49,270 nucleotides of DNA from contig JAFGCN010000017.1 of assembly GCA_016932615.1 (NCBI GenBank), positions 1 through 49,270 of the forward strand, read 5' to 3'. A program made the translations under genes and the position numbers. Shown piece after piece: positions 1-49,270 of this stretch (positions are counted from its first letter, which is position 1; every line of letters starts with the position of its first letter). The stretch is from Candidatus Aenigmatarchaeota archaeon. Its GTDB lineage: Archaea > Aenigmatarchaeota > Aenigmatarchaeia > QMZS01. The notes beneath the pieces were generated by a model. The model did not search any database. It was given only the letters and a program-made list of their open reading frames with translations, and had not been told where the DNA came from.

Positions 1-895
1 GGATATTCTGTTTTTCCAGTATATCTATCCATCCCTCTATCTGCTCATTTGTGACGCCAAATTTTTCCTGGACTTCCTTGACCGGGATTGGGCCTTTTCT
101 TAGAAGCTCTACAAAGAGGTCGATGCTGGTCTCGATGATATCACTTCCTTCAAAACTCTGCTCTATCGCTTTCTTACTAAGGTGGTCCAGTATTTTTTTT
201 GAACATATGGTCCCAATTAGGCTCCCCTTGTTGGTTACGATAAGAATGTCTGTGTTTCTGGTAGACATTTCCTCAAGGGCTTTTTGAATGGGTTTATCTG
301 ATTCTATCATATAGGTTGCATCATTGAAGTCCTTTGCAATTGCCTTTTCAAAACCTTTGTTTTGAAGAGACTTTAATATGCTTAAGTGAGTAATGATGCC
401 GGTAACAGCGTATTTTTTTGAAACTATGACAAATGAATTCTTCTCCAGCAGGATCAGGACGTCTTTAATTGGCAAATCTTCACTTACTACTTCTGCGGGC
501 TCAGCAAGGTCTATGGTCTTGGTCTGCGCCAGGACTTTTTTTAGGGTGTCCTGCTCAGTTTCTTTTTTTTCTCTGGCTTTTTCTGGAGACCTATCTATTT
601 TCCGGGAAGACCCTTTTTTTTGAATATGCTTTTTTGAGGTTTCTCGAAGGAGAGTCTCCCTTATTTTTCTTTTACCCACATTTTTCACGGATTTTTTGCT
701 ATTTTTAAAATTGCCCTTAATACCTGCCGCCTTTTTTAGAAGCTTTTCTTTCTTTTCAATGGTTTTCTTTTTCTGGCTTGAATTTTTCTTATGGCGGGGG
801 CTTACATTTTTTTTAGCGTTAGGCAAATCGCGCCTGGCCTTAATTGCCTTTGTTTTGGATTTTATCGGATTTGCCTTCTTTGAGAACTTCCTCAT
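1..895 (-). CDS. CBS-domain pair protein with a lysine-rich N-terminal tail. The 3' end runs off the window, so it is absent from the ORF track.
   Basis: Manual reverse-strand translation from ATG (cat at 893-895) gives MRKFSKKANPIKSKTKAIKARRDL...VSKKYAVTGIITHLSILKSLQNKGFEKAIAKD...ILIVTNKGSLIGTICSKKILDHL with no stop down to position 1. Two CBS-like h-x-G-h-h-T/S motifs follow a basic K/R-rich tail of about 120 aa. Confidence 0.5.
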   Translation of the reverse strand, partial: MRKFSKKANPIKSKTKAIKARRDLPNAKKNVSPRHKKNSSQKKKTIEKKEKLLKKAAGIKGNFKNSKKSVKNVGKRKIRETLLRETSKKHIQKKGSSRKIDRSPEKAREKKETEQDTLKKVLAQTKTIDLAEPAEVVSEDLPIKDVLILLEKNSFVIVSKKYAVTGIITHLSILKSLQNKGFEKAIAKDFNDATYMIESDKPIQKALEEMSTRNTDILIVTNKGSLIGTICSKKILDHLSKKAIEQSFEGSDIIETSIDLFVELLRKGPIPVKEVQEKFGVTNEQIEGWIDILEKQNI

Positions 896-914
896 AATAT
901 AGTTATATAGATTT

Positions 915-1310
915 ATGAAGGGTCAGATTTCCGTAGAAATGCTTATCGTTGTGGGCTTAGGCATGCTTATAGTAAGCATATATATACTATATGGATATGC
1001 CTCTATAGATAGCTATAAGAAAGGAAACGACCAGTTTTTGCTAAAAGATTCTCTTGAAAAAATCGCAACTACCGCAAAGTTTGTAGCTCTTCAGGGGGAG
1101 CCGGCAAAACAGACTGTGAATGTGTGTTTTCCAATGTCTCTTGAAACCTGCTCTGTTTACAACACTACTCTTCAGTGTTCCCTCAGGACTGGCGAGTATA
1201 TTTATCAGGATTCTGAAGTGGTTTTGAATGGCACAATGCCCGGTATTTCTGGTTGCTGGAACATTGTTGTGGAAGCCAACCCTGCGTTTGTCAATCTTTC
1301 CATATCATGA
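915..1310 (+). CDS. Small pilin-like protein with a class III (archaeal type IV prepilin) signal peptide
   Basis: N-terminus MKGQISVEMLIVVGLGMLIV has the K-G-Q / hydrophobic stretch pattern cleaved by archaeal prepilin peptidases. First gene of a translationally coupled operon whose stop overlaps the next start. Confidence 0.6.
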   Translation: MKGQISVEMLIVVGLGMLIVSIYILYGYASIDSYKKGNDQFLLKDSLEKIATTAKFVALQGEPAKQTVNVCFPMSLETCSVYNTTLQCSLRTGEYIYQDSEVVLNGTMPGISGCWNIVVEANPAFVNLSIS

Positions 1311-1675
1311 GATGCCAGGCGTCTGTTGAGCTTCTTTTGCTTCTTGGAATTCTTTCTGTGATTTTTGCCATATCTTTTAGCTATTATGTTGGATATGGAA
1401 TATACCAGGCCTCCGTTTCGACAGGCGGTGACTATCGTTCGGTATGCAAGCAGATTGCAGGCGAGATTGACAGTGCCCTTCGCATTGGCCCGGATTATGA
1501 GAGGTCATTTTATCTTCCTTATGGAGACTATAACGCAACACTCCAGAATTATGAGATTGTCGTTAATTATCCTTCTGGCATGGCAGTCTGTTACACATAC
1601 GTAAATATCACTCGGAACCTGACTATTGGAAAAAATACCGTAATATATAATGGAACCGGCTTCTACCTTGAGTAG
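1307..1675 (+). CDS. Small pilin-like protein (start chosen at the ATG overlapping the upstream stop; the track ORF starts at 1253)
   Basis: In-frame ATG at 1307 gives MRCQASVELLLLLGILSVIFAISF, a Q-A-S-V-E-L hydrophobic N-terminus resembling a class III signal peptide. ATGA overlap with the upstream gene. Confidence 0.45.
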   Translation: MRCQASVELLLLLGILSVIFAISFSYYVGYGIYQASVSTGGDYRSVCKQIAGEIDSALRIGPDYERSFYLPYGDYNATLQNYEIVVNYPSGMAVCYTYVNITRNLTIGKNTVIYNGTGFYLE

Positions 1676-2144
1676 AGCATCAAAGGGCCAGATGCTTTCA
1701 TTTGATTTCCTGATTGTGTGCTCGGTTTTCCTTTTCCTCGGAGCGCTTTTAGTCATCCAGGCGGGATATGCCGTAAAGGAGTCGATGGAGATTGAGCGAA
1801 AGGATGTTATTTTGAGGGATGCGAACACCCTGGGGGAAATTTTTTTCAGGGAGGGGTATCCGCGAGACTGGAATGCAGCGAATGTGCAGATACTGGGGCT
1901 TGAATCTTCAGGAAGGATTAGCGATGAAAAGCTGGAAAAATTTGGGCAGCTCGATGTAGGGCGTACAATGATCCTTATGGGGCTTGAAAGTGAATATAAT
2001 ATTACCGTTTTATGCGGCGATGAAGTTGTTAGGTCGTACGGGGCGGCTTATGATGGTGCCTCGTCTATTGTCAAGAAAGAGCGTGTCGTGGTTTTGGAGA
2101 ATGGGACTATTGCAACAGTAAGGGTTCTTGTTTTTGAAAGATGA
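1650..2144 (+). CDS. Small pilin-like protein with a class III signal peptide (alternative TTG start at 1668)
   Basis: SRASKGQMLSFDFLIVCSVFLFLGALLV contains KGQ followed by a hydrophobic helix. The stop overlaps the ATG of the next gene (atga at 2141-2144). Confidence 0.55.
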   Translation: MEPASTLSRASKGQMLSFDFLIVCSVFLFLGALLVIQAGYAVKESMEIERKDVILRDANTLGEIFFREGYPRDWNAANVQILGLESSGRISDEKLEKFGQLDVGRTMILMGLESEYNITVLCGDEVVRSYGAAYDGASSIVKKERVVVLENGTIATVRVLVFER

Positions 2145-5100
2145 AGGGAATTGTGTTTTCGCTGGATTTAGTGCTGGGGATTTCACTTATGGTGCTTCTC
2201 CTGGCATCAAATTACTATCTTTTTTCGCCACAACCCTTTTATGAGGAAACCGGGATGGACCAGAAGTCTGCCCTTGCAAGAGATTTTCTGGAAGCTCTTG
2301 CAACGATGCGCGTCAATGAAACAACACAAAGCCCGACGCTTAACCAGCTCAAGGGAGGAGGGCTGACGGACGATGAGATGGAACTTTCTGTCCTGGACTT
2401 CATTTTGACCTACTGGGCTTACTCGAATCGGGAGGGTGATTACACTAAAAGGGATTATGCGGAAAATATAACAAAGGAACTGATAAACGCCACAAGGTGC
2501 CTGGAGCGATATAATTTTTCCCTTAGCATAGGCAGCGACCCGGTGGTTGGAGACTATGCCGGCACGCAAAATTCTGTTGTAGTTTCCTCCCTGATTGAAA
2601 ATACCTACAGCTCAAACTCAAGGCATGGCTATATGGCAAGGGCTTACCTGAATGGGATAAAAACTGAGCGGTCAAGATATTTGTACTTTGGAGGGTTTGT
2701 GGGTCAGGGAAATATTTCGGCTCTTCTTGAGCTTCCGGAATATGAGTCTGTTACCGGGGCGGAGCTCAATGTTTTTTCCGGGGCAAACCTGTCTCTTTAT
2801 ATAAACAGTAATTTTTCGGGGTATTTTTCCATAAACGAAAGCGCCCCTAATTTTACCGCAAATATTGTTTCCTCCGGCATCAACATCTCCAACTTCCGGG
2901 AAGGTAACAATACCTTAGGGATTTTATTTAATTCCACGGATTACCGCTATTCATATATTGGAGGTGGATTTCTTCGTGTCGATTATACAACAAGTGCCTT
3001 TTACGATGAAAAGCCGGGTCTGGTTGAGGAATACAGATTTCCTGGAATAGAAGGGCTTATCAATGTTTATGATGGGGTGTATCTTCAGGGAAACGTCACC
3101 GAAATACACCTTCACTATTATAATGAAATCCCGGGTTCTGAGGTTTACCTTAATTTTGCCAATGCCACGCTTTACAACAGCAATGCTTCCGGGGAGTCAT
3201 TAATTGAACTCAATGAATCGAACATTTCCGAAGGCCTTGCGGGGGCAGGGCTTAATGTGCAGGGTTTGACAGGAAGCACTGTGCCCTTGAGGGTGGGAAT
3301 AAGGAGCCTTAATTATACCCGGGGTCAGGGTTTTGGAGATGCCGTGCTGATAACTGATGTTTCTGGCAGTATGAGCACGTGCGATGTTTACTCGAACAAT
3401 TCCTGCGACTGCGATGCGCCTCCACCATGCTACCGAAACAGGATAAATGTTGCAAAGGATTCCGATCGGGAGTTTGTCAGTGGAATGCTGGGGCTTAATG
3501 GAAACAGGGTTGGGCTCGTCTCTTTCGATGATGCGCTTTCAGGATCCATATCTCTGACGGGGGACAACCAGACGCTTCAGAGCGAAATAGATACCTATGT
3601 TTCCGGTGGAGGAACTTGCATATGTTGTGGTATTGAAAAAAGTACAGAACTTCTTTCACAAAAATACCTTTCCGTTGACGCTTTGCCGAGCGGCTCGATA
3701 TGGAAGTACACTACAAGCTATCCTCTTTTGGCCCCTCCGGAAATGGACGGAAGAAACTGGACCGACAAAGACTACAATGATTCCGCATGGGCGGAGGGTC
3801 CTGCTGCCCTTGGATTTTTTAACATAAGCTGGGACTACCGAAGGCAGCTTAACCTTTCAAATGCCGCCGGAGCCCTTTACAGCTATCCTGTCAGGATATC
3901 AATTAACCTTTCTGGAGATTACTCTGACGGCAGGGTAAAGCAGTACTGTGGGGATGCAAGGTTTACATATTATAATTCAACCTCCGGCACCGAAACTGAA
4001 CTTCCCTACCTTATTGAAAGCTGCAACCTTTCTGGCAGCGACAATGCCACTTTTTGGGTCAGCGTGCCTTACATGGCTGCAAGCTCAGAAACAACACTTT
4101 ACCTATACTATGGAAACCCCTCAGCATCCCCTGGAAATAACCTTTCAATTTGCCCCGCAGGTGTTCAGGGCGGAAGATGCCTGCTGTTTTATGGCGGCTT
4201 TGAGGATTCTTCTGCCGTCGGACCTACAGGGTTTAATACTTCTGTCTGGTCGGTGGATTATGGAAGCGATGGCGATGAGTGTAGAGTTCACACAGACTCG
4301 GCGGACGTGCGCACTGGCTCTTGGGGTGGGGAGATGGAGGAAGGCGACGAGGGAGAGGTTGCCATAAGCACTCGTGATGGGCTGCTGAACCTTTCGGGCT
4401 GCACTAACTGCCGTCTTGATTTTTGGATTAAGCTCACCACCAACTGGGAAGATGCTGACCGGATATATGTCGATGTTTATGATGGCTCCTGGCATTATGG
4501 AGAGCTGAATTTGAATGGAGAAACTTACGATACCGGAAACTGGCACCAATTTACACTCAATCTTTCTGAGTATGATACCTCTAGCCCAGTCAGGGTGAGG
4601 TTTGATAATGAAGCTAGCGATGATAACGAGGAAGCTCATCTGGATGATGTAATGATATATCACTATGCCCTCTCCGAGCCGTATCTTGGATCGATAGGCA
4701 GCCAGGAAGGGACAACTGCCGTATTAAGTTCGAATGTCTCCACAGTTTTGGCAAATAATGGTGGGGACTACTACTTCAGGAAAAAGTTCTTTATCGAAAG
4801 CACAGAAATGCTAATAAATTCTTCCCTATATGTTTTTTCTGACGATGCCGCTGAAGTTTACCTCAATGGAAACCTTATCGACAATGATACTTCAGAGCAT
4901 AATGCCTCCTACTGGAACCGCGTTATGCCTTTTGATAAATCTCTTTTCCGGCTCGGCTGGAATGTGGTTTCTGCAAGGGTTAAAAATGACGACTCCTCTG
5001 CGGCTCTTTTTGACCTGCGCCTGGAAACTGTTGTCGGAAGAAAAAGGGCAATGCTTGTAATGAGTGATGGCGGTGCTAATTATGAGTGCACACCCTGGCA

Positions 5101-6013
5101 GTACAGCACTTATCAGGGTCCGGTGGATGCAATCCAATACTCCTGCAATGCGAGGGATGACAATATTACGGTATATTCTGTTGCTTTTGGCTCTGATGCA
5201 GACACACTAACACTCAAGAAAATCGCCTGCTGGAACTGCTCTGCAAATAATTGGCTTCCAGGGGAAAATGAGACCAACTGCTCGAAGTACTTCCAGAGCA
5301 ACAATGAGGAGGAGCTTATGGAAATCTATAAGAGGATAGCTGATGATATTGTCAACATGTCTGCGCAGCGCCAGGCGGTTTACGTTCAGGGTGACTGGGG
5401 CTTTAGAAACGTGCTGTACAATGATTCGCGTATGAGCATAAACCTTACAGAGGAATCAGTTTTTGGAGAAGGTGAATTTTTGCTTACCTTTGAGAAAAAC
5501 TGCACAGGCGGATACTGCATTCTTAACAAGTCTGCTGATGTTTCCCTGATTGACGCAAGAGTTACTTCTTATTCGGGTGATTATTGGGCCGACCTGATTC
5601 AGGTTTCAAACTCTTCAGGGCACGTTTCAACGATTTACAACTTGTCAACATATGGGGATTTTGAAGTTCTGGGAGACCCTTACAGCATAAAGCTTCCTTC
5701 GGATTTCTTTTCCGACGGAGCAAACAACATTACGCTTTATCACGGCATCGAGAACGGAAACCCTCAAAACCAGTCGAAGGCATACCGGGTCATATATTCC
5801 ATAAAAGTTCCGGGTTCGGTGGGATATGGTGGGGATGAATTTGTGTTTAATACCTCACAGGAGGCAAGAGACAATGCAACTGAGCGGCTTATACAGCATA
5901 TTGAATCAAAGACCGGAGAGGAAATCAGCAGCTATGAGATAAGCACTTCTCTTACAATAGAAGGCATAAGGGAACTTTCACAAATTGCTCTTGTGAGGTT
6001 TATTATGTGGTAA
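2141..6013 (+). CDS. Large pilin-like-N-terminus surface protein with an interrupted vWA domain. A jelly-roll (LamG/ConA-like) and a PA14-like region lie in the insertion. Candidate pilus-associated adhesin.
   Basis: N-terminus MKGIVFSLDLVLGISLMVLLL is pilin-like. The vWA metal-ion-binding (MIDAS) motif DAVLITDVSGSMS is near nt 3340, followed by NRVGLVSFDD and SGGGTCICCGIEKSTELL. The rest of the vWA (RAMLVMSDGGANYEC...ITVYSVAFGSDADTLTLKKIA) appears only near nt 5040-5235. Dozens of N-x-S/T sequons throughout. Confidence 0.75.
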   Translation: MKGIVFSLDLVLGISLMVLLLASNYYLFSPQPFYEETGMDQKSALARDFLEALATMRVNETTQSPTLNQLKGGGLTDDEMELSVLDFILTYWAYSNREGDYTKRDYAENITKELINATRCLERYNFSLSIGSDPVVGDYAGTQNSVVVSSLIENTYSSNSRHGYMARAYLNGIKTERSRYLYFGGFVGQGNISALLELPEYESVTGAELNVFSGANLSLYINSNFSGYFSINESAPNFTANIVSSGINISNFREGNNTLGILFNSTDYRYSYIGGGFLRVDYTTSAFYDEKPGLVEEYRFPGIEGLINVYDGVYLQGNVTEIHLHYYNEIPGSEVYLNFANATLYNSNASGESLIELNESNISEGLAGAGLNVQGLTGSTVPLRVGIRSLNYTRGQGFGDAVLITDVSGSMSTCDVYSNNSCDCDAPPPCYRNRINVAKDSDREFVSGMLGLNGNRVGLVSFDDALSGSISLTGDNQTLQSEIDTYVSGGGTCICCGIEKSTELLSQKYLSVDALPSGSIWKYTTSYPLLAPPEMDGRNWTDKDYNDSAWAEGPAALGFFNISWDYRRQLNLSNAAGALYSYPVRISINLSGDYSDGRVKQYCGDARFTYYNSTSGTETELPYLIESCNLSGSDNATFWVSVPYMAASSETTLYLYYGNPSASPGNNLSICPAGVQGGRCLLFYGGFEDSSAVGPTGFNTSVWSVDYGSDGDECRVHTDSADVRTGSWGGEMEEGDEGEVAISTRDGLLNLSGCTNCRLDFWIKLTTNWEDADRIYVDVYDGSWHYGELNLNGETYDTGNWHQFTLNLSEYDTSSPVRVRFDNEASDDNEEAHLDDVMIYHYALSEPYLGSIGSQEGTTAVLSSNVSTVLANNGGDYYFRKKFFIESTEMLINSSLYVFSDDAAEVYLNGNLIDNDTSEHNASYWNRVMPFDKSLFRLGWNVVSARVKNDDSSAALFDLRLETVVGRKRAMLVMSDGGANYECTPWQYSTYQGPVDAIQYSCNARDDNITVYSVAFGSDADTLTLKKIACWNCSANNWLPGENETNCSKYFQSNNEEELMEIYKRIADDIVNMSAQRQAVYVQGDWGFRNVLYNDSRMSINLTEESVFGEGEFLLTFEKNCTGGYCILNKSADVSLIDARVTSYSGDYWADLIQVSNSSGHVSTIYNLSTYGDFEVLGDPYSIKLPSDFFSDGANNITLYHGIENGNPQNQSKAYRVIYSIKVPGSVGYGGDEFVFNTSQEARDNATERLIQHIESKTGEEISSYEISTSLTIEGIRELSQIALVRFIMW

Positions 6014-6014
6014 T

Positions 6015-7262
6015 ATGAATGGCTTTCTTTATTCCGGGCTTATGGTTCTGGTCCTGTTTGCTCTTTTTTCAATAATGCTTGTGCAAAGGGAAAGAGTAAG
6101 CGAAGAAAGAGAAACATTTTCACTTAACGATAGGCTGATGGATATGGATGCTTCTTATGACAGCATAGAGCGCAGCATACATACCCTTTGTGATGTTTCG
6201 CTCAGGCGCGCCATAATATCATCCGAGAACTCGGTTTTGATTGATGGGGTATCATTTTTTTCTGGCGGGCAAAAAGCTCCGGACGCAATAAAGCAGCTGA
6301 TGTGGAATGGAACACTGCCAGCTACCGGCGAGGAAGTAACATTTATGGAAAATAACACTCTTGAGCACAATCTGGAGCTCCTTGAGGAATATTATTCTCG
6401 TAACCCAAAGGGATACAATGTCTCAATAGACTTTGGCTATGAGAGTGCAAAGGTCGGGCTTTATGATGCCTTTAATGTCTTCATAAACTCTACCGTTGAG
6501 GTGAATATTTCGAAAGAAGGTGTGGCGAACCTTTCTAGAAGATTTATTGTTCTGGAGAAAGTTTCAATCTTGGGGTTTGAAGACCCGCTTTACCTGGAAA
6601 ACCTTACCGGGGGAACGCTTTCCCGGGTTTTCAACAAAAGCCAGCATACTGATAACTTTACCCGAAGGGTGCCTCTGATTGTTTTATCCGGAAATGGGAA
6701 CTGTTATGGTGAGCTTACGGACGATGCAGGCGCTTCTGAAAAGGAACATAAAATATTCTTCAATGATACTGTTTATCCCGGCCTGGATTCATTTTGTGGG
6801 GTGGTTTACGAGTCAGGAAGCGAGCCTGCTACAAGCTACCTGAGAGTGGATTCGCTGGCGGGGCTTTCATCTCTGTCAGGCCAAAGCTTTCTTATTTTTG
6901 GAAGCGCTGAATCATGGAGTGAGGAAGATGGGCTTTTGGACGTTTCAAATCTCATTGTTCATGTCCGGGAAGGAAGCTATATAAACTCAAGCAGCGCCCC
7001 CAGCTTTTTCGACGCGCTGGAGGGAACATTTGAATGCACTTATTGCGCCGAGTATGGCCCTGTGGGTCTTGAGACCGTACTTGACAAAAACATCCTTTCC
7101 GCACCGGAACTTCACATCAATGTAAACACAACCGCCTCCAACACGCTTCATGAATACCTCCAGGGGCAGGCGGGGGAAAAGTTTGGGCTGAACGAATCCT
7201 CAGTTGACCCGACATTTTATGAATTCCGGCTGGATGGCTCCTCCGGAAGTTATCTTGGTTAG
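6015..7262 (+). CDS. Secreted or membrane-anchored glycoprotein with a hydrophobic, pilin-like N-terminus; last gene of the operon
   Basis: MNGFLYSGLMVLVLFALFSIMLV is a hydrophobic N-terminus. Starts 2 nt after the upstream stop. Many N-x-S/T sequons. No recognisable catalytic motifs. Confidence 0.5.
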   Translation: MNGFLYSGLMVLVLFALFSIMLVQRERVSEERETFSLNDRLMDMDASYDSIERSIHTLCDVSLRRAIISSENSVLIDGVSFFSGGQKAPDAIKQLMWNGTLPATGEEVTFMENNTLEHNLELLEEYYSRNPKGYNVSIDFGYESAKVGLYDAFNVFINSTVEVNISKEGVANLSRRFIVLEKVSILGFEDPLYLENLTGGTLSRVFNKSQHTDNFTRRVPLIVLSGNGNCYGELTDDAGASEKEHKIFFNDTVYPGLDSFCGVVYESGSEPATSYLRVDSLAGLSSLSGQSFLIFGSAESWSEEDGLLDVSNLIVHVREGSYINSSSAPSFFDALEGTFECTYCAEYGPVGLETVLDKNILSAPELHINVNTTASNTLHEYLQGQAGEKFGLNESSVDPTFYEFRLDGSSGSYLG

Positions 7263-7285
7263 TTGAGAGGTTTATTTTTTCAATA

Positions 7286-7335
7286 CCCCAGGGCTTGCCC
7301 TGGTTGGGAGGAGGTCATTTTGTTTGTGAAATTTG
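7286..7335. terminator. Putative bidirectional terminator region between convergent genes
   Basis: Inverted repeat CCAGGGC-tt-GCCCTGG at 7288-7303 followed by a T-rich tract (tcattttgtttg). Lies between the convergent ends of 6015-7262 (+) and 7409-7837 (-). Confidence 0.3.
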
Positions 7336-7408
7336 GCGGCCTGTAGAATATAGTTTCTTTGGAGCGGCTAAAAGAAAAAAGGTTAAACTAAAAAGCAAAA
7401 AGAATGAC

Positions 7409-7837
7409 TTACTGGAAGTATCCGGATTGAAGTGTCTGCGTTCTTGTCTGTGAAAGTGAGCTTCCCGCTTTTGTGTAGGTCAGGCTGGCACCAACATCAT
7501 TTGCTCCGTTATTAGGTACATAGAGTATAAATACCTGGTTTGCATTGACCGTTGCTGGGCTTGGAAGAACACATCCGCTGGGAAGGCATGCTGTCAAATT
7601 TATTCCTTCCCCCCTGTTCTTAACTTCAAGCGCGAGGTGGCTGCCGTTGTACGAGTGTGCATTGTATGCAAAGTCGCTGAAGCATGGTGTGCAAGGTGGG
7701 GTAGTTGTGCTTGAGCCGGAGCTGAATACTCCCATGGAGTAAAGGGCAGCTACTGCAATTACAACTATCGCTATTGCTATGCCGTAAGTCATTAAGTATT
7801 CTAAGGACACCTGTCCTTTGAATCTTCGTGCATTCAT
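7409..7837 (-). CDS. Archaeal type IV pilin (class III signal peptide); likely major pilin
   Basis: MNARRFKGQVSLEYLMTYGIAIAIVVIAVAALY is the canonical positively charged residues, KGQ, then VSLEYL hydrophobic helix. The C-terminal domain is S/T-rich with N-x-S/T sequons. Confidence 0.8.
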   Translation of the reverse strand: MNARRFKGQVSLEYLMTYGIAIAIVVIAVAALYSMGVFSSGSSTTTPPCTPCFSDFAYNAHSYNGSHLALEVKNRGEGINLTACLPSGCVLPSPATVNANQVFILYVPNNGANDVGASLTYTKAGSSLSQTRTQTLQSGYFQ

Positions 7838-7882
7838 AACTATTGTAAGATGTTATATATAAGTTTAGCAGTATGCCACTGG

Positions 7883-8041
7883 CTACTCTTTTTCAATTGC
7901 CCACTTGCCTTTTTTCCTGCCCATAAGAGAGTACTTTCTGCACTTGGATGAGCAAAAGTGCATATTTTGTCCTTTATTGTTGACATACAGTATGCCTATT
8001 CCCTTCTTCACAGTTTTGCCGCAAAAAAAGCAGTTTACCAT
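7883..8041 (-). CDS. rpl24e: Ribosomal protein L24e (52 aa; below the ORF-track size cutoff)
   Basis: Manual translation gives MVNCFFCGKTVKKGIGILYVNNKGQNMHFCSSKCRKYSLMGRKKGKWAIEKE, the C4 zinc-ribbon signature (CFFCG...FCSSKC) of L24e. It starts 3 nt after the S28e stop. Confidence 0.85.
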   Translation of the reverse strand: MVNCFFCGKTVKKGIGILYVNNKGQNMHFCSSKCRKYSLMGRKKGKWAIEKE

Positions 8042-8043
8042 AT

Positions 8044-8232
8044 TTATACCCCCACAACCTCCATATCGGTCTCCTTAAGGTAAATTACATCTCCCTCCTT
8101 GACTCTACCGATTACCGCCCGGTTAAGCACCTTATTTTGCTTTGTTCCTTCGATTATACGGCACTTTACAAGCGAAATCCCTTTTGGGCCTTTCCTTTTG
8201 AGAACCTTGATTACTTCGGCTGCGTCTGCCAT
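8044..8232 (-). CDS. rps28e: Ribosomal protein S28e (start taken at the internal MADAAEV; the track ORF extends to 8253)
   Basis: MADAAEVIKVLKRKGPKGISLVKCRIIEGTKQNKVLNRAVIGRVKEGDVIYLKETDMEV matches the S28e pattern (AEVIEI...G.VREGDIL.L.E). It has the conserved S28e-L24e adjacency. An AT-rich TATA-like element (TTTAAAT) lies about 21-27 nt upstream of the ATG. Confidence 0.8.
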   Translation of the reverse strand: MADAAEVIKVLKRKGPKGISLVKCRIIEGTKQNKVLNRAVIGRVKEGDVIYLKETDMEVVGV

Positions 8233-8254
8233 ATTTAAGATACCGATTAACATT

Positions 8255-8296
8255 TAAATTAGCAGATTTTACTATTTTAAACAAATATTTATCCTT
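8255..8296. promoter_or_regulatory. Divergent AT-rich promoter region for rps28e (-) and the HTH regulator gene (+)
   Basis: The 44-bp intergenic region is almost entirely A/T, with TTTAAAT / TTTTAAAC TATA-like elements about 20-27 nt from each ATG. This is consistent with leaderless archaeal transcripts. Confidence 0.35.
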
Positions 8297-9007
8297 ATGG
8301 AATACCTGGAGGAGCTTAAAAAGAAGATTGCAGGCGAAATCGTGCTGTCTGAGAATGCCGGCGAAACCATAAAAAAGTGGAGACAGCTCTTTAGAATCTC
8401 CCAGACGGAGCTTGCTTCAAAGCTTGAAATAAGCCCTTCAGTCATATCGGACTACGAGTCCGGGCGCAGGAAATCCCCCGGGACAAAGCTTATCCACAGG
8501 GTGGTAGAGTCTCTTATGGATATAGACTCTGAGCGTGGGGGAAAGATAATCGAGGAATTTACCGGAATCTACAAGGGGAACAAATTTAGCTCATTTGTGC
8601 TTGCCATGAAGGAGTTTTCGAGGCCAGTTGGCATAAAGGAGTTTTTAAAGGAAATTGACGGGGAGGTCTGCTACCCGTTTTTGGACGAGAATATCTATGG
8701 CTACTCGCTTATCGACAGTGAAGCGGCAATTATTCACTTCTCCCCGACAGATATTACTACAATAACCTCCCTTATCAACAACCACTGCCTGATTTTTACC
8801 AACCTTTCGAGGGGCAGGTCCCCGCTTATTGCCATACGGCTTGCAAACCTGAGGCCCGGCCTGGTGGTGCTTCACGGCATAGAGAAGGTTGACGACACAG
8901 CATTAAGGACCGCCAGGATAGACAAAATACCTCTTGCGATATCGTACACCTCCACAAAAGACCGGCTTTTGGAGCGGCTTAAGGCAGTTGATAAGCTATT
9001 TGGATAG
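8297..9007 (+). CDS. HTH (XRE/Cro-C1-type) DNA-binding protein with an uncharacterised C-terminal domain
   Basis: WRQLFRISQTELASKLEISPSVISDYESGRR is a classic HTH_3 helix-turn-helix motif. The remaining ~150 aa have no recognisable motif. Confidence 0.55.
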   Translation: MEYLEELKKKIAGEIVLSENAGETIKKWRQLFRISQTELASKLEISPSVISDYESGRRKSPGTKLIHRVVESLMDIDSERGGKIIEEFTGIYKGNKFSSFVLAMKEFSRPVGIKEFLKEIDGEVCYPFLDENIYGYSLIDSEAAIIHFSPTDITTITSLINNHCLIFTNLSRGRSPLIAIRLANLRPGLVVLHGIEKVDDTALRTARIDKIPLAISYTSTKDRLLERLKAVDKLFG

Positions 9008-9296
9008 TTTTGAACTTTTCAGGGCCGTACACCAGCAGGTATTTTACGCTTTGGCCACCGGGCGGGGCTTTTCCGACACTAACAGGAAAGCAGAGAGTTT
9101 CTTCAAGGCGGGTCTCAATTTCACTTTCCTCCATGGAAGCGAGCTTTCCGCTTTTTTCGAGGTTGCTAAGCCCGCCATATATCTTTTCTTCATATTCCGG
9201 GCTTGCTGCATGATTGGAGCTGAGCACGGCTATGGCAGAGATTATAATTAGCGAGGCTATGAGCGCTTCAAGTGAGAAAAAATAGCCTTTTTGCAT
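8979..9296 (-). CDS. Small pilin-like protein (start at the internal MQKGYFFSLEALIA; the track ORF 8979-9587 probably over-extends)
   Basis: MQKGYFFSLEALIASLIIISAIAVL has KG followed by a hydrophobic helix, resembling a class III signal peptide. The region upstream of this Met has no coding-like character and overlaps a plus-strand ORF. Confidence 0.4.
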   Translation of the reverse strand: MQKGYFFSLEALIASLIIISAIAVLSSNHAASPEYEEKIYGGLSNLEKSGKLASMEESEIETRLEETLCFPVSVGKAPPGGQSVKYLLVYGPEKFKTIQIAYQLP

Positions 9297-9320
9297 AATA
9301 AAGATACTACAAGTATATTG

Positions 9321-9698
9321 ATGGGGGATTGGAAAGGAGTGATAATCGAAGAAAGTTTGGGCAATAAAGAGCTTCTTGAGGATGCTGAGATTGTTGGGAG
9401 GTATAAACGGGATTTGGAAAGTGAAGGGGAAAAGGGCTTGTTTCACTTTTACAAGGTCAGGGTTTCGGATGATGTTATAGAAAAGGTGATCCGGAAGGGC
9501 AAAAGTGCAATAAAGCGGGGCTGGTATATTCACCTGTGCAAGGATGACCTTATGGTCATAATTTACAAGGACCGTAGCTTTCGGCACATAAAAGGGGACA
9601 AGGAGAGCTTGGTCGAGCTGAGGGATTATGGGAAATCAATAGGAATAGGTGATGCCCGGCTTCCAGATGAGTCTTTCTTAGAGAATCCCTGGGCTTAG
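9321..9698 (+). CDS. Hypothetical protein (start uncertain: 9291 or 9321)
   Basis: ORF of about 125 aa (MGDWKGVIIEESLGNKELLEDAEIVGRY...). No recognisable motif. Coding-like composition. Confidence 0.3.
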   Translation: MGDWKGVIIEESLGNKELLEDAEIVGRYKRDLESEGEKGLFHFYKVRVSDDVIEKVIRKGKSAIKRGWYIHLCKDDLMVIIYKDRSFRHIKGDKESLVELRDYGKSIGIGDARLPDESFLENPWA

Positions 9699-9760
9699 AG
9701 ACTATTCCAGTGACCTTACGATAAAACCCTTCTCCAGAACCTCTTCTTCTGCCCAGAAGT

Positions 9761-9961
9761 TCAGGTTTTTGTATTCATCACAAAAGCCACCTTCTTTTCC
9801 AGGACTCTCCTAGTGTAACTCTTTTTTCTTGGGCCCCATTCTTTGAGAAGGAGTGTGTCGCCAGGTGAGCAGTCAAAATCTGCAAGACGAAGGTCAAACT
9901 TTTTTTTGCCGCTTAGGGCTCTTTCGAAAAGGTCGGGCCAGGATTTCTTTTCGATACGCAT
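9761..9961 (-). CDS. Small PUA/ASCH-like (DUF3850-like) protein
   Basis: MRIEKKSWPDLFERALSGKKKFDLRLADFDCSPGDTLLLKEW resembles the DUF3850/ASCH beta-barrel signature (W/P..F.AI.SGKKTFE.R.ND.....GD.L.L.E). Confidence 0.35.
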   Translation of the reverse strand: MRIEKKSWPDLFERALSGKKKFDLRLADFDCSPGDTLLLKEWGPRKKSYTRRVLEKKVAFVMNTKT

Positions 9962-9995
9962 AATTGATTTTTTCTTATATCCTACTAGTATAATT

Positions 9996-11129
9996 ATGAG
10001 AGTTCCCTTGACCGGAGCGCACGCGGCAACTGAGGCAATCCGGCAGATAAACCCTGATGTTTTTGCAGCTTATCCAATAACCCCTCAGACGCCGATAATA
10101 GAGAAATACTCGAAGTTTATCGCAGATGGTGTTGTCAGCACTGAAATGGTGAGGGTGGAGTCCGAGCACTCTGCGATGTCTGCCTGTGTAGGCAGTTCTG
10201 CGGCAGGGGCAAGAACATTTACTGCCTCAAGCTCGCAGGGTCTTGCGCTCATGTTTGAGATTTTGCCTATAGCTTCCTCACTTCGCCTTCCAATCGTGAT
10301 GCAGGCCGTCGCAAGGGCCCTTTCAGGCCCTATCAACATACACTGTGACCATAGCGACATCATGGCCTGCCGTGACACCGGCTGGATACAGATTTTTTCC
10401 GAAAACGCCCAGGAGGCGTATGAAAATACCTTCCTTGCAACAAAGCTTGCGGAGAGAGTTTCACTTCCTGCGATGGTGGTGCAGGATGGGTTTGTAACCT
10501 CCCATTCGGTAGAGGGCGTCGAGCTTCTTGAAGACAAGGTGGCTGCAAAGTTTGTTGGAAATTATTCACCGAAATTTGCCCTGCTTGACCTGAAACATCC
10601 CGTAACTCTTGGGCCTTTTGCGCTTCAGGATTACTACTATGAATTCAAGATGCAGCAGGAGGCTGCGATGTCAAATGCGAAGAAGGAATACCTGAAAGTA
10701 GGGCGCGAGCTTGGTCTAGTTACGAGAAAAAAGTATCCTTATTTTGAGCCATACCGGCTAAGGGACGCAAAGTCCGTTATTGTCGCTGCCGGCTCGACGG
10801 CAGGAGTGATAAAGGATGTTGTTGACGAGCGGCGGGCAAAGGGCGAGAAAGTAGGGCTTTTGAAAATAAAGCTGTTCAGGCCGTTTCCGACAAAAGAAAT
10901 CGAGCAGGCGCTCAGGGGAAAGGCAGTTGCTGTTCTGGACAGGAGCATGTCTTTTGGCGCAAAGCCGCCATTGTATCTCGACATAAAAGACGCCTGCGGA
11001 AAAGCAGCCAGTTATATTTACGGGCTTGGCGGAAGAGACATCTTCTCTTCCGACATCCACAAGGTATTTGACGAACTGAAGAAGAAAAAGCTGGATGGTC
11101 AGGTAAAGTATATAGGTCTTAGAAGCTGA
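9996..11129 (+). CDS. porA: Pyruvate/2-oxoacid:ferredoxin oxidoreductase alpha subunit (PorA-like). The start is at the internal ATG 9996; the upstream part of track ORF 9843 is not coding.
   Basis: MRVPLTGAHAATEAIRQINPDVFAAYPITPQTPIIE...SEHSAMSACVGSSAAGARTFTASSSQGLALM shows the PorA/KorA N-terminal and transketolase-C-like core motifs. A TATA-like tttcttatat lies about 20 nt upstream. Confidence 0.8.
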   Translation: MRVPLTGAHAATEAIRQINPDVFAAYPITPQTPIIEKYSKFIADGVVSTEMVRVESEHSAMSACVGSSAAGARTFTASSSQGLALMFEILPIASSLRLPIVMQAVARALSGPINIHCDHSDIMACRDTGWIQIFSENAQEAYENTFLATKLAERVSLPAMVVQDGFVTSHSVEGVELLEDKVAAKFVGNYSPKFALLDLKHPVTLGPFALQDYYYEFKMQQEAAMSNAKKEYLKVGRELGLVTRKKYPYFEPYRLRDAKSVIVAAGSTAGVIKDVVDERRAKGEKVGLLKIKLFRPFPTKEIEQALRGKAVAVLDRSMSFGAKPPLYLDIKDACGKAASYIYGLGGRDIFSSDIHKVFDELKKKKLDGQVKYIGLRS

Positions 11130-11183
11130 TTCCAATTATCCAGAATTATGCTTATATATAATAATCTATCTAATACTATAGTT

Positions 11184-12593
11184 ATGGCAAGCCTTTTGCA
11201 GCACTTCGAAAGAGCTTTTAGTGCTTACCGAAAGAACCTGATTCCGTATACATTCTCGGCGCTTCTTGTTTGCTTTGCTGCCGTTTTTGTCATGTTCCTT
11301 GGAATGCTTGTTTTCGTGCTTAACTCGGAGTCTGTCTTTTACTCGGAGGAGTTTATGAACCAGGCGGAGCTTGACCCTGCAGTAGTGTTGCTCGCATTGA
11401 TGACACCGGGAAACATAGCGATACTCTTTACCTTCTCTTTTTTGGCTCTCGTTGCATTCCTGTATATGTCTGCCGGAGTTTATGGAGTTTGTCTTGAGGG
11501 GCTCAGGGGAAGAGTCTCTGTAAGGGCATTTTTCAGTTCCGTTGCAAGGCGTGGCGGGTCGTACCTAATCGCTTCACTCATCCTTTTAGGTTTCCTGATG
11601 GGATTTATCGTGCTTGCAATGTTTGTTCCAATATTTCTTTTTGTAAGCATGCCTGTTGCTGCGGCAGTTCAGTCTTATCTTGTCTGGTTTTTGCTCATTT
11701 ATTTCCTGGGCTTCCTTCTTACGCCTTTCTTCTTCTCTGTCCTTCCAGCCATAGTTTCCGGAAGGGGGATAATAAATGCTTTCAGGGAGAGTATGGCTGT
11801 AGGCAGGGATAATTACCTTGAGCTTTTGCTTCTTGAGGTGCTTCTCTTTACAGGTTTTTTTGTTTCTGCGCTCATTCCATACATTTGGGCGGGAATTTTG
11901 TTTTTCATTTCCGTGCCTATTGCTACATTTGTCAACTGCTCCTTTTACCTTGACAGGGTAAGCCCAGCTAAGATGGGTGCGCACAAAGAATCCCCAAAGC
12001 AACCTTCCGGGCAGAGAAGAATTCCTGCAAGGGTTATGCCTGCCAGGGCTGCGGCTGAAAACCAAAGGCCTGCAAAGGAAAGCGAGTTTATAGAGGAGCC
12101 GCCCGTTGACTTTACAGTTTCAGAGTCAAAGAAAAAGCTTGTTTCGGAGCTTAGAGAAAGGGCTATTTCGGAAGACCGGAAAAAACAAGGGCAAAAGAAA
12201 AAGCAGGTGTCCGCTGCAACCGCCAGAAAGAAGAAAAAAGATACTCTCAAGACAAAATCGGCAAAGAAGCCAAAGTTGAAGAAGCCGATTGTGAAAAAGA
12301 AGCCTGCAGAAAAAAAGCAAAAAAAGAAAGTGCCTGTGAAAGAAGCCCGCGCGAAAAAGGCAGGCCCAGCAACTAAGGAAACTGCTGCCGAGCCCGCAGC
12401 AATTGCCCCCATTCCAAGCGCACCTTCAAAAGCTCCTTTAAAAAAGAAGCCCGTGAAGAAAGTGAAAACTCCTGCCGCAAGGCATTCAATTGTGCAGAGG
12501 GCAATTGCAAAGCACACGACTGCAAAGAACCGGGACATTGAGCTTTTCCAGCAGCTGGAGTTGCCAAAAAATAAGCCAAAGAAGGGCAAGTGA
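11184..12593 (+). CDS. Polytopic membrane protein with a C-terminal histone-H1-like lysine-rich tail of about 140 aa (alternative start 11148)
   Basis: About 6 predicted TM helices (e.g. IPYTFSALLVCFAAVFVMFLGMLVFVL). Conserved SGRGIINAFRES segment. The tail reads KKQGQKKKQVSAATARKKKKDTLKTKSAKKPKLKKPIVKKKPAEKKQKKKVPVKEARAKKAGPATKE. Paralogous to the next gene. Confidence 0.6.
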   Translation: MASLLQHFERAFSAYRKNLIPYTFSALLVCFAAVFVMFLGMLVFVLNSESVFYSEEFMNQAELDPAVVLLALMTPGNIAILFTFSFLALVAFLYMSAGVYGVCLEGLRGRVSVRAFFSSVARRGGSYLIASLILLGFLMGFIVLAMFVPIFLFVSMPVAAAVQSYLVWFLLIYFLGFLLTPFFFSVLPAIVSGRGIINAFRESMAVGRDNYLELLLLEVLLFTGFFVSALIPYIWAGILFFISVPIATFVNCSFYLDRVSPAKMGAHKESPKQPSGQRRIPARVMPARAAAENQRPAKESEFIEEPPVDFTVSESKKKLVSELRERAISEDRKKQGQKKKQVSAATARKKKKDTLKTKSAKKPKLKKPIVKKKPAEKKQKKKVPVKEARAKKAGPATKETAAEPAAIAPIPSAPSKAPLKKKPVKKVKTPAARHSIVQRAIAKHTTAKNRDIELFQQLELPKNKPKKGK

Positions 12594-12630
12594 GTGCTAG
12601 AGGGCTATTAATTATATAATATAGTCAATT

Positions 12631-13512
12631 ATGGTGACATTTACAGAACACCTCAGACGAAGTTTCGGAGCTTATATTCGCAATTTCCGGGTAATAGCGC
12701 TTGCGCTCATCATTGCAGCAATTCCGTCGGCAATGCTGGTGGGGCTCGGATTTTACGCAGTGTCTGACTTCTCTTTTGGCGAAGCGGGGCGACTTGCAAA
12801 GGAGACCTACTTTGCTGACAGAGTTTCTATTTGGGAGGACTCACCTTACCCTCCTGAACTGTTTTCCCCCTGGTTTTTTGTGTTCGAGGGCCTGGCGGCC
12901 ATCGTGACATCATATATGCTTGCGGGAACCTATGGGGTATGCCTTTCTGCCATAAAAGGGCGGCCATCTCTTTCTGATTTTTTCAGGTCTCTTCGGGAAA
13001 GTGGGGTTACCCTTGTTTTGTCAAAAATCGCACTTCTTGCAGGGCTTACTGTTTCGCTTGTGCTTTTGTTTCTTACAGGCCTTGTTTTCGCAGCGGTTGC
13101 TAACGCAATTTTCTCGGTTTCTGAAGGGCTGCTTGGCATGCTTTTCGTTCTGTTTTTTATCCTGATAATCGCTCCTATTTTGCCTCTTGTGCTGCTCGTG
13201 TCCCCTTCAGTTGTTTCTGGCAGAAGCGTAGTTGAGGCGTTCAGGGAGAGTTACGCCCTGGGCATTAAGCATTATTGGGGGATTGTTGGGCTTATCCTGG
13301 TGGCTATGGTTCTGATGGTTGTAAGCGGAATTCTGGGTGTTTTAAATGCCCTGGCGGCACTTCTTTTTTCCGGATTTTTTGTTTCACCCCTGATTGCGCT
13401 GCTGCTGTCCTCATACTACCTTGATAAATCAGGCAAAAAACAGGCAAGGGGCTCTGAGATGACGCCACGGAATGCGGCAAAGAAGAAAGTGACACAATCG
13501 AGGAGGAAGTGA
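12631..13512 (+). CDS. Polytopic membrane protein, a paralogue of the preceding gene but without the lysine-rich tail
   Basis: Shares block order with 11184-12593: FGAYIRNFRVIALALII vs FSAYRKNLIPYTFSALLV; VSGRSVVEAFRESYALG vs VSGRGIINAFRESMAVG; YGVCLSAIKGRPSLSDFF vs YGVCLEGLRGRVSVRAFF. Confidence 0.6.
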   Translation: MVTFTEHLRRSFGAYIRNFRVIALALIIAAIPSAMLVGLGFYAVSDFSFGEAGRLAKETYFADRVSIWEDSPYPPELFSPWFFVFEGLAAIVTSYMLAGTYGVCLSAIKGRPSLSDFFRSLRESGVTLVLSKIALLAGLTVSLVLLFLTGLVFAAVANAIFSVSEGLLGMLFVLFFILIIAPILPLVLLVSPSVVSGRSVVEAFRESYALGIKHYWGIVGLILVAMVLMVVSGILGVLNALAALLFSGFFVSPLIALLLSSYYLDKSGKKQARGSEMTPRNAAKKKVTQSRRK

Positions 13513-14762
13513 CAATGATGCTTAATTTTCTTGGAGGGTGCAATGAAGTGGGGAGAGCCGGCTTTGTGGCAAGTGACAGGAATTCGAATCTTCTTCTTGA
13601 GTATGGGGTAAAGCTTCAGCCAAAAATAGAGCTCCCTTCAGTTCCTACCGTAAAGCTCGACGGCGTTTTTATTTCACACGCTCACCTTGACCATAGCGGA
13701 ATGGCGCCGCTTCTTTACCGGCTCCAGAACCCAAAGCTCTATGCAACTTCCGCAACGATGGACCTTATGCATCTCCTTCTTGAAGACTACATAAAGGTCG
13801 GAAAGCTTACGAGGGGCTTTTCCGAGTTTACTGCCCGCGACATGGACATGATGAACCGAAATTTCAAGCGGTGCTCTTACAATAAGCAGTTTCGTGTCGG
13901 AAACCTCGACTGCAGGATTTTTCCGGCGTACCACATCCCAGGAAGCGCTTCGATTCATTTAAGAGGCGCAAAGTCGCTTCTTTTCACAGGCGATATTGCT
14001 CAGTCCAAGACCTACCTTCTGGGCTACCACCACATAAACTATCCAAAGACCGACTGCCTTATGATGGAAACAACTTATGCCGCTGAAGACCATCCGGACA
14101 GGGAAAGAGAAGAGAAGAGGTTCATTGAGAAAATAAAGGAATATGCCGGAGGCATAGTCCTTCTTCCAAGCTTTGCTGTCGGAAGGGCGCAGGAGCTTCT
14201 TCTGATGCTCCACGCAAACGGGATAAAGCAGGACATTTATCTTGACGGCATGGCGCAAAAAGCGGCGGACATAATACTCTACCACAAAAATGAGCTTAGG
14301 GATGCGCATGAGCTTAAGGAAGCGATGAAGAAAGCGCACTTTGTGAAGACAAAGAAGCAGAGAGCCGCCATATGCAAGAAGGGTGGGATTGTACTGACGA
14401 CTTCAGGCATGCTTAGCGGAGGACCAATATGCTATTACCTCAGGAAAGTGCGGGACGATTCCGATGCTTGCCTTCTTCTTACTGGCTACCAGGCGGAAAA
14501 CACTCCCGGTTATGGCGTGCTTAAGACGGGCTACTTTGAAAATGAGGAGGATGGCCGGTACAAGGTGAATCTTGAGGTGATGAAATACGATTTTAGCGGC
14601 CATGCCGGAAGAAGCGAACTCTTTGGCCTGATTAAAAATGTAAAGCCGAAAACGGTCGTGTGCGTTCATGGAGAGCATACCAAGAGATTCTCTGAGGAAG
14701 TCCGCGACAGGTTTCACATTGAGGCATTTGCACCCAGGAATGGAGACGTACTTGAGGTTTAG
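13509..14762 (+). CDS. beta-CASP family metallo-beta-lactamase RNase (aCPSF2-like, no KH domains)
   Basis: HAHLDHSG (HxHxDH zinc motif), a later downstream D/H motif region, GRAQELLLML and a C-terminal VHGEHT motif characteristic of beta-CASP nucleases. 417 aa. Overlaps the upstream stop by 4 nt. Confidence 0.75.
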   Translation: MTMMLNFLGGCNEVGRAGFVASDRNSNLLLEYGVKLQPKIELPSVPTVKLDGVFISHAHLDHSGMAPLLYRLQNPKLYATSATMDLMHLLLEDYIKVGKLTRGFSEFTARDMDMMNRNFKRCSYNKQFRVGNLDCRIFPAYHIPGSASIHLRGAKSLLFTGDIAQSKTYLLGYHHINYPKTDCLMMETTYAAEDHPDREREEKRFIEKIKEYAGGIVLLPSFAVGRAQELLLMLHANGIKQDIYLDGMAQKAADIILYHKNELRDAHELKEAMKKAHFVKTKKQRAAICKKGGIVLTTSGMLSGGPICYYLRKVRDDSDACLLLTGYQAENTPGYGVLKTGYFENEEDGRYKVNLEVMKYDFSGHAGRSELFGLIKNVKPKTVVCVHGEHTKRFSEEVRDRFHIEAFAPRNGDVLEV

Positions 14763-14806
14763 ATTTCTGTTTTTGCCCGGGCATGCGATTCTATTTTATT
14801 TCATAA

Positions 14807-16603
14807 GTGTATTCAGTTATGCCAAAAGTTCTTCTGGGAAAGAACATTATCGACAAGCCCGTCAATTGGGAGATTGAAAAGGAAAAAAACCCGCATCTGC
14901 TCGTTTTGGGGACTTCCGGGTGCGGAAAGACGGAAACCCTGAAGGCGATAATACATGACCTTAACGCCGCAAAGGTGCCTTCACTTATAATTGATTTTCA
15001 CAGCGAGTTTTCCGGGGTCGGGGATAAAGTCCTGAATATGAGGGACTCAGGAATGAACCCTCTTGAGTTTTCAGAGCATGAAACTCCTGAGTCGGTAGTT
15101 TATGAGGTTTCAGGAATCATAAAGAAGATATTCGGGCTTGGCGAGATACAGCAGTCAATAATCAGGCAGGCGCTGAAAAACAGCTACCTTGAAATGGGAA
15201 TTGATGTTCGAAGGGAAGGCCCCGCGGAAAGCTATCCTACCTTTTCAGATGTAAAACAGCATATATACCAGCTTGAAACTCCATCAACAAAGAGAAACAT
15301 AGAGTCTCTCATGAGTAGAATTGACCCTCTTTTTGAGCTTGAGCTTTTCCAGAGCAGCAACCAGATTGCTTTTTCAGACCTCCTGAACGGGACGACTGTA
15401 GTTGACCTGAAGAACTTTCCGACCGAAGAGATAAAGTCGGTTATCGCGGAGTTTTTCCTTGCAAAGCTATCTTATTATATCTACTCGCTTGAAAAGTCAA
15501 AGCAGATGAAGCTTTATGTTGTTGTAGATGAGGCGCACCGCCTTATGTATGAGGGCTCTCCTCTGGACCGTTTTTTGAGGGAGTCCAGAAAGTATGGCGT
15601 TGGAGTGATTCTTGCTTCGCAGCGGCCCACAGACTTTAACGAAACAGTTCTCGCCAATGCGGGCGTGTTATTAAGCTTTCAGTGCACACTGGAGAAGGAT
15701 GCAGTTTTTGTGGGAAAGCAACTGGGCCTTGACTCAAAGAAGGTAAGAAACTTGATTGAGCCAGGAATTGGTTATGTCAAGTTCTCGCGGTCCGATAAGG
15801 CCGAGCGGGTCCATATAACCCGGCTTCAGGACAGGATGACCGAAGAGGAAAAAGCGAAAATGAAGGAGCAGGCGAAATATTCCGGCAAAAAAACCGAGAA
15901 GCGCGAGCCACAAAAAGTGGTTCCCCGGGTTAAGCCAGAAGACCTCTTAATTGAAAACGATTCTCTGGGAAAAGATGGTCCTGATGAGGAAGAGGTTACT
16001 GCTGAGAGAAAGGAGCCGGTTTATGACGAGCGGGAGGAAGAGCCGCAGGAAGATGCCCTGGGCGCAGAGGAAGCCTTGGCGGAGAATGAAGATGAATCCG
16101 AAGACAAGGGGCGGGAGGAGACTTCAGATGATGAAGCGCCGAAAAAAGAAAGAAAAAGGCATCCTGATGACAGTGGCGGCGAAAAAACAAGGGAGGAGCT
16201 CGAAGAAGAATACCGAAAGAAGGAAATCGAGGAGGAACTTGAGCGCAAAAAAAGCGAAGCGGTGGAATCAGATGAACGCCGGGAAAAGCATGTACACCAC
16301 GAGACGCACAGGCAATCAGAATCCGGGGGCGATTTTTCACTTTCAAAGCTATTCTTTTTCGACAACGAATCGATCGGAATCCGCCCAGTTGTAAGGGCTG
16401 CCTTTATCACGCTCATGTTTATTGCGGGTTTTTGGCTTCTGATTATGCTTAACATGAACTGCTGGCTGTTCTTCTGCCTTGCTGTTTTGTGGACTCCCCT
16501 TACTGCTGAGCTTTTCAGGGTGGAGGGACACTCGAAGATAATTTTTGACATTTTCCGGCTTATTTTTACCCTGGTGCTGGTTTACCTTTTTGTAGTCTTT
16601 TAG
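14807..16603 (+). CDS. HerA/DUF87-like P-loop ATPase with an acidic low-complexity linker and a C-terminal double-TM anchor
   Basis: Walker A LVLGTSGCGKTE, Walker B LYVVVDEAHRL and the arginine-finger region ILASQRPTDF match the HerA/VirB4/DUF87 fold. Residues ~390-510 are a D/E-rich linker (EEEVTAERKEPVYDEREEEPQED...). The last ~80 aa have two hydrophobic helices (FITLMFIAGFWLLIML; IFDIFRLIFTLVLVYLFVVF). Confidence 0.75.
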   Translation: MYSVMPKVLLGKNIIDKPVNWEIEKEKNPHLLVLGTSGCGKTETLKAIIHDLNAAKVPSLIIDFHSEFSGVGDKVLNMRDSGMNPLEFSEHETPESVVYEVSGIIKKIFGLGEIQQSIIRQALKNSYLEMGIDVRREGPAESYPTFSDVKQHIYQLETPSTKRNIESLMSRIDPLFELELFQSSNQIAFSDLLNGTTVVDLKNFPTEEIKSVIAEFFLAKLSYYIYSLEKSKQMKLYVVVDEAHRLMYEGSPLDRFLRESRKYGVGVILASQRPTDFNETVLANAGVLLSFQCTLEKDAVFVGKQLGLDSKKVRNLIEPGIGYVKFSRSDKAERVHITRLQDRMTEEEKAKMKEQAKYSGKKTEKREPQKVVPRVKPEDLLIENDSLGKDGPDEEEVTAERKEPVYDEREEEPQEDALGAEEALAENEDESEDKGREETSDDEAPKKERKRHPDDSGGEKTREELEEEYRKKEIEEELERKKSEAVESDERREKHVHHETHRQSESGGDFSLSKLFFFDNESIGIRPVVRAAFITLMFIAGFWLLIMLNMNCWLFFCLAVLWTPLTAELFRVEGHSKIIFDIFRLIFTLVLVYLFVVF

Positions 16604-16663
16604 CTTTTTGAAATACAGGCACCAAAGTTTATAAAAATCAAAACTCTCAAAAAAATCAAAAGT

Positions 16664-17017
16664 TTATGCAAGCACTCTTTCCATGTCTTTTGCCTTCAAA
16701 AACTGCAAGCGGTTGTCTATTTCCCTCGACAGGAGCTTAAAGAAGATTATCTGGTCGTCTGCGAATTTTCTCTGCTTTCCAGCAGACTCGCTTTTGGCAA
16801 GCTCTTCTCCGACTGCGCCAAAGAAGGTGGCCCATGCGTCGCATACATCTCTTGTCGCTCTCAGTTTTTTGGGGTCTCGTTCAAGCTCAGCTTTCTTAAT
16901 CTCCTTGAGGAGGAAACTTACTGCCTTGTTATAATCATTTTCGGTTTTCTTGGCAAATTCCCTGATGTTCTTGACTGGCTTTTTGGTGGTTTTCCCGGAA
17001 GTTTTTTTCTGTTTCAT
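16664..17017 (-). CDS. Small basic alpha-helical hypothetical protein
   Basis: 117-aa ORF immediately downstream of 17021-17794 on the same strand. K-rich N-terminus. No motif recognised. Confidence 0.35.
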   Translation of the reverse strand: MKQKKTSGKTTKKPVKNIREFAKKTENDYNKAVSFLLKEIKKAELERDPKKLRATRDVCDAWATFFGAVGEELAKSESAGKQRKFADDQIIFFKLLSREIDNRLQFLKAKDMERVLA

Positions 17018-17020
17018 ATT

Positions 17021-17794
17021 TTAAATTCGGGAGTAAGCCCCCTGAACTGCTTTGCCGCTGCTGCTAACTCTGCCTTTCAGCTTCCATGCCCCTATGCCTA
17101 CTGCTCCAGCGCCAAGCACTGCTGCTATGGCCATCGGGTCGACAGAGCCGGAGTCGGTTGTCAGAAGGTCCTGCGCTTTTTCAATCGCTTGCTGTACGAT
17201 TCCCTGGTCTGATGTACTGCCTACTGCGGGTTCGGTTGCAACAGGGCTGGAAACATCCGCTAATGAGGGGGTGGTTAGTGCAGGATTGTAGCCTGAAGAT
17301 CCGGGAGTGTTGTCCCTGATAAGGCCAAGGTAGCTGGATTGTGTGGAGCTAAGCTCGCCTGCGTAGGATATAGCTCCTGCATCTTTTATTACCGCCTGTC
17401 CTAGCTCTGAGCCCGCTTCTGGCAAGTCCAGCCAAGAGGCATCTGGAATCTGCCCTGCATCATTAAGTGTTCTAAGGGCTTCTTCGGCAGTTTGGGTTTT
17501 GGTCGCATGCTCATAGAGCTTTGATGCTTCGCTTAGGTTGCCTTTGGTGGCATGCACATAGAAGTTCATGAGCAGGGAGTCACTACTCAGGTAGTCTGCC
17601 CCTTCAATTGGAGAGCCTGCACCGCTGGTAGCTGTGCTGGCTAGTCCGCTGGAATAAGCTGTGTCTGTTGTCATTGAAGAGCTGGCTCCTGTGCTGCTGT
17701 ATGTTGCGTTAACTGTTTCGCCAATGTTCGCAGTAATGGAATCAGGCGTAAGAGCATCTGATCCGCTTAAACTTTCGTGTAATCCTCGTCTCAT
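17021..17794 (-). CDS. Ser/Thr/Ala-rich low-complexity protein with a C-terminal hydrophobic anchor and basic tail
   Basis: S/T-rich tracts (ATYSSTGASSSMTTDTAYSSGLASTATSGAGS). The C-terminus MAIAAVLGAGAVGIGAWKLKGR resembles a C-terminal sorting/anchor signal. No N-terminal signal peptide is obvious from this start. Confidence 0.4.
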   Translation of the reverse strand: MRRGLHESLSGSDALTPDSITANIGETVNATYSSTGASSSMTTDTAYSSGLASTATSGAGSPIEGADYLSSDSLLMNFYVHATKGNLSEASKLYEHATKTQTAEEALRTLNDAGQIPDASWLDLPEAGSELGQAVIKDAGAISYAGELSSTQSSYLGLIRDNTPGSSGYNPALTTPSLADVSSPVATEPAVGSTSDQGIVQQAIEKAQDLLTTDSGSVDPMAIAAVLGAGAVGIGAWKLKGRVSSSGKAVQGAYSRI

Positions 17795-17842
17795 ATAATA
17801 GTATATTGCTTGAGAAGATATATAGTAGTTCCACTTTGGAGT

Positions 17843-18955
17843 TTACTCCAGAAGCCCTTTATTTTCCTCAATTATCTCCCTGAAGGCGTTTACTACTCTG
17901 TCGATTTCAGCGTCGGTCAGGAGGTAAGTTGAGAGTTTCATAGACTTTGTCCTTCCGGGCTTTATTCCGCCGATGCCCCGGTCTTTTAATGCCGAGTGGA
18001 GGAAAAAGCCCCTTTTCTTGTGCTTTTCGGAAATCCTGAAGAATGGATTTGTTTCAAAATTCAGAAGGTCGTGATTGTGCGGCTTTTCGCCGAGCTGAAC
18101 CATCCCAAGCTTTTCCATTTCCCTTGAAAACCTTCTTGCCTTTTCAATCTCCTCATCCCATCGTTTTATTCTCTCTTTAACAGCAGGAAAGGAGGCAATA
18201 AGTGTCATCAGCGTTGCGCCCCTTGAAGAGCAGCCAAGAATCTCTACTTCCTTGTTTTTGGCAAGCGCGCTTATACGAAACAGCTTTTCAGACCATTCCT
18301 TTGTGGTTCCCAGGACCCCGATGGGCCCGCTTGCAGCCATGGACTTGTGGCCTGAGCCAATTATGAAGTCAGCGCCTAATTCAGTCATGGATAGCGGCAT
18401 CCTTCCTACAGAGTACGCGCCGTTGATTGCAAAGGGCACTTTGAAGTCCGAGCAGATTTTTGCAAGCTTTGCGGCGTCAGGCAGGTTTCCATAAGACCCG
18501 TCAGGGTAAGTGAGGACAACAAGCGCGGGCTTTTCCTCCTGCAAGAACTTTACGTAATTTTCGACGTCGATTTTGTGTTCCGGGCTTCCCGAGGAGTCGA
18601 CCATTTTTACGTCAAGCCCCGAAAGCTCGGCTGAAACGAGCGTCGTGTAGTGGGCATTTCCGTCCACGAGCACGTATTCCCCGTTGTCTTTCAGGGTGTG
18701 CATAATGGCGAACATCGCTTCTCTTGCCCCGTTCGTTGTCCTTGCAACGTCGCAGCCCAAAAATTCCGGGAGGTCTTTGTAGATGAACTCCTGAATGTTT
18801 GGCTTTTGCACCATATCGAGCCGCCCGCCGCAGAAGTCGCATACCGAGTAGCCGTCCCCCCATTCGACCAGGGCCTGTTTTGCTTCAGGCGTCAGAATTC
18901 CTCCTCTCTGGATAGGGTTAAGGTTGATTTCAGGGCGTTCGCGTGCAAGGTCCAT
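17843..18955 (-). CDS. pscS: O-phosphoseryl-tRNA:Cys-tRNA synthase (SepCysS), PLP-dependent
   Basis: NLNPIQRGGILT near the N-terminus. CDFC at residues 39-42, Arg79 and His-Tyr at residues 102-103 correspond to the catalytic residues Cys39/Cys42, Arg79 and His103/Tyr104 described for Archaeoglobus SepCysS. GSGHKS provides the PLP-binding lysine. 370 aa. Confidence 0.7.
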   Translation of the reverse strand: MDLARERPEINLNPIQRGGILTPEAKQALVEWGDGYSVCDFCGGRLDMVQKPNIQEFIYKDLPEFLGCDVARTTNGAREAMFAIMHTLKDNGEYVLVDGNAHYTTLVSAELSGLDVKMVDSSGSPEHKIDVENYVKFLQEEKPALVVLTYPDGSYGNLPDAAKLAKICSDFKVPFAINGAYSVGRMPLSMTELGADFIIGSGHKSMAASGPIGVLGTTKEWSEKLFRISALAKNKEVEILGCSSRGATLMTLIASFPAVKERIKRWDEEIEKARRFSREMEKLGMVQLGEKPHNHDLLNFETNPFFRISEKHKKRGFFLHSALKDRGIGGIKPGRTKSMKLSTYLLTDAEIDRVVNAFREIIEENKGLLE

Positions 18956-18990
18956 AAAATTCTAAGGAAAGTATATTAGTAGCTGCCAGA

Positions 18991-19641
18991 TTAAAGCTTA
19001 AGGGTCTTTTTCAGTTCCGAACCTTTGATGGCTGAATCCTTGTCAGCGTATTCGTATTGTTTTCCCTGCACAGTTTCAAATTCCTCTTCGATGTTTTCCC
19101 ATGGGAAAAGGAAGGACAATGGAAATATTCCCTTTTCTTTGCATTCTTCTTCGCTAAGCGCCCTTGTCTCGTTCGTAAGGTTTCCATAGAAGCACTCTTC
19201 AACCCCGCTCATTTTCTGATAGGAATGGTCTGCGTGGTCTGCTGCATACAAGATCCTGCAGCCCGGAAAGGACTCCTTCAGGTCATTTATTGCAGTTTGG
19301 GCGGTGAGCCCGAAGCAGTGGTTTCCTTCAACAACGAGAAGGGTGGGTTTTTCCGGAAGTTCGGAAGTTTGAAGCCGCAATATTGCCCGGAGCTCCATAT
19401 TCCCCTCACTGAAAAAATACTTGTACTGGACCGGAAGAATCCTCAGGACCTTAAGCTTGTAGGCAAGGGTTGTTCCCGGAATTGCCCCCGCCCGAAGTAT
19501 CGGGACAACTGCATCTACCTTCAGGTTGCTTCTGAGGACATAATCTGATACTTTATCTGCCAGGATTTCCAGGGTTTTGCCATACTCCTGCCAGCTTAGC
19601 TGCCTGAAGTCCTCTTTTTTGTAATTTGAAAGGTAGCCCAT
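18991..19641 (-). CDS. Type I phosphoribosyltransferase-domain protein
   Basis: LLVVEGNHCFGLTA resembles the PRPP-binding motif (hydrophobic x4, D/E, then small residues) of PRTases. 216 aa. Confidence 0.45.
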   Translation of the reverse strand: MGYLSNYKKEDFRQLSWQEYGKTLEILADKVSDYVLRSNLKVDAVVPILRAGAIPGTTLAYKLKVLRILPVQYKYFFSEGNMELRAILRLQTSELPEKPTLLVVEGNHCFGLTAQTAINDLKESFPGCRILYAADHADHSYQKMSGVEECFYGNLTNETRALSEEECKEKGIFPLSFLFPWENIEEEFETVQGKQYEYADKDSAIKGSELKKTLKL

Positions 19642-19696
19642 AATAATAGCTGATTTTGGCTATTTTAGGGTTTCAAATAGATTAAGTCCATTATTT

Positions 19697-21580
19697 ATGA
19701 GACTCCTCCTGATTCACTCGGACAAATTGGATTTCAAGGCGAATAAAAAGGCCTTAAAAGACGCTGAGGTGCCTAAGGAAACCGAGGGGCACTTCAAGGA
19801 CTGCCTGGTGGTTTTCTGGACTGCTGAAGACACAGACACCAACGCGGACAATATCGCGGAAAACGCCTTTAACGAGATAAAGTCAGTTGCAGGGCAGATA
19901 AACGAGAAAAACATCATTCTTTACCCTTACGTTCACCTCCTTTTTGGCGCCAAGCCCGCAGGAAAAGACCTGGCGCTTGAAATCGAGGGAAAGCTTGAGG
20001 AGAAGCTAAAAGCAGAGTTCGAGGTCCACAAGGCGCCGTTTGGTTATTACAAGAGCTTTGGAATCGAGTGCAAGGGACACCCTCTTTCGGAGCTTAGCCG
20101 GGTGATTGGAGGCGAGAAAAAGGAGATTGTCTCCGAAGCCCTGAAAAAGGAGGAAACGCTGAAATCAAAATTCTATGTTTTCGAGCCGGGCGGAAATGAG
20201 ACTGAAATCCGGATTGAGGACGGAAAGCTTATTGGCTTTAACTTTTCAAAATTCCCGAAGTTCGAAAAGCTCGTAAAGTATGAGCTTGCAAAGAACCGGG
20301 CAGTTGACGTCGAACCGCCCCACATAAAGCTGATGAAGAAGCTTGAATTGGCCGATTACGAGCCGGCCTCAGACCCTGGAAACATGAGGTATTACCCGAA
20401 AGGAAGGATGATAAAGGCGCTTCTTGAGGAATGGGTCACCAAAAATATGCTTGAGTACGGAGCGATGGAGGTCGAGACTCCTTTGATGTATGACTTAAAC
20501 CACCCGACGCTTAAGAAATACCTGAACCGCTTTCCCGCAAGGCAGTACCAGATTGACACTCCAAACAAGAAAGTGTTTTTGAGGTTTGCCGCGTGCTTTG
20601 GCCAGTTCTTGATGGCGCACGACGCAAACATCTCCTACAGGAATCTGCCTTTACGGCTGTATGAGCTTACAAGGTATAGCTTCCGGGTCGAGCAGAGGGG
20701 AGAGCTTGCGGGCCTCAGGCGTCTTCGGGCGTTTACGATGCCTGACTGCCACGCAATGTGCGCTGATATGGAAGAGTCAAAGGTGGAGATGATGAAGCGC
20801 TTTGACTTGGCTAAGAAAGTGCAGGAGGGAATCGGGCTTACAATTGAAAATGACTTCGAGTTTGCGCTTCGCCTGGTCAGAAAGTTCTATGACGAGAACA
20901 AGGAGTTTGTCCACAAGCTCATAGACAAGATGGGTAAGCCCGTTCTTGTGGAGATTTGGGAGGACCAGTTCTTCTACTTTGTGCTTAAGCACGAATGGAA
21001 CTTTGTCGATGCGCTTGACAAGGCGGCAACCCTTACGACCGACCAGTTCGATGTAGAAAACTCGAAGACGTACGACATAAACTACGTGAAAAGCGACGGC
21101 ACTGAGGAAAAGCCGGTAATTCTTCACCTGTCACCGAGCGGCGCAATTGAGAGGGTGCTTTACGCAGTCCTTGAAAAATGCGCCATGGAGCAGGCGAAAG
21201 GAAAAAACCCCATTTTGCCTTTGTGGCTTTCGCCCACACAGGTAAGAATCTGCCCGGTGTCCGACGAGTTTGTGGGGCCGGCGGTTGAATTTTCCGAGAA
21301 GCTCGAGAAAAACGGCATAAGATCTGACGTGGATGACAGGATGGAGTCGATTCCAAAGAAAGTGAGAAGCGCAGAAATCGACTGGGTTCCCCTGATAATT
21401 GTTTTCGGAGAGAAGGAGAAGTCCGGCGAGCTTGTGGTGCGCTTCAGGGAAACCGGAAAAACCGAGAAGATGTCGTTCGACGGGCTTGTCAAGTACATGA
21501 ATGAGAACACGAATGGGATGCCTTTCAGGCCGCTTCCCGTGCCAAAGCTTCTTACCAGGCAGGTCAAGTTTGTCGGATGA
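19697..21580 (+). CDS. thrS: Threonyl-tRNA synthetase, archaeal type with N-terminal editing domain
   Basis: The N-terminal MRLLLIHSD...VVFWTAEDTD editing domain is archaea-specific. Class II motif 2, FRVEQRGELAGLRRLRAFTMPDCHAMC (Zn-binding C/H), and motif 3 GAIERVLYAVLE are present, followed by an anticodon-binding C-terminus. Confidence 0.9.
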   Translation: MRLLLIHSDKLDFKANKKALKDAEVPKETEGHFKDCLVVFWTAEDTDTNADNIAENAFNEIKSVAGQINEKNIILYPYVHLLFGAKPAGKDLALEIEGKLEEKLKAEFEVHKAPFGYYKSFGIECKGHPLSELSRVIGGEKKEIVSEALKKEETLKSKFYVFEPGGNETEIRIEDGKLIGFNFSKFPKFEKLVKYELAKNRAVDVEPPHIKLMKKLELADYEPASDPGNMRYYPKGRMIKALLEEWVTKNMLEYGAMEVETPLMYDLNHPTLKKYLNRFPARQYQIDTPNKKVFLRFAACFGQFLMAHDANISYRNLPLRLYELTRYSFRVEQRGELAGLRRLRAFTMPDCHAMCADMEESKVEMMKRFDLAKKVQEGIGLTIENDFEFALRLVRKFYDENKEFVHKLIDKMGKPVLVEIWEDQFFYFVLKHEWNFVDALDKAATLTTDQFDVENSKTYDINYVKSDGTEEKPVILHLSPSGAIERVLYAVLEKCAMEQAKGKNPILPLWLSPTQVRICPVSDEFVGPAVEFSEKLEKNGIRSDVDDRMESIPKKVRSAEIDWVPLIIVFGEKEKSGELVVRFRETGKTEKMSFDGLVKYMNENTNGMPFRPLPVPKLLTRQVKFVG

Positions 21581-22191
21581 TTATGCCTTATCTGGAGAGC
21601 ATTCTCTTGGGGGTTTCTCTAGCTGCAATTCCCGGCCCGGTATTTTTTGAGGTAATGCGGAGAACTTTAGCCCGGGGCTTTGGGAAGACATCCCTGCTGA
21701 TTCTTGGCGTCTTCTTGGCTGATTTTTTGCTTCTGGTCTTGACCTTTTATGGCCTAAGCCAGTTTCTTGCAATTGGCTGGCTAAGTGTAGCAATGTATCT
21801 AGCAGGAGGGCTTCTCCTCATATTCATAGGGGTTAGCTCGATGCGAATAAGTGAAAAAGAAATCAAACAGGCGTCGAAGAAGAAAGCTTCGGAAACCAAC
21901 TCTGCCTTTATGGGTTTTGGCCTTGCTTTTACAAGCCCACTGTCGATTGCCGTTTGGATTTCCCTGGGTGGATCCTACCTTGCCCAGTACGCAGTGCGCT
22001 CAGTTGCGCTTACCCATATGCTTATGCTTGCCTTTGGAGTCATGGTTTTCTTTTTTGGCCTTGCTTTTGCGGTTCACACGTTCAGGGGCAAGATTGAGTC
22101 CAAATACATTTTGGCAACTTCAAAACTGTTTGGCCTGGTTCTGATATGCTATGGGGTTTATGCTTTGTCCGGCTTGGCAAATTTTGCCTGA
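21577..22191 (+). CDS. LysE/RhtB-family amino-acid exporter
   Basis: Six TM helices. AIPGPVFFEVM is the LysE-type PGP motif. 204 aa. Overlaps the thrS stop by 4 nt. Confidence 0.65.
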   Translation: MIMPYLESILLGVSLAAIPGPVFFEVMRRTLARGFGKTSLLILGVFLADFLLLVLTFYGLSQFLAIGWLSVAMYLAGGLLLIFIGVSSMRISEKEIKQASKKKASETNSAFMGFGLAFTSPLSIAVWISLGGSYLAQYAVRSVALTHMLMLAFGVMVFFFGLAFAVHTFRGKIESKYILATSKLFGLVLICYGVYALSGLANFA

Positions 22192-22265
22192 CTGCAGGCA
22201 TTTTATTTTTTGGCAGAGCTTCTTTTCAGCCCAAGTGCTGCAAAAAGCGCGAGAAGATAGCAGGA

Positions 22266-22667
22266 TTATCTTTTTTCTAAAACCCGCTTGAGGTTTTGCA
22301 AAATGTCCTCTGTAAATGGGCATTCCAGTTCACCTTCGTTCATCCATTCAAAATAGGTCATTTCAGTTCTACGTTCATCCAATTCTTTGTAAGTGTACCT
22401 CACGTGATAATTTCCCTCCCGGTCGGATAGCGTGAATATTTTTCCTGGCTCGTATTCTATAACTTTGTAGAAATTCCACTTGCCTTCTTTTCCGCGATTT
22501 TTGTAGTTTGTGCCGATTTTGGGCGGGTAATCTTCGGCAACTTCTTCCTGAATGGAAGGAATCCAGAGGTGCGTGTTGCACGGGTCTGTCGTAAAATCGA
22601 AAACTTCTTCAATTGGTTTATCAATCCTGACTGTGATGCTGTTTTCTTTCATGCTTAATAATGCCAA
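22266..22667 (-). CDS. SRPBCC (START/Bet v1/polyketide cyclase-like) domain protein
   Basis: About 130 aa with ITVRIDKPIEEVFDFTTDP...W.P and a C-terminal helix, typical of the SRPBCC ligand-binding fold. Visibly lower GC than neighbouring genes. Confidence 0.45.
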   Translation of the reverse strand: MALLSMKENSITVRIDKPIEEVFDFTTDPCNTHLWIPSIQEEVAEDYPPKIGTNYKNRGKEGKWNFYKVIEYEPGKIFTLSDREGNYHVRYTYKELDERRTEMTYFEWMNEGELECPFTEDILQNLKRVLEKR

Positions 22668-22696
22668 TATTCTCTAATAGGGCGGCTACTGATGAT

Positions 22697-24664
22697 TCAT
22701 ACTTCTTTAATCCCAAGTTCCCTTAGGTACTTGAATGTTTTGTCATAGAACTCTGGAAGTCTGGTGGCGTCATTAAGGTCTCCTTCAGGTATAAATATCA
22801 CTAGGCCTTGTCTTGCCCGCGTGAGCAGTACTCGATAAGTATTTTTTAGATAATTTTGGTTTTCCTTTTCTCTCATAGTTTGCCAACCTTTTCCTCTGAA
22901 AAGTTTATAGGCCCAACCCCCATCTTCAAATCTGAGGTCAGCGTCCCATGCGACACACACCCAATCAAGCTCTAGACCTTGTATGTCAAATTCTGTAGCC
23001 ACATCTTCAAGATAGAATGATGATCTAACATCTTCTTTAGGATTTAAGAACCAATTTTTGGCATTAATCTTTACCTGGACGCATAACCCATAGGGTTTTA
23101 GTCTATATGCTCCAGAGCTAGCGACGAGACCTATTCTTTCTGAACCTCTTGCTTTTTGTTTCAGCCAGACTTTTGCTTTATTGATGTCCCTCGTAACCAC
23201 AATTGGGTATTTACCCTCTAACTGAGGGACTATATCTATTGCAGATTCTTTATCGCAGTCTAAAAGCGATTTGATGAACTTGGATACATTTTCACTTCTG
23301 AATGAGCGAATATCTGTGCTTAGGTGTAAATCCTCAATAGAATGATATATTAATTCACCAAGTAGCTCTTGGAGGTTAGCCCCTTGAGTATATTCTACTT
23401 CAGATATCTCTGTTGAAAGATAGATTTGCCAATGGGCGAACTTTTTTCTCAATGCTGTGAACCATTCAGGCAAACCGGCCTCCCCCGTATTTATCTCTTG
23501 ACCTCCACCAATCAAGCATATAATAACTGCCCAGTCTTTGTGGCGATCCATTATGCTGATTAGAAACTCTGGTTCAGACATGTCAAAATTTAGGACTCCT
23601 TTTTTCTTCTGCATAAATGCCGAGGTTTGTTTGTGGGTCCATGCTCTTTGGGCTTCATCGAAGATTACAACCTTCTCAAGGGGAGGGGTCTTAACACTTA
23701 AGGCATCATCTCTAAAGTGATGAATATTTTGAATGAATGCTTTGGATTTCTTTAAAGCTTTTGTCTTTGTAACTTTCTCTTGGGAAGTTTTAACCTCGTT
23801 TCTAGCTAACGCCTCTTGTAATACGTCTACTAGGGGGCCATTTCCGGATAAAAAGACCGCATGCTCTTCTTCAATGAATTTGTGCCTTTCATTTGCTAGA
23901 TTCAATCCAGCAAGAGTTTTTCCTGCCCCCGGAACTCCAGTAATAAAACAAATCGCTTTAATTTTTTCTTGTTTTGCTTTATCAATTATTTGATTTATGG
24001 CTTCTGCAGTTCTGCTTAGATTAATCTTTCCAGAATCCGAACGGGATATTTCTTCAACACTATGCCCCTGGTATAAGGCCTGTGCGGCTTCGATAATTGT
24101 GGGTGTTGGCATATATACTGAATTTTCCCAGTCGTAAGGGTTAATTTCTCTTTCCTTGTGTTTGGTAAGGACCTCAGCTATGGTTTTGGAGAGATTTGAG
24201 GAGTTACAATAGAGGGGTTGAAAGATGCCATCTTCATATACCTTCAACTCAGCGTGTTTCTCAGGAGCATTAGTTGCTACTAGAATGGGCACTAATTTAA
24301 TATTATGGCTCCCTTCTTGAAAATTTTTTAGGTCTACAGCATAGTCCACCACTTGATCTATTGCACTTTTTGGATAATCTGAACTGCCTACCTTGAATTC
24401 TAGAACAAAAACCATTCCCGATACAATGAGTATTACGTCTACCCTGCGACCCATTCTTGGGATTGAATACTCGAAAAGAATATGGCCTTTTTCGAAGTTC
24501 GCCAGTTGTTCTTTAAGTAGGATTATTTCCTGCAACCAAGCGTTTCTTTGTTGCTCTTCTAATCTAAATTCATGATTTTCAGTTAAGTTTCCTAAAATTG
24601 TCTGAGAATCATCTGTTAAGAATTCACTCAAGGGTCTTGAATAGTAAGAGCGTTTCATAATCAT
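22697..24664 (-). CDS. DUF2075-type nuclease-ATPase (N-terminal PD-(D/E)xK/NERD-like domain fused to an SF1-like P-loop NTPase); defence-associated family
   Basis: The N-terminal GRRVDVILIVSGMVFVLEFK gives a D...E-x-K nuclease motif. Walker A FITGVPGAGKT, Walker B VVIFDEAQRAW and C-terminal VLLTRARQGLVIF (SF1 motif VI-like). Markedly AT-richer than the flanking genes. Confidence 0.75.
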   Translation of the reverse strand: MIMKRSYYSRPLSEFLTDDSQTILGNLTENHEFRLEEQQRNAWLQEIILLKEQLANFEKGHILFEYSIPRMGRRVDVILIVSGMVFVLEFKVGSSDYPKSAIDQVVDYAVDLKNFQEGSHNIKLVPILVATNAPEKHAELKVYEDGIFQPLYCNSSNLSKTIAEVLTKHKEREINPYDWENSVYMPTPTIIEAAQALYQGHSVEEISRSDSGKINLSRTAEAINQIIDKAKQEKIKAICFITGVPGAGKTLAGLNLANERHKFIEEEHAVFLSGNGPLVDVLQEALARNEVKTSQEKVTKTKALKKSKAFIQNIHHFRDDALSVKTPPLEKVVIFDEAQRAWTHKQTSAFMQKKKGVLNFDMSEPEFLISIMDRHKDWAVIICLIGGGQEINTGEAGLPEWFTALRKKFAHWQIYLSTEISEVEYTQGANLQELLGELIYHSIEDLHLSTDIRSFRSENVSKFIKSLLDCDKESAIDIVPQLEGKYPIVVTRDINKAKVWLKQKARGSERIGLVASSGAYRLKPYGLCVQVKINAKNWFLNPKEDVRSSFYLEDVATEFDIQGLELDWVCVAWDADLRFEDGGWAYKLFRGKGWQTMREKENQNYLKNTYRVLLTRARQGLVIFIPEGDLNDATRLPEFYDKTFKYLRELGIKEV

Positions 24665-24739
24665 AGTTTAAGATAAATGCACTCAGGCACATACTAAGAG
24701 ATATGCTTCCTATAAATACCTCCTCTCCCAATACTAATA

Positions 24740-25486
24740 ATGGTGTGGGAATACGTCTTGGTTGTAATTCTTCTTGCTATTATTGCTTCAGGCCTGCGGC
24801 TTCTTTACCAGTACGAGAGGGGAGTCGTTTTCACGCTTGGAAGGTACAGCCACGTAAAGGACCCTGGGCTTGTCTGGATAGTTCCGGTCTTCCAGACGAT
24901 GAGAAAGATGGACATACGGATAAAGACGTCAGACATTCCGCGCCAGGAAGTCATAACCAAAGATAACATTCCAATTCTTGCAAACACTGTCGTTTACTTC
25001 AAGGTCGAAAAGCCAGCTGATGCAGTCATTAAGATTGAGGACTTCGAGTACGCAGTCCGGCAGTACACCCAGGCGGCCTTAAGGGACGTAGTCGGAAACA
25101 GCGAGCTTGATTTTGTCCTGACGGAAAGGGAAAAGATCGCCTCAAGCATCAAGAAGATTGTCGACAGCGAGACTTCCGGCTGGGGGGTCGACATAGAATC
25201 GATCAAGATTCAGGAGATAGAGCTTCCGGCAGAGATGAAGCGCGCGATGGCAAAGCAGGCAGAGGCCGAGAGGGAAAGGCGCGCGGTAATAATAGCCGCA
25301 GAGGGCGAACTGAAGGCATCCGAGAACCTCAGGAAGGCATCCGAAAACCTGTCCAAAAGCCCGGCGGCAATTCACTTGAGAACTCTTCAGACGATAAGGG
25401 ACATCGCCTCAGACCCTTCGGAAAAAATCGTCCTCTTCCTTCCTTCGGACGCAGGCGACGTGTTTAAACGGGCTTTCAAAAAATAA
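24740..25486 (+). CDS. SPFH/band-7 (stomatin/prohibitin) family membrane protein
   Basis: N-terminal TM followed by YERGVVFTLGRY...IPRQEVITKDNIPILANTVVYFKV and a C-terminal coiled coil with AEAERER, typical of the stomatin-like fold. A TATA-like cctataaatacc lies about 27 nt upstream. Confidence 0.85.
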   Translation: MVWEYVLVVILLAIIASGLRLLYQYERGVVFTLGRYSHVKDPGLVWIVPVFQTMRKMDIRIKTSDIPRQEVITKDNIPILANTVVYFKVEKPADAVIKIEDFEYAVRQYTQAALRDVVGNSELDFVLTEREKIASSIKKIVDSETSGWGVDIESIKIQEIELPAEMKRAMAKQAEAERERRAVIIAAEGELKASENLRKASENLSKSPAAIHLRTLQTIRDIASDPSEKIVLFLPSDAGDVFKRAFKK

Positions 25487-25498
25487 GGTGGCGTAAAA

Positions 25499-26164
25499 AT
25501 GCTTGAAAAAAAGATAAGGTATCTTCAGATTGCGTTTAACGGCGGGCTTTCTTCTGTCGAGGAAATACTTCCGCAGATTCCTGCAAATGAGCGGATTCTT
25601 ATCGAGGCGGGAACTCCATTCATAAAGAAGGAGGGCTTTCGGGGGATAAGGAGAATTTCAGAGCTTTGGAAAGGCATGGTTGTTGCAGACCTCAAGACAA
25701 TGGACGGGGCAGTCGGTGAAGTTGAGCTTGCATATCGCGCCGGAGCGACTGCCGCAACGGTTCTTGGAAGCGCTTCAAAGGAAACGCTTGACCTGTTCAT
25801 AAAAAAGTGCAGCGAATTCCGGATGGTTTCGATGATTGACCTTATCGGGGTCGAAGAGCCGCTAAAAATTCTGTTGGGCTTGAAGGTGCCCCCGTCGGTT
25901 GTGGTGCTTCACAGGGGCCGCGACGAGGAGACGACAAGGGGAAAAGTGATTAAGTACAGGCATATAAACAAGATTAAAAGCAAGTTCGATGTCCTGATTT
26001 CTGCGGCGGGAGGAGTCGACCTCAAGGAGGCGAGCAGCGCGATTTTTAACGGGGCAAACATAGTCGTGGTAAACCTGGTAAGCGAGGACGACCCCTGGAC
26101 GGGGATAGGCCTGGTAGAAGACATACCGAAGGTGGCGGAGGAGTTTTTGGAGACAATAGACTAA
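25499..26164 (+). CDS. Orotidine-5'-phosphate decarboxylase superfamily protein, most similar to 3-hexulose-6-phosphate synthase / KGPDC
   Basis: LQIAFNGG...LIEAGTPFIKKEG...VVADLKTMDGA...AGATAATVLG matches the HPS/KGPDC signature (DhiEvGTPl...aDlKt.D.G). Confidence 0.55.
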   Translation: MLEKKIRYLQIAFNGGLSSVEEILPQIPANERILIEAGTPFIKKEGFRGIRRISELWKGMVVADLKTMDGAVGEVELAYRAGATAATVLGSASKETLDLFIKKCSEFRMVSMIDLIGVEEPLKILLGLKVPPSVVVLHRGRDEETTRGKVIKYRHINKIKSKFDVLISAAGGVDLKEASSAIFNGANIVVVNLVSEDDPWTGIGLVEDIPKVAEEFLETID

Positions 26165-26721
26165 AATTTTCTCCACTTCCCGAATGTTGTTGTTTCATCG
26201 AGCATGTTGTTTTTTTCTTTTGAGAGAAAGCCGATTTTCATGAAGCTCTCGCAGCGCATCTTTCCCTGGATGTAGAGTGACTTGTATTTTCCTGTCGAGT
26301 ATATGCCGGACATCACGCCTTCGAGTGCCAGCAGCTTTTTCAGCCCCTCAAGCTGCTCAACGCCGCCGGAAACTTTTATGAGCCGTTTTTGCGAGGAGAC
26401 TGAACTTTTGCCTTCAAAAAACCCGCGAAGAAAAGCTCTCCTCTTTTCCGAAGTGTCCAGCGCTTCAGTGGGCAGTTTTTCCTTGTCAAAGGGAAGCGAA
26501 AGGCCGATTTTTTTCAAAAGGCCTTCGACCTCTTCTTTTTGGCTAAGCGACACCTCAATTGCTTTTCCCTTTTTTATCCGGGCTTTTCCAAATTCAATAA
26601 GGCGGGAAAAGACAATTTCCGAAAATTCTTCCCGCTTTGTCTGGAATTCTATCCGGTGGCCTTTGCCCAGCTTAACCGAGCCGGAAGCGTACAGGAGCCC
26701 CAAAAGCTCAAAATCTCGCAT
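26161..26721 (-). CDS. Protein with two degenerate LAGLIDADG-like motifs (start at the internal MRDFELLG; the track ORF extends to 26784)
   Basis: ELLGLLYASGSVKL and RRAFLRGFFEGKSSVS sit about 100 aa apart, the spacing of a two-motif LAGLIDADG fold. The first motif lacks the catalytic acidic residue. Confidence 0.3.
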   Translation of the reverse strand: MRDFELLGLLYASGSVKLGKGHRIEFQTKREEFSEIVFSRLIEFGKARIKKGKAIEVSLSQKEEVEGLLKKIGLSLPFDKEKLPTEALDTSEKRRAFLRGFFEGKSSVSSQKRLIKVSGGVEQLEGLKKLLALEGVMSGIYSTGKYKSLYIQGKMRCESFMKIGFLSKEKNNMLDETTTFGKWRKF

Positions 26722-26742
26722 AATATATAAAAGAATCCAAAA

Positions 26743-27702
26743 TTGTGTATGGGGGAAGCAGAGTATGTTAAGGAAATCAAGCATGGCGCAGTTGGTTTCA
26801 AGCTTCCCACTTTGATTGACCTTAATCCTAAAACCGAAAACAGCGTTACCAACAGGGTAGAGACCCCGACAAGCAGGAATTATGTTTCAAGAGACGAAGA
26901 AACAGGAGCAGTAAAGCCCAACAAGCAGAAAGACGCAAGAGAGCTGGCCGGGGAAATTTACCGCAAGATTGGAGATCTTCACGCGAAAGGCAGGAAGCTC
27001 GATGAAATATATGATTTACTTGAGAAGGAGGGCTATGAGTATGCTGCAATCGAGCCGGTTTTCATCGATTATCTTGAGAAGTGCCGCGGTTCTCTGGGGC
27101 AGCAAGGACAGCAACAGCAAAGGCCGCCCGCCGCAAGCCCTGCGCCAGGCACTGCAGGAATGGTTGCTCCAAGGCCGCAGGGAAATCCGTCTTTCCAGGG
27201 AGAGCACGAGCTTGAGCTTGTTGAGATTCACGCAAACCCGCCTGAAATGCCCAAAGCAGAAGAAATGCCAAGAGGCGACAGAAGAATGGAATCCGTTGGC
27301 CAGCCAGGTGCAGAACAGTCGCCTCCCGCAGAGGAGGATGGAATCGGGCGAAGCACTGGGGACTTTGCGCCTCTTTTCGTAAAGGTCGGAAAATACCGGG
27401 AAACGCTCGAGCATCTAAACGACCTTGAAAATTACCTAAAAGGCATGACACGGCTCCTGGAGCTCGTTTCTGAGCTTGAACAGGTGAGGGTCATGAATAT
27501 CTCTGCAATCGAGAAACTGCAGAAAAAGGCGATTGCAACCTCTTCGAAGCTTTCTTCAGGGCTTCTGAAGCCAAGAGGCATGCAGCTGGAAGGCACGAGG
27601 GACAGCGAGGTTGAGCTTACAAAGCTGGGGGATGTCATTTCCGACCTGAGCAAGGAACTAACAATCCTGAAAAAGGAAGTGGATAAGCTGGGGCAGGTAT
27701 AG
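26743..27702 (+). CDS. Hypothetical protein with a Q/P-rich linker and a C-terminal coiled coil
   Basis: 319-aa ORF. Middle region QQGQQQQRPPAASPAPG. The C-terminal ~110 aa have a heptad-like pattern (LELVSELEQVRVMNISAIEKLQKK...LTILKKEVDKLGQ). Confidence 0.4.
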   Translation: MCMGEAEYVKEIKHGAVGFKLPTLIDLNPKTENSVTNRVETPTSRNYVSRDEETGAVKPNKQKDARELAGEIYRKIGDLHAKGRKLDEIYDLLEKEGYEYAAIEPVFIDYLEKCRGSLGQQGQQQQRPPAASPAPGTAGMVAPRPQGNPSFQGEHELELVEIHANPPEMPKAEEMPRGDRRMESVGQPGAEQSPPAEEDGIGRSTGDFAPLFVKVGKYRETLEHLNDLENYLKGMTRLLELVSELEQVRVMNISAIEKLQKKAIATSSKLSSGLLKPRGMQLEGTRDSEVELTKLGDVISDLSKELTILKKEVDKLGQV

Positions 27703-27712
27703 TCCGGAAGGG

Positions 27713-28663
27713 TTACTCTGGCTTTTTGGCTTCCTTTCTTTTTTTGTGGGGCACTTTTTCAAGTAGTTCGCATACCTTGCATATTTCCTTGGACGTAATC
27801 TCTCCGCAACTCTCACATTCTGCGGCTTTTCCGGTTTTCTGAAACTTCTCCCTTAAGGGAGGTATGATGATATCGGCAAATTTCACAATCTGGAAGAGAG
27901 TTCCGGGGTACTTTTTCTCAAGGTCGTAGAGGTACTTTCTGATGGTCTTTCTGACGGACTCTTTTCCATAAGGGCACCTTTTTTTGCCGTAATAAGGGAT
28001 TTTCAGGGCATCGCAGTAAAGGAAAAGCTCCTCTTCAGGTATCTCCCGCAGTGGCTTAAGCCGCGGCACGAATTTCTCGATTTTTTTGTTTTTCACGATA
28101 GGCCCTAGCCGTATGAATTTATCGAGGTTTCCAAAGACGAAATTCATGAAGACCGATTCTGCCTCGTCATTAAGGTTGAAGCCGTACGCAAGCTTTGTGG
28201 CCCCAAGCTCCCGCGCCTTTCGGTTCAAAAGCCCCCTTCTTAAAACGCCGCAAAAGGTGCATGCGTTCAGCTCTGGATTGTGCTTCATCAGTTCGGGGAG
28301 TGGCCCCCCATATTCCTCTTCAAAGGAGTACACGTAATGGGGCACGCCAAGCTTTTTGCACAAAATTGAGCTTTTCCTGATGGTCTTAAGCCGGTATTCT
28401 CCGATGCCCTCGTCAATTGAAACCGCAAATATCTCCATGTCGCGCCTTTTCTTTACAATCTCTGCCAGGATGTAGAGTGCGCTGGAGCTGTCTTTTCCCC
28501 CCGAAAGCGCAACGCCTACCTTATCCCCCCTGGAGAGCAGATTATTGGTCCTTATGACCCTTTTTACTTTCTTTTCAATGGACTGCACGAAGCATTTTCT
28601 GCACAGTTCCGTGCCCTCGTAGGTCCTCGTAAAATAAGTTTCCCTGCCGCATTTGCAAGCCAT
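27713..28663 (-). CDS. PP-loop ATPase tRNA 2-thiolation enzyme (NcsA/Ctu1/TtuA family)
   Basis: PP-loop VALSGGKDSS. An N-terminal CxxC...CxxC zinc finger (CKCG...CRKC) and a C-terminal CESCG...CKVC are characteristic of the TtuA/NcsA group. Confidence 0.8.
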   Translation of the reverse strand: MACKCGRETYFTRTYEGTELCRKCFVQSIEKKVKRVIRTNNLLSRGDKVGVALSGGKDSSSALYILAEIVKKRRDMEIFAVSIDEGIGEYRLKTIRKSSILCKKLGVPHYVYSFEEEYGGPLPELMKHNPELNACTFCGVLRRGLLNRKARELGATKLAYGFNLNDEAESVFMNFVFGNLDKFIRLGPIVKNKKIEKFVPRLKPLREIPEEELFLYCDALKIPYYGKKRCPYGKESVRKTIRKYLYDLEKKYPGTLFQIVKFADIIIPPLREKFQKTGKAAECESCGEITSKEICKVCELLEKVPHKKRKEAKKPE

Positions 28664-28808
28664 AAATATATGTGCGTTATTTGCCTATTTTCCTTGTTTT
28701 TCTGCCTGCCGGCAAGAGCGTTATTTTGATTGGTTCTTTGCCCATTTTCACATTCACTACCTAAAGATACTTTAGCCAGGCATTACATTACGGCTACAAC
28801 TGCTAAAA

Positions 28809-28820
28809 AGTATATATATG
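28809..28820 (+). promoter_or_regulatory. TATA-box-like element upstream of the giant surface-protein gene
   Basis: aaagtatatatatg centred about 30 nt upstream of the ATG at 28848, within a 180-bp non-coding AT-rich region. Confidence 0.3.
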
Positions 28821-28847
28821 ACATTATCCTAATTAGTAGAGAGCAAG

Positions 28848-31800
28848 ATGTCACTGCCTTGGAAAAAGGGGTCGAGCGCTTCATTTAAATTGAGTCTATG
28901 CCTGATAACGCTTATTTTGCTCGCCTTTTGCGTTAATGCGGACACTTATTCGGCGTTTTGCACCACAGGCACCGAAATTTATACAGATAAGCCGGATTAC
29001 GAGCCGGGAGAGACTGTGAATATTACCGGGCACGGCTTTCTGCCAAAGGCACCATTAAATATTACGATTACCCGGCCGGACCGTGTTACCGACTCCTGCG
29101 GCTCTTCTTCCTGCTATTTTAGGTTCTTGAATGGCACCCTGATATCCGACAGGGAAGGGTCTTTTTTTGATTATCTTTACCTTCTTAACGGCATAACCGG
29201 AAATTACACCGTCCGGGTGACTGACGGCAAAAATTATGCGGAATTCTGCTTCATGGATGGCCGGAATATTACAAACGTGACTCTTGACGGCTTAAGCAGC
29301 GTTTCAGTTCTTCCAAGCGCTTCCATTACTGCTGCGGTAACCCTTGTTTCGACATCCGGCAGCTACTGGCGCTCCACAATGTACCAGATTGAGGGTGAAA
29401 GCGCCGTGTGCGTGGATACGCCAGACCACACTGAGTCAGGAACTCACACTTATACAGAGCCCTTTTCAATAACAGCCCCTTCTGCGCCCGGCGTTTATGA
29501 TGCCAGTTTTATCGCTTATCTTAACAATGACTGTACAGGAAGCAGCCCAAGCAATACCTATACTTTAATCGACGGCATAACAGTCACATCTGACGCCGTA
29601 TGCGGCGATGGGGAGATTGAAGCGCCCGAATCCTGCGATGATGCTAATACCGACGATGCTGACGGCTGCTCGTCTTCCTGCCAGGTGGAATCCGGCTGGT
29701 CCTGCGCTGGTGAGCCAAGCTCTTGCGCAGAAGTGTGCGGAAATGGCATAATAACTGCAACCGAGGAGTGTGATGATGCCAACACTGATGACTCCGATGG
29801 ATGCGGCTCATCCTGCGCCATTGAAGCCGGTTGGTCCTGCACAGGTGAGCCGAGTGAGTGCCTGGTGTATAATCCTGCCCTTCCAAGCTCTTGCGGAATA
29901 GATATTGCGCTTATTATAGACAATTCCGGGAGCATTGACAACTCGGAGCTCACGGCAATGAAAAACGCGTTTAAGGGCTTTGTTGACGCTTTCCTGCCGG
30001 ATACCCCCACCCACATAGCGGTTGTCAAGTTCAATACTGATGGAGACCTTGTTTTGGACTATAGCGGAGACGCAACCGAAATAAAGAATGCAATTGATTC
30101 GGTGTCGACAAGCGATGGCTACACCAACTGGGACGATGGGCTAAAGGAGGCGCAGGATGAGTTTGACAACTCGCCAAAGCCGGACTTGTACGTTTTTGCT
30201 TCTGACGGGCAGCCGAACCGCCATGGCGACCCGGCAGTGGATGGAGAGCCCGAGTCTCTTGCTGCAGCTATAGAAAGGGCAAACCAGTTAAAGCTGTCTG
30301 GCGTAAGGATAATCACTCTTGGAATTGGCGTTACAGGTGACGGCGCTTCCAACCTTAAAGCAATCTCAAGCGAGGATGCCTACTATTCCTCAGGATTTGA
30401 CACCCTTGCGGATGACTTGGCTGACCTTGCCGATGAGCTTTGCGGAGGCACGATAACAGTAAGGAAGCTGGTTGACGGAAGCCCTGCAGGCGGCTGGGAA
30501 TTTTCGGCAAGCGTAACCGATGGAGAATCAATCCCGGCAACTTCCACAACCGGTGAAGATGGCTTCATAGACCCGGTTTTTGACATAAACATAACAGACA
30601 CGGTTTCAACTGTGGACATAACAGAAACTCCCAAGCAGGGATATAATTTTGTCAGCGCAGCTTGCAAAGACCAGGATGAAAATCCGGTGGGAACGCCTGG
30701 CGTTGGAACGGTTACTGGAATAGTGATTGGTCCAAATGATGCGGTTTACTGTGAATTTAACAACAGCGGGGTTTTGTGCAGCGAGCACTCCAATTCAGAG
30801 TCCTGTGAGGAAGATGAGGGCTGCAAGTGGTGCCCTTCCTGCAACAACCCTTTCAGGAATGTTTATTATCCTCTCGGAAACTGCATAAGCGAGTCTGCTG
30901 AATGCGCCTGGAATGGCTGCTCGGTCGAATGCGGAGCCGAGTGCGATACTGAGACTCCATGCCTTCCAAAGCAGGATGAGAATTACTGCTACTATGGCGG
31001 AGAATGCAATTCCTCATGCTTATGCGGTTACTTGTCCCAGTTCTGCCCACCACCTGGGACTGAAGATAATGGAACCTGCTACTATGGCGAGCAGTCCTGC
31101 ACCGAAAACGGCTGCCAGGTTACAAGCGCAGAAATGTCTTGCCCGGGGCTTGTTTGCGATGAGATTCTTGGCCCTGTGGACATGATTGGGCCTGTAACCA
31201 GTAATTTCACTGCTGACCCGATTCCACCTCAATTCCTTCCAGGGCCACTTCCAGCAAAGTGGCTGGTAAACATCAGCGCCCTTGAAACAGAGGACTGCTC
31301 GAATGTTTCTGCTGCGGAATATTTTGTTTCAAAGAATGTTTGCTATTATCCTCCGGACACTGAGAGGGGAACGCCTATGGGTGCGCTTGACGGCTCTTTT
31401 GGCGGGCTTGTGGAATTGGTAAACACAACTCACACATTTAATGAGGAAAACGACGGGCTTTACTGCTTTTCCATAAGGGGCAAAAACGACGCTGGCTACT
31501 GGGGCAATATATACTGCGACTGCATAAATGTGGATACCCAGGTTCCGCTTGACCCGACAAATGTTACGCTTACGCCTTATATATGCAACCAGAACAGGAC
31601 TTTGAACGCAAAGGTCTGTGACGCAGAGTCGGATGTTGTGGGCGGCGAATATTATTTTGACATATTTACGGACTGGATTCCTGGCGGGCAGGGCCTTTTG
31701 ATGTATGTGCAGAGCCAATATGTACTTGAAGAGCCCGAAGGAAGATATTTTTGCGCTAACCTGAATGCCACTATAGACGTCACAAATGTGTCTGATGGCT

Positions 31801-34800
31801 GCCACTGGGTGCGGCTTCACGGAGTGGATGATGCTGGAAACTGGGGAAAGCCAAGCCCCAACTACCAGCACAAGTTTATACTTGATAAGACCCCTCCAAG
31901 GACAAACAAGATGATTAATGGAACGGTTATTCCTTGCGATTTGGCAGATGACGGCGAGGGCAACGCGCTTGACGCAGGGTGCTTTTACACCGTGCAGGGA
32001 ACCGAGATTCTTCTCGAAGGGTTTGATGACCTTGGGTCCCAGAACGAATCCTGCCGGGCGGAATCCCTGACAACCTGGTACAGAATCAGATGGAGAAATA
32101 ACTGGACAAGCCCTTGGGAGGACTGGTCAATCTGGACTCTTTACAGGGAGCCGATTGTCCTGAGAGAAGACTCAATACACGAGATAGAATATTATTCTGA
32201 AGACTCGTGTGGAAACGCGGAAACTCACCACTACGAGCTTGACATAGTTGACACTGCGGAGCCGAAAACCGAAAAAACAATTGAAGGAGTAAGGCTTGAA
32301 GGCGACGGCCAGACTTTTGACTGGTGGATTACCCAGGAGTCGACAATTATCCTTAACTGTACAGATACTGACCCTCACCCTGTCAGCGGAGTAACTCTTT
32401 ACTGGAGGTATAAGGTGGATGGTGGGAACTTTACCGGCTGGAATGAGGTGTTTGGAGGATATGATGCTTTCAGCTATCCTGAAGACTCGGTTCACACACT
32501 GGAATATTACTGCACGGATATTCTTGGAAACAGGGAAGAAACGCAGGTTGAGGTCGACAAGGTGGACACAACCCCGCCTGAAACTAACAAGACTTATGGC
32601 TGGCCATTGTTCGATACTGATGGCTCATACCCCAAGTGGATAAACTCCAGCACTCCCGTCACATTGGAATCAACTGACGGCGGCGAAATATGCGCAGTCG
32701 GAGTCGATAAGACTTACTGGATGAACACGATAGTTAACGATTATATGTGCGAGGAAGCGCCTCTAAACTGCCAGCCAGTCCATGACTTCGAGGATGAGGG
32801 CTGGACAGAATATACTGCCCCGTTCTACAAGACTGAAACCTCATGCCACCTTATAGAATACTGGTCTGAAGACAGGCTTGGAAACCGCGAGAGAATAAAA
32901 GCCCAGTGCGTATTCGTGGATAACGAGCCGCCGGTAAGCGTGAAAGGCATTCAGGGGCCTCAGATAGAAACTGACTGCAGGGAGATTGGTGAGGGTAACT
33001 ACTCGGATGGCTGCTATTATGTGACAACTGAAACTGAGGTCACCTTGGAATGCCGGGACTCTCTACCACACCCGGTCGGAAACGTTGATTTATTCTACAA
33101 AATCGACTGGAAGAATGCTACAGGAGACACCTGGATTTCCGGAACCTGGATAAAAAGCACAAACCCGGTTACATTTTCGTACGAAAATGATTCTTTCCAC
33201 CTGCTCGAGTGGTACTGCATAGACGCCCTTGGAAATGCCGAAGAAGTTAGAACCGAGCTTGACATGGTTGATTCAAGCCCGCCTGAGGTAGTAAAGCAAG
33301 TGAACGGCGCCCTAATGGGAAACAGCACTATTGATTGGTACCTCAATGGCACTTCAAACATCACACTCAACTGCACGGATGTCATGCCCCACCCTGTCGG
33401 CGACGTTACGCTTAACTGGACTTTATACTGGAGCGAGGAGTGTATCAGGCCGGACTGGGAGGAGCTTGCAAGTGGAGTCACCGATGGCTACAAGTCATTT
33501 ACAAGCTTCAGGGATTCCTGCCACAAGCTGGTTTACTGGTGCTCTGACGCCCTTGAAAACACGGGCCCTCTTACAGAAGAAATTGACGCTGTTGACACCA
33601 AGCCGCCGGTTTCATGGAAGGATATTAACGGCACGTACGTAAACTGCACAGAGGGAGAGGTTTGCGACAAGTGGATTACCCAGAATACACTTCTTGAGCT
33701 TTACTGCGAAGACCAGGCCCCTCACCCCGTGGGCGGCGTTAAGATTTATTACAGGTACTTTGTGGATGATGTCCTCTTCCAGGACTGGACAGAATACACA
33801 AGGGCGATAAATTATGGCGAGGACTCGGTTCACCGGCTTGAGTGGTATTGCGTCGATGCACTTGGCAATAAGGAAGAGACCCAGGTTGAAATTGATAAGG
33901 TGGACACAACCCCACCTGAAATGAACAAGATTATCGGAGAGCCGAAGATTGAATGCACTGAAGGTGAGGGCTGCGATTACTGGCTTCGCGACCACTACAC
34001 AAATATCACCCTCGACCCTGTTGATGGAGGAGACGTTTGCGCAATAGACCGGGTGCAGTGCGATTACTGGTACCTTGTAAACAACACGACCTGGGAAGGG
34101 CCGTTTGAATACAGGGGGCCGATAGTGTTTACTGAGGACTGCCTTCACGAGCTCCACATTTCCTGCCGTGATGCCTTAGGCAATGTAGTTAACGATACTG
34201 AACTTTTCAGGGTTGACTCACAGCCGCCGGTTACTGTCAAGAGCTTTATCGGCCCGAAGTATCCTGCCTCCGAAAAGGACGAGGAGCAGTTTGAGCTTAC
34301 TGAAGAGCAGGCAGAAAACTTTTGGATGAGGGACCATGTGACTGTAGTTGAGCTTAACGCGACAGACACAATAGAGCCATGTGCTGTCGGCATAAGAGAG
34401 TTGTGGTACCGGGTTGGAAAGGACATGGACGGAGACGAAATGGTCGATGGATTGGAGATGGGCAACTGGAGCGTCGTTACAGGAAGCTATGTAAACTTCA
34501 CGGTTAATGAGGACTGCCTTCACAAAATTGAGTGGTACTCAGTGGATATGCTTGGAAACACTGAGGAAAAGCGGTCCCAATACCATAGGGTCGATTCAAC
34601 GCCGCCGGTTACAACAAAGACTTTCGATGGCCCTACCTGGGACGACACAGACAAGACAAATCCCTACTGGGAAAATTACTGGGTTTCAAATGAAACTGAT
34701 ATAATACTTTTGGCAGTCGATGAGGCAAGCCCTTGCGCTGTTGGCGTGGACTACATACACTACGAACTCTGGTGGGACTCTGACGGTGACGGAGAAGTCG

Positions 34801-37800
34801 ACATGAAGATTGATGATGAAAATGCCTCCTCTTCAATCGTTACAATTAACCTTGAGCGGGACTGCATTCACAAAATTGTCTGGTATGCAGTAGACCTTCT
34901 TGGAAACCCTGAAGATGAGCATATACAGTACCACAAGGTAGACCAGACCCCACCCAGGACTTACAAGCTGATTGAAGGGTCGATGTGCAATGCAACTGAA
35001 GAGGACCTAGAGCTATTCAACCTCACTCTTGATGAGGAAATAGAGTCCTTCTGGCTTACAAGCAACTCTACCATAACACTCTCAGCGGTTGAGGGGATGA
35101 CTAACTGCTCATCAGGGCTTGACCACCTTCACTATGAGGTTTGGTACAGCGAGGACGGAACTGGAGATGAGTGGGTGAAGTTGGATGAACAGGACGTGCC
35201 TGCAAACGGAAGCTCAGAACTAAACACTACCCTAACTCTTGGCGAGGACTGCCTTCACAAAATTGTCTGGTATGCCGTCGACCGGGTTGAAAATATAGAA
35301 AAGGTACACATTCAGTACCACAGGGTCGACAACCACGCGCCTGAAATCCTGAAGGAAGTCGGCTGGCCAAGTATTTACATGGGCAAAAACCCTCAGACCG
35401 GAGAGGATGCCTGGGATATTACCACCGATACTCCGATAAGCCTTGATGGGACTTACGATGCTCTTGAGCCGTGCGCTTCGGGAAGGACAAAGATCGAGTA
35501 CAGCATATGGTACGATGGAAGCGGAATCTGGGACAGCTGGAAGACTTACACTGGAGAGTTTAACCTTCTTGGCGACTCCACCCACCGGCTGAAAGTGAGG
35601 GTCACGGACTGCCTGGGAAACACAGTTGAAGATATAGAGACTTTCGTGGTCCATGAGAATCTTCCGGGTGAGGAATGCAAGGTTCCAATAAAGTACTCAG
35701 GAATGTTTGGCTGGGAGTGGCGTTCAGTAGAGATACCTGAGATGATGGTGGACCTGTACACAAACGACTCGAGAATGTGGAATGTCATGAAGCTCATGGA
35801 AGGACAGTATGATATCATCTACTTCCAGGACTACCTTACTGGGGACTGGACCTCTTATGACCCTGAGCGGCTGAACAACGAAACAGGAGAGCCGATGAAC
35901 AGCCTGAATGATTTTGACCAGGGTCCCGGAAAGTATTATATAAAGCTCAAGGATGACGCAAGGTACATGAGCTACTTTGTCATTTTCAATGACCTTCGGG
36001 AGGGCTGCTCCATGGATCTTACGGAGTGCTGGGACCGGCTCGATAACGATGCTGATGGGTACTGGGATTACCCTTACGATACGGAGTGCCTGGATAGAGA
36101 GGATGGCCTTGAGATTTCCGTTTGCGGAAATGGCATCACGGAGCGGTTTGAGGAATGCGATGACAATAACACGCAGGGAGGAGATGGTTGCTCAGAGGAA
36201 TGCACGCTTGAGCTGGTAAATGACTCCTGCGTTTCCGAGAAAGGTTATACTCTTAATGCCGATTTCGATGAAGGCACTTTGTCGGGTCTGGAACACACCA
36301 CCGTCCCAGACCAGCTTCAGATTATTGAGGGGCAGGTTACGACCTACCCGATACTTTGGGTTGCAAATGCCGGGGAAGATTCTGTTTCGAAATGGGACAC
36401 TTCGCAGAATAGGGAGCTTGCAAGGTACCACACCTGGTTTGGAGTTCTTGCTGACCATGGGGCATGGTCTGGCGCTGCCCCATCCAGGACGGCAGTTGAC
36501 ACTGACGGAAACTGCTATGTCGCAAACAGGCACTTTGACGATTACCCGGCAGATGTCATAAAGATTCTTGCAAATGACTGGATTGACAGGAACGGAAACG
36601 GGATAATGGACACTTCATATGACGCAAACAATAATTCAGTAATCGAGGGGGGGGAAATGCTCCCAATGAATGACACAAATGGAAACGAAAGGATTGACCC
36701 CGAGGAGATAACCGATGAGAGGGTTGCCTGGGTTGCGACTGTCGGGCCTTCAAGTGGCCTTGGAAGGGGGCTTGCAATAGACCTCGAAGGAAATATCTGG
36801 CTTGGCCTTTTCAATGAAAGGTCCTACTATAAGCTTAACGGGACTGACGGAAGTGTAATTCAGGGCCCGATTTATGTTGGGGCGCACACGCCTTATGGCG
36901 CTTTGGTCGACCGATATGGCTTCCTTTGGGGCGCATCCCTTGACAATAACCTGCTTAAGCTTGACACCAATACAGGAAACTGGACGATTTATACGCACAG
37001 CGGCAGCAACTATGGAATTGCTCTTGGATATGACTCTGAGGGCAGCACCCAGGTTTATCTTGGGTACCATAACCCTTACCTTCAGTTTAATTCTTCCGAT
37101 GAGACCTTCAGCCAGCCGGCAACTTCAGACTATTATTCTTATGGAGTTGCGACGGATTCAGAAGGGAACATCCTTTCCGGCAGCAACTCGGATGGCCGCA
37201 TGGGAAAATACGCGCCTGATGGAAGCTTGATATGGCTTGCTCCTGCACAGGTGGCCTCTGAGATAAGAGGCACTGTTGTTGACAGTGATGATAATGTCTG
37301 GGCAATTCACAGGGGAGACAGCAAGATGGCAAAGTTCAACGGAACTGATGGGTCTCCTTTAGGTGTGTTTGACACGGGACTTCAGCCATATACCTATAGT
37401 GATGCAAGCGGGCTCGGGCTTAGGGGCTCTATTTCAGTTGGGGTATGGACGGTTGTCTTTGACTCGAAAAAGAACGGAACTTCTTTTGACGCGGTTTCCT
37501 GGACGGGCTATTCCCCTAACGGGACATCAATTACCGTGAAGGTGAGAAGTTCTTCAGATAATTTGTCCTGGTCCTCCTGGGAGACTGCGCAAAATGGCGT
37601 TTCTCTCAGCACAACACCTGATGGAAGGTATCTTCAGGTTGAAGCTACTTTGAAGGGTGTTGCAGGTTCCGAGTCACCAATACTTTATGACTTGTCTGTT
37701 CAGGCGACCTGTTCAGACGATCTGGATGCAAGGATTGATTCATGCACAGACCTTGATGGGGATGGTTATTCCATAGAGGGAGAGGATTGCGGTCCTGTCG

Positions 37801-38471
37801 ACTGCAACGATGGCAATAACGCCTCCTGGAGGGTTGGCACCTTCTATTATGACGGTGACGAGGATGGGTTCCACCTTTGGGGAGAGGAAAACCAGAATGA
37901 AGAAGACCTGTTTTCGATATGCTACGGCTCTGAAATCCCAATTGGTTACTCGGAAAGCACTTCCGGGAGGGATTGCGATGATGATGATTCTGCAGTAAGC
38001 CCTGCAGCGCAGGAGATTTGCAATAACACTATTGATGACGATTGCGATGGCCTGGTTGACTGCGATGATGAGCAGTGCGAAGCTGAATGCTCTGAGGAAG
38101 AAAGCGGGAACGGCGCAGAAGATGAGCTTTCCTGCGAGCCGGAGCTTACTTGCGATTATGGAATATGCGCGGATGACTCCTGGTGCATGGACAATGTCTG
38201 CACGCCGCAGGGCTATGAAATCGGAAGATTTGTGTCCGAGAGCGTTACGAGCTGGAATTATGGCTGCGACGCTTACTGCGGCTCAACAACCTCGCAAAAC
38301 CAGTGCGCCTCCTCTGAAGGCGATGCAATAGGCACTGCTGCCTGCGGGAGGTGCGAGTGCTGGCACGATACCGAAACGAGCTGCGCTGATGAACTTGACA
38401 ATGACTGCGACGAATTGATTGATTGTGATGACCCTGACTGTAGTCAGGATGATAATTGCATTCCTGTGTGA
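28848..38471 (+). CDS. Giant secreted multidomain surface protein (3207 aa): signal peptide, Cys-rich repeats, vWA, about 11 tandem Ig-like repeats, beta-propeller-like region, MopE-like Cys/Asp repeats
   Basis: Signal peptide MSLPWKKGSSASFKLSLCLITLILLAFCVNA. CGDGEIEAPESCDDANTDDADGCSSSC and CGNGIITATEECDDANTDDSDGCGSSC at nt ~29596-29860 (a third copy near 36118-36213). vWA metal-ion-binding (MIDAS) motif IALIIDNSGSID (~29901). About 11 repeats of ~115 aa, each ending in ...H.LE(W/Y)YC.D.LGN.E......VD.TPP.T.K, at nt ~31885-35680. NGTDGS-containing propeller-like repeats at ~36350-37440. C-terminal DLDGDGYS...DCNDGN / DCDDDDS...CNNTIDDDCDG motifs. No TM or C-terminal anchor. Confidence 0.8.
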   Translation: MSLPWKKGSSASFKLSLCLITLILLAFCVNADTYSAFCTTGTEIYTDKPDYEPGETVNITGHGFLPKAPLNITITRPDRVTDSCGSSSCYFRFLNGTLISDREGSFFDYLYLLNGITGNYTVRVTDGKNYAEFCFMDGRNITNVTLDGLSSVSVLPSASITAAVTLVSTSGSYWRSTMYQIEGESAVCVDTPDHTESGTHTYTEPFSITAPSAPGVYDASFIAYLNNDCTGSSPSNTYTLIDGITVTSDAVCGDGEIEAPESCDDANTDDADGCSSSCQVESGWSCAGEPSSCAEVCGNGIITATEECDDANTDDSDGCGSSCAIEAGWSCTGEPSECLVYNPALPSSCGIDIALIIDNSGSIDNSELTAMKNAFKGFVDAFLPDTPTHIAVVKFNTDGDLVLDYSGDATEIKNAIDSVSTSDGYTNWDDGLKEAQDEFDNSPKPDLYVFASDGQPNRHGDPAVDGEPESLAAAIERANQLKLSGVRIITLGIGVTGDGASNLKAISSEDAYYSSGFDTLADDLADLADELCGGTITVRKLVDGSPAGGWEFSASVTDGESIPATSTTGEDGFIDPVFDINITDTVSTVDITETPKQGYNFVSAACKDQDENPVGTPGVGTVTGIVIGPNDAVYCEFNNSGVLCSEHSNSESCEEDEGCKWCPSCNNPFRNVYYPLGNCISESAECAWNGCSVECGAECDTETPCLPKQDENYCYYGGECNSSCLCGYLSQFCPPPGTEDNGTCYYGEQSCTENGCQVTSAEMSCPGLVCDEILGPVDMIGPVTSNFTADPIPPQFLPGPLPAKWLVNISALETEDCSNVSAAEYFVSKNVCYYPPDTERGTPMGALDGSFGGLVELVNTTHTFNEENDGLYCFSIRGKNDAGYWGNIYCDCINVDTQVPLDPTNVTLTPYICNQNRTLNAKVCDAESDVVGGEYYFDIFTDWIPGGQGLLMYVQSQYVLEEPEGRYFCANLNATIDVTNVSDGCHWVRLHGVDDAGNWGKPSPNYQHKFILDKTPPRTNKMINGTVIPCDLADDGEGNALDAGCFYTVQGTEILLEGFDDLGSQNESCRAESLTTWYRIRWRNNWTSPWEDWSIWTLYREPIVLREDSIHEIEYYSEDSCGNAETHHYELDIVDTAEPKTEKTIEGVRLEGDGQTFDWWITQESTIILNCTDTDPHPVSGVTLYWRYKVDGGNFTGWNEVFGGYDAFSYPEDSVHTLEYYCTDILGNREETQVEVDKVDTTPPETNKTYGWPLFDTDGSYPKWINSSTPVTLESTDGGEICAVGVDKTYWMNTIVNDYMCEEAPLNCQPVHDFEDEGWTEYTAPFYKTETSCHLIEYWSEDRLGNRERIKAQCVFVDNEPPVSVKGIQGPQIETDCREIGEGNYSDGCYYVTTETEVTLECRDSLPHPVGNVDLFYKIDWKNATGDTWISGTWIKSTNPVTFSYENDSFHLLEWYCIDALGNAEEVRTELDMVDSSPPEVVKQVNGALMGNSTIDWYLNGTSNITLNCTDVMPHPVGDVTLNWTLYWSEECIRPDWEELASGVTDGYKSFTSFRDSCHKLVYWCSDALENTGPLTEEIDAVDTKPPVSWKDINGTYVNCTEGEVCDKWITQNTLLELYCEDQAPHPVGGVKIYYRYFVDDVLFQDWTEYTRAINYGEDSVHRLEWYCVDALGNKEETQVEIDKVDTTPPEMNKIIGEPKIECTEGEGCDYWLRDHYTNITLDPVDGGDVCAIDRVQCDYWYLVNNTTWEGPFEYRGPIVFTEDCLHELHISCRDALGNVVNDTELFRVDSQPPVTVKSFIGPKYPASEKDEEQFELTEEQAENFWMRDHVTVVELNATDTIEPCAVGIRELWYRVGKDMDGDEMVDGLEMGNWSVVTGSYVNFTVNEDCLHKIEWYSVDMLGNTEEKRSQYHRVDSTPPVTTKTFDGPTWDDTDKTNPYWENYWVSNETDIILLAVDEASPCAVGVDYIHYELWWDSDGDGEVDMKIDDENASSSIVTINLERDCIHKIVWYAVDLLGNPEDEHIQYHKVDQTPPRTYKLIEGSMCNATEEDLELFNLTLDEEIESFWLTSNSTITLSAVEGMTNCSSGLDHLHYEVWYSEDGTGDEWVKLDEQDVPANGSSELNTTLTLGEDCLHKIVWYAVDRVENIEKVHIQYHRVDNHAPEILKEVGWPSIYMGKNPQTGEDAWDITTDTPISLDGTYDALEPCASGRTKIEYSIWYDGSGIWDSWKTYTGEFNLLGDSTHRLKVRVTDCLGNTVEDIETFVVHENLPGEECKVPIKYSGMFGWEWRSVEIPEMMVDLYTNDSRMWNVMKLMEGQYDIIYFQDYLTGDWTSYDPERLNNETGEPMNSLNDFDQGPGKYYIKLKDDARYMSYFVIFNDLREGCSMDLTECWDRLDNDADGYWDYPYDTECLDREDGLEISVCGNGITERFEECDDNNTQGGDGCSEECTLELVNDSCVSEKGYTLNADFDEGTLSGLEHTTVPDQLQIIEGQVTTYPILWVANAGEDSVSKWDTSQNRELARYHTWFGVLADHGAWSGAAPSRTAVDTDGNCYVANRHFDDYPADVIKILANDWIDRNGNGIMDTSYDANNNSVIEGGEMLPMNDTNGNERIDPEEITDERVAWVATVGPSSGLGRGLAIDLEGNIWLGLFNERSYYKLNGTDGSVIQGPIYVGAHTPYGALVDRYGFLWGASLDNNLLKLDTNTGNWTIYTHSGSNYGIALGYDSEGSTQVYLGYHNPYLQFNSSDETFSQPATSDYYSYGVATDSEGNILSGSNSDGRMGKYAPDGSLIWLAPAQVASEIRGTVVDSDDNVWAIHRGDSKMAKFNGTDGSPLGVFDTGLQPYTYSDASGLGLRGSISVGVWTVVFDSKKNGTSFDAVSWTGYSPNGTSITVKVRSSSDNLSWSSWETAQNGVSLSTTPDGRYLQVEATLKGVAGSESPILYDLSVQATCSDDLDARIDSCTDLDGDGYSIEGEDCGPVDCNDGNNASWRVGTFYYDGDEDGFHLWGEENQNEEDLFSICYGSEIPIGYSESTSGRDCDDDDSAVSPAAQEICNNTIDDDCDGLVDCDDEQCEAECSEEESGNGAEDELSCEPELTCDYGICADDSWCMDNVCTPQGYEIGRFVSESVTSWNYGCDAYCGSTTSQNQCASSEGDAIGTAACGRCECWHDTETSCADELDNDCDELIDCDDPDCSQDDNCIPV

Positions 38472-38482
38472 GGTGACTTAAG

Positions 38483-39373
38483 ATGAACGCAAAACTTGTT
38501 TTGGCTGGTTTTTTCTTGCTTCTGGTGTCTGTGGCTCCTGCATTTGCCGCTTTTCCGGGAGACTGGTGGGGACGAGCTTATGTAGGAAGCGACCTTGCGC
38601 CTGACGGGACTCCCGTAAGCGCTTACATTGACGGGGAGTTGTATGACACGACCCTTGTTGGGGAGAGGATTGGCCCTGGCTACTATGAGCTTATTGTTTC
38701 AGATGCAGATGAAGGCGACACAATCGTGTTTAAGATTGGCTCAGTTGAAGCGCAGGAGGGGGCTGTTTTTTCTGATGGCTCTCACGAGCAGCTTGACCTG
38801 ACGCTTGCTGGCCCCGCGTGTGGCGACACACTATGCAACGGAGAGGAGTCTTCTTCCACCTGCCCTGAAGATTGCCCTCCAGCCCAGACCACTTCCTCGA
38901 GCAGTTCCAGCCATTCATCAAGCTCGTCTATAACCCCTTCTTCTTCATCAAGCTCGGATGATGTCGAGGGGCTTGAGTGGGTTACGGTAAATAAAACAGA
39001 AAAATGCAGCGAGAACTGGACTTGTGAGGACTGGTCAGAGTGCATAAATGGTTTCCAGACCAGGGTTTGCATAGACCTTAATGATTGCTCCACATTTGAT
39101 GATATGCCTCCAGTGTCACAGGAGTGTGATTTCTCGTCGGTTGAAGTTACCTGCGGTGACGGCATATGCAGCCCCGGGGAAATATGCGAAGCAGACTGCG
39201 CGCCTAAGACAGAGAGCCCAAGCGAGAATGGTGACGACTTGCTTACCAATATATTTACAGGAAGGTTCCTTACAAGCCCTACCGGGATAGGTATTGGGAT
39301 TTTGCTCCTGCTTTTGATTGGCTTGGGATATTACTTTTTTATCTACAGGAAGAAAAAGAAAACTGCAGAATAA
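38483..39373 (+). CDS. Secreted Cys-rich protein with a Ser-rich linker and a C-terminal TM anchor plus KKKK stop-transfer tail
   Basis: Signal peptide MNAKLVLAGFFLLLVSVAPAFA. CGDTLCNGEESSSTCPEDCP and CGDGICSPGEICEADC motifs. TTSSSSSSHSSSSSITPSSSSSS linker. C-terminus GIGIGILLLLLIGLGYYFFIYRKKKKTAE. Starts 12 nt after the giant gene. Confidence 0.6.
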   Translation: MNAKLVLAGFFLLLVSVAPAFAAFPGDWWGRAYVGSDLAPDGTPVSAYIDGELYDTTLVGERIGPGYYELIVSDADEGDTIVFKIGSVEAQEGAVFSDGSHEQLDLTLAGPACGDTLCNGEESSSTCPEDCPPAQTTSSSSSSHSSSSSITPSSSSSSDDVEGLEWVTVNKTEKCSENWTCEDWSECINGFQTRVCIDLNDCSTFDDMPPVSQECDFSSVEVTCGDGICSPGEICEADCAPKTESPSENGDDLLTNIFTGRFLTSPTGIGIGILLLLLIGLGYYFFIYRKKKKTAE

Positions 39374-39382
39374 GGGTTGTTT

Positions 39383-39572
39383 TGCCTCTGCGGGGAATTT
39401 CGCTTCAACCCCCTGCCTTAGGGTTATTTGAGGGCTGTTTTTTCGAACCCCGGATCACCTCCTAGCTGCCATTTGATTCCAAGAAATTTTTTCTTGGGGT
39501 TGTCAGACCTTTAGCCAATTAAGCTGAAGGGATGACCGCAGGGAAGCATGTTATCCACTACACTACAGAGGC
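39383..39572 (-). tRNA. tRNA-Arg(GCG) with two introns (anticodon loop 37/38, and T-loop)
   Basis: Minus strand: acceptor GCCUCUG/CAGAGGC (7 perfect bp), U8 A9, D-arm GUGU-AGUGGAUA-ACAU, anticodon stem CUUCC / GGAGG with loop CUGCGG interrupted after G37 by about 70 nt. T-stem CGGGG, then UUCGAAA, then about 45 nt inserted before CCCCG. Discriminator A. Total 190 nt for an ~76-nt mature tRNA. Confidence 0.55.
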
Positions 39573-39610
39573 ATAAATTTATTGCCTGAAAATTGATTAA
39601 ACGTGCAAAT

Positions 39611-40339
39611 TCAGCTCGCTTGACTGTTTGCAAGGCCCGCAAGAGGGTCAGTAGGGGTGTTTTCGCTTTCAGACCTCTCGATTTCCTTTTTTATTTCCTC
39701 CATTTCCCTGACATCTATATCGATGTCTTCGAATATAATTTCCTGGTGGACAGAAACCTTCTGCTGGTTTGCCAGGTGAAGCATGGCGACAAAATACTTT
39801 GCAGACTCCAGCTGCTCTTTTCCTTTTGTGATGGTGTAGTAGGTAGTTTTCCTTATTTTTCTTAGCTCCCTGTAGACCCTGTCGACATAGTTGTCTATGT
39901 CAAGCTCCAGGAGCTTTTTTATGTTCTCGATTTTGTGCTCCTTGTTTATGCGTATTTCTTCTTTTACCTGCGTGTCCTTTACAATCTTTCCAAGGGCGTA
40001 AGTAAGCTCTTCGAAGGTGATGTTTCGCACAGGTATTCTCTTGATAGGCATTTCAAGCAGGTTGATGCCGTTTATGTCAAGAACTTCCGGGATTCTTTCC
40101 TGGACCGGCTTTTCCATAAGCGTTTCTGACTTCATCCTGAGAAGGACTGCTGAGATGAGTATAAACCTTGCCGGAATCCTGAAGTTTATGGTCTCAAGCT
40201 TTGAAAGGTGCTCTACAAGGGCTTCGGAAAGCACCACAATGTTTATGTTCCAGAGGTCCATGCCTTTTTCGAGCACTATTTCTTTCAGGGCGGACTCCCA
40301 GTCGGAACCATTGACTATCAAATCCAGAACTTTGTCCAT
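39611..40339 (-). CDS. scpA: Segregation and condensation protein A (ScpA, kleisin). Start at the internal MDKVLDL; the track ORF extends to 40630.
   Basis: MDKVLDLIVNGSDWESALKEIVLEKGMDLWNINIVVLSEALVEHL...ILISAVLLRMKSETL matches the ScpA N-terminal signature (LDL...G.DW......DPW.IDI..L...Y). C-terminal winged-helix region. The 40339-40630 extension overlaps the promoter region of the divergent gene. Confidence 0.65.
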   Translation of the reverse strand: MDKVLDLIVNGSDWESALKEIVLEKGMDLWNINIVVLSEALVEHLSKLETINFRIPARFILISAVLLRMKSETLMEKPVQERIPEVLDINGINLLEMPIKRIPVRNITFEELTYALGKIVKDTQVKEEIRINKEHKIENIKKLLELDIDNYVDRVYRELRKIRKTTYYTITKGKEQLESAKYFVAMLHLANQQKVSVHQEIIFEDIDIDVREMEEIKKEIERSESENTPTDPLAGLANSQAS

Positions 40340-40421
40340 AATCAAACATATTTGTATTTTTATGCCATGCTTCTGCGCCGTCTGAGCATTTTTGAATATT
40401 CCTAATATATAATATACCTTT

Positions 40422-40988
40422 ATGGACCTCCTCGAATGCCTTAACTTTCTGAAGGATAACGGAATCAGCATAGCGAGCACTAAGCATGTGCGGGGCATGC
40501 CTGAGGAGTTTCCTGTAGTGCTCAAGGCAAATGTTTTGGAGCACAAGTCTGAACAGAACCTGGTGCGGATTATACACTGCCCTGGGGAGTTTGGCGAGGC
40601 GTGGCACAAGATGGGAAAAACCCAGGACATACTGGTTCAGGAGAGGGTTTCCGGCATAGAGCTGATACTTGGAATACATACGGATGAGACCTTTGGCAAG
40701 GTGATAATGGCTGGGGCAGGAGGCATATTTACCCAGGTCATGATGGACGTTTCCTTCCGTGCAGTCCCGCTAACAAGGCAGGATGCCTCAGAGATGATAA
40801 AAGAGCTTAGGATTTACGAGGTCCTGAAGGGCTTTCGGGGCAAAAGCTATGACTTGTCCCTCGTGGAGGACGCGATACTGAAGCTTTCAGAAATCGCAGA
40901 AAACCACCCTGAGATTAGCAGCCTGGACATTAACCCCTTCATAATCAATGACCGACGGGGCGTGGCAGTTGACTGCAGGATATTTTGA
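40422..40988 (+). CDS. ATP-grasp domain protein related to ADP-forming acetyl-CoA synthetase beta subunit
   Basis: GISIASTKHV...FPVVLKANVLEHKSEQNLVRI and ELILGIHTDETFGKVIMAGAGGIFTQVMMDVSFRAVPLT...LDINPFII match the ACD beta / ATP-grasp_5 pattern. 188 aa. Confidence 0.6.
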   Translation: MDLLECLNFLKDNGISIASTKHVRGMPEEFPVVLKANVLEHKSEQNLVRIIHCPGEFGEAWHKMGKTQDILVQERVSGIELILGIHTDETFGKVIMAGAGGIFTQVMMDVSFRAVPLTRQDASEMIKELRIYEVLKGFRGKSYDLSLVEDAILKLSEIAENHPEISSLDINPFIINDRRGVAVDCRIF

Positions 40989-41058
40989 AAGCCCTACTGT
41001 TGTAGTGCTATTGTCACGCTCTTTGGTATATTAATAAGCCACCGGAAGGGAGTTTATT

Positions 41059-41655
41059 ATGGCAAAGGCGGTAACTCGGGAAGATGTACTGGATAGGGTA
41101 GCCCTTTTTGGCTTTCCTAGGGTTTCTGGTTTCAGGGAGCCGTTTCCTGTAAGAGAGGGGCTTGGTTTTGTTTTACCCCGGTATGTGGAATATGCTCCCA
41201 GGTATGTGGCAGCGGGAGACGACGTGCTTCAGACGCCAGGTTGCGCCTTGGAGCTTTATCCTGACCTGTCGGGTACCAGGCCTGAATGGTACCCTTATGG
41301 ATTTGACTTTGCCGGTTTGAAGGAGGACAAGTTTCCAAAGGGAAGCGATTTTGATTATGATGTTATTGGTGTGGGAGTAATTGGAGGTTTAATAGGTCCC
41401 GCAAGGACTGCATTTAAGTTTCCTGGAGAAGTCGTAAGAGGGGTAGCACAACTTGAGGGTTTGGATTCAAGCGGCACAACCCTCTACAAAGTGCTTAATT
41501 TTGGCAAAGGAAAAACGCTAGGGGATATACTGCCTACCGTAGAAAAGGTATTGGGGGCTGGAGAGGAACTTGAGAGGATAGCTAAAAGAAGGATTGATGA
41601 ACAGATGCGTGCAGAGGTCAGGTCTGTGGTGGAGGAATTTCAGGACCTTAAGTAG
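41059..41655 (+). CDS. Hypothetical protein; no recognisable motif; visibly higher GC than neighbours
   Basis: 198-aa ORF with coding-like composition. Sits immediately upstream of the tRNA cluster. Confidence 0.4.
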   Translation: MAKAVTREDVLDRVALFGFPRVSGFREPFPVREGLGFVLPRYVEYAPRYVAAGDDVLQTPGCALELYPDLSGTRPEWYPYGFDFAGLKEDKFPKGSDFDYDVIGVGVIGGLIGPARTAFKFPGEVVRGVAQLEGLDSSGTTLYKVLNFGKGKTLGDILPTVEKVLGAGEELERIAKRRIDEQMRAEVRSVVEEFQDLK

Positions 41656-41674
41656 ATTAGGGAGTAGTTTGATG

Positions 41675-41765
41675 AAATATAGCCCCGCACGGTCAGTCCT
41701 TCTTTCTTAAAAAGAAAGAAGGTCCGACACCACCAAGAAAGAACTGCCCTCTTTGGCTAAATTGT
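41675..41765 (-). pseudogene. Degenerate partial copy of the adjacent intron-containing tRNA (tRNA fragment / pseudo-tRNA)
   Basis: Minus strand ...GGTGGTGTCGGACC-[CCTTCTTTCTT/AAGAAAGAAGG hairpin]-ACTGACCGTGCGGGGC-TATA parallels the neighbouring tRNA's GTGGTGTAGCGGCC, its CCTTTTCTT/AAGAAAAGG hairpin, ...GCGCGGGGC-TATA. It lacks a T-arm and the 5' acceptor strand. Confidence 0.35.
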
Positions 41766-41773
41766 TAATTTAT

Positions 41774-41952
41774 AGCCCCGCGCGGATTCGAATTCCGCGA
41801 AAAGTTTTCTTTTGGGGGTTGTAAGACCTTTTCTTATCAAGAAAAGGGATTTCCGCGGTCACAGGCTAGCTTCAATCATTGGCTAAGGATTTCTCCCGCC
41901 TCAAACCTTTGATTTCCAAAGGCCTGTATGCTTGGCCGCTACACCACGGGGC
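41774..41952 (-). tRNA. tRNA gene with about 100 nt of intervening sequence (intron or introns); anticodon not confidently assigned
   Basis: Minus strand: 5' GCCCCGU pairs with 3' GCGGGGC (7 bp). D-arm UGUA-GCGGCCAAGCA-UACA. Perfect T-arm GCGGA-AUUCGAA-UCCGC immediately before the 3' acceptor strand. Discriminator U. 179 nt in total. The internal hairpin CCUUUUCUU-GAU-AAGAAAAGG looks like an intron element. Confidence 0.45.
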
Positions 41953-42149
41953 TATAAAATAAAATACCTTCAAAATTATGAATATGTGGCAAAAACTCAA
42001 GGAAATCCGGAAAACCTCCAAATTCCTGAAGGTTACCCCCGAGCAGGCACCTAGTACCTTAAGAAGGTTCAAGAAAGAGATTGAAGAGAAGAAATAATGC
42101 TTGAATAGTTATATTTAGATTATTGATTATTATAGTCATTGTTTTTGAC

Positions 42150-42227
42150 AGGATACGGTAAGTGGTCAAACCCTCCAGTTTGTCGAACTGGCGCCTAAGT
42201 GACTTCGTGGGTTCGAATCCCACTCCT
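42150..42227 (+). tRNA. tRNA-Asp(GUC)-like gene with a recognisable anticodon arm, T-arm and 3' acceptor strand but no canonical 5' acceptor strand
   Basis: Anticodon stem CCAGU/ACUGG with loop UUGUCGA (U33, GUC). T-arm GUGGG-UUCGAAU-CCCAC. 3' strand UCCUUAU + U. The upstream sequence GGATACGGTAAGTGGTCAAACCC has a D-loop-like GUGG, but the 5' strand complementary to UCCUUAU is absent. The variable region is 15 nt, too long for tRNA-Asp. This suggests non-canonical introns or a split/permuted gene. Confidence 0.4.
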
Positions 42228-42252
42228 TATTCGATTGCCTAAAGGCTCTTAG

Positions 42253-43224
42253 TCAAAACCCAAGTAAATTCGTCTGCGCCGGCTTTTTCATTTCGAGCTT
42301 GTCAAGACCTTTGTTTACCCTATCTTCCGAGAAGTCATGCTCCTTGCAGAGAAGCCCGATTACCTTTTCCCTGTCGGGCCTGCCAAAAACAATATCATAA
42401 GTTTCTTCTACGGGTGGGTTCATGAAAAACTCGAAGAGGTCCTCCATTTCTATCTCGAACTCCCAAGCCACCTGCTTTTTTATCTCTTCAAGCGTCCCGA
42501 ATTTTTCGACCAAGGCAAGGGCTTTTTTCGGTCCTATCCCTGAGACTCCTTTGGGGTTATAGTCGGTTCCCACGAGAAGGCCGATCATTATCAGCTGCTT
42601 TCTTGTGAGCTTTTGCCGGGCAAGCTCAATCATCTGTAGGGTTTCTGCCTTTGAAACTGACAGGTTTCGGATAGTCTTCGGGCAGCCGAAAAGAAGGGAA
42701 TCAAAATCCTGTGTTACGGCGGCATATGCCTTTCCGTCCTGGCAGATTTTGGCGCACTGGGCCTCCCCCTCGCTTTTTGCCTGAATCACAGGGATTCCCA
42801 TGCACTCCAGAAGTTTTTTGCTTTCCTCCACCATCTCGTCGGAAACGACTGCGCTTCTCTGGGCGTACTTTCTTGCCTCCTCGAGCCGCCCCTCCTCCAT
42901 GGCTTTTTCCCACTTCTCTTTGGCATTCGTTCTTGCCTCCATCCTGCTGTCAAGCTCGGACCTTTTTGCTTCTGGGGGCTTGCCGTCAAAGACATAGACC
43001 AATTTCAGCCCCCTCTCCAGGAAATTGATGTTCCTGTAGAAGAGCCCCGACAAGTGGCTTGTTACCTGGCCTTTTGAGTCCATAAGGGGCGTTCCGTCCG
43101 CCTGGCGGATGTTTCCAAGGAACTGGTAAATCATGTTGAGCGCGTCTATTGCGAGGACTTTGCCTGAAAGGGAGGGCAGTTCAATCTGCTCGGAGACCAG
43201 AATTTCCGAAATGTTGACACCCAT
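42253..43224 (-). CDS. fen: Flap endonuclease 1 (FEN-1)
   Basis: MGVNISEILVSEQIELPSLSGKVLAIDALNMIYQFL...LVYVFDGKPPEAK (N-domain), the central I-domain with GIPVIQAKSEGEAQCA, an H3TH motif (GTDYNPKGVSGIGPKKA) and a C-terminal PCNA-binding-like tail (TNLLGF). Confidence 0.9.
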   Translation of the reverse strand: MGVNISEILVSEQIELPSLSGKVLAIDALNMIYQFLGNIRQADGTPLMDSKGQVTSHLSGLFYRNINFLERGLKLVYVFDGKPPEAKRSELDSRMEARTNAKEKWEKAMEEGRLEEARKYAQRSAVVSDEMVEESKKLLECMGIPVIQAKSEGEAQCAKICQDGKAYAAVTQDFDSLLFGCPKTIRNLSVSKAETLQMIELARQKLTRKQLIMIGLLVGTDYNPKGVSGIGPKKALALVEKFGTLEEIKKQVAWEFEIEMEDLFEFFMNPPVEETYDIVFGRPDREKVIGLLCKEHDFSEDRVNKGLDKLEMKKPAQTNLLGF

Positions 43225-43265
43225 AATATCTGATTCTGGGGCTTATTTGATTAATTTATTTCCAC

Positions 43266-43389
43266 CTTACTTTATGGGGCGGTAGCTCAGCTTGGGAGAG
43301 CGCACGGCTGAAGCATCCCTGAAAGGGCCAATAGGGTCATTTTGGGACTTAGTTACCGTGATGTCGTGGGTTCAAACCCCACCCGCCCC
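43266..43389 (+). tRNA. tRNA-Phe(GAA) with a 41-nt intron at the canonical 37/38 position
   Basis: GGGGCGG-UA-GCUC-AGCUUGGGA-GAGC-G-CACGG-CUGAAG[41-nt intron]A-CCGUG-AUGUC-GUGGG-UUCAAAC-CCCAC-CCGCCCC-A. All stems are perfect Watson-Crick. CCA is not encoded. Confidence 0.85.
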
Positions 43390-43492
43390 ATCCTCAAGAC
43401 ACTCGGATAATCGCTAGAGGAAGCAATTCAATTATAATGCAACGTTGTGGGATGCACCGTATTATCCAGTATGCCCTATTTAGTAATATGCT

Positions 43493-43504
43493 CCTATATA
43501 TGCC
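43493..43504 (+). promoter_or_regulatory. TATA-box-like element upstream of glmS (leaderless arrangement)
   Basis: cctatatatgcc centred about 25 nt upstream of the glmS ATG at 43523. Confidence 0.35.
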
Positions 43505-43522
43505 AAATTTTCAAGGTCATTC

Positions 43523-45334
43523 ATGTGCGGCATAATTGGGTACATAGGCAGAAGGGAGGCATTTTCAATCCTTATATCGGGGCTTCAGCGCATGGAGTAC
43601 CGGGGATATGACAGCTATGGCTTTTGCGTGCTTGACCGGAATGCCAATCCCCATCTATTCAGAAGGGTCGGAAAGGTTTCGGATTTGGATAAAAGTTTGC
43701 CTGTCGGAACTCATTCGGGGAATCTTGGCATTGCGCATACACGATGGGCAACCCATGGTGAGGTTACAGAGAAAAATGCCCACCCGCACACGGACTGTAA
43801 AAACAATGTTTTCGTTGTCCATAACGGGATAATTGAGAATTACAAGTATTTGAAAGATGGACTGGTCCAGGAAGGCCACAAATTTTCTTCCGATACCGAT
43901 ACAGAAGTCGTAGCACACCTTATAGAGAAGTTTTTCAGCGGAAATCTTGAAATTGCGGTAAGAAAAGCGTTAAACTGCATCAAGGGAACATATGGCTTGG
44001 CGGCAATATGCCGGCAGGACCCAGGCAAGATTGTTGCAGCGCGCTGCGGAAGCCCCTTGCTGATAGGTATCGGGGAAAAAGAGCTCCTTGTTGCCTCTGA
44101 CCCTGCTGCAGTGATTGCCCATACAAGGAAAGTAATCTATCTTAATGAGGGCGAAATGTCAATTCTTACTCCGGAAAGCCACTTCATATTTACCGAGAGG
44201 CCTTTTCGGGAGATAGAGTGGAAACTGGCAGATGTGGAGAGGGGCGTCCATCCACATTATCTGCTAAAGGAGATACTGGAGCAGCCGGAGAGTATCAAAA
44301 ACTGCCTTAGAGGCCGGCTTATGCCAGAAGAAGGCAGAGCCCAGCTTGGAGGCCTGAAAAATTTTGAGGAGCGTCTGAAGGAAATTGAGAGGATTTATGT
44401 TGTGGCATGCGGCACCGCAAGGCATGCAGGGCTTATTGCAGAGCTGATGTTTGAAGAATATGCTGGCATTACGACCAAGGTGGATGTTTCTTCCGAGTTC
44501 AGGTACCGCAAGTCGACTATAGACCGAAAGTCCGCTATGCTTGCAATCTCCCAGTCGGGAGAAACTGCGGATACGCTTGCTGCAATAAGGGATGCAAAGG
44601 CAAAGGGGATTCTGACACTAGGCATTACAAATGTAATTGATTCGACCCAGGCAAGGGAAACCGATGCAGGGCTCTACACTCATGCCGGGCCCGAGATAAG
44701 CGTCGCTTCCACAAAGGCCTTTACGACGCAGCTGGCGGTTCTTTCACTGATGACCCTTTACCTTGGGAGGCAGAGGGGGCTTTCACGTGAAGATGGGAGG
44801 AAAATTACCCTGGAACTGGAGAAGATTCCGCAGCTTGTGCAGCAAACAATCAACAATTGCTCTTCTATGAGGGTACTTGCAGAGAAATACAAGGGCTTTG
44901 AGAATTATCTCTATCTTGGCAGGAAATATAGCTATCCAGTTGCAAGGGAAGGCGCCCACAAGATTAAGGAAACAGCATATGTGCATGCCGAGGGATGCCG
45001 GGGCGGAGAACCAAAGCACTGCGAGTTGGCTCTTGTGTCCGAAAAGTTTCCCTGTGTCTGCGTTGTCCCAAGCGACAGCGTGTATCGGAAGATGATTTCC
45101 AATATGGAGGAAGTAAAGGCCAGAAAGGGAAGGATTCTTGCCATAGCGACGGAAGGAAACAATGAAATAAAGACTATCGCTGATGATGTCCTATATATAC
45201 CAAAGACAATTGAGATGCTGACCCCCATCCTTAGCACGATTCCCCTGCAGCTATTTTCATATTATGCCGGGGTCGCGCGGGGCTGCGAGATAGATAAGCC
45301 CAAAAATCTGGCAAAGTCAGTGACTGTAGAATGA
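43523..45334 (+). CDS. glmS: Glutamine--fructose-6-phosphate aminotransferase (isomerising), GlmS
   Basis: N-terminal MCGIIGYIG (the catalytic Cys of Ntn-type glutaminases) and two SIS domains (SQSGETADT; the C-terminal ...KPKNLAKSVTVE pattern). 603 aa. Confidence 0.95.
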   Translation: MCGIIGYIGRREAFSILISGLQRMEYRGYDSYGFCVLDRNANPHLFRRVGKVSDLDKSLPVGTHSGNLGIAHTRWATHGEVTEKNAHPHTDCKNNVFVVHNGIIENYKYLKDGLVQEGHKFSSDTDTEVVAHLIEKFFSGNLEIAVRKALNCIKGTYGLAAICRQDPGKIVAARCGSPLLIGIGEKELLVASDPAAVIAHTRKVIYLNEGEMSILTPESHFIFTERPFREIEWKLADVERGVHPHYLLKEILEQPESIKNCLRGRLMPEEGRAQLGGLKNFEERLKEIERIYVVACGTARHAGLIAELMFEEYAGITTKVDVSSEFRYRKSTIDRKSAMLAISQSGETADTLAAIRDAKAKGILTLGITNVIDSTQARETDAGLYTHAGPEISVASTKAFTTQLAVLSLMTLYLGRQRGLSREDGRKITLELEKIPQLVQQTINNCSSMRVLAEKYKGFENYLYLGRKYSYPVAREGAHKIKETAYVHAEGCRGGEPKHCELALVSEKFPCVCVVPSDSVYRKMISNMEEVKARKGRILAIATEGNNEIKTIADDVLYIPKTIEMLTPILSTIPLQLFSYYAGVARGCEIDKPKNLAKSVTVE

Positions 45335-45431
45335 TTTACTGCAACTTACCCCCCAAAGCACTCATTCTAGCTGCACAAAACCCCCTTTCACCGTAAATTC
45401 CTTATTTATATTTTAGAAGGGTAGTATAGGT

Positions 45432-46703
45432 ATGGCATCAAACAAGACACATGTGAATCTAGTAACGATAGGTCACGTCGACCACGGAAAGAGTACATCT
45501 GTAGGACGGCTCCTTTTCGACAGCGGCGCTGTTAGAGAGGAGACCATGAGAAAGCTAAAGGATGAGGCAAAAGAAAAGAAAAAGGAAACCTTTGAATTTG
45601 CTTTCGTAATGGACAGCTTGAAGGAAGAGCGAGAAAGGGGCGTAACGATAGACGTAGCATTCAAGAGTTTTGAGACTCCAAAATACTACTTCACTATTAT
45701 CGACGCACCTGGCCACAGGGACTTTGTTAAGAACATGATTGTCGGTACTTCTCAGGCAGATGTAGCCATCTTGGTTGTTTCTGCAAGGGAAGGAATCCAG
45801 GACCAGACCAAGGAGCACGCGTTCCTTGCAAAGATTCTTGGAATCAACCAGGTAATCGTGTCAATTAACAAGATGGACGCTGTGGAGTACAAGCAGGACC
45901 GATTCAATGAAATCAAGGGACAGGTTGAGAAGCTTCTTACTGGCGCAGGATTCAAGCCAGACACAGTTAAATACATTCCTGCTTCCGCATACGTTGGAGA
46001 CAACATAGCAAAGAAGAGCACCAACATGCCTTGGTACACCGGACCTACAATATTGGAGGCCTTGGACCAGATTACCCCACCTCAGAGACCTACGGACAAG
46101 CCGCTTCGGCTTCCAGTTCAGGATGTTTATTCCATTACTGGTGTCGGTACGGTTCCAGTAGGCAGGGTTGAGACAGGCACTGTCAAGCCAAACCAAGCGG
46201 TACTCATAATGCCTGGAGGCGTTAAGGCAGAGATTAAGTCCATCGAGATGCACCACCAAGCCCTTACAGAGGCGAAGGCGGGTGATAACATTGGATTTAA
46301 CCTCAGGGGAGTCGGCAAAAATGACATCAAGAAAGGTGACGTTCTTTGTGACCCTAACAGCCCGGCAACAGTTGCAGAGGAGTTCACGGCGCAGATTATT
46401 GTCCTGAACCACCCCACTGTGATTGCGGCAGGTTACACCCCGGTGTTCCACGTGCACACCGCCCAGGTTACCTGCACAATTACCGAGATTGTCAAGAAGA
46501 TGGACCCCAAGACAGGTCAGACCGTTGCTGAACATCCAGACTACATAAAGACTGGTGACGCTGCAATCATCAAGGTAAAGCCAACAAAGCCCATGGTAAT
46601 TGAGACGCAGAGCACATACCCTCAGCTTGCAAGATTTGCACTGAGAGATATGGGTCAGACCGTTGCTGCAGGCATCTGCATAGATGTTGTACCTAAGAAG
46701 TAA
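45432..46703 (+). CDS. tuf: Translation elongation factor 1-alpha (aEF-1alpha / EF-Tu family)
   Basis: G1 [10 protein letters not shown]3 DAPGH, G4 NKMD, and domains II/III with the conserved ...GRVETG... and C-terminal ...[14 protein letters not shown]. Confidence 0.95.
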
Positions 46704-46714
46704 TTTTGAACTGT

Positions 46715-46740
46715 TTTTTCTATTTTAATGTTTCTATCCA
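46715..46740 (+). terminator. T-rich putative transcription terminator downstream of tuf
   Basis: ctgttttttctattttaatgtttc: oligo-T tracts of the kind used as archaeal termination signals, 12-35 nt after the tuf stop. Confidence 0.3.
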
Positions 46741-46801
46741 GATTATCGACTATCGTTTTAGATTTCACCAAGAGATTTATTATTTTTCTTTATGAAAAAG
46801 T

Positions 46802-46981
46802 ATGTTCCTGACATTTAGGGAAGGGCATTGTCCCGTTTGCGGGATAATGGGAGAAAAGGACGGACACTACCTAAGGTGCATAAACTGCGAAACGCTCTTT
46901 TCGAAGTTCGGAATACTTCAGGAACCATTTGAAGGTTCACTCCCCTTTGAGGAGTTCGATGAAATCTTCCAGGACAACTAA
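46802..46981 (+). CDS. Small zinc-ribbon protein (59 aa; below the ORF-track cutoff)
   Basis: Manual translation gives MFLTFREGHCPVCGIMGEKDGHYLRCINCETLFSKFGILQEPFEGSLPFEEFDEIFQDN, with CPVCG...CINCE forming a C4 zinc ribbon. Confidence 0.35.
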   Translation: MFLTFREGHCPVCGIMGEKDGHYLRCINCETLFSKFGILQEPFEGSLPFEEFDEIFQDN

Positions 46982-47073
46982 TGGCGAAAAACGGCTCTCT
47001 TTGAACGGCAAAGGAAGCTTACAGAGGGGTACTTATGCTCAATTTGTTTTTATTTATTAGGAGATTTACTGTT

Positions 47074-47571
47074 ATGGGATTTGGCTTTTTGAGTAAAAAG
47101 CGCGATAAAAAACAAGATTATGCCTCCGGTTGGTTGATTTGCCTGACTGTGGTTTTGCTGCTTTTTATTGTCTGGACAGTGAGTAGCGTCTATGAGATTG
47201 GCCAGTCTGTCAGTTGGCTGGGCAGTGAAGCGTCCTCTGGGTTTGAAATGGCAGAGTTTGAGCGGGGCTGCGAAATTCTTTCGGAAGTTTACGGGTGCAG
47301 CGAGGAGGCAGTATCGCGGGTAGAGCCCTCCTACTCCGGGCAGCATACGTTTGGGCCATTAGACAACTGGAATTTTCTTAATGTTTGCAAAGGGTACCTT
47401 AACAACCCGCTTGCTACTCCAAAAGACTGCATAAATGCCTGCTGGAGGTGTTCTGGCATTGCGCCCGGAAGCAGCTGCGTTACAGATGAAGACTGCTACC
47501 TTTTGCTTGGAGACACGTCACGATGTGTCTTGTTGGAATCTGGCTCTGGCCTATGTACCTATAAGGAATAA
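47074..47571 (+). CDS. Small Cys-rich protein with an N-terminal signal anchor (start at MGFGFL; the track ORF starts at 47035)
   Basis: MGFGFLSKKRDKKQDYASGWLICLTVVLLLFIVW gives a basic stretch plus a TM helix. The ectodomain has about 10 Cys (CKGY...CINACWRCSG...CVTDEDCY...CVLLESGSGLC). Confidence 0.4.
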   Translation: MGFGFLSKKRDKKQDYASGWLICLTVVLLLFIVWTVSSVYEIGQSVSWLGSEASSGFEMAEFERGCEILSEVYGCSEEAVSRVEPSYSGQHTFGPLDNWNFLNVCKGYLNNPLATPKDCINACWRCSGIAPGSSCVTDEDCYLLLGDTSRCVLLESGSGLCTYKE

Positions 47572-47592
47572 GGTGGGGCGGATTATAAAACA

Positions 47593-48579
47593 TTAAGCAT
47601 AAACCCCCGCAAGCTTTTTGCCGCATTTTTTGCATGCTTTTGGGGGCGGAGTAATTTTATATCCTGACCTGGAAACCATAAGCTCGCCGCAGGAAGCGCA
47701 GAGAGTATCTCTGCTAAGGTCTTCAGGAATATTTCCCAGGTAGACGTGGTCCAGGTTTTTCTTTGCAACCTTATGCAGTTTTTTGAGTGTTTCAAGGGGC
47801 GTTGGAGGAACGTCAGTCATCAGGTACATCGGGAAAAATCTGGAGATGTGGAGGGGCGTTTCTCTTCCAAGATTTTCGCTTACCCATTCTGTAATTTCAC
47901 CCATCCATTTTTCAGAGTCATTGTGGCCAGGGATTATAAGCATAGTTATTTCAATCCAGACCTTTCGCTTTTTGTATTCCTTAAGGGCTGATAGGACTGG
48001 TTTCAAGGAGGCAAGGCAGAGTGAGCTGTAGACCTTCTCGTCCCCTTTTATGTCCACGTTTACTGCATCAAGGTACTTGGACATTTTTGCAATTGGCTCC
48101 TTTTGGGTATATCCATTTGAGACCCAGACGTTTTTGAGCCCCTGCCTTTTTGCAAGCTTCATCACATCAAGGGCGTACTCGTAGAATACGGTTGGCTCGG
48201 TGTAGGTATAGGCAATGGACTGGCAGTTGTTTTTCCTTGCTGCCTCAACCACTTCTTTTGGCCCAGTATTTTTTCCAAATATCTCTTTGGGTTTTGAGAT
48301 GTCGAAATTCTGGCAGAACTTGCAGGCCAGGTTACATCCCACGGTTGCAATTGACAGGGCTCTTGTTCCTGGCAGGAAGTGGTAGAATGGCTTTTTCTCG
48401 ATAGGGTCTACTGCAATTGAGCATAGCTTTCCATAGACAAGCGAAAACAGCTTTCCTTCAATGTTCTTTCTTACGGAGCAGAATCCTGCCTTTCCTTCGC
48501 CGATAAGGCAACTTCTTGCACAAAGCTGGCAGCGGACCTTTTTTTCGGGAAGCTTTTCGTAAAATAGGGCTTCTTTCAT
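47593..48579 (-). CDS. Radical SAM enzyme of the AmmeMemoRadiSam system (AmrS-like; PflA-type activase fold)
   Basis: CNLACKFCQN gives the CxxxCxxC radical SAM cluster motif. N-terminal CQLCARSC...C and C-terminal CASCG...CKKCG are additional Cys clusters typical of AmrS. 328 aa. Confidence 0.7.
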   Translation of the reverse strand: MKEALFYEKLPEKKVRCQLCARSCLIGEGKAGFCSVRKNIEGKLFSLVYGKLCSIAVDPIEKKPFYHFLPGTRALSIATVGCNLACKFCQNFDISKPKEIFGKNTGPKEVVEAARKNNCQSIAYTYTEPTVFYEYALDVMKLAKRQGLKNVWVSNGYTQKEPIAKMSKYLDAVNVDIKGDEKVYSSLCLASLKPVLSALKEYKKRKVWIEITMLIIPGHNDSEKWMGEITEWVSENLGRETPLHISRFFPMYLMTDVPPTPLETLKKLHKVAKKNLDHVYLGNIPEDLSRDTLCASCGELMVSRSGYKITPPPKACKKCGKKLAGVYA

Positions 48580-48598
48580 AAGATATATAGATTATATT

Positions 48599-49270
48599 AT
48601 GAACTGCTGTTGCAGAGTTTCCAATATCCAAAAATATTCTTTGCTGTTCCTGCTGGCTATTTTTGGCTTGGCGCTTGTATTTGGCGAAAGCATTCTGCTG
48701 GACTTTGTCTACCCGACCGAGCAGAATGCAAGCTCCATAAACCACCCATGGTTTGAGATTAACACAACGATAGACACGGGCAACTTTAGCGAATTTATCC
48801 TTAACTGGAATGGGAGCAACACTAGCTACACCAACGCTTCCCCAGAAATAAGCTCTTACAACTCCAGCAGGTATTTGTTCTACAAGAACATATCTGGCCT
48901 GTCTGAGGGCACATACACATATTATGCTTGGGCTAATGACACGGACAATAACCTTACTCAAACAGATGAGCGAATAGTTACCATTGACCTTACAGCGCCC
49001 ACCTTAACAAACCTCGCTCTAAACGACACCTCACCCTTAGCCGCAGGAAACGTAACCTTCACACTTGACTTCTCCGAAGAGATGAACGTTTCAGTCAGCC
49101 CAATCGTCAAAATACAGAACACCTCCGAGTACACAATAACCGCAACCGGCTGGTCAAACTCAACCAGATGGGTTGGCTGGTATAACTTCACAATCTCCAC
49201 CGGTGACGGAAACTACACAATCAACGTGACCGGCGCAGAAGACTTGGCAGGAAACTTGATGGTGCCTGAC
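48599..49270 (+). CDS. Secreted N-glycosylation-sequon-rich protein. The 3' end runs off the window, so it is absent from the ORF track.
   Basis: Manual translation from ATG 48599 reads through to the window end without a stop: MNCCCRVSNIQKYSLLFLLAIFGLALVFGESILLDFVYPTEQNASSINHPWFEINTTIDTGNFSEFILNWNGSNTSYTNAS... This is a signal peptide followed by a dense run of N-x-S/T sequons. It displaces the two minus-strand track ORFs 48458-48961 and 48958-49200. Confidence 0.5.
   Translation, partial: MNCCCRVSNIQKYSLLFLLAIFGLALVFGESILLDFVYPTEQNASSINHPWFEINTTIDTGNFSEFILNWNGSNTSYTNASPEISSYNSSRYLFYKNISGLSEGTYTYYAWANDTDNNLTQTDERIVTIDLTAPTLTNLALNDTSPLAAGNVTFTLDFSEEMNVSVSPIVKIQNTSEYTITATGWSNSTRWVGWYNFTISTGDGNYTINVTGAEDLAGNLMVPD

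Follow-up and report, generated by a model that had tools for sequence, protein, structure and literature searches.

A tRNA-Arg(GCG) gene with two predicted introns and a shared intron module in an Aenigmarchaeota genome

The window, meaning the whole 49,270-nt stretch of DNA analysed, comes from an Aenigmarchaeota (DPANN) archaeon and very probably contains a functional tRNA-Arg(GCG) gene, from whose 190-nt precursor two introns would be spliced out. The gene occupies positions 39572..39383 on the minus strand. Its anatomy, the helices at its splice sites, and the conservation of both with covariation are shown by the sequence analysis. Multiple tRNA introns are a recognised peculiarity of archaea, best known from a group other than the present one, and a structured module shared between introns is a more novel lead than the twice-split gene itself.

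Anatomy, identity and host of the gene

The precursor reads, from 39572 to 39383, GCCUCUG UA GUGU AGUGGAUA ACAU G CUUCC CUGCGG, followed by 72 nt, then A GGAGG UGAUC CGGGG UUCGAA, followed by 45 nt, and finally U CCCCG CAGAGGC A. Exon 1 (37 nt, 39536..39572, minus strand) provides the acceptor 5′ strand, the D-arm, the anticodon-stem 5′ strand and the anticodon loop to G37, with the anticodon GCG, and is followed by intron 1 (72 nt, 39464..39535, minus strand) at the canonical position 37/38. Exon 2 (22 nt, 39442..39463, minus strand) comprises A38, the anticodon-stem 3′ strand, the variable loop UGAUC, the T-stem 5′ strand and the T-loop UUCGAA (54-59), and intron 2 (45 nt, 39397..39441, minus strand) interrupts the T-loop at position 59/60. 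Exon 3 (14 nt, 39383..39396, minus strand) carries U60, the T-stem 3′ strand CCCCG, the acceptor 3′ strand CAGAGGC and the discriminator A73; the CCA is not encoded. The sequence-only reading had proposed a tRNA-Arg(GCG) gene interrupted after position 37 and in the T-loop, and in-silico splicing, the bulge-helix-bulge (BHB) elements and the orthologues all agree with that proposal; its coordinates were exact, and its insertions of 'about 70' and 'about 45' nt correspond to 72 and 45 nt.

In-silico splicing, by removal of pre-tRNA positions 38-109 and 132-176, gave a 73-nt product that ARAGORN identified as tRNA-Arg(gcg) with a normal cloverleaf and with A20, C35 and G36 present. The stems had been described as perfectly complementary, which holds in that all positions are paired but is a slight overstatement, as 19 of the 21 pairs are Watson-Crick and two are G.U (G10.U25 and U28.G42). 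All invariant tRNA nucleotides are present (U8, A14, G18G19, A20/A21, U33 and GUUCGAAUC, with the D-loop AGUGGAUA numbered here as G18 G19 A20). The raw, unspliced locus was matched neither by ARAGORN, with or without intron mode, nor by Rfam, at the gathering threshold or at E<=10, and the raw orthologue loci likewise had no ARAGORN or Rfam match. This silence can be attributed to the two introns and is therefore not counted against the gene; it also means that clade genomes would seem to be without this CGC/CGU-reading tRNA when routine finders are used. An exact-pattern scan of metagenome contigs with GGATAACATGCNNNCCCTGCGG returned just two chance matches, both within bacterial coding sequence.

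An A/T-rich, TATA-box-like element, TTTAATCAATTTT (39589..39601, minus strand), is located 17-29 nt upstream of the mature 5′ end, and the near-identical TTAATCAA(A)TTTT is found at an equal upstream distance at two orthologues (L074 and L067). This conserved element (TTAATCAATTTT) is a putative promoter. Archaea read NNY codons with a G34 tRNA. CGC and CGU codons are used 34 times across nine ORFs of the window, and an arginine tRNA with G34 is therefore needed; a second, intron-free tRNA-Arg(GCG) copy may be present elsewhere in the genome.

The ORFs of the window are archaeal (FEN-1, aEF-1alpha, a ThrRS with an archaeal editing domain, a kleisin and others), and the two that flank the tRNA gene are 100% identical to JW727_04545 and JW727_04555 of a Candidatus Aenigmarchaeota archaeon MAG (NCBI). 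Aenigmarchaeota belong to the kingdom Nanobdellati, i.e. DPANN, so that these identical proteins assign the window to DPANN and not to Thermoproteales; taken as a marker of Thermoproteales, the introns would mislead. The overall G+C content of the window (47%) also shows no likeness to a GC-rich thermophile genome. The skipped tag JW727_04550 suggests that a feature is already annotated between the flanking ORFs. An exact-protein look-up of the EF-1alpha gave no match, and its called start codon is probably different. The 296-aa ORF next to the tRNA gene is membrane-anchored and is immediately preceded by a 3207-aa ORF (28848..38471, plus strand), whose homologous neighbours in related contigs are likewise of giant size; the Rfam matches to the C/D-box sRNAs sR18 and sR19 inside the 3207-aa ORF (38033..38175) scored 24-27 bits, below threshold, and are probably spurious. 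A 207-aa ORF with LAGLIDADG-like domains (26161..26784, minus strand; homing-endonuclease or WhiA-like fold) stands alone amid pyrF-like and other housekeeping genes.

Splice motifs and their conservation in orthologues

When the 190-nt precursor is folded to minimum free energy, its acceptor, anticodon and T stems form unaided, and the anticodon and T arms are each lengthened by a 4-bp helix (H). At intron 1, this helix pairs C32UGC35 with GCAG at intron positions -6 to -3, leaving a 3′ bulge CU|A38 that adjoins the anticodon stem, and the 5′ site (G36-G37|U) follows the helix in a 5′ bulge GG|U. At intron 2, U54UCG57 pairs with the intron sequence CGAA, the 3′ bulge AU|U60 adjoins the T stem, and the 5′ site (A58-A59|A) lies within a 6x3 internal loop that leads into an 8-bp helix, with no adjacent h′. 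Both 3′ splice sites thus have the configuration of EndA-type BHB introns, a 3-nt bulge between the exon stem h and the 4-bp H. The boundary of the T-loop intron is ambiguous by sequence because of an A-run, and was set at 59/60, with the T-loop UUCGAAU, by the BHB register. In the predicted structure, the T-arm site 59/60 is the geometric counterpart of the anticodon-arm site 37/38, and the intron 2 motif is of a relaxed hBH type.

A strict hBHBh′ motif can be drawn for intron 1 with a 3-bp h′ (CAU/AUG), at a predicted -22.8 kcal/mol compared with -29.6 kcal/mol for the form in which the GUCA/UGAC base of the module hairpin described below closes the 5′ site, a cost of ~7 kcal/mol. The strict form is not kept in the orthologues, in whose introns the module hairpin sits in the place of h′ after a 1-5 nt loop, and for this reason it was not taken as the main model. 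At both junctions, where the initial description had proposed a search for BHB motifs, the 3′ halves as modelled are canonical, whereas the 5′ halves are relaxed in both introns, and the 5′ sites fit the relaxed hBH/HBh′ motif classes described previously (PMC4090602, PMC4033280). The relaxed 5′ sites imply a broad-specificity splicing endonuclease, in agreement with the expectation that the introns would be informative about endonuclease specificity.

A FEN-1 scan of species genomes identified one close relative (L001; 67% identity, all other matches being <=51%), and further contigs were obtained by exact-protein look-ups of homologues of the tRNA-flanking ORFs. Complete orthologues of the tRNA gene were found in L001 (6635..6365; intron 1 of 102 nt and intron 2 of 95 nt), L074, which equals L075 (6023..5744, minus strand; 134 and 73 nt), and L076 (3378..3134; 97 and 75 nt), and each was called as tRNA-Arg(gcg) by ARAGORN when spliced, as was the window gene. 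In sample SRR17234074 the gene is split over two contig ends, with exon 1 and 31 nt of intron on L067 and the end of intron 2 with exon 3 on L073; the 37-nt exon 1 of L067 is identical to that of the window. Both sites, 37/38 and 59/60, are occupied by introns in all of these orthologues, and the introns measure 45-134 nt when the window is included. The exons are conserved while intron sequences and lengths diverge freely, and the neighbouring kleisin is 61-67% identical among the species compared. In more distant Aenigmarchaeota (L062, L068-L072), homologues of the 296-aa ORF that flanks the gene have no adjacent tRNA-Arg.

The exons and intron ends of the four complete genes (window, L001, L074 and L076; four distinct sequences) were aligned, and all 116 of the 116 paired cells, over 29 pairs (21 cloverleaf and 8 splice-helix), were retained with no disruptive change, in an alignment that was built around the proposed boundaries and so leans towards the structure. 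Compensatory double changes were seen in the acceptor stem (U6-A67 / C-G), the anticodon stem (U29-A41 / A-U), the T stem (G50-C64 / U-A) and the T-loop/intron-2 helix (G57-C / A-U). As a control, partners slid by 1-3 columns gave 40-53% pairing and zero double changes. The H helices lie in the register predicted from the stems alone, with covariation, in 8 of the 8 introns of these four genes.

Three further features of the orthologous loci were noted. The assembly of SRR17234074 breaks within the tRNA-Arg introns (L067 3044..3111 and L073 5715..5800), and this genome probably has many near-identical copies of the repeated module. The tRNA-Arg gene is co-directional with the kleisin gene in the window and convergent with it in L001, L073, L074 and L076, a contrast with all four relatives that indicates inversion of the tRNA gene alone in the window lineage. 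The L074 orthologue has A37 in place of G37 beside the anticodon, which is unusual for a CGN-reading tRNA.

Predicted splicing and alternative readings of the locus

In archaeal tRNA splicing, the bulges are the cleavage sites of EndA, and RtcB ligates the exons (PMC4090602, PMC4033280); it is by analogy with this system that expression, cleavage and the enzymes are assigned here. Transcription would give a 190-nt precursor carrying two archaeal introns of the protein-spliced kind. The loop of each arm would contribute its first four nucleotides (32-35 or 54-57) to a helix with intron positions -6 to -3; the resulting 3-nt bulge would hold the 3′ splice site beside the anticodon or T stem, and the 5′ splice site, two nucleotides beyond the 4-bp helix, would fall in a bulge or internal loop that an intron hairpin closes. 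An EndA with relaxed substrate specificity would then cut all four sites, and an RtcB-type ligase would join the three exons, with the CCA added later.

No EndA or RtcB gene was detected within the window by Pfam scans or, for EndA, by tblastn with the M. jannaschii EndA sequence, a probe validated against PDB 1a79. The sole tblastn match in the DNA searched was a Micrarchaeota locus, and a large protein search with the same probe returned Methanococcales and Nanoarchaeota/Woesearchaeota entries, none of them labelled Aenigmarchaeota. Relaxed motifs need an EndA with an added specificity loop. Broad-specificity DPANN enzymes include the ARMAN epsilon2 type (PMC3239211, PMC3488258) and L3-loop alpha4 types (PMC5829648), and several DPANN lineages combine EndA variants carrying extra loops with increased tRNA disruption, in a genome set that did not include Aenigmarchaeota (PMC5829648). 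DPANN genomes have also shown incomplete tRNA sets that needed manual curation (PMC5829648).

The gene described here resembles the disrupted tRNA genes of ARMAN and other DPANN, members of the same superphylum in which non-canonical and multiple introns co-occur with the extra-loop EndA variants. In Thermoproteales and other Thermoproteota, up to three protein-spliced introns occur per tRNA gene, at 37/38 and at non-canonical sites including the T-arm (Sugahara et al. 2008; PMC4033280, PMC4090602, PMC8450103). The likeness to these multi-intron genes lies in the combination of 37/38 and T-arm introns, in the relaxed hBH/HBh′ motifs and in their being missed by simple tRNA finders, but the host is an Aenigmarchaeota (DPANN) MAG and no crenarchaeote. 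Compared with a canonical 37/38 intron, intron 1 of the window can be drawn with a 3-nt bulge, a 4-bp helix, a 3-nt bulge and both outer helices, and with cleavage between the second and third bulge nucleotides; unlike in a canonical intron, its strict hBHBh′ form is not kept by the orthologues, and the module-hairpin form is predicted to be the more stable of the two.

Two other intron types were rejected. Self-splicing group I or II introns are expected to measure hundreds of nucleotides, compared with 72 and 45 nt here, and the locus has no Rfam match at E<=10. As for a C/D-box sRNA intron of the tRNA-Trp type, in which box C (RUGAUGA) and box D (CUGA) accompany guide sequences, direct reading found UGAUGA in neither window intron, the CUGA of intron 1 is unconserved (other copies have UUGA, CUUA or CCGA), and there is no Rfam C/D match at the locus.

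Since two free deletions might force a cloverleaf from any 190 nt, a chance resemblance was considered, and by a rough estimate stem complementarity alone is indeed not rare when the excision points are free. Against this, the invariant tRNA nucleotides are present and the spliced form is called by ARAGORN, the splice helices sit in the predicted register, and independent orthologues share the exon structure; the orthologues and the covariation in practice already refute this reading, to which next to no probability is given. A decayed pseudogene, in which a tRNA-Arg gene was broken by two insertions that are never removed, is very improbable. It would account for the failure of standard tRNA finders to call the locus, for the presence in the insertions of a repeated module that is also found outside tRNA genes, and for the relaxed 5′ splice motifs, but not one of the 21 cloverleaf pairs or 8 splice-helix pairs is lost in the four species, and four of them show compensatory double changes. 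Such intact pairing, next to introns that diverge freely in sequence and length and between conserved exons, excludes chance and is a strong argument against a pseudogene. The conserved promoter-like element upstream and the use of CGY codons also speak against a pseudogene. The decayed pseudogene named beforehand as the outcome that would overturn the proposal is contradicted by the covariation.

It is similarly improbable, and to about the same degree, that the 37/38 intron alone is spliced and that the T-loop insertion stays in the RNA, for example as an expanded T-arm, or is processed in another way, for example by a different nuclease. Intron 2 of the window does lack an h′ helix beside its 5′ site, and it is the shortest copy (45 nt) and has no module hairpin. 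Nevertheless, the helix between U54-R57 and intron positions -6 to -3 is kept together with the 3-nt bulge beside the T stem in all four species, where an intron C->U change makes up for G57->A and a U.G variant also occurs, and position 59/60 mirrors 37/38 geometrically. The variation in the length of intron 2 from 45 to 95 nt across the orthologues is also incompatible with a structural role in the mature tRNA. Splicing of both introns from a functional gene therefore stays the preferred reading.

Other interrupted tRNA genes and the shared intron module

All four tRNA genes of the window (Arg, Gln, Phe and Asp) have introns, which in three of the four are non-canonical or multiple, and the Gln, Phe and Asp genes also fold only after intron removal. 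Heavy disruption of tRNA genes thus extends to Aenigmarchaeota. The tRNA-Gln(UUG) gene (41953..41773, minus strand) has two introns, one of 48 nt (37/38; 41868..41915) and one of 60 nt (53/54; 41793..41852), and was called by ARAGORN solely after in-silico splicing; its T-arm intron is shared by orthologues in L001 (partly masked by N), L073 and L074. The 100-nt N run of L001 (3292..3391) falls exactly inside this T-arm intron. The tRNA-Phe(GAA) gene (43276..43390, plus strand) has a single 41-nt intron at 37/38. In its L001 orthologue (~1065..1330, minus strand) site 37/38 is uninterrupted, and introns lie in the D-loop (41 nt) and in the T-loop (~145 nt, best fitted at 54/55), so that intron positions differ between orthologues. 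The tRNA-Asp(GUC) gene (42132..42231, plus strand) has a 15-nt intron at acceptor position 3/4 that forms the hairpin GTCATTGTTTTTGAC. Although the raw sequence was called by ARAGORN, it scored 28.2 bits in Rfam, below threshold, and folded into a proper cloverleaf once GTCATTGTTTTTGAC was removed; the variable region has ~10 further nt, perhaps a third and very short intron.

Many of these introns contain a conserved structured module of ~50 nt that begins 0-2 nt past the 5′ splice site and consists of a 3-bp basal helix, an internal loop, a 9-bp pyrimidine/purine hairpin and the tail ACAACCCCAAAAGAA. In intron 1 of the tRNA-Arg gene (39486..39537, minus strand) it comprises the basal helix GUCA/UGAC, the internal loop, the Y/R hairpin and the tail ACAACCCCAAGAA, and scores 56.8 bits with the covariance model R1; the consensus fold (alignment A2) shows covariation in 8 of 12 pairs. 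R1 scores of 43-67 bits were obtained for the Arg 37/38 and 59/60, the Gln 53/54 and the L001 Phe T-loop introns across five genomes, and a search of 20 other archaeal loci found nothing comparable, the module being confined to this clade. Intron 2 of the window tRNA-Arg, the shortest copy, is without the module hairpin. Copies are located in the window at 39486..39537 and 41805..41854 (minus strand) and at 41691..41744 (plus strand), in L001 at 6548..6597, 6425..6474, 1181..1228 and 1760..1809 (minus strand), in L073 at 3733..3784, in L074 at 4257..4307, 5787..5831 and 5941..5988, and in L076 at 3176..3223 and 3290..3343.

Similar introns were thus found in different tRNA species and at different positions, as in a transposed or paralogous intron family. 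Intron transposition was inferred in Thermoproteales in 2010 work (summarised in PMC4090602 and PMC4033280). That case is paralleled here by the closely similar intron sequences at the Arg, Gln and L001 Phe sites just listed and by the differing intron positions of tRNA-Phe orthologues, a likeness in pattern; here, in contrast, the shared part is a defined ~50-nt module that always abuts the 5′ site and has copies also outside tRNA genes. A tentative explanation, which we consider possible but somewhat short of probable, is a lineage-specific mobile family of structured BHB introns in one Aenigmarchaeota clade, to which both tRNA-Arg introns would belong, whose module would give the 5′-site helix and which would have spread to 37/38, 53/54, 54/55 and 59/60 in several tRNA genes and left solo copies. 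If true, tRNA-intron transposition would have been caught here in DPANN, separately from the case of Thermoproteales. Reviews treat the gain of archaeal tRNA introns as an open question (PMC4033280, PMC4090602), and the shared module, the shifting tRNA-Phe intron positions and the solo copies provide comparative material on it.

Two copies of the module lie outside recognisable tRNA genes, at 41691..41744 (plus strand) in the window and at 1760..1809 (minus strand) in L001. The solo copy of the window (41678..41785, plus strand) is placed between the 15-nt direct repeats TATAGCCCCGCACGG (41678-41692) and TATAGCCCCGCGCGG (41771-41785), the latter being the antisense of the tRNA-Gln 3′ end; these repeats could represent a duplicated target site, the remnant of a 3′ exon or a scar of integration. 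The solo copy of L001 is intergenic and abuts the start codon of FEN-1 on the opposite strand, with no tRNA recognised around it.

Follow-up and report, generated by a model that had tools for sequence, protein, structure and literature searches.

A tRNA-Gln gene with two introns and an adjacent tRNA-intron family member, inverted and set between copies of a tRNA 3'-end repeat, in a Candidatus Aenigmarchaeota genome

The tRNA-Gln(UUG) gene and a family of tRNA introns

A tRNA-Gln(UUG) gene occupies the minus strand at 41953-41773 of the 49,270-nucleotide stretch of DNA analysed here (the window), which comes from a Candidatus Aenigmarchaeota (DPANN) MAG. Directly 3' of it lies a composite element consisting of a 78-nt inverted copy of a tRNA-intron family and a bracketing 15-nt direct repeat. 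The gene is laid out as follows.

41773-41953, minus strand: tRNA-Gln(UUG), 181 nt unspliced and 73 nt spliced, with A1-U72 and discriminator A73
41916-41953, minus strand: exon 1, tRNA positions 1-37, AGCCCCGUGGUGUAGCGGCCAAGCAUACAGGCCUUUGG
41868-41915, minus strand: intron 1, 48 nt, canonical position 37/38, strict hBHBh' motif
41853-41867, minus strand: exon 2, tRNA positions 38-53, AGCCUGUGACCGCGG
41793-41852, minus strand: intron 2, 60 nt, non-canonical position 53/54, intron-family member
41773-41792, minus strand: exon 3, tRNA positions 54-73, UUCGAAUCCGCGCGGGGCUA

Removal in silico of 41915-41868 (48 nt) and 41852-41793 (60 nt) leaves a canonical 73-nt cloverleaf with a UUCGAAU T-loop and an A1-U72 pair, which ARAGORN accepts as tRNA-Gln(ttg); the unspliced gene was missed by both ARAGORN and Rfam in the raw window. 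An earlier interpretation of the letters alone (the sequence-only reading) had described an intron-rich minus-strand tRNA at 41774-41952. The gene is real and is an archaeal tRNA-Gln with two introns, although those boundaries fall one base short on each side, A1 being 41953 and the discriminator A73 being 41773. The roughly 100 nt of extra internal sequence reported there, including a 9-bp hairpin, is borne out as 108 nt with the hairpin at 41827-41835/41839-41847. The anticodon, which had been left unassigned, can be read as UUG (Gln) after splicing, and the T-arm GCGGA-AUUCGAA-UCCGC proves to be an artefact of the unspliced sequence, the spliced arm being CGCGG-UUCGAAU-CCGCG.

BHB modelling, which the sequence-only reading had suggested, yields a strict motif at intron 1 and a relaxed one at intron 2. 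At intron 1 the anticodon stem forms the outer helix, followed by a CUUU/GAAG central helix, bulges GG^A and CU^A and an AAUCA/UGAUU inner helix (7 bp outer and 5 bp inner in the BHB scan); the 5' and 3' parts of this intron are conserved in six lineages and its middle hairpin is variable. Intron 2 runs from AAAUCCC through a pyrimidine/purine hairpin and GGUCUUACAACCCCCAAAAGAAAA to a second small hairpin. Its motif has a CCGC/GCGG central helix with bulges GG^A and AA^U and lacks an inner helix, and the strict BHB scan gave no match at this position. The 7-nt UUCGAAU T-loop is nevertheless obtained only when 41852-41793 is excised, the intron matches the family HMM with an E-value of 3e-12, and two base pairs of its hairpin differ in a compensatory manner between the window sequence and that of the relative L062. 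The introns are predicted to be processed by the archaeal splicing endonuclease and ligase; since the motif at intron 2 is relaxed, its cleavage would depend on a broad-specificity endonuclease. Positions 53/54 and 59/60 are documented non-canonical tRNA intron sites (PMC4090602), and DPANN endonucleases with an L3 loop have been associated with disrupted tRNA genes (PMC5829648).

The gene is collinear between its mature ends at 41953 and 41773, and thus does not have the order of a permuted tRNA gene. Orthologues with an identical exon-intron layout occur in the relatives L062, L064, L066, L071 and L073. The L002 sequence has Ns at intron 2; deliberate masking was rejected as their source because every N run is exactly 100 nt, the standard assembly-gap convention.

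A second tRNA gene with two introns lies further along the same strand.

39383-39572, minus strand: tRNA-Arg(GCG) with two introns, the spliced sequence being identified as tRNA-Arg(gcg) by ARAGORN
39535-39464, minus strand: tRNA-Arg intron 1, 72 nt, position 37/38, family member, strict BHB (outer 7, inner 3 in the BHB scan)
39441-39397, minus strand: tRNA-Arg intron 2, 45 nt, position 59/60

This gene too went unseen, in unspliced form, by ARAGORN and Rfam in the raw window. Intron 2 of tRNA-Gln and intron 1 of tRNA-Arg align locally with a score of 40, and they share the motif GGUCUGACAACCCCAAGAAAGAA, found at 41810-41828 (minus strand) in the former and at 39491-39509 (minus strand) in the latter; the window as a whole holds 3 occurrences against 0.65 expected. 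Across lineages the family HMM finds members with E-values of 1e-10 to 1e-12 at Gln 53/54, at Arg 37/38 (the window and L069) and at Arg 59/60 (L073). Significantly similar introns are therefore present in different tRNAs and at different positions, as in a transposed tRNA-intron family. Family introns are 72-80 nt long. They do not resemble box C/D sRNAs, as neither the introns nor the element described below had an Rfam match, even at E-values up to 10, and CUGA (the D box) is not conserved across the family.

The composite element and its distribution

The region 3' of tRNA-Gln contains the following features.

41771-41785, minus strand: DR1, CCGCGCGGGGCUAUA, tRNA positions 61-73 plus 2 nt of trailer
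41693-41770, plus strand: intron-family copy, the 78 nt between DR1 and DR2
41721-41743, plus strand: family motif in the element, GGUCCGACACCACCAAGAAAGAA, from the motif search
41692-41728, unstranded: long hairpin with 17-nt arms and a 3-nt loop, core UUCUUUCUU/AAGAAAGAA
41678-41692, minus strand: DR2, CCGUGCGGGGCUAUA, a 14/15 match to DR1
41059-41655, plus strand: orphan ORF of 198 aa, its stop codon 22 nt from DR2

The chance of a match as good as that of DR1 and DR2 within +/-300 nt is about 3e-5, and the one difference, a C-to-U change in DR2, is common to the relative L073. The repeat is confined to the 15-nt 3' end and the element as a whole is not a plain same-strand copy of the tRNA. 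This bears on the sequence-only reading, in which the region at 41675-41765 was a shortened, diverged copy of the tRNA that kept a D-arm-like block, the hairpin and the 3' acceptor strand with its TATA-containing flank and had lost the T-arm. The repeated acceptor strand and flank (41771-41785 and 41678-41692), the hairpin at 41692-41728 and the missing T-arm are all confirmed. What is duplicated from the tRNA, however, amounts to its last 13 nt and 2 nt of trailer; the D-arm-like block does not derive from a D-arm but reads as the family motif GGUCUGACAACCCCAAGAAAGAA in reverse complement, and the middle 78 nt are an inverted tRNA-intron family copy. Alignment of the two presumed copies on the same strand is not significant (local score 21, equalled or exceeded in 62/1834 genomic windows and 129/2000 shuffles), whereas the opposite-strand match to Gln intron 2 and Arg intron 1 (local score 30 for the plus strand of the element) lies above all 1818 control windows.

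The copy is closest to intron 2 of the L073 tRNA-Arg gene, with 91% identity over 47 nt in BLAST (E 3e-9; 44/47 positions, score 72). A family HMM built without the element matches it on the plus strand only, with an E-value of 4e-4 in 679 kb. The similarity starts within 1-2 nt of the first base of the intron (GUCA...), the 78-nt insert falls within the 72-80 nt of family introns, and both family hairpins and the motif are present in a single (plus) orientation. As the copy is sense on the plus strand, it is antisense to tRNA-Gln. Its long hairpin is the longest looped inverted repeat and the strongest looped hairpin of the window, and the hairpin core is identical in the L073 element and in L073 tRNA-Arg intron 2. 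In both lineages the second family hairpin forms between the 5' UUCUUUCUU and a purine run further upstream, which explains the three UUCUUUCUU/AAGAAAGAA copies better than a triple helix or alternative pairing, and those candidates were dropped.

The element is probably transcribed as part of tRNA-Gln precursors, in which it would form a structured 3' trailer; the first U5 run after the tRNA falls in the hairpin loop. The minus strand folds at -31.6 kcal/mol (z -3.07). It does not sit inside a tRNA body, since no plus-strand tRNA could be built around it, and a plus-strand BHB scan of the surroundings gave only weak matches at noise level. A BHB within the element hairpin (UCGG/CUGA, bulges ACC and CCG) can be drawn in both lineages and was rejected in favour of the far more stable plain 17-bp hairpin. 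The motifs of a C/D box, H/ACA, SECIS or plus-strand tRNA are absent, and the similarity of the GAUGAAA flanks is too weak to be taken as the sign of a longer original repeat. Compared with MITE and IS elements, the ends show a repeat resembling a target-site duplication and, by inspection, no terminal inverted repeats; the other copies seen are all tRNA introns.

Besides the window, the element is present in L063, L073 and L074, which come from three samples and represent one related lineage. It is absent from L062, L066/L002, L071 and L072, and from L064 within 95 nt downstream of the tRNA. The comparative evidence is thin in that two lineages only carry the element. The window and L073 elements have the derived states GGUCC, ACACC and CCGUG in common, and their blocks match at 21/23 and 19/22 positions with an identical hairpin core (86-100%), at an evolutionary distance where synonymous or third-codon identity has saturated at 0.33-0.41 (0.41 in the neighbouring gene). 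Conservation of this extent, as judged from the alignments, implies some constraint, and the suggestion of a decaying paralogue fits it poorly. In L073 the trailer past the distal repeat (CUAUGAAUUUU) resembles the native trailers of relatives without the element (CUAUGAUUU...), unlike the sequence directly after the tRNA.

The orphan ORF next to DR2 is likewise found only in the two lineages that bear the element, and is 27% identical to the syntenic 213-aa ORF of L063/L073. Protein searches of 5.8 billion and 1.84 billion sequences returned no homologue, there is no Pfam match, and the AlphaFold model (pLDDT 37) is unusable; a role as recombinase or integrase was set aside on these grounds.

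Possible origins of the element

On balance, we lean towards reading the element as a footprint left at the tRNA 3' end by an intron that moved or recombined at the level of DNA. The event would date to the common ancestor of the window lineage and the L063/L073 lineage, in which the 3' end of tRNA-Gln would have received, by insertion or recombination, a member of the intron family most similar to the one at tRNA-Arg 59/60. The target would thereby have been duplicated into DR1 and DR2, the upstream copy keeping the tRNA-Gln gene intact and the downstream copy remaining joined to the old trailer. To our knowledge, there is no enzyme or mechanism that inserts a BHB intron with target duplication. 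The footprint reading also has to face several observations. A pure relic should have decayed, and the conservation of the element argues for a function that a footprint does not name; the element lacks terminal inverted repeats, and no recombinase gene lies between DR1 and DR2; and the genuine introns of the family lack flanking repeats of the DR1/DR2 type. Simple insertion moreover leaves two same-strand similarities unexplained, that of UUAGCCAA(U/A)GA to tRNA-Gln intron 1 and that of the 12-mer GAGGGCAGUUCU, which also occurs on the same strand in intron 1 of L062. These could point instead to a history of duplication plus inversion.

That history would begin with a local tandem partial duplication of tRNA-Gln, from the 3' part of intron 1 to the trailer, followed by inversion of the intron-2 interior between flanking palindromic CCGCGG sites and loss of the T-arm between CCGCG repeats. 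It comes close to the 'diverged copy' of the sequence-only reading. Three same-strand collinear blocks are spaced at 126, 127 and 93 nt, the palindromes CCGCGG and CCGCGCGG flank intron 2, and a construct flipped in silico matches the element block by block, as reasoned from the sequences. At least three events are required, however, and the element is nearer to the L073 tRNA-Arg 59/60 intron (44/47) than to intron 2 of the window's own tRNA-Gln. The same-strand alignment alone is not significant, the UUAGCCAA block spans just 8-10 nt, and the window contains TTGGCTAA 5 times where 2.5 would be expected. We consider this origin unlikely.

The constraint on the element could be explained if it were a functional structured RNA in the minus-strand 3' trailer of tRNA-Gln, acting as a terminator or processing element or as an antisense RNA to family introns in pre-tRNAs or to excised introns. 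The element is conserved despite saturated neutral sites, and its fold and the looped U5 run speak for such an RNA too. All three helix transitions keep pairing on the minus strand only (in the stem that closes the hairpins C-G becomes U.G and A-U becomes G.U, and the DR1-DR2 pairing has a G.U), although three transitions make for weak statistics (p roughly 0.1). By sequence, the 5' block can also pair with the tRNA-Arg intron motif at 20/23 positions. Against this, the number of hairpins is unequal between the lineages (1 vs 3), relatives without the element manage with an identical convergent gene arrangement, and there is no Rfam match, so that we would give such a role a small chance.

An optional third intron at position 67/68 of the acceptor stem seems improbable. 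Here 93 nt would be excised and the true tRNA 3' end would be the distal copy; the BHB, weak and symmetric, would arise from the paired palindromic repeats, with a CGCG/CGUG central helix and CG^G bulges on both sides. The same BHB geometry can be formed on the minus strand in the window and in L073, ARAGORN accepts the tRNA with the distal 3' end, and both the conservation of the distal repeat and the ancestral-looking trailer at its flank would be explained. However, the outer helix would be 2 bp long and the inner one a single pair, the repeats can instead form an unbroken 8-bp helix that greatly exceeds the BHB conformer in stability, and conservation of the 5' block would not be accounted for. 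As tRNA-Gln is complete without a third splicing event, nothing requires such an intron. A composite of these readings, which we offer as speculation and think doubtful, would take the 93-nt unit (the 78-nt inverted copy and one 15-nt repeat) as a snapshot of DNA-level BHB intron movement with a precise 5' boundary and a 15-bp target duplication, retained by selection, whether as an optional intron of the acceptor stem with the palindromic repeat forming its BHB or as a trailer RNA antisense to the intron family.

A direct repeat of a tRNA 3' end beside an intact gene is also the classic footprint of integration (PMC3293823), and a virus or plasmid using an integrase could once have occupied the 3' end of tRNA-Gln and later been almost wholly deleted, leaving a remnant att site. 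The co-occurrence of the fast-evolving orphan ORF with the element would suit this history. Yet just 78 nt separate the repeats and these are intron-like, the ORF is not located between the repeats and lacks an integrase domain, and a third repeat copy was looked for beyond the ORF and not found; the repeat is there and integrase-encoding cargo is not. The sole match in a viral contig collection, to the 3' block of the element, is a GC-rich coding region and was read as chance. We regard this origin as quite improbable. The att repeats of the SSV/pNOB8 type and the Caldiarchaeum tRNA-Thr locus (Sugahara 2012, PMC3293823) similarly combine an intact tRNA with an end repeat, and in those systems intron gain and fragment formation have been tied to DNA recombination (PMC3293823), as proposed here. 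They differ in that our element has neither integrase nor cargo, has a 78-nt intron-like insert, and has a repeat of 15 nt as opposed to about 44 nt.

Least of all do we credit the idea that the element belongs to a split or permuted tRNA gene, as the sequence-only reading had suggested, or is a 3' half still to be joined to a partner: the element has a 3' acceptor strand with discriminator, and DPANN and Crenarchaeota do contain tRNAs of both kinds (PMC4090602, PMC5829648), but it has no T-arm, anticodon arm or partner-complementary leader, its middle is antisense intron sequence, and the adjoining tRNA-Gln(UUG) is complete after splicing. The split and permuted genes of Nanoarchaeum, Caldivirga and Thermofilum also place a 3'-acceptor fragment near intron-like sequence; in contrast to them, our element has no functional half and a full gene adjoins it. 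We infer that it supplies no part of a tRNA.

Relation to known tRNA introns

Reviews describe the mechanism by which BHB introns move from one tRNA gene to another as unknown and probably DNA-level (PMC4090602). An intron-family copy that lies outside a tRNA, is inverted and has a duplicated target would give an uncommon physical hint at that mechanism, and its conservation across lineages with saturated synonymous sites suggests that tRNA-flanking RNA or DNA is under an unrecognised constraint. The nearest precedent is the intron transposition of Thermoproteales (Fujishima et al. 2010, as summarised in PMC4090602 and PMC4390854). According to these summaries, introns of the same family occupy different tRNAs and positions (PMC4090602), a pattern shared by the close introns at Gln 53/54 and, depending on the lineage, Arg 37/38 or 59/60. 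The element differs in that one member is outside any tRNA body, inverted and bracketed by a 15-nt duplication of the tRNA 3' end; in the literature on transposition, with the 2010 study represented by its two summaries, we found no description of a solo inverted intron copy.

Because multi-intron tRNAs are already known, the tRNA-Gln gene itself matters mainly for annotation. DPANN tRNA sets are known for looking incomplete (PMC5829648), and 2 of the 4 tRNA genes in the window are invisible to ARAGORN and Rfam. As in the multiple-intron tRNAs of Thermoproteales, Nanoarchaeota and ARMAN (Sugahara 2008, as cited in PMC4090602), two introns interrupt one tRNA, a strict hBHBh' at 37/38 is combined with a relaxed motif at the documented non-canonical site 53/54, and the gene escapes standard tRNA finders. 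Unlike in those cases, the host here is an Aenigmarchaeota (DPANN) MAG of mesophilic type, and the introns share a two-hairpin architecture and a long conserved motif, neither of which the BHB rule needs.

A tRNA-Gln gene with two introns

The minus strand at 41953-41773 carries a tRNA-Gln(UUG) gene running AGCCCCGUGGUGUAGCGGCC...UUCGAAUCCGCGCGGGGCUA. In the raw window this gene went undetected by ARAGORN, whose sole find was a tRNA-Asp at 42147-42232, and by Rfam even at E values up to 10, where the only find was a tRNA at 43276-43390. Inspection located breaks after G37 in the anticodon arm (CAGGC-CUUUGGA-GCCUG) and after G53 in the T-arm (CGCGG-UUCGAAU-CCGCG). Excision of 41915-41868 (48 nt) and 41852-41793 (60 nt) in silico leaves 73 nt, which ARAGORN accepts as tRNA-Gln(UUG) with a standard cloverleaf, bearing out the sequence-only reading of an intron-rich tRNA on this strand. 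The T-arm proposed in that reading (GCGGA-AUUCGAA-UCCGC) belongs to the gene before splicing; CGCGG-UUCGAAU-CCGCG, with the universal G53-C61 pair and 7-nt UUCGAAU loop, results only from excision at 53/54. The 9-bp hairpin that it noted is present and lies inside intron 2.

Intron 1 forms a textbook helix-bulge-helix-bulge-helix splicing motif: the anticodon stem serves as outer helix, CUUU/GAAG as central helix and AAUCA/UGAUU as inner helix, with GG^A and CU^A as bulges (outer 7, inner 5 in our own bulge-helix-bulge (BHB) scanner). Intron 2 has a central helix CCGC/GCGG with bulges GG^A and AA^U, and its motif is relaxed since the inner helix is absent. The gene is a further multi-intron archaeal tRNA, a known kind, here in Aenigmarchaeota. 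Disrupted tRNA genes have been linked to DPANN endonucleases with an L3 loop (PMC5829648). A complementarity of 16 nt (94%) between leader and trailer (41765-41780 and 41947-41962) would, in the primary transcript, add about 9 bp to the acceptor stem. UAUA flanks the gene on both sides and is kept in most relatives.

A second disrupted gene lies nearby:

39572-39383, minus strand: tRNA-Arg(GCG), two introns, spliced product accepted by ARAGORN

Unspliced, it was missed in the window by both ARAGORN and Rfam. Its intron 1 (72 nt at 37/38) has a strict BHB (outer 7, inner 3) and its intron 2 (45 nt) is at 59/60; 53/54 and 59/60 are among the known non-canonical tRNA intron sites (PMC4090602).

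An inverted intron copy between repeats of the tRNA 3' end

The final 13 nt of tRNA-Gln, together with 2 nt of trailer, reappear 93 nt downstream with one mismatch:

41785-41771, minus strand: proximal repeat copy, in tRNA-Gln, CCGCGCGGGGCUAUA
41692-41678, minus strand: distal repeat copy, CCGUGCGGGGCUAUA

The chance of such a 15-nt repeat within 600 nt is about 3e-5. The region had been read as a duplicated tRNA fragment; this holds for these 15 nt and fails for the 78 nt that separate the repeats. A same-strand local alignment of the downstream element (41675-41765) to the tRNA-Gln gene scored 21, which is not significant (62/1834 control windows and 129/2000 shuffles scored as high). A search with TTCTTTCTTGGNGNTGTNGGACC, a block common to the window and a relative, gave a second match on the opposite strand at 39487-39509 (0.01 expected), inside the tRNA-Arg(GCG) gene. 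The supposed D-arm-like block is therefore not a D-arm; read in reverse complement it is an intron motif, GGUCUGACAACCCCAAGAA, present also in tRNA-Gln intron 2.

Read on the plus strand, the element scores 30 against both Gln intron 2 and Arg intron 1, for which the maxima of 1818 control windows were 29 and 26; the two introns score 40 with each other. BLAST against all the collected loci matched the plus strand to intron 2 (59/60) of the tRNA-Arg of a relative, L073 (91% over 47 nt, E 3e-9; 44/47 identical, score 72). This likeness begins within 1-2 nt of the first base of that intron (GUCAUCCC vs GUCAGUCC) and spans the pyrimidine/purine hairpin, the motif and a second hairpin. In length, too, the 78 nt compare with 72-80 nt for family introns. 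A profile HMM built from seven bona fide introns alone matches the element on the plus strand only (E 4e-4, 679 kb searched); its other matches are confirmed tRNA introns or, as candidates, sites syntenic with relatives' tRNA-Arg or tRNA-Phe. Judged by these comparisons, the element is a member of the intron family, inverted relative to tRNA-Gln. The locus comprises a complete two-intron tRNA gene and, after it, a family copy of intron size that lies in inverse orientation and is bracketed by 15-nt repeats of the tRNA's 3' end.

Relatives were found with the neighbouring FEN1 protein as query (one related genome, L002, 67% identity), with the intron-1 pattern as metagenome query (six contigs) and through orthologues of the adjoining ATP-grasp gene (further loci). 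The order kleisin, ATP-grasp, tRNA-Gln, FEN1 is conserved among them. Both tRNA-Gln introns are present in L062, L064, L066, L071 and L073. Comparison of the window with L062 reveals two compensatory pair changes in the hairpin of intron 2, and intron 2 is longer in L066 (a 152-nt version) and L071. The element occurs in only one other lineage, identical in three samples (L063, L073, L074), with both repeat copies and their C-to-U difference. Its 5' and 3' blocks match the window at 21/23 and 19/22 positions, with three hairpins versus one in the window. It is absent from L062, L066/L002, L071 and L072, and from the 95 nt downstream of the tRNA covered by the L064 contig. Past the distal repeat, the L073 trailer looks like the native trailers of relatives that lack the element, so the distal copy lies on the ancestral flank.

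The ATP-grasp proteins of the window and L073 are 63% identical, with 41% identity at third codon positions and 33% at conserved four-fold-type codons; neutral sites are therefore saturated. Despite this, the element blocks and distal repeat are 86-100% identical, and the two elements have common derived states absent from the paralogous introns and the tRNA repeat copy, which makes recent gene conversion an unlikely source of the likeness and would imply some constraint. The element is of single origin and conserved. The stretch from the distal repeat to the stop of the following gene does not align between window and L073:

41059-41655, plus strand: orphan ORF, 198 aa, converging on the element

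Two very large protein searches returned no homologue of this ORF; its sole relative is a 213-aa ORF at the syntenic place in the L073 lineage (L073 1605-2246, 27% identity), and the ORF is confined to the lineages with the element.

Origin of the element

Matches in both Gln and Arg introns mean that the family occupies Gln 53/54, Arg 37/38 (window, L069) and Arg 59/60 (L073). In Thermoproteales such a pattern is named intron transposition, the mechanism of which is not known and is believed to operate on DNA (PMC4090602); the spread of the present family over different tRNAs and positions agrees with it. We lean, with some reserve, towards a family intron having been inserted or recombined into the tRNA-Gln 3' end at the DNA level with duplication of the target. 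As the proximal copy of the repeat completes tRNA-Gln, the event would have done no harm, and its product would now be kept as a structured trailer.

One alternative is a local tandem duplication, later reshaped by deletions and by an inversion between CCGCGG palindromes. It would account for same-strand blocks in the element and the tRNA-Gln gene, but it requires several events and leaves the closer match to an Arg intron unexplained. The element might alternatively be a functional trailer or antisense RNA; its minus-strand fold reaches -31.6 kcal/mol (z -3.07), the first run of five U after tRNA-Gln falls in its hairpin loop, and helix transitions keep pairing only in minus-strand RNA (3/3), a hint, though a weak one with three events, that what matters is the transcript in tRNA sense. 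A further option is an optional third intron at 67/68, for which the palindromic repeats would pair into a weak symmetric BHB; this is geometrically possible in the window and L073 lineages, but its helices would be only 2 and 1 bp. That the element truly records how introns are inserted, or else is a functional third intron or antisense RNA, we consider improbable. An integrase att remnant sits poorly with the orphan ORF lying outside the repeats and with searches that found neither an integrase nor a third repeat copy. A split or permuted tRNA half, another option of the sequence-only reading, is ruled out, as the element has no T-arm or anticodon arm and the adjoining tRNA-Gln is complete.

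Integration footprints discussed for Caldiarchaeum likewise place a tRNA-end repeat beside an intact tRNA (PMC3293823); the insert here differs in being just an inverted intron copy. Multi-intron archaeal tRNAs and intron transposition are already known; a solo, repeat-flanked intron copy of this sort was described in none of the papers examined.

Neighbouring genes and assembly breaks

Breaks in the assemblies of relatives fall at tRNA-Gln intron 2: two contigs terminate exactly at its 5' splice site (GACCGCGG), and L002 has a 100-N gap there (3291-3390). The Logan contig of the window's own organism ends a few bases from the tRNA-Gln 5' end. These observations, made at the ends of L061, L065 and L001 and in L002, are consistent with a repeated intron family or with a population in which intron 2 varies. 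The window and L073 do not differ in the 17 nt upstream of tRNA-Gln.

The tRNA-Arg gene seems locally inverted in the window lineage, its strand being opposite to that of the L073 and L069 orthologues. The tRNA-Asp(GUC) call (42147-42232, plus strand) is atypical, with a 13-nt insertion in the variable region, top three acceptor pairs mismatched or wobble, and an Rfam score of 28.2, slightly below the gathering score (29). The locus could be a pseudogene or bear a further unrecognised disruption. tRNA-Phe(GAA) (43275-43393, plus strand) is interrupted at 37/38 by an intron of some 41-44 nt whose first bases, CAUCCC, are like those of family introns, and the L002 lineage has a family-HMM match, a candidate site, upstream of FEN1 where the window has tRNA-Phe.

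Between tRNA-Gln and tRNA-Asp lies a conserved 39-aa ORF (41978-42097, plus strand; MNMWQKLKEIRKTSKFLKVTPEQAPSTLRRFKKEIEEKK) with no Pfam match and recognisable homologues in L002, L062 and L064. The position of tRNA-Gln is variable within the clade, since three related lineages (L068, L069 and L076) have a small membrane-protein-like gene in its place after the ATP-grasp gene. The kleisin-like gene (39611-40630, minus strand) adjoins the ATP-grasp gene in all relatives, and its product has weak CNDH2_C and Rad21_Rec8 (eukaryote-type) matches besides ScpA.
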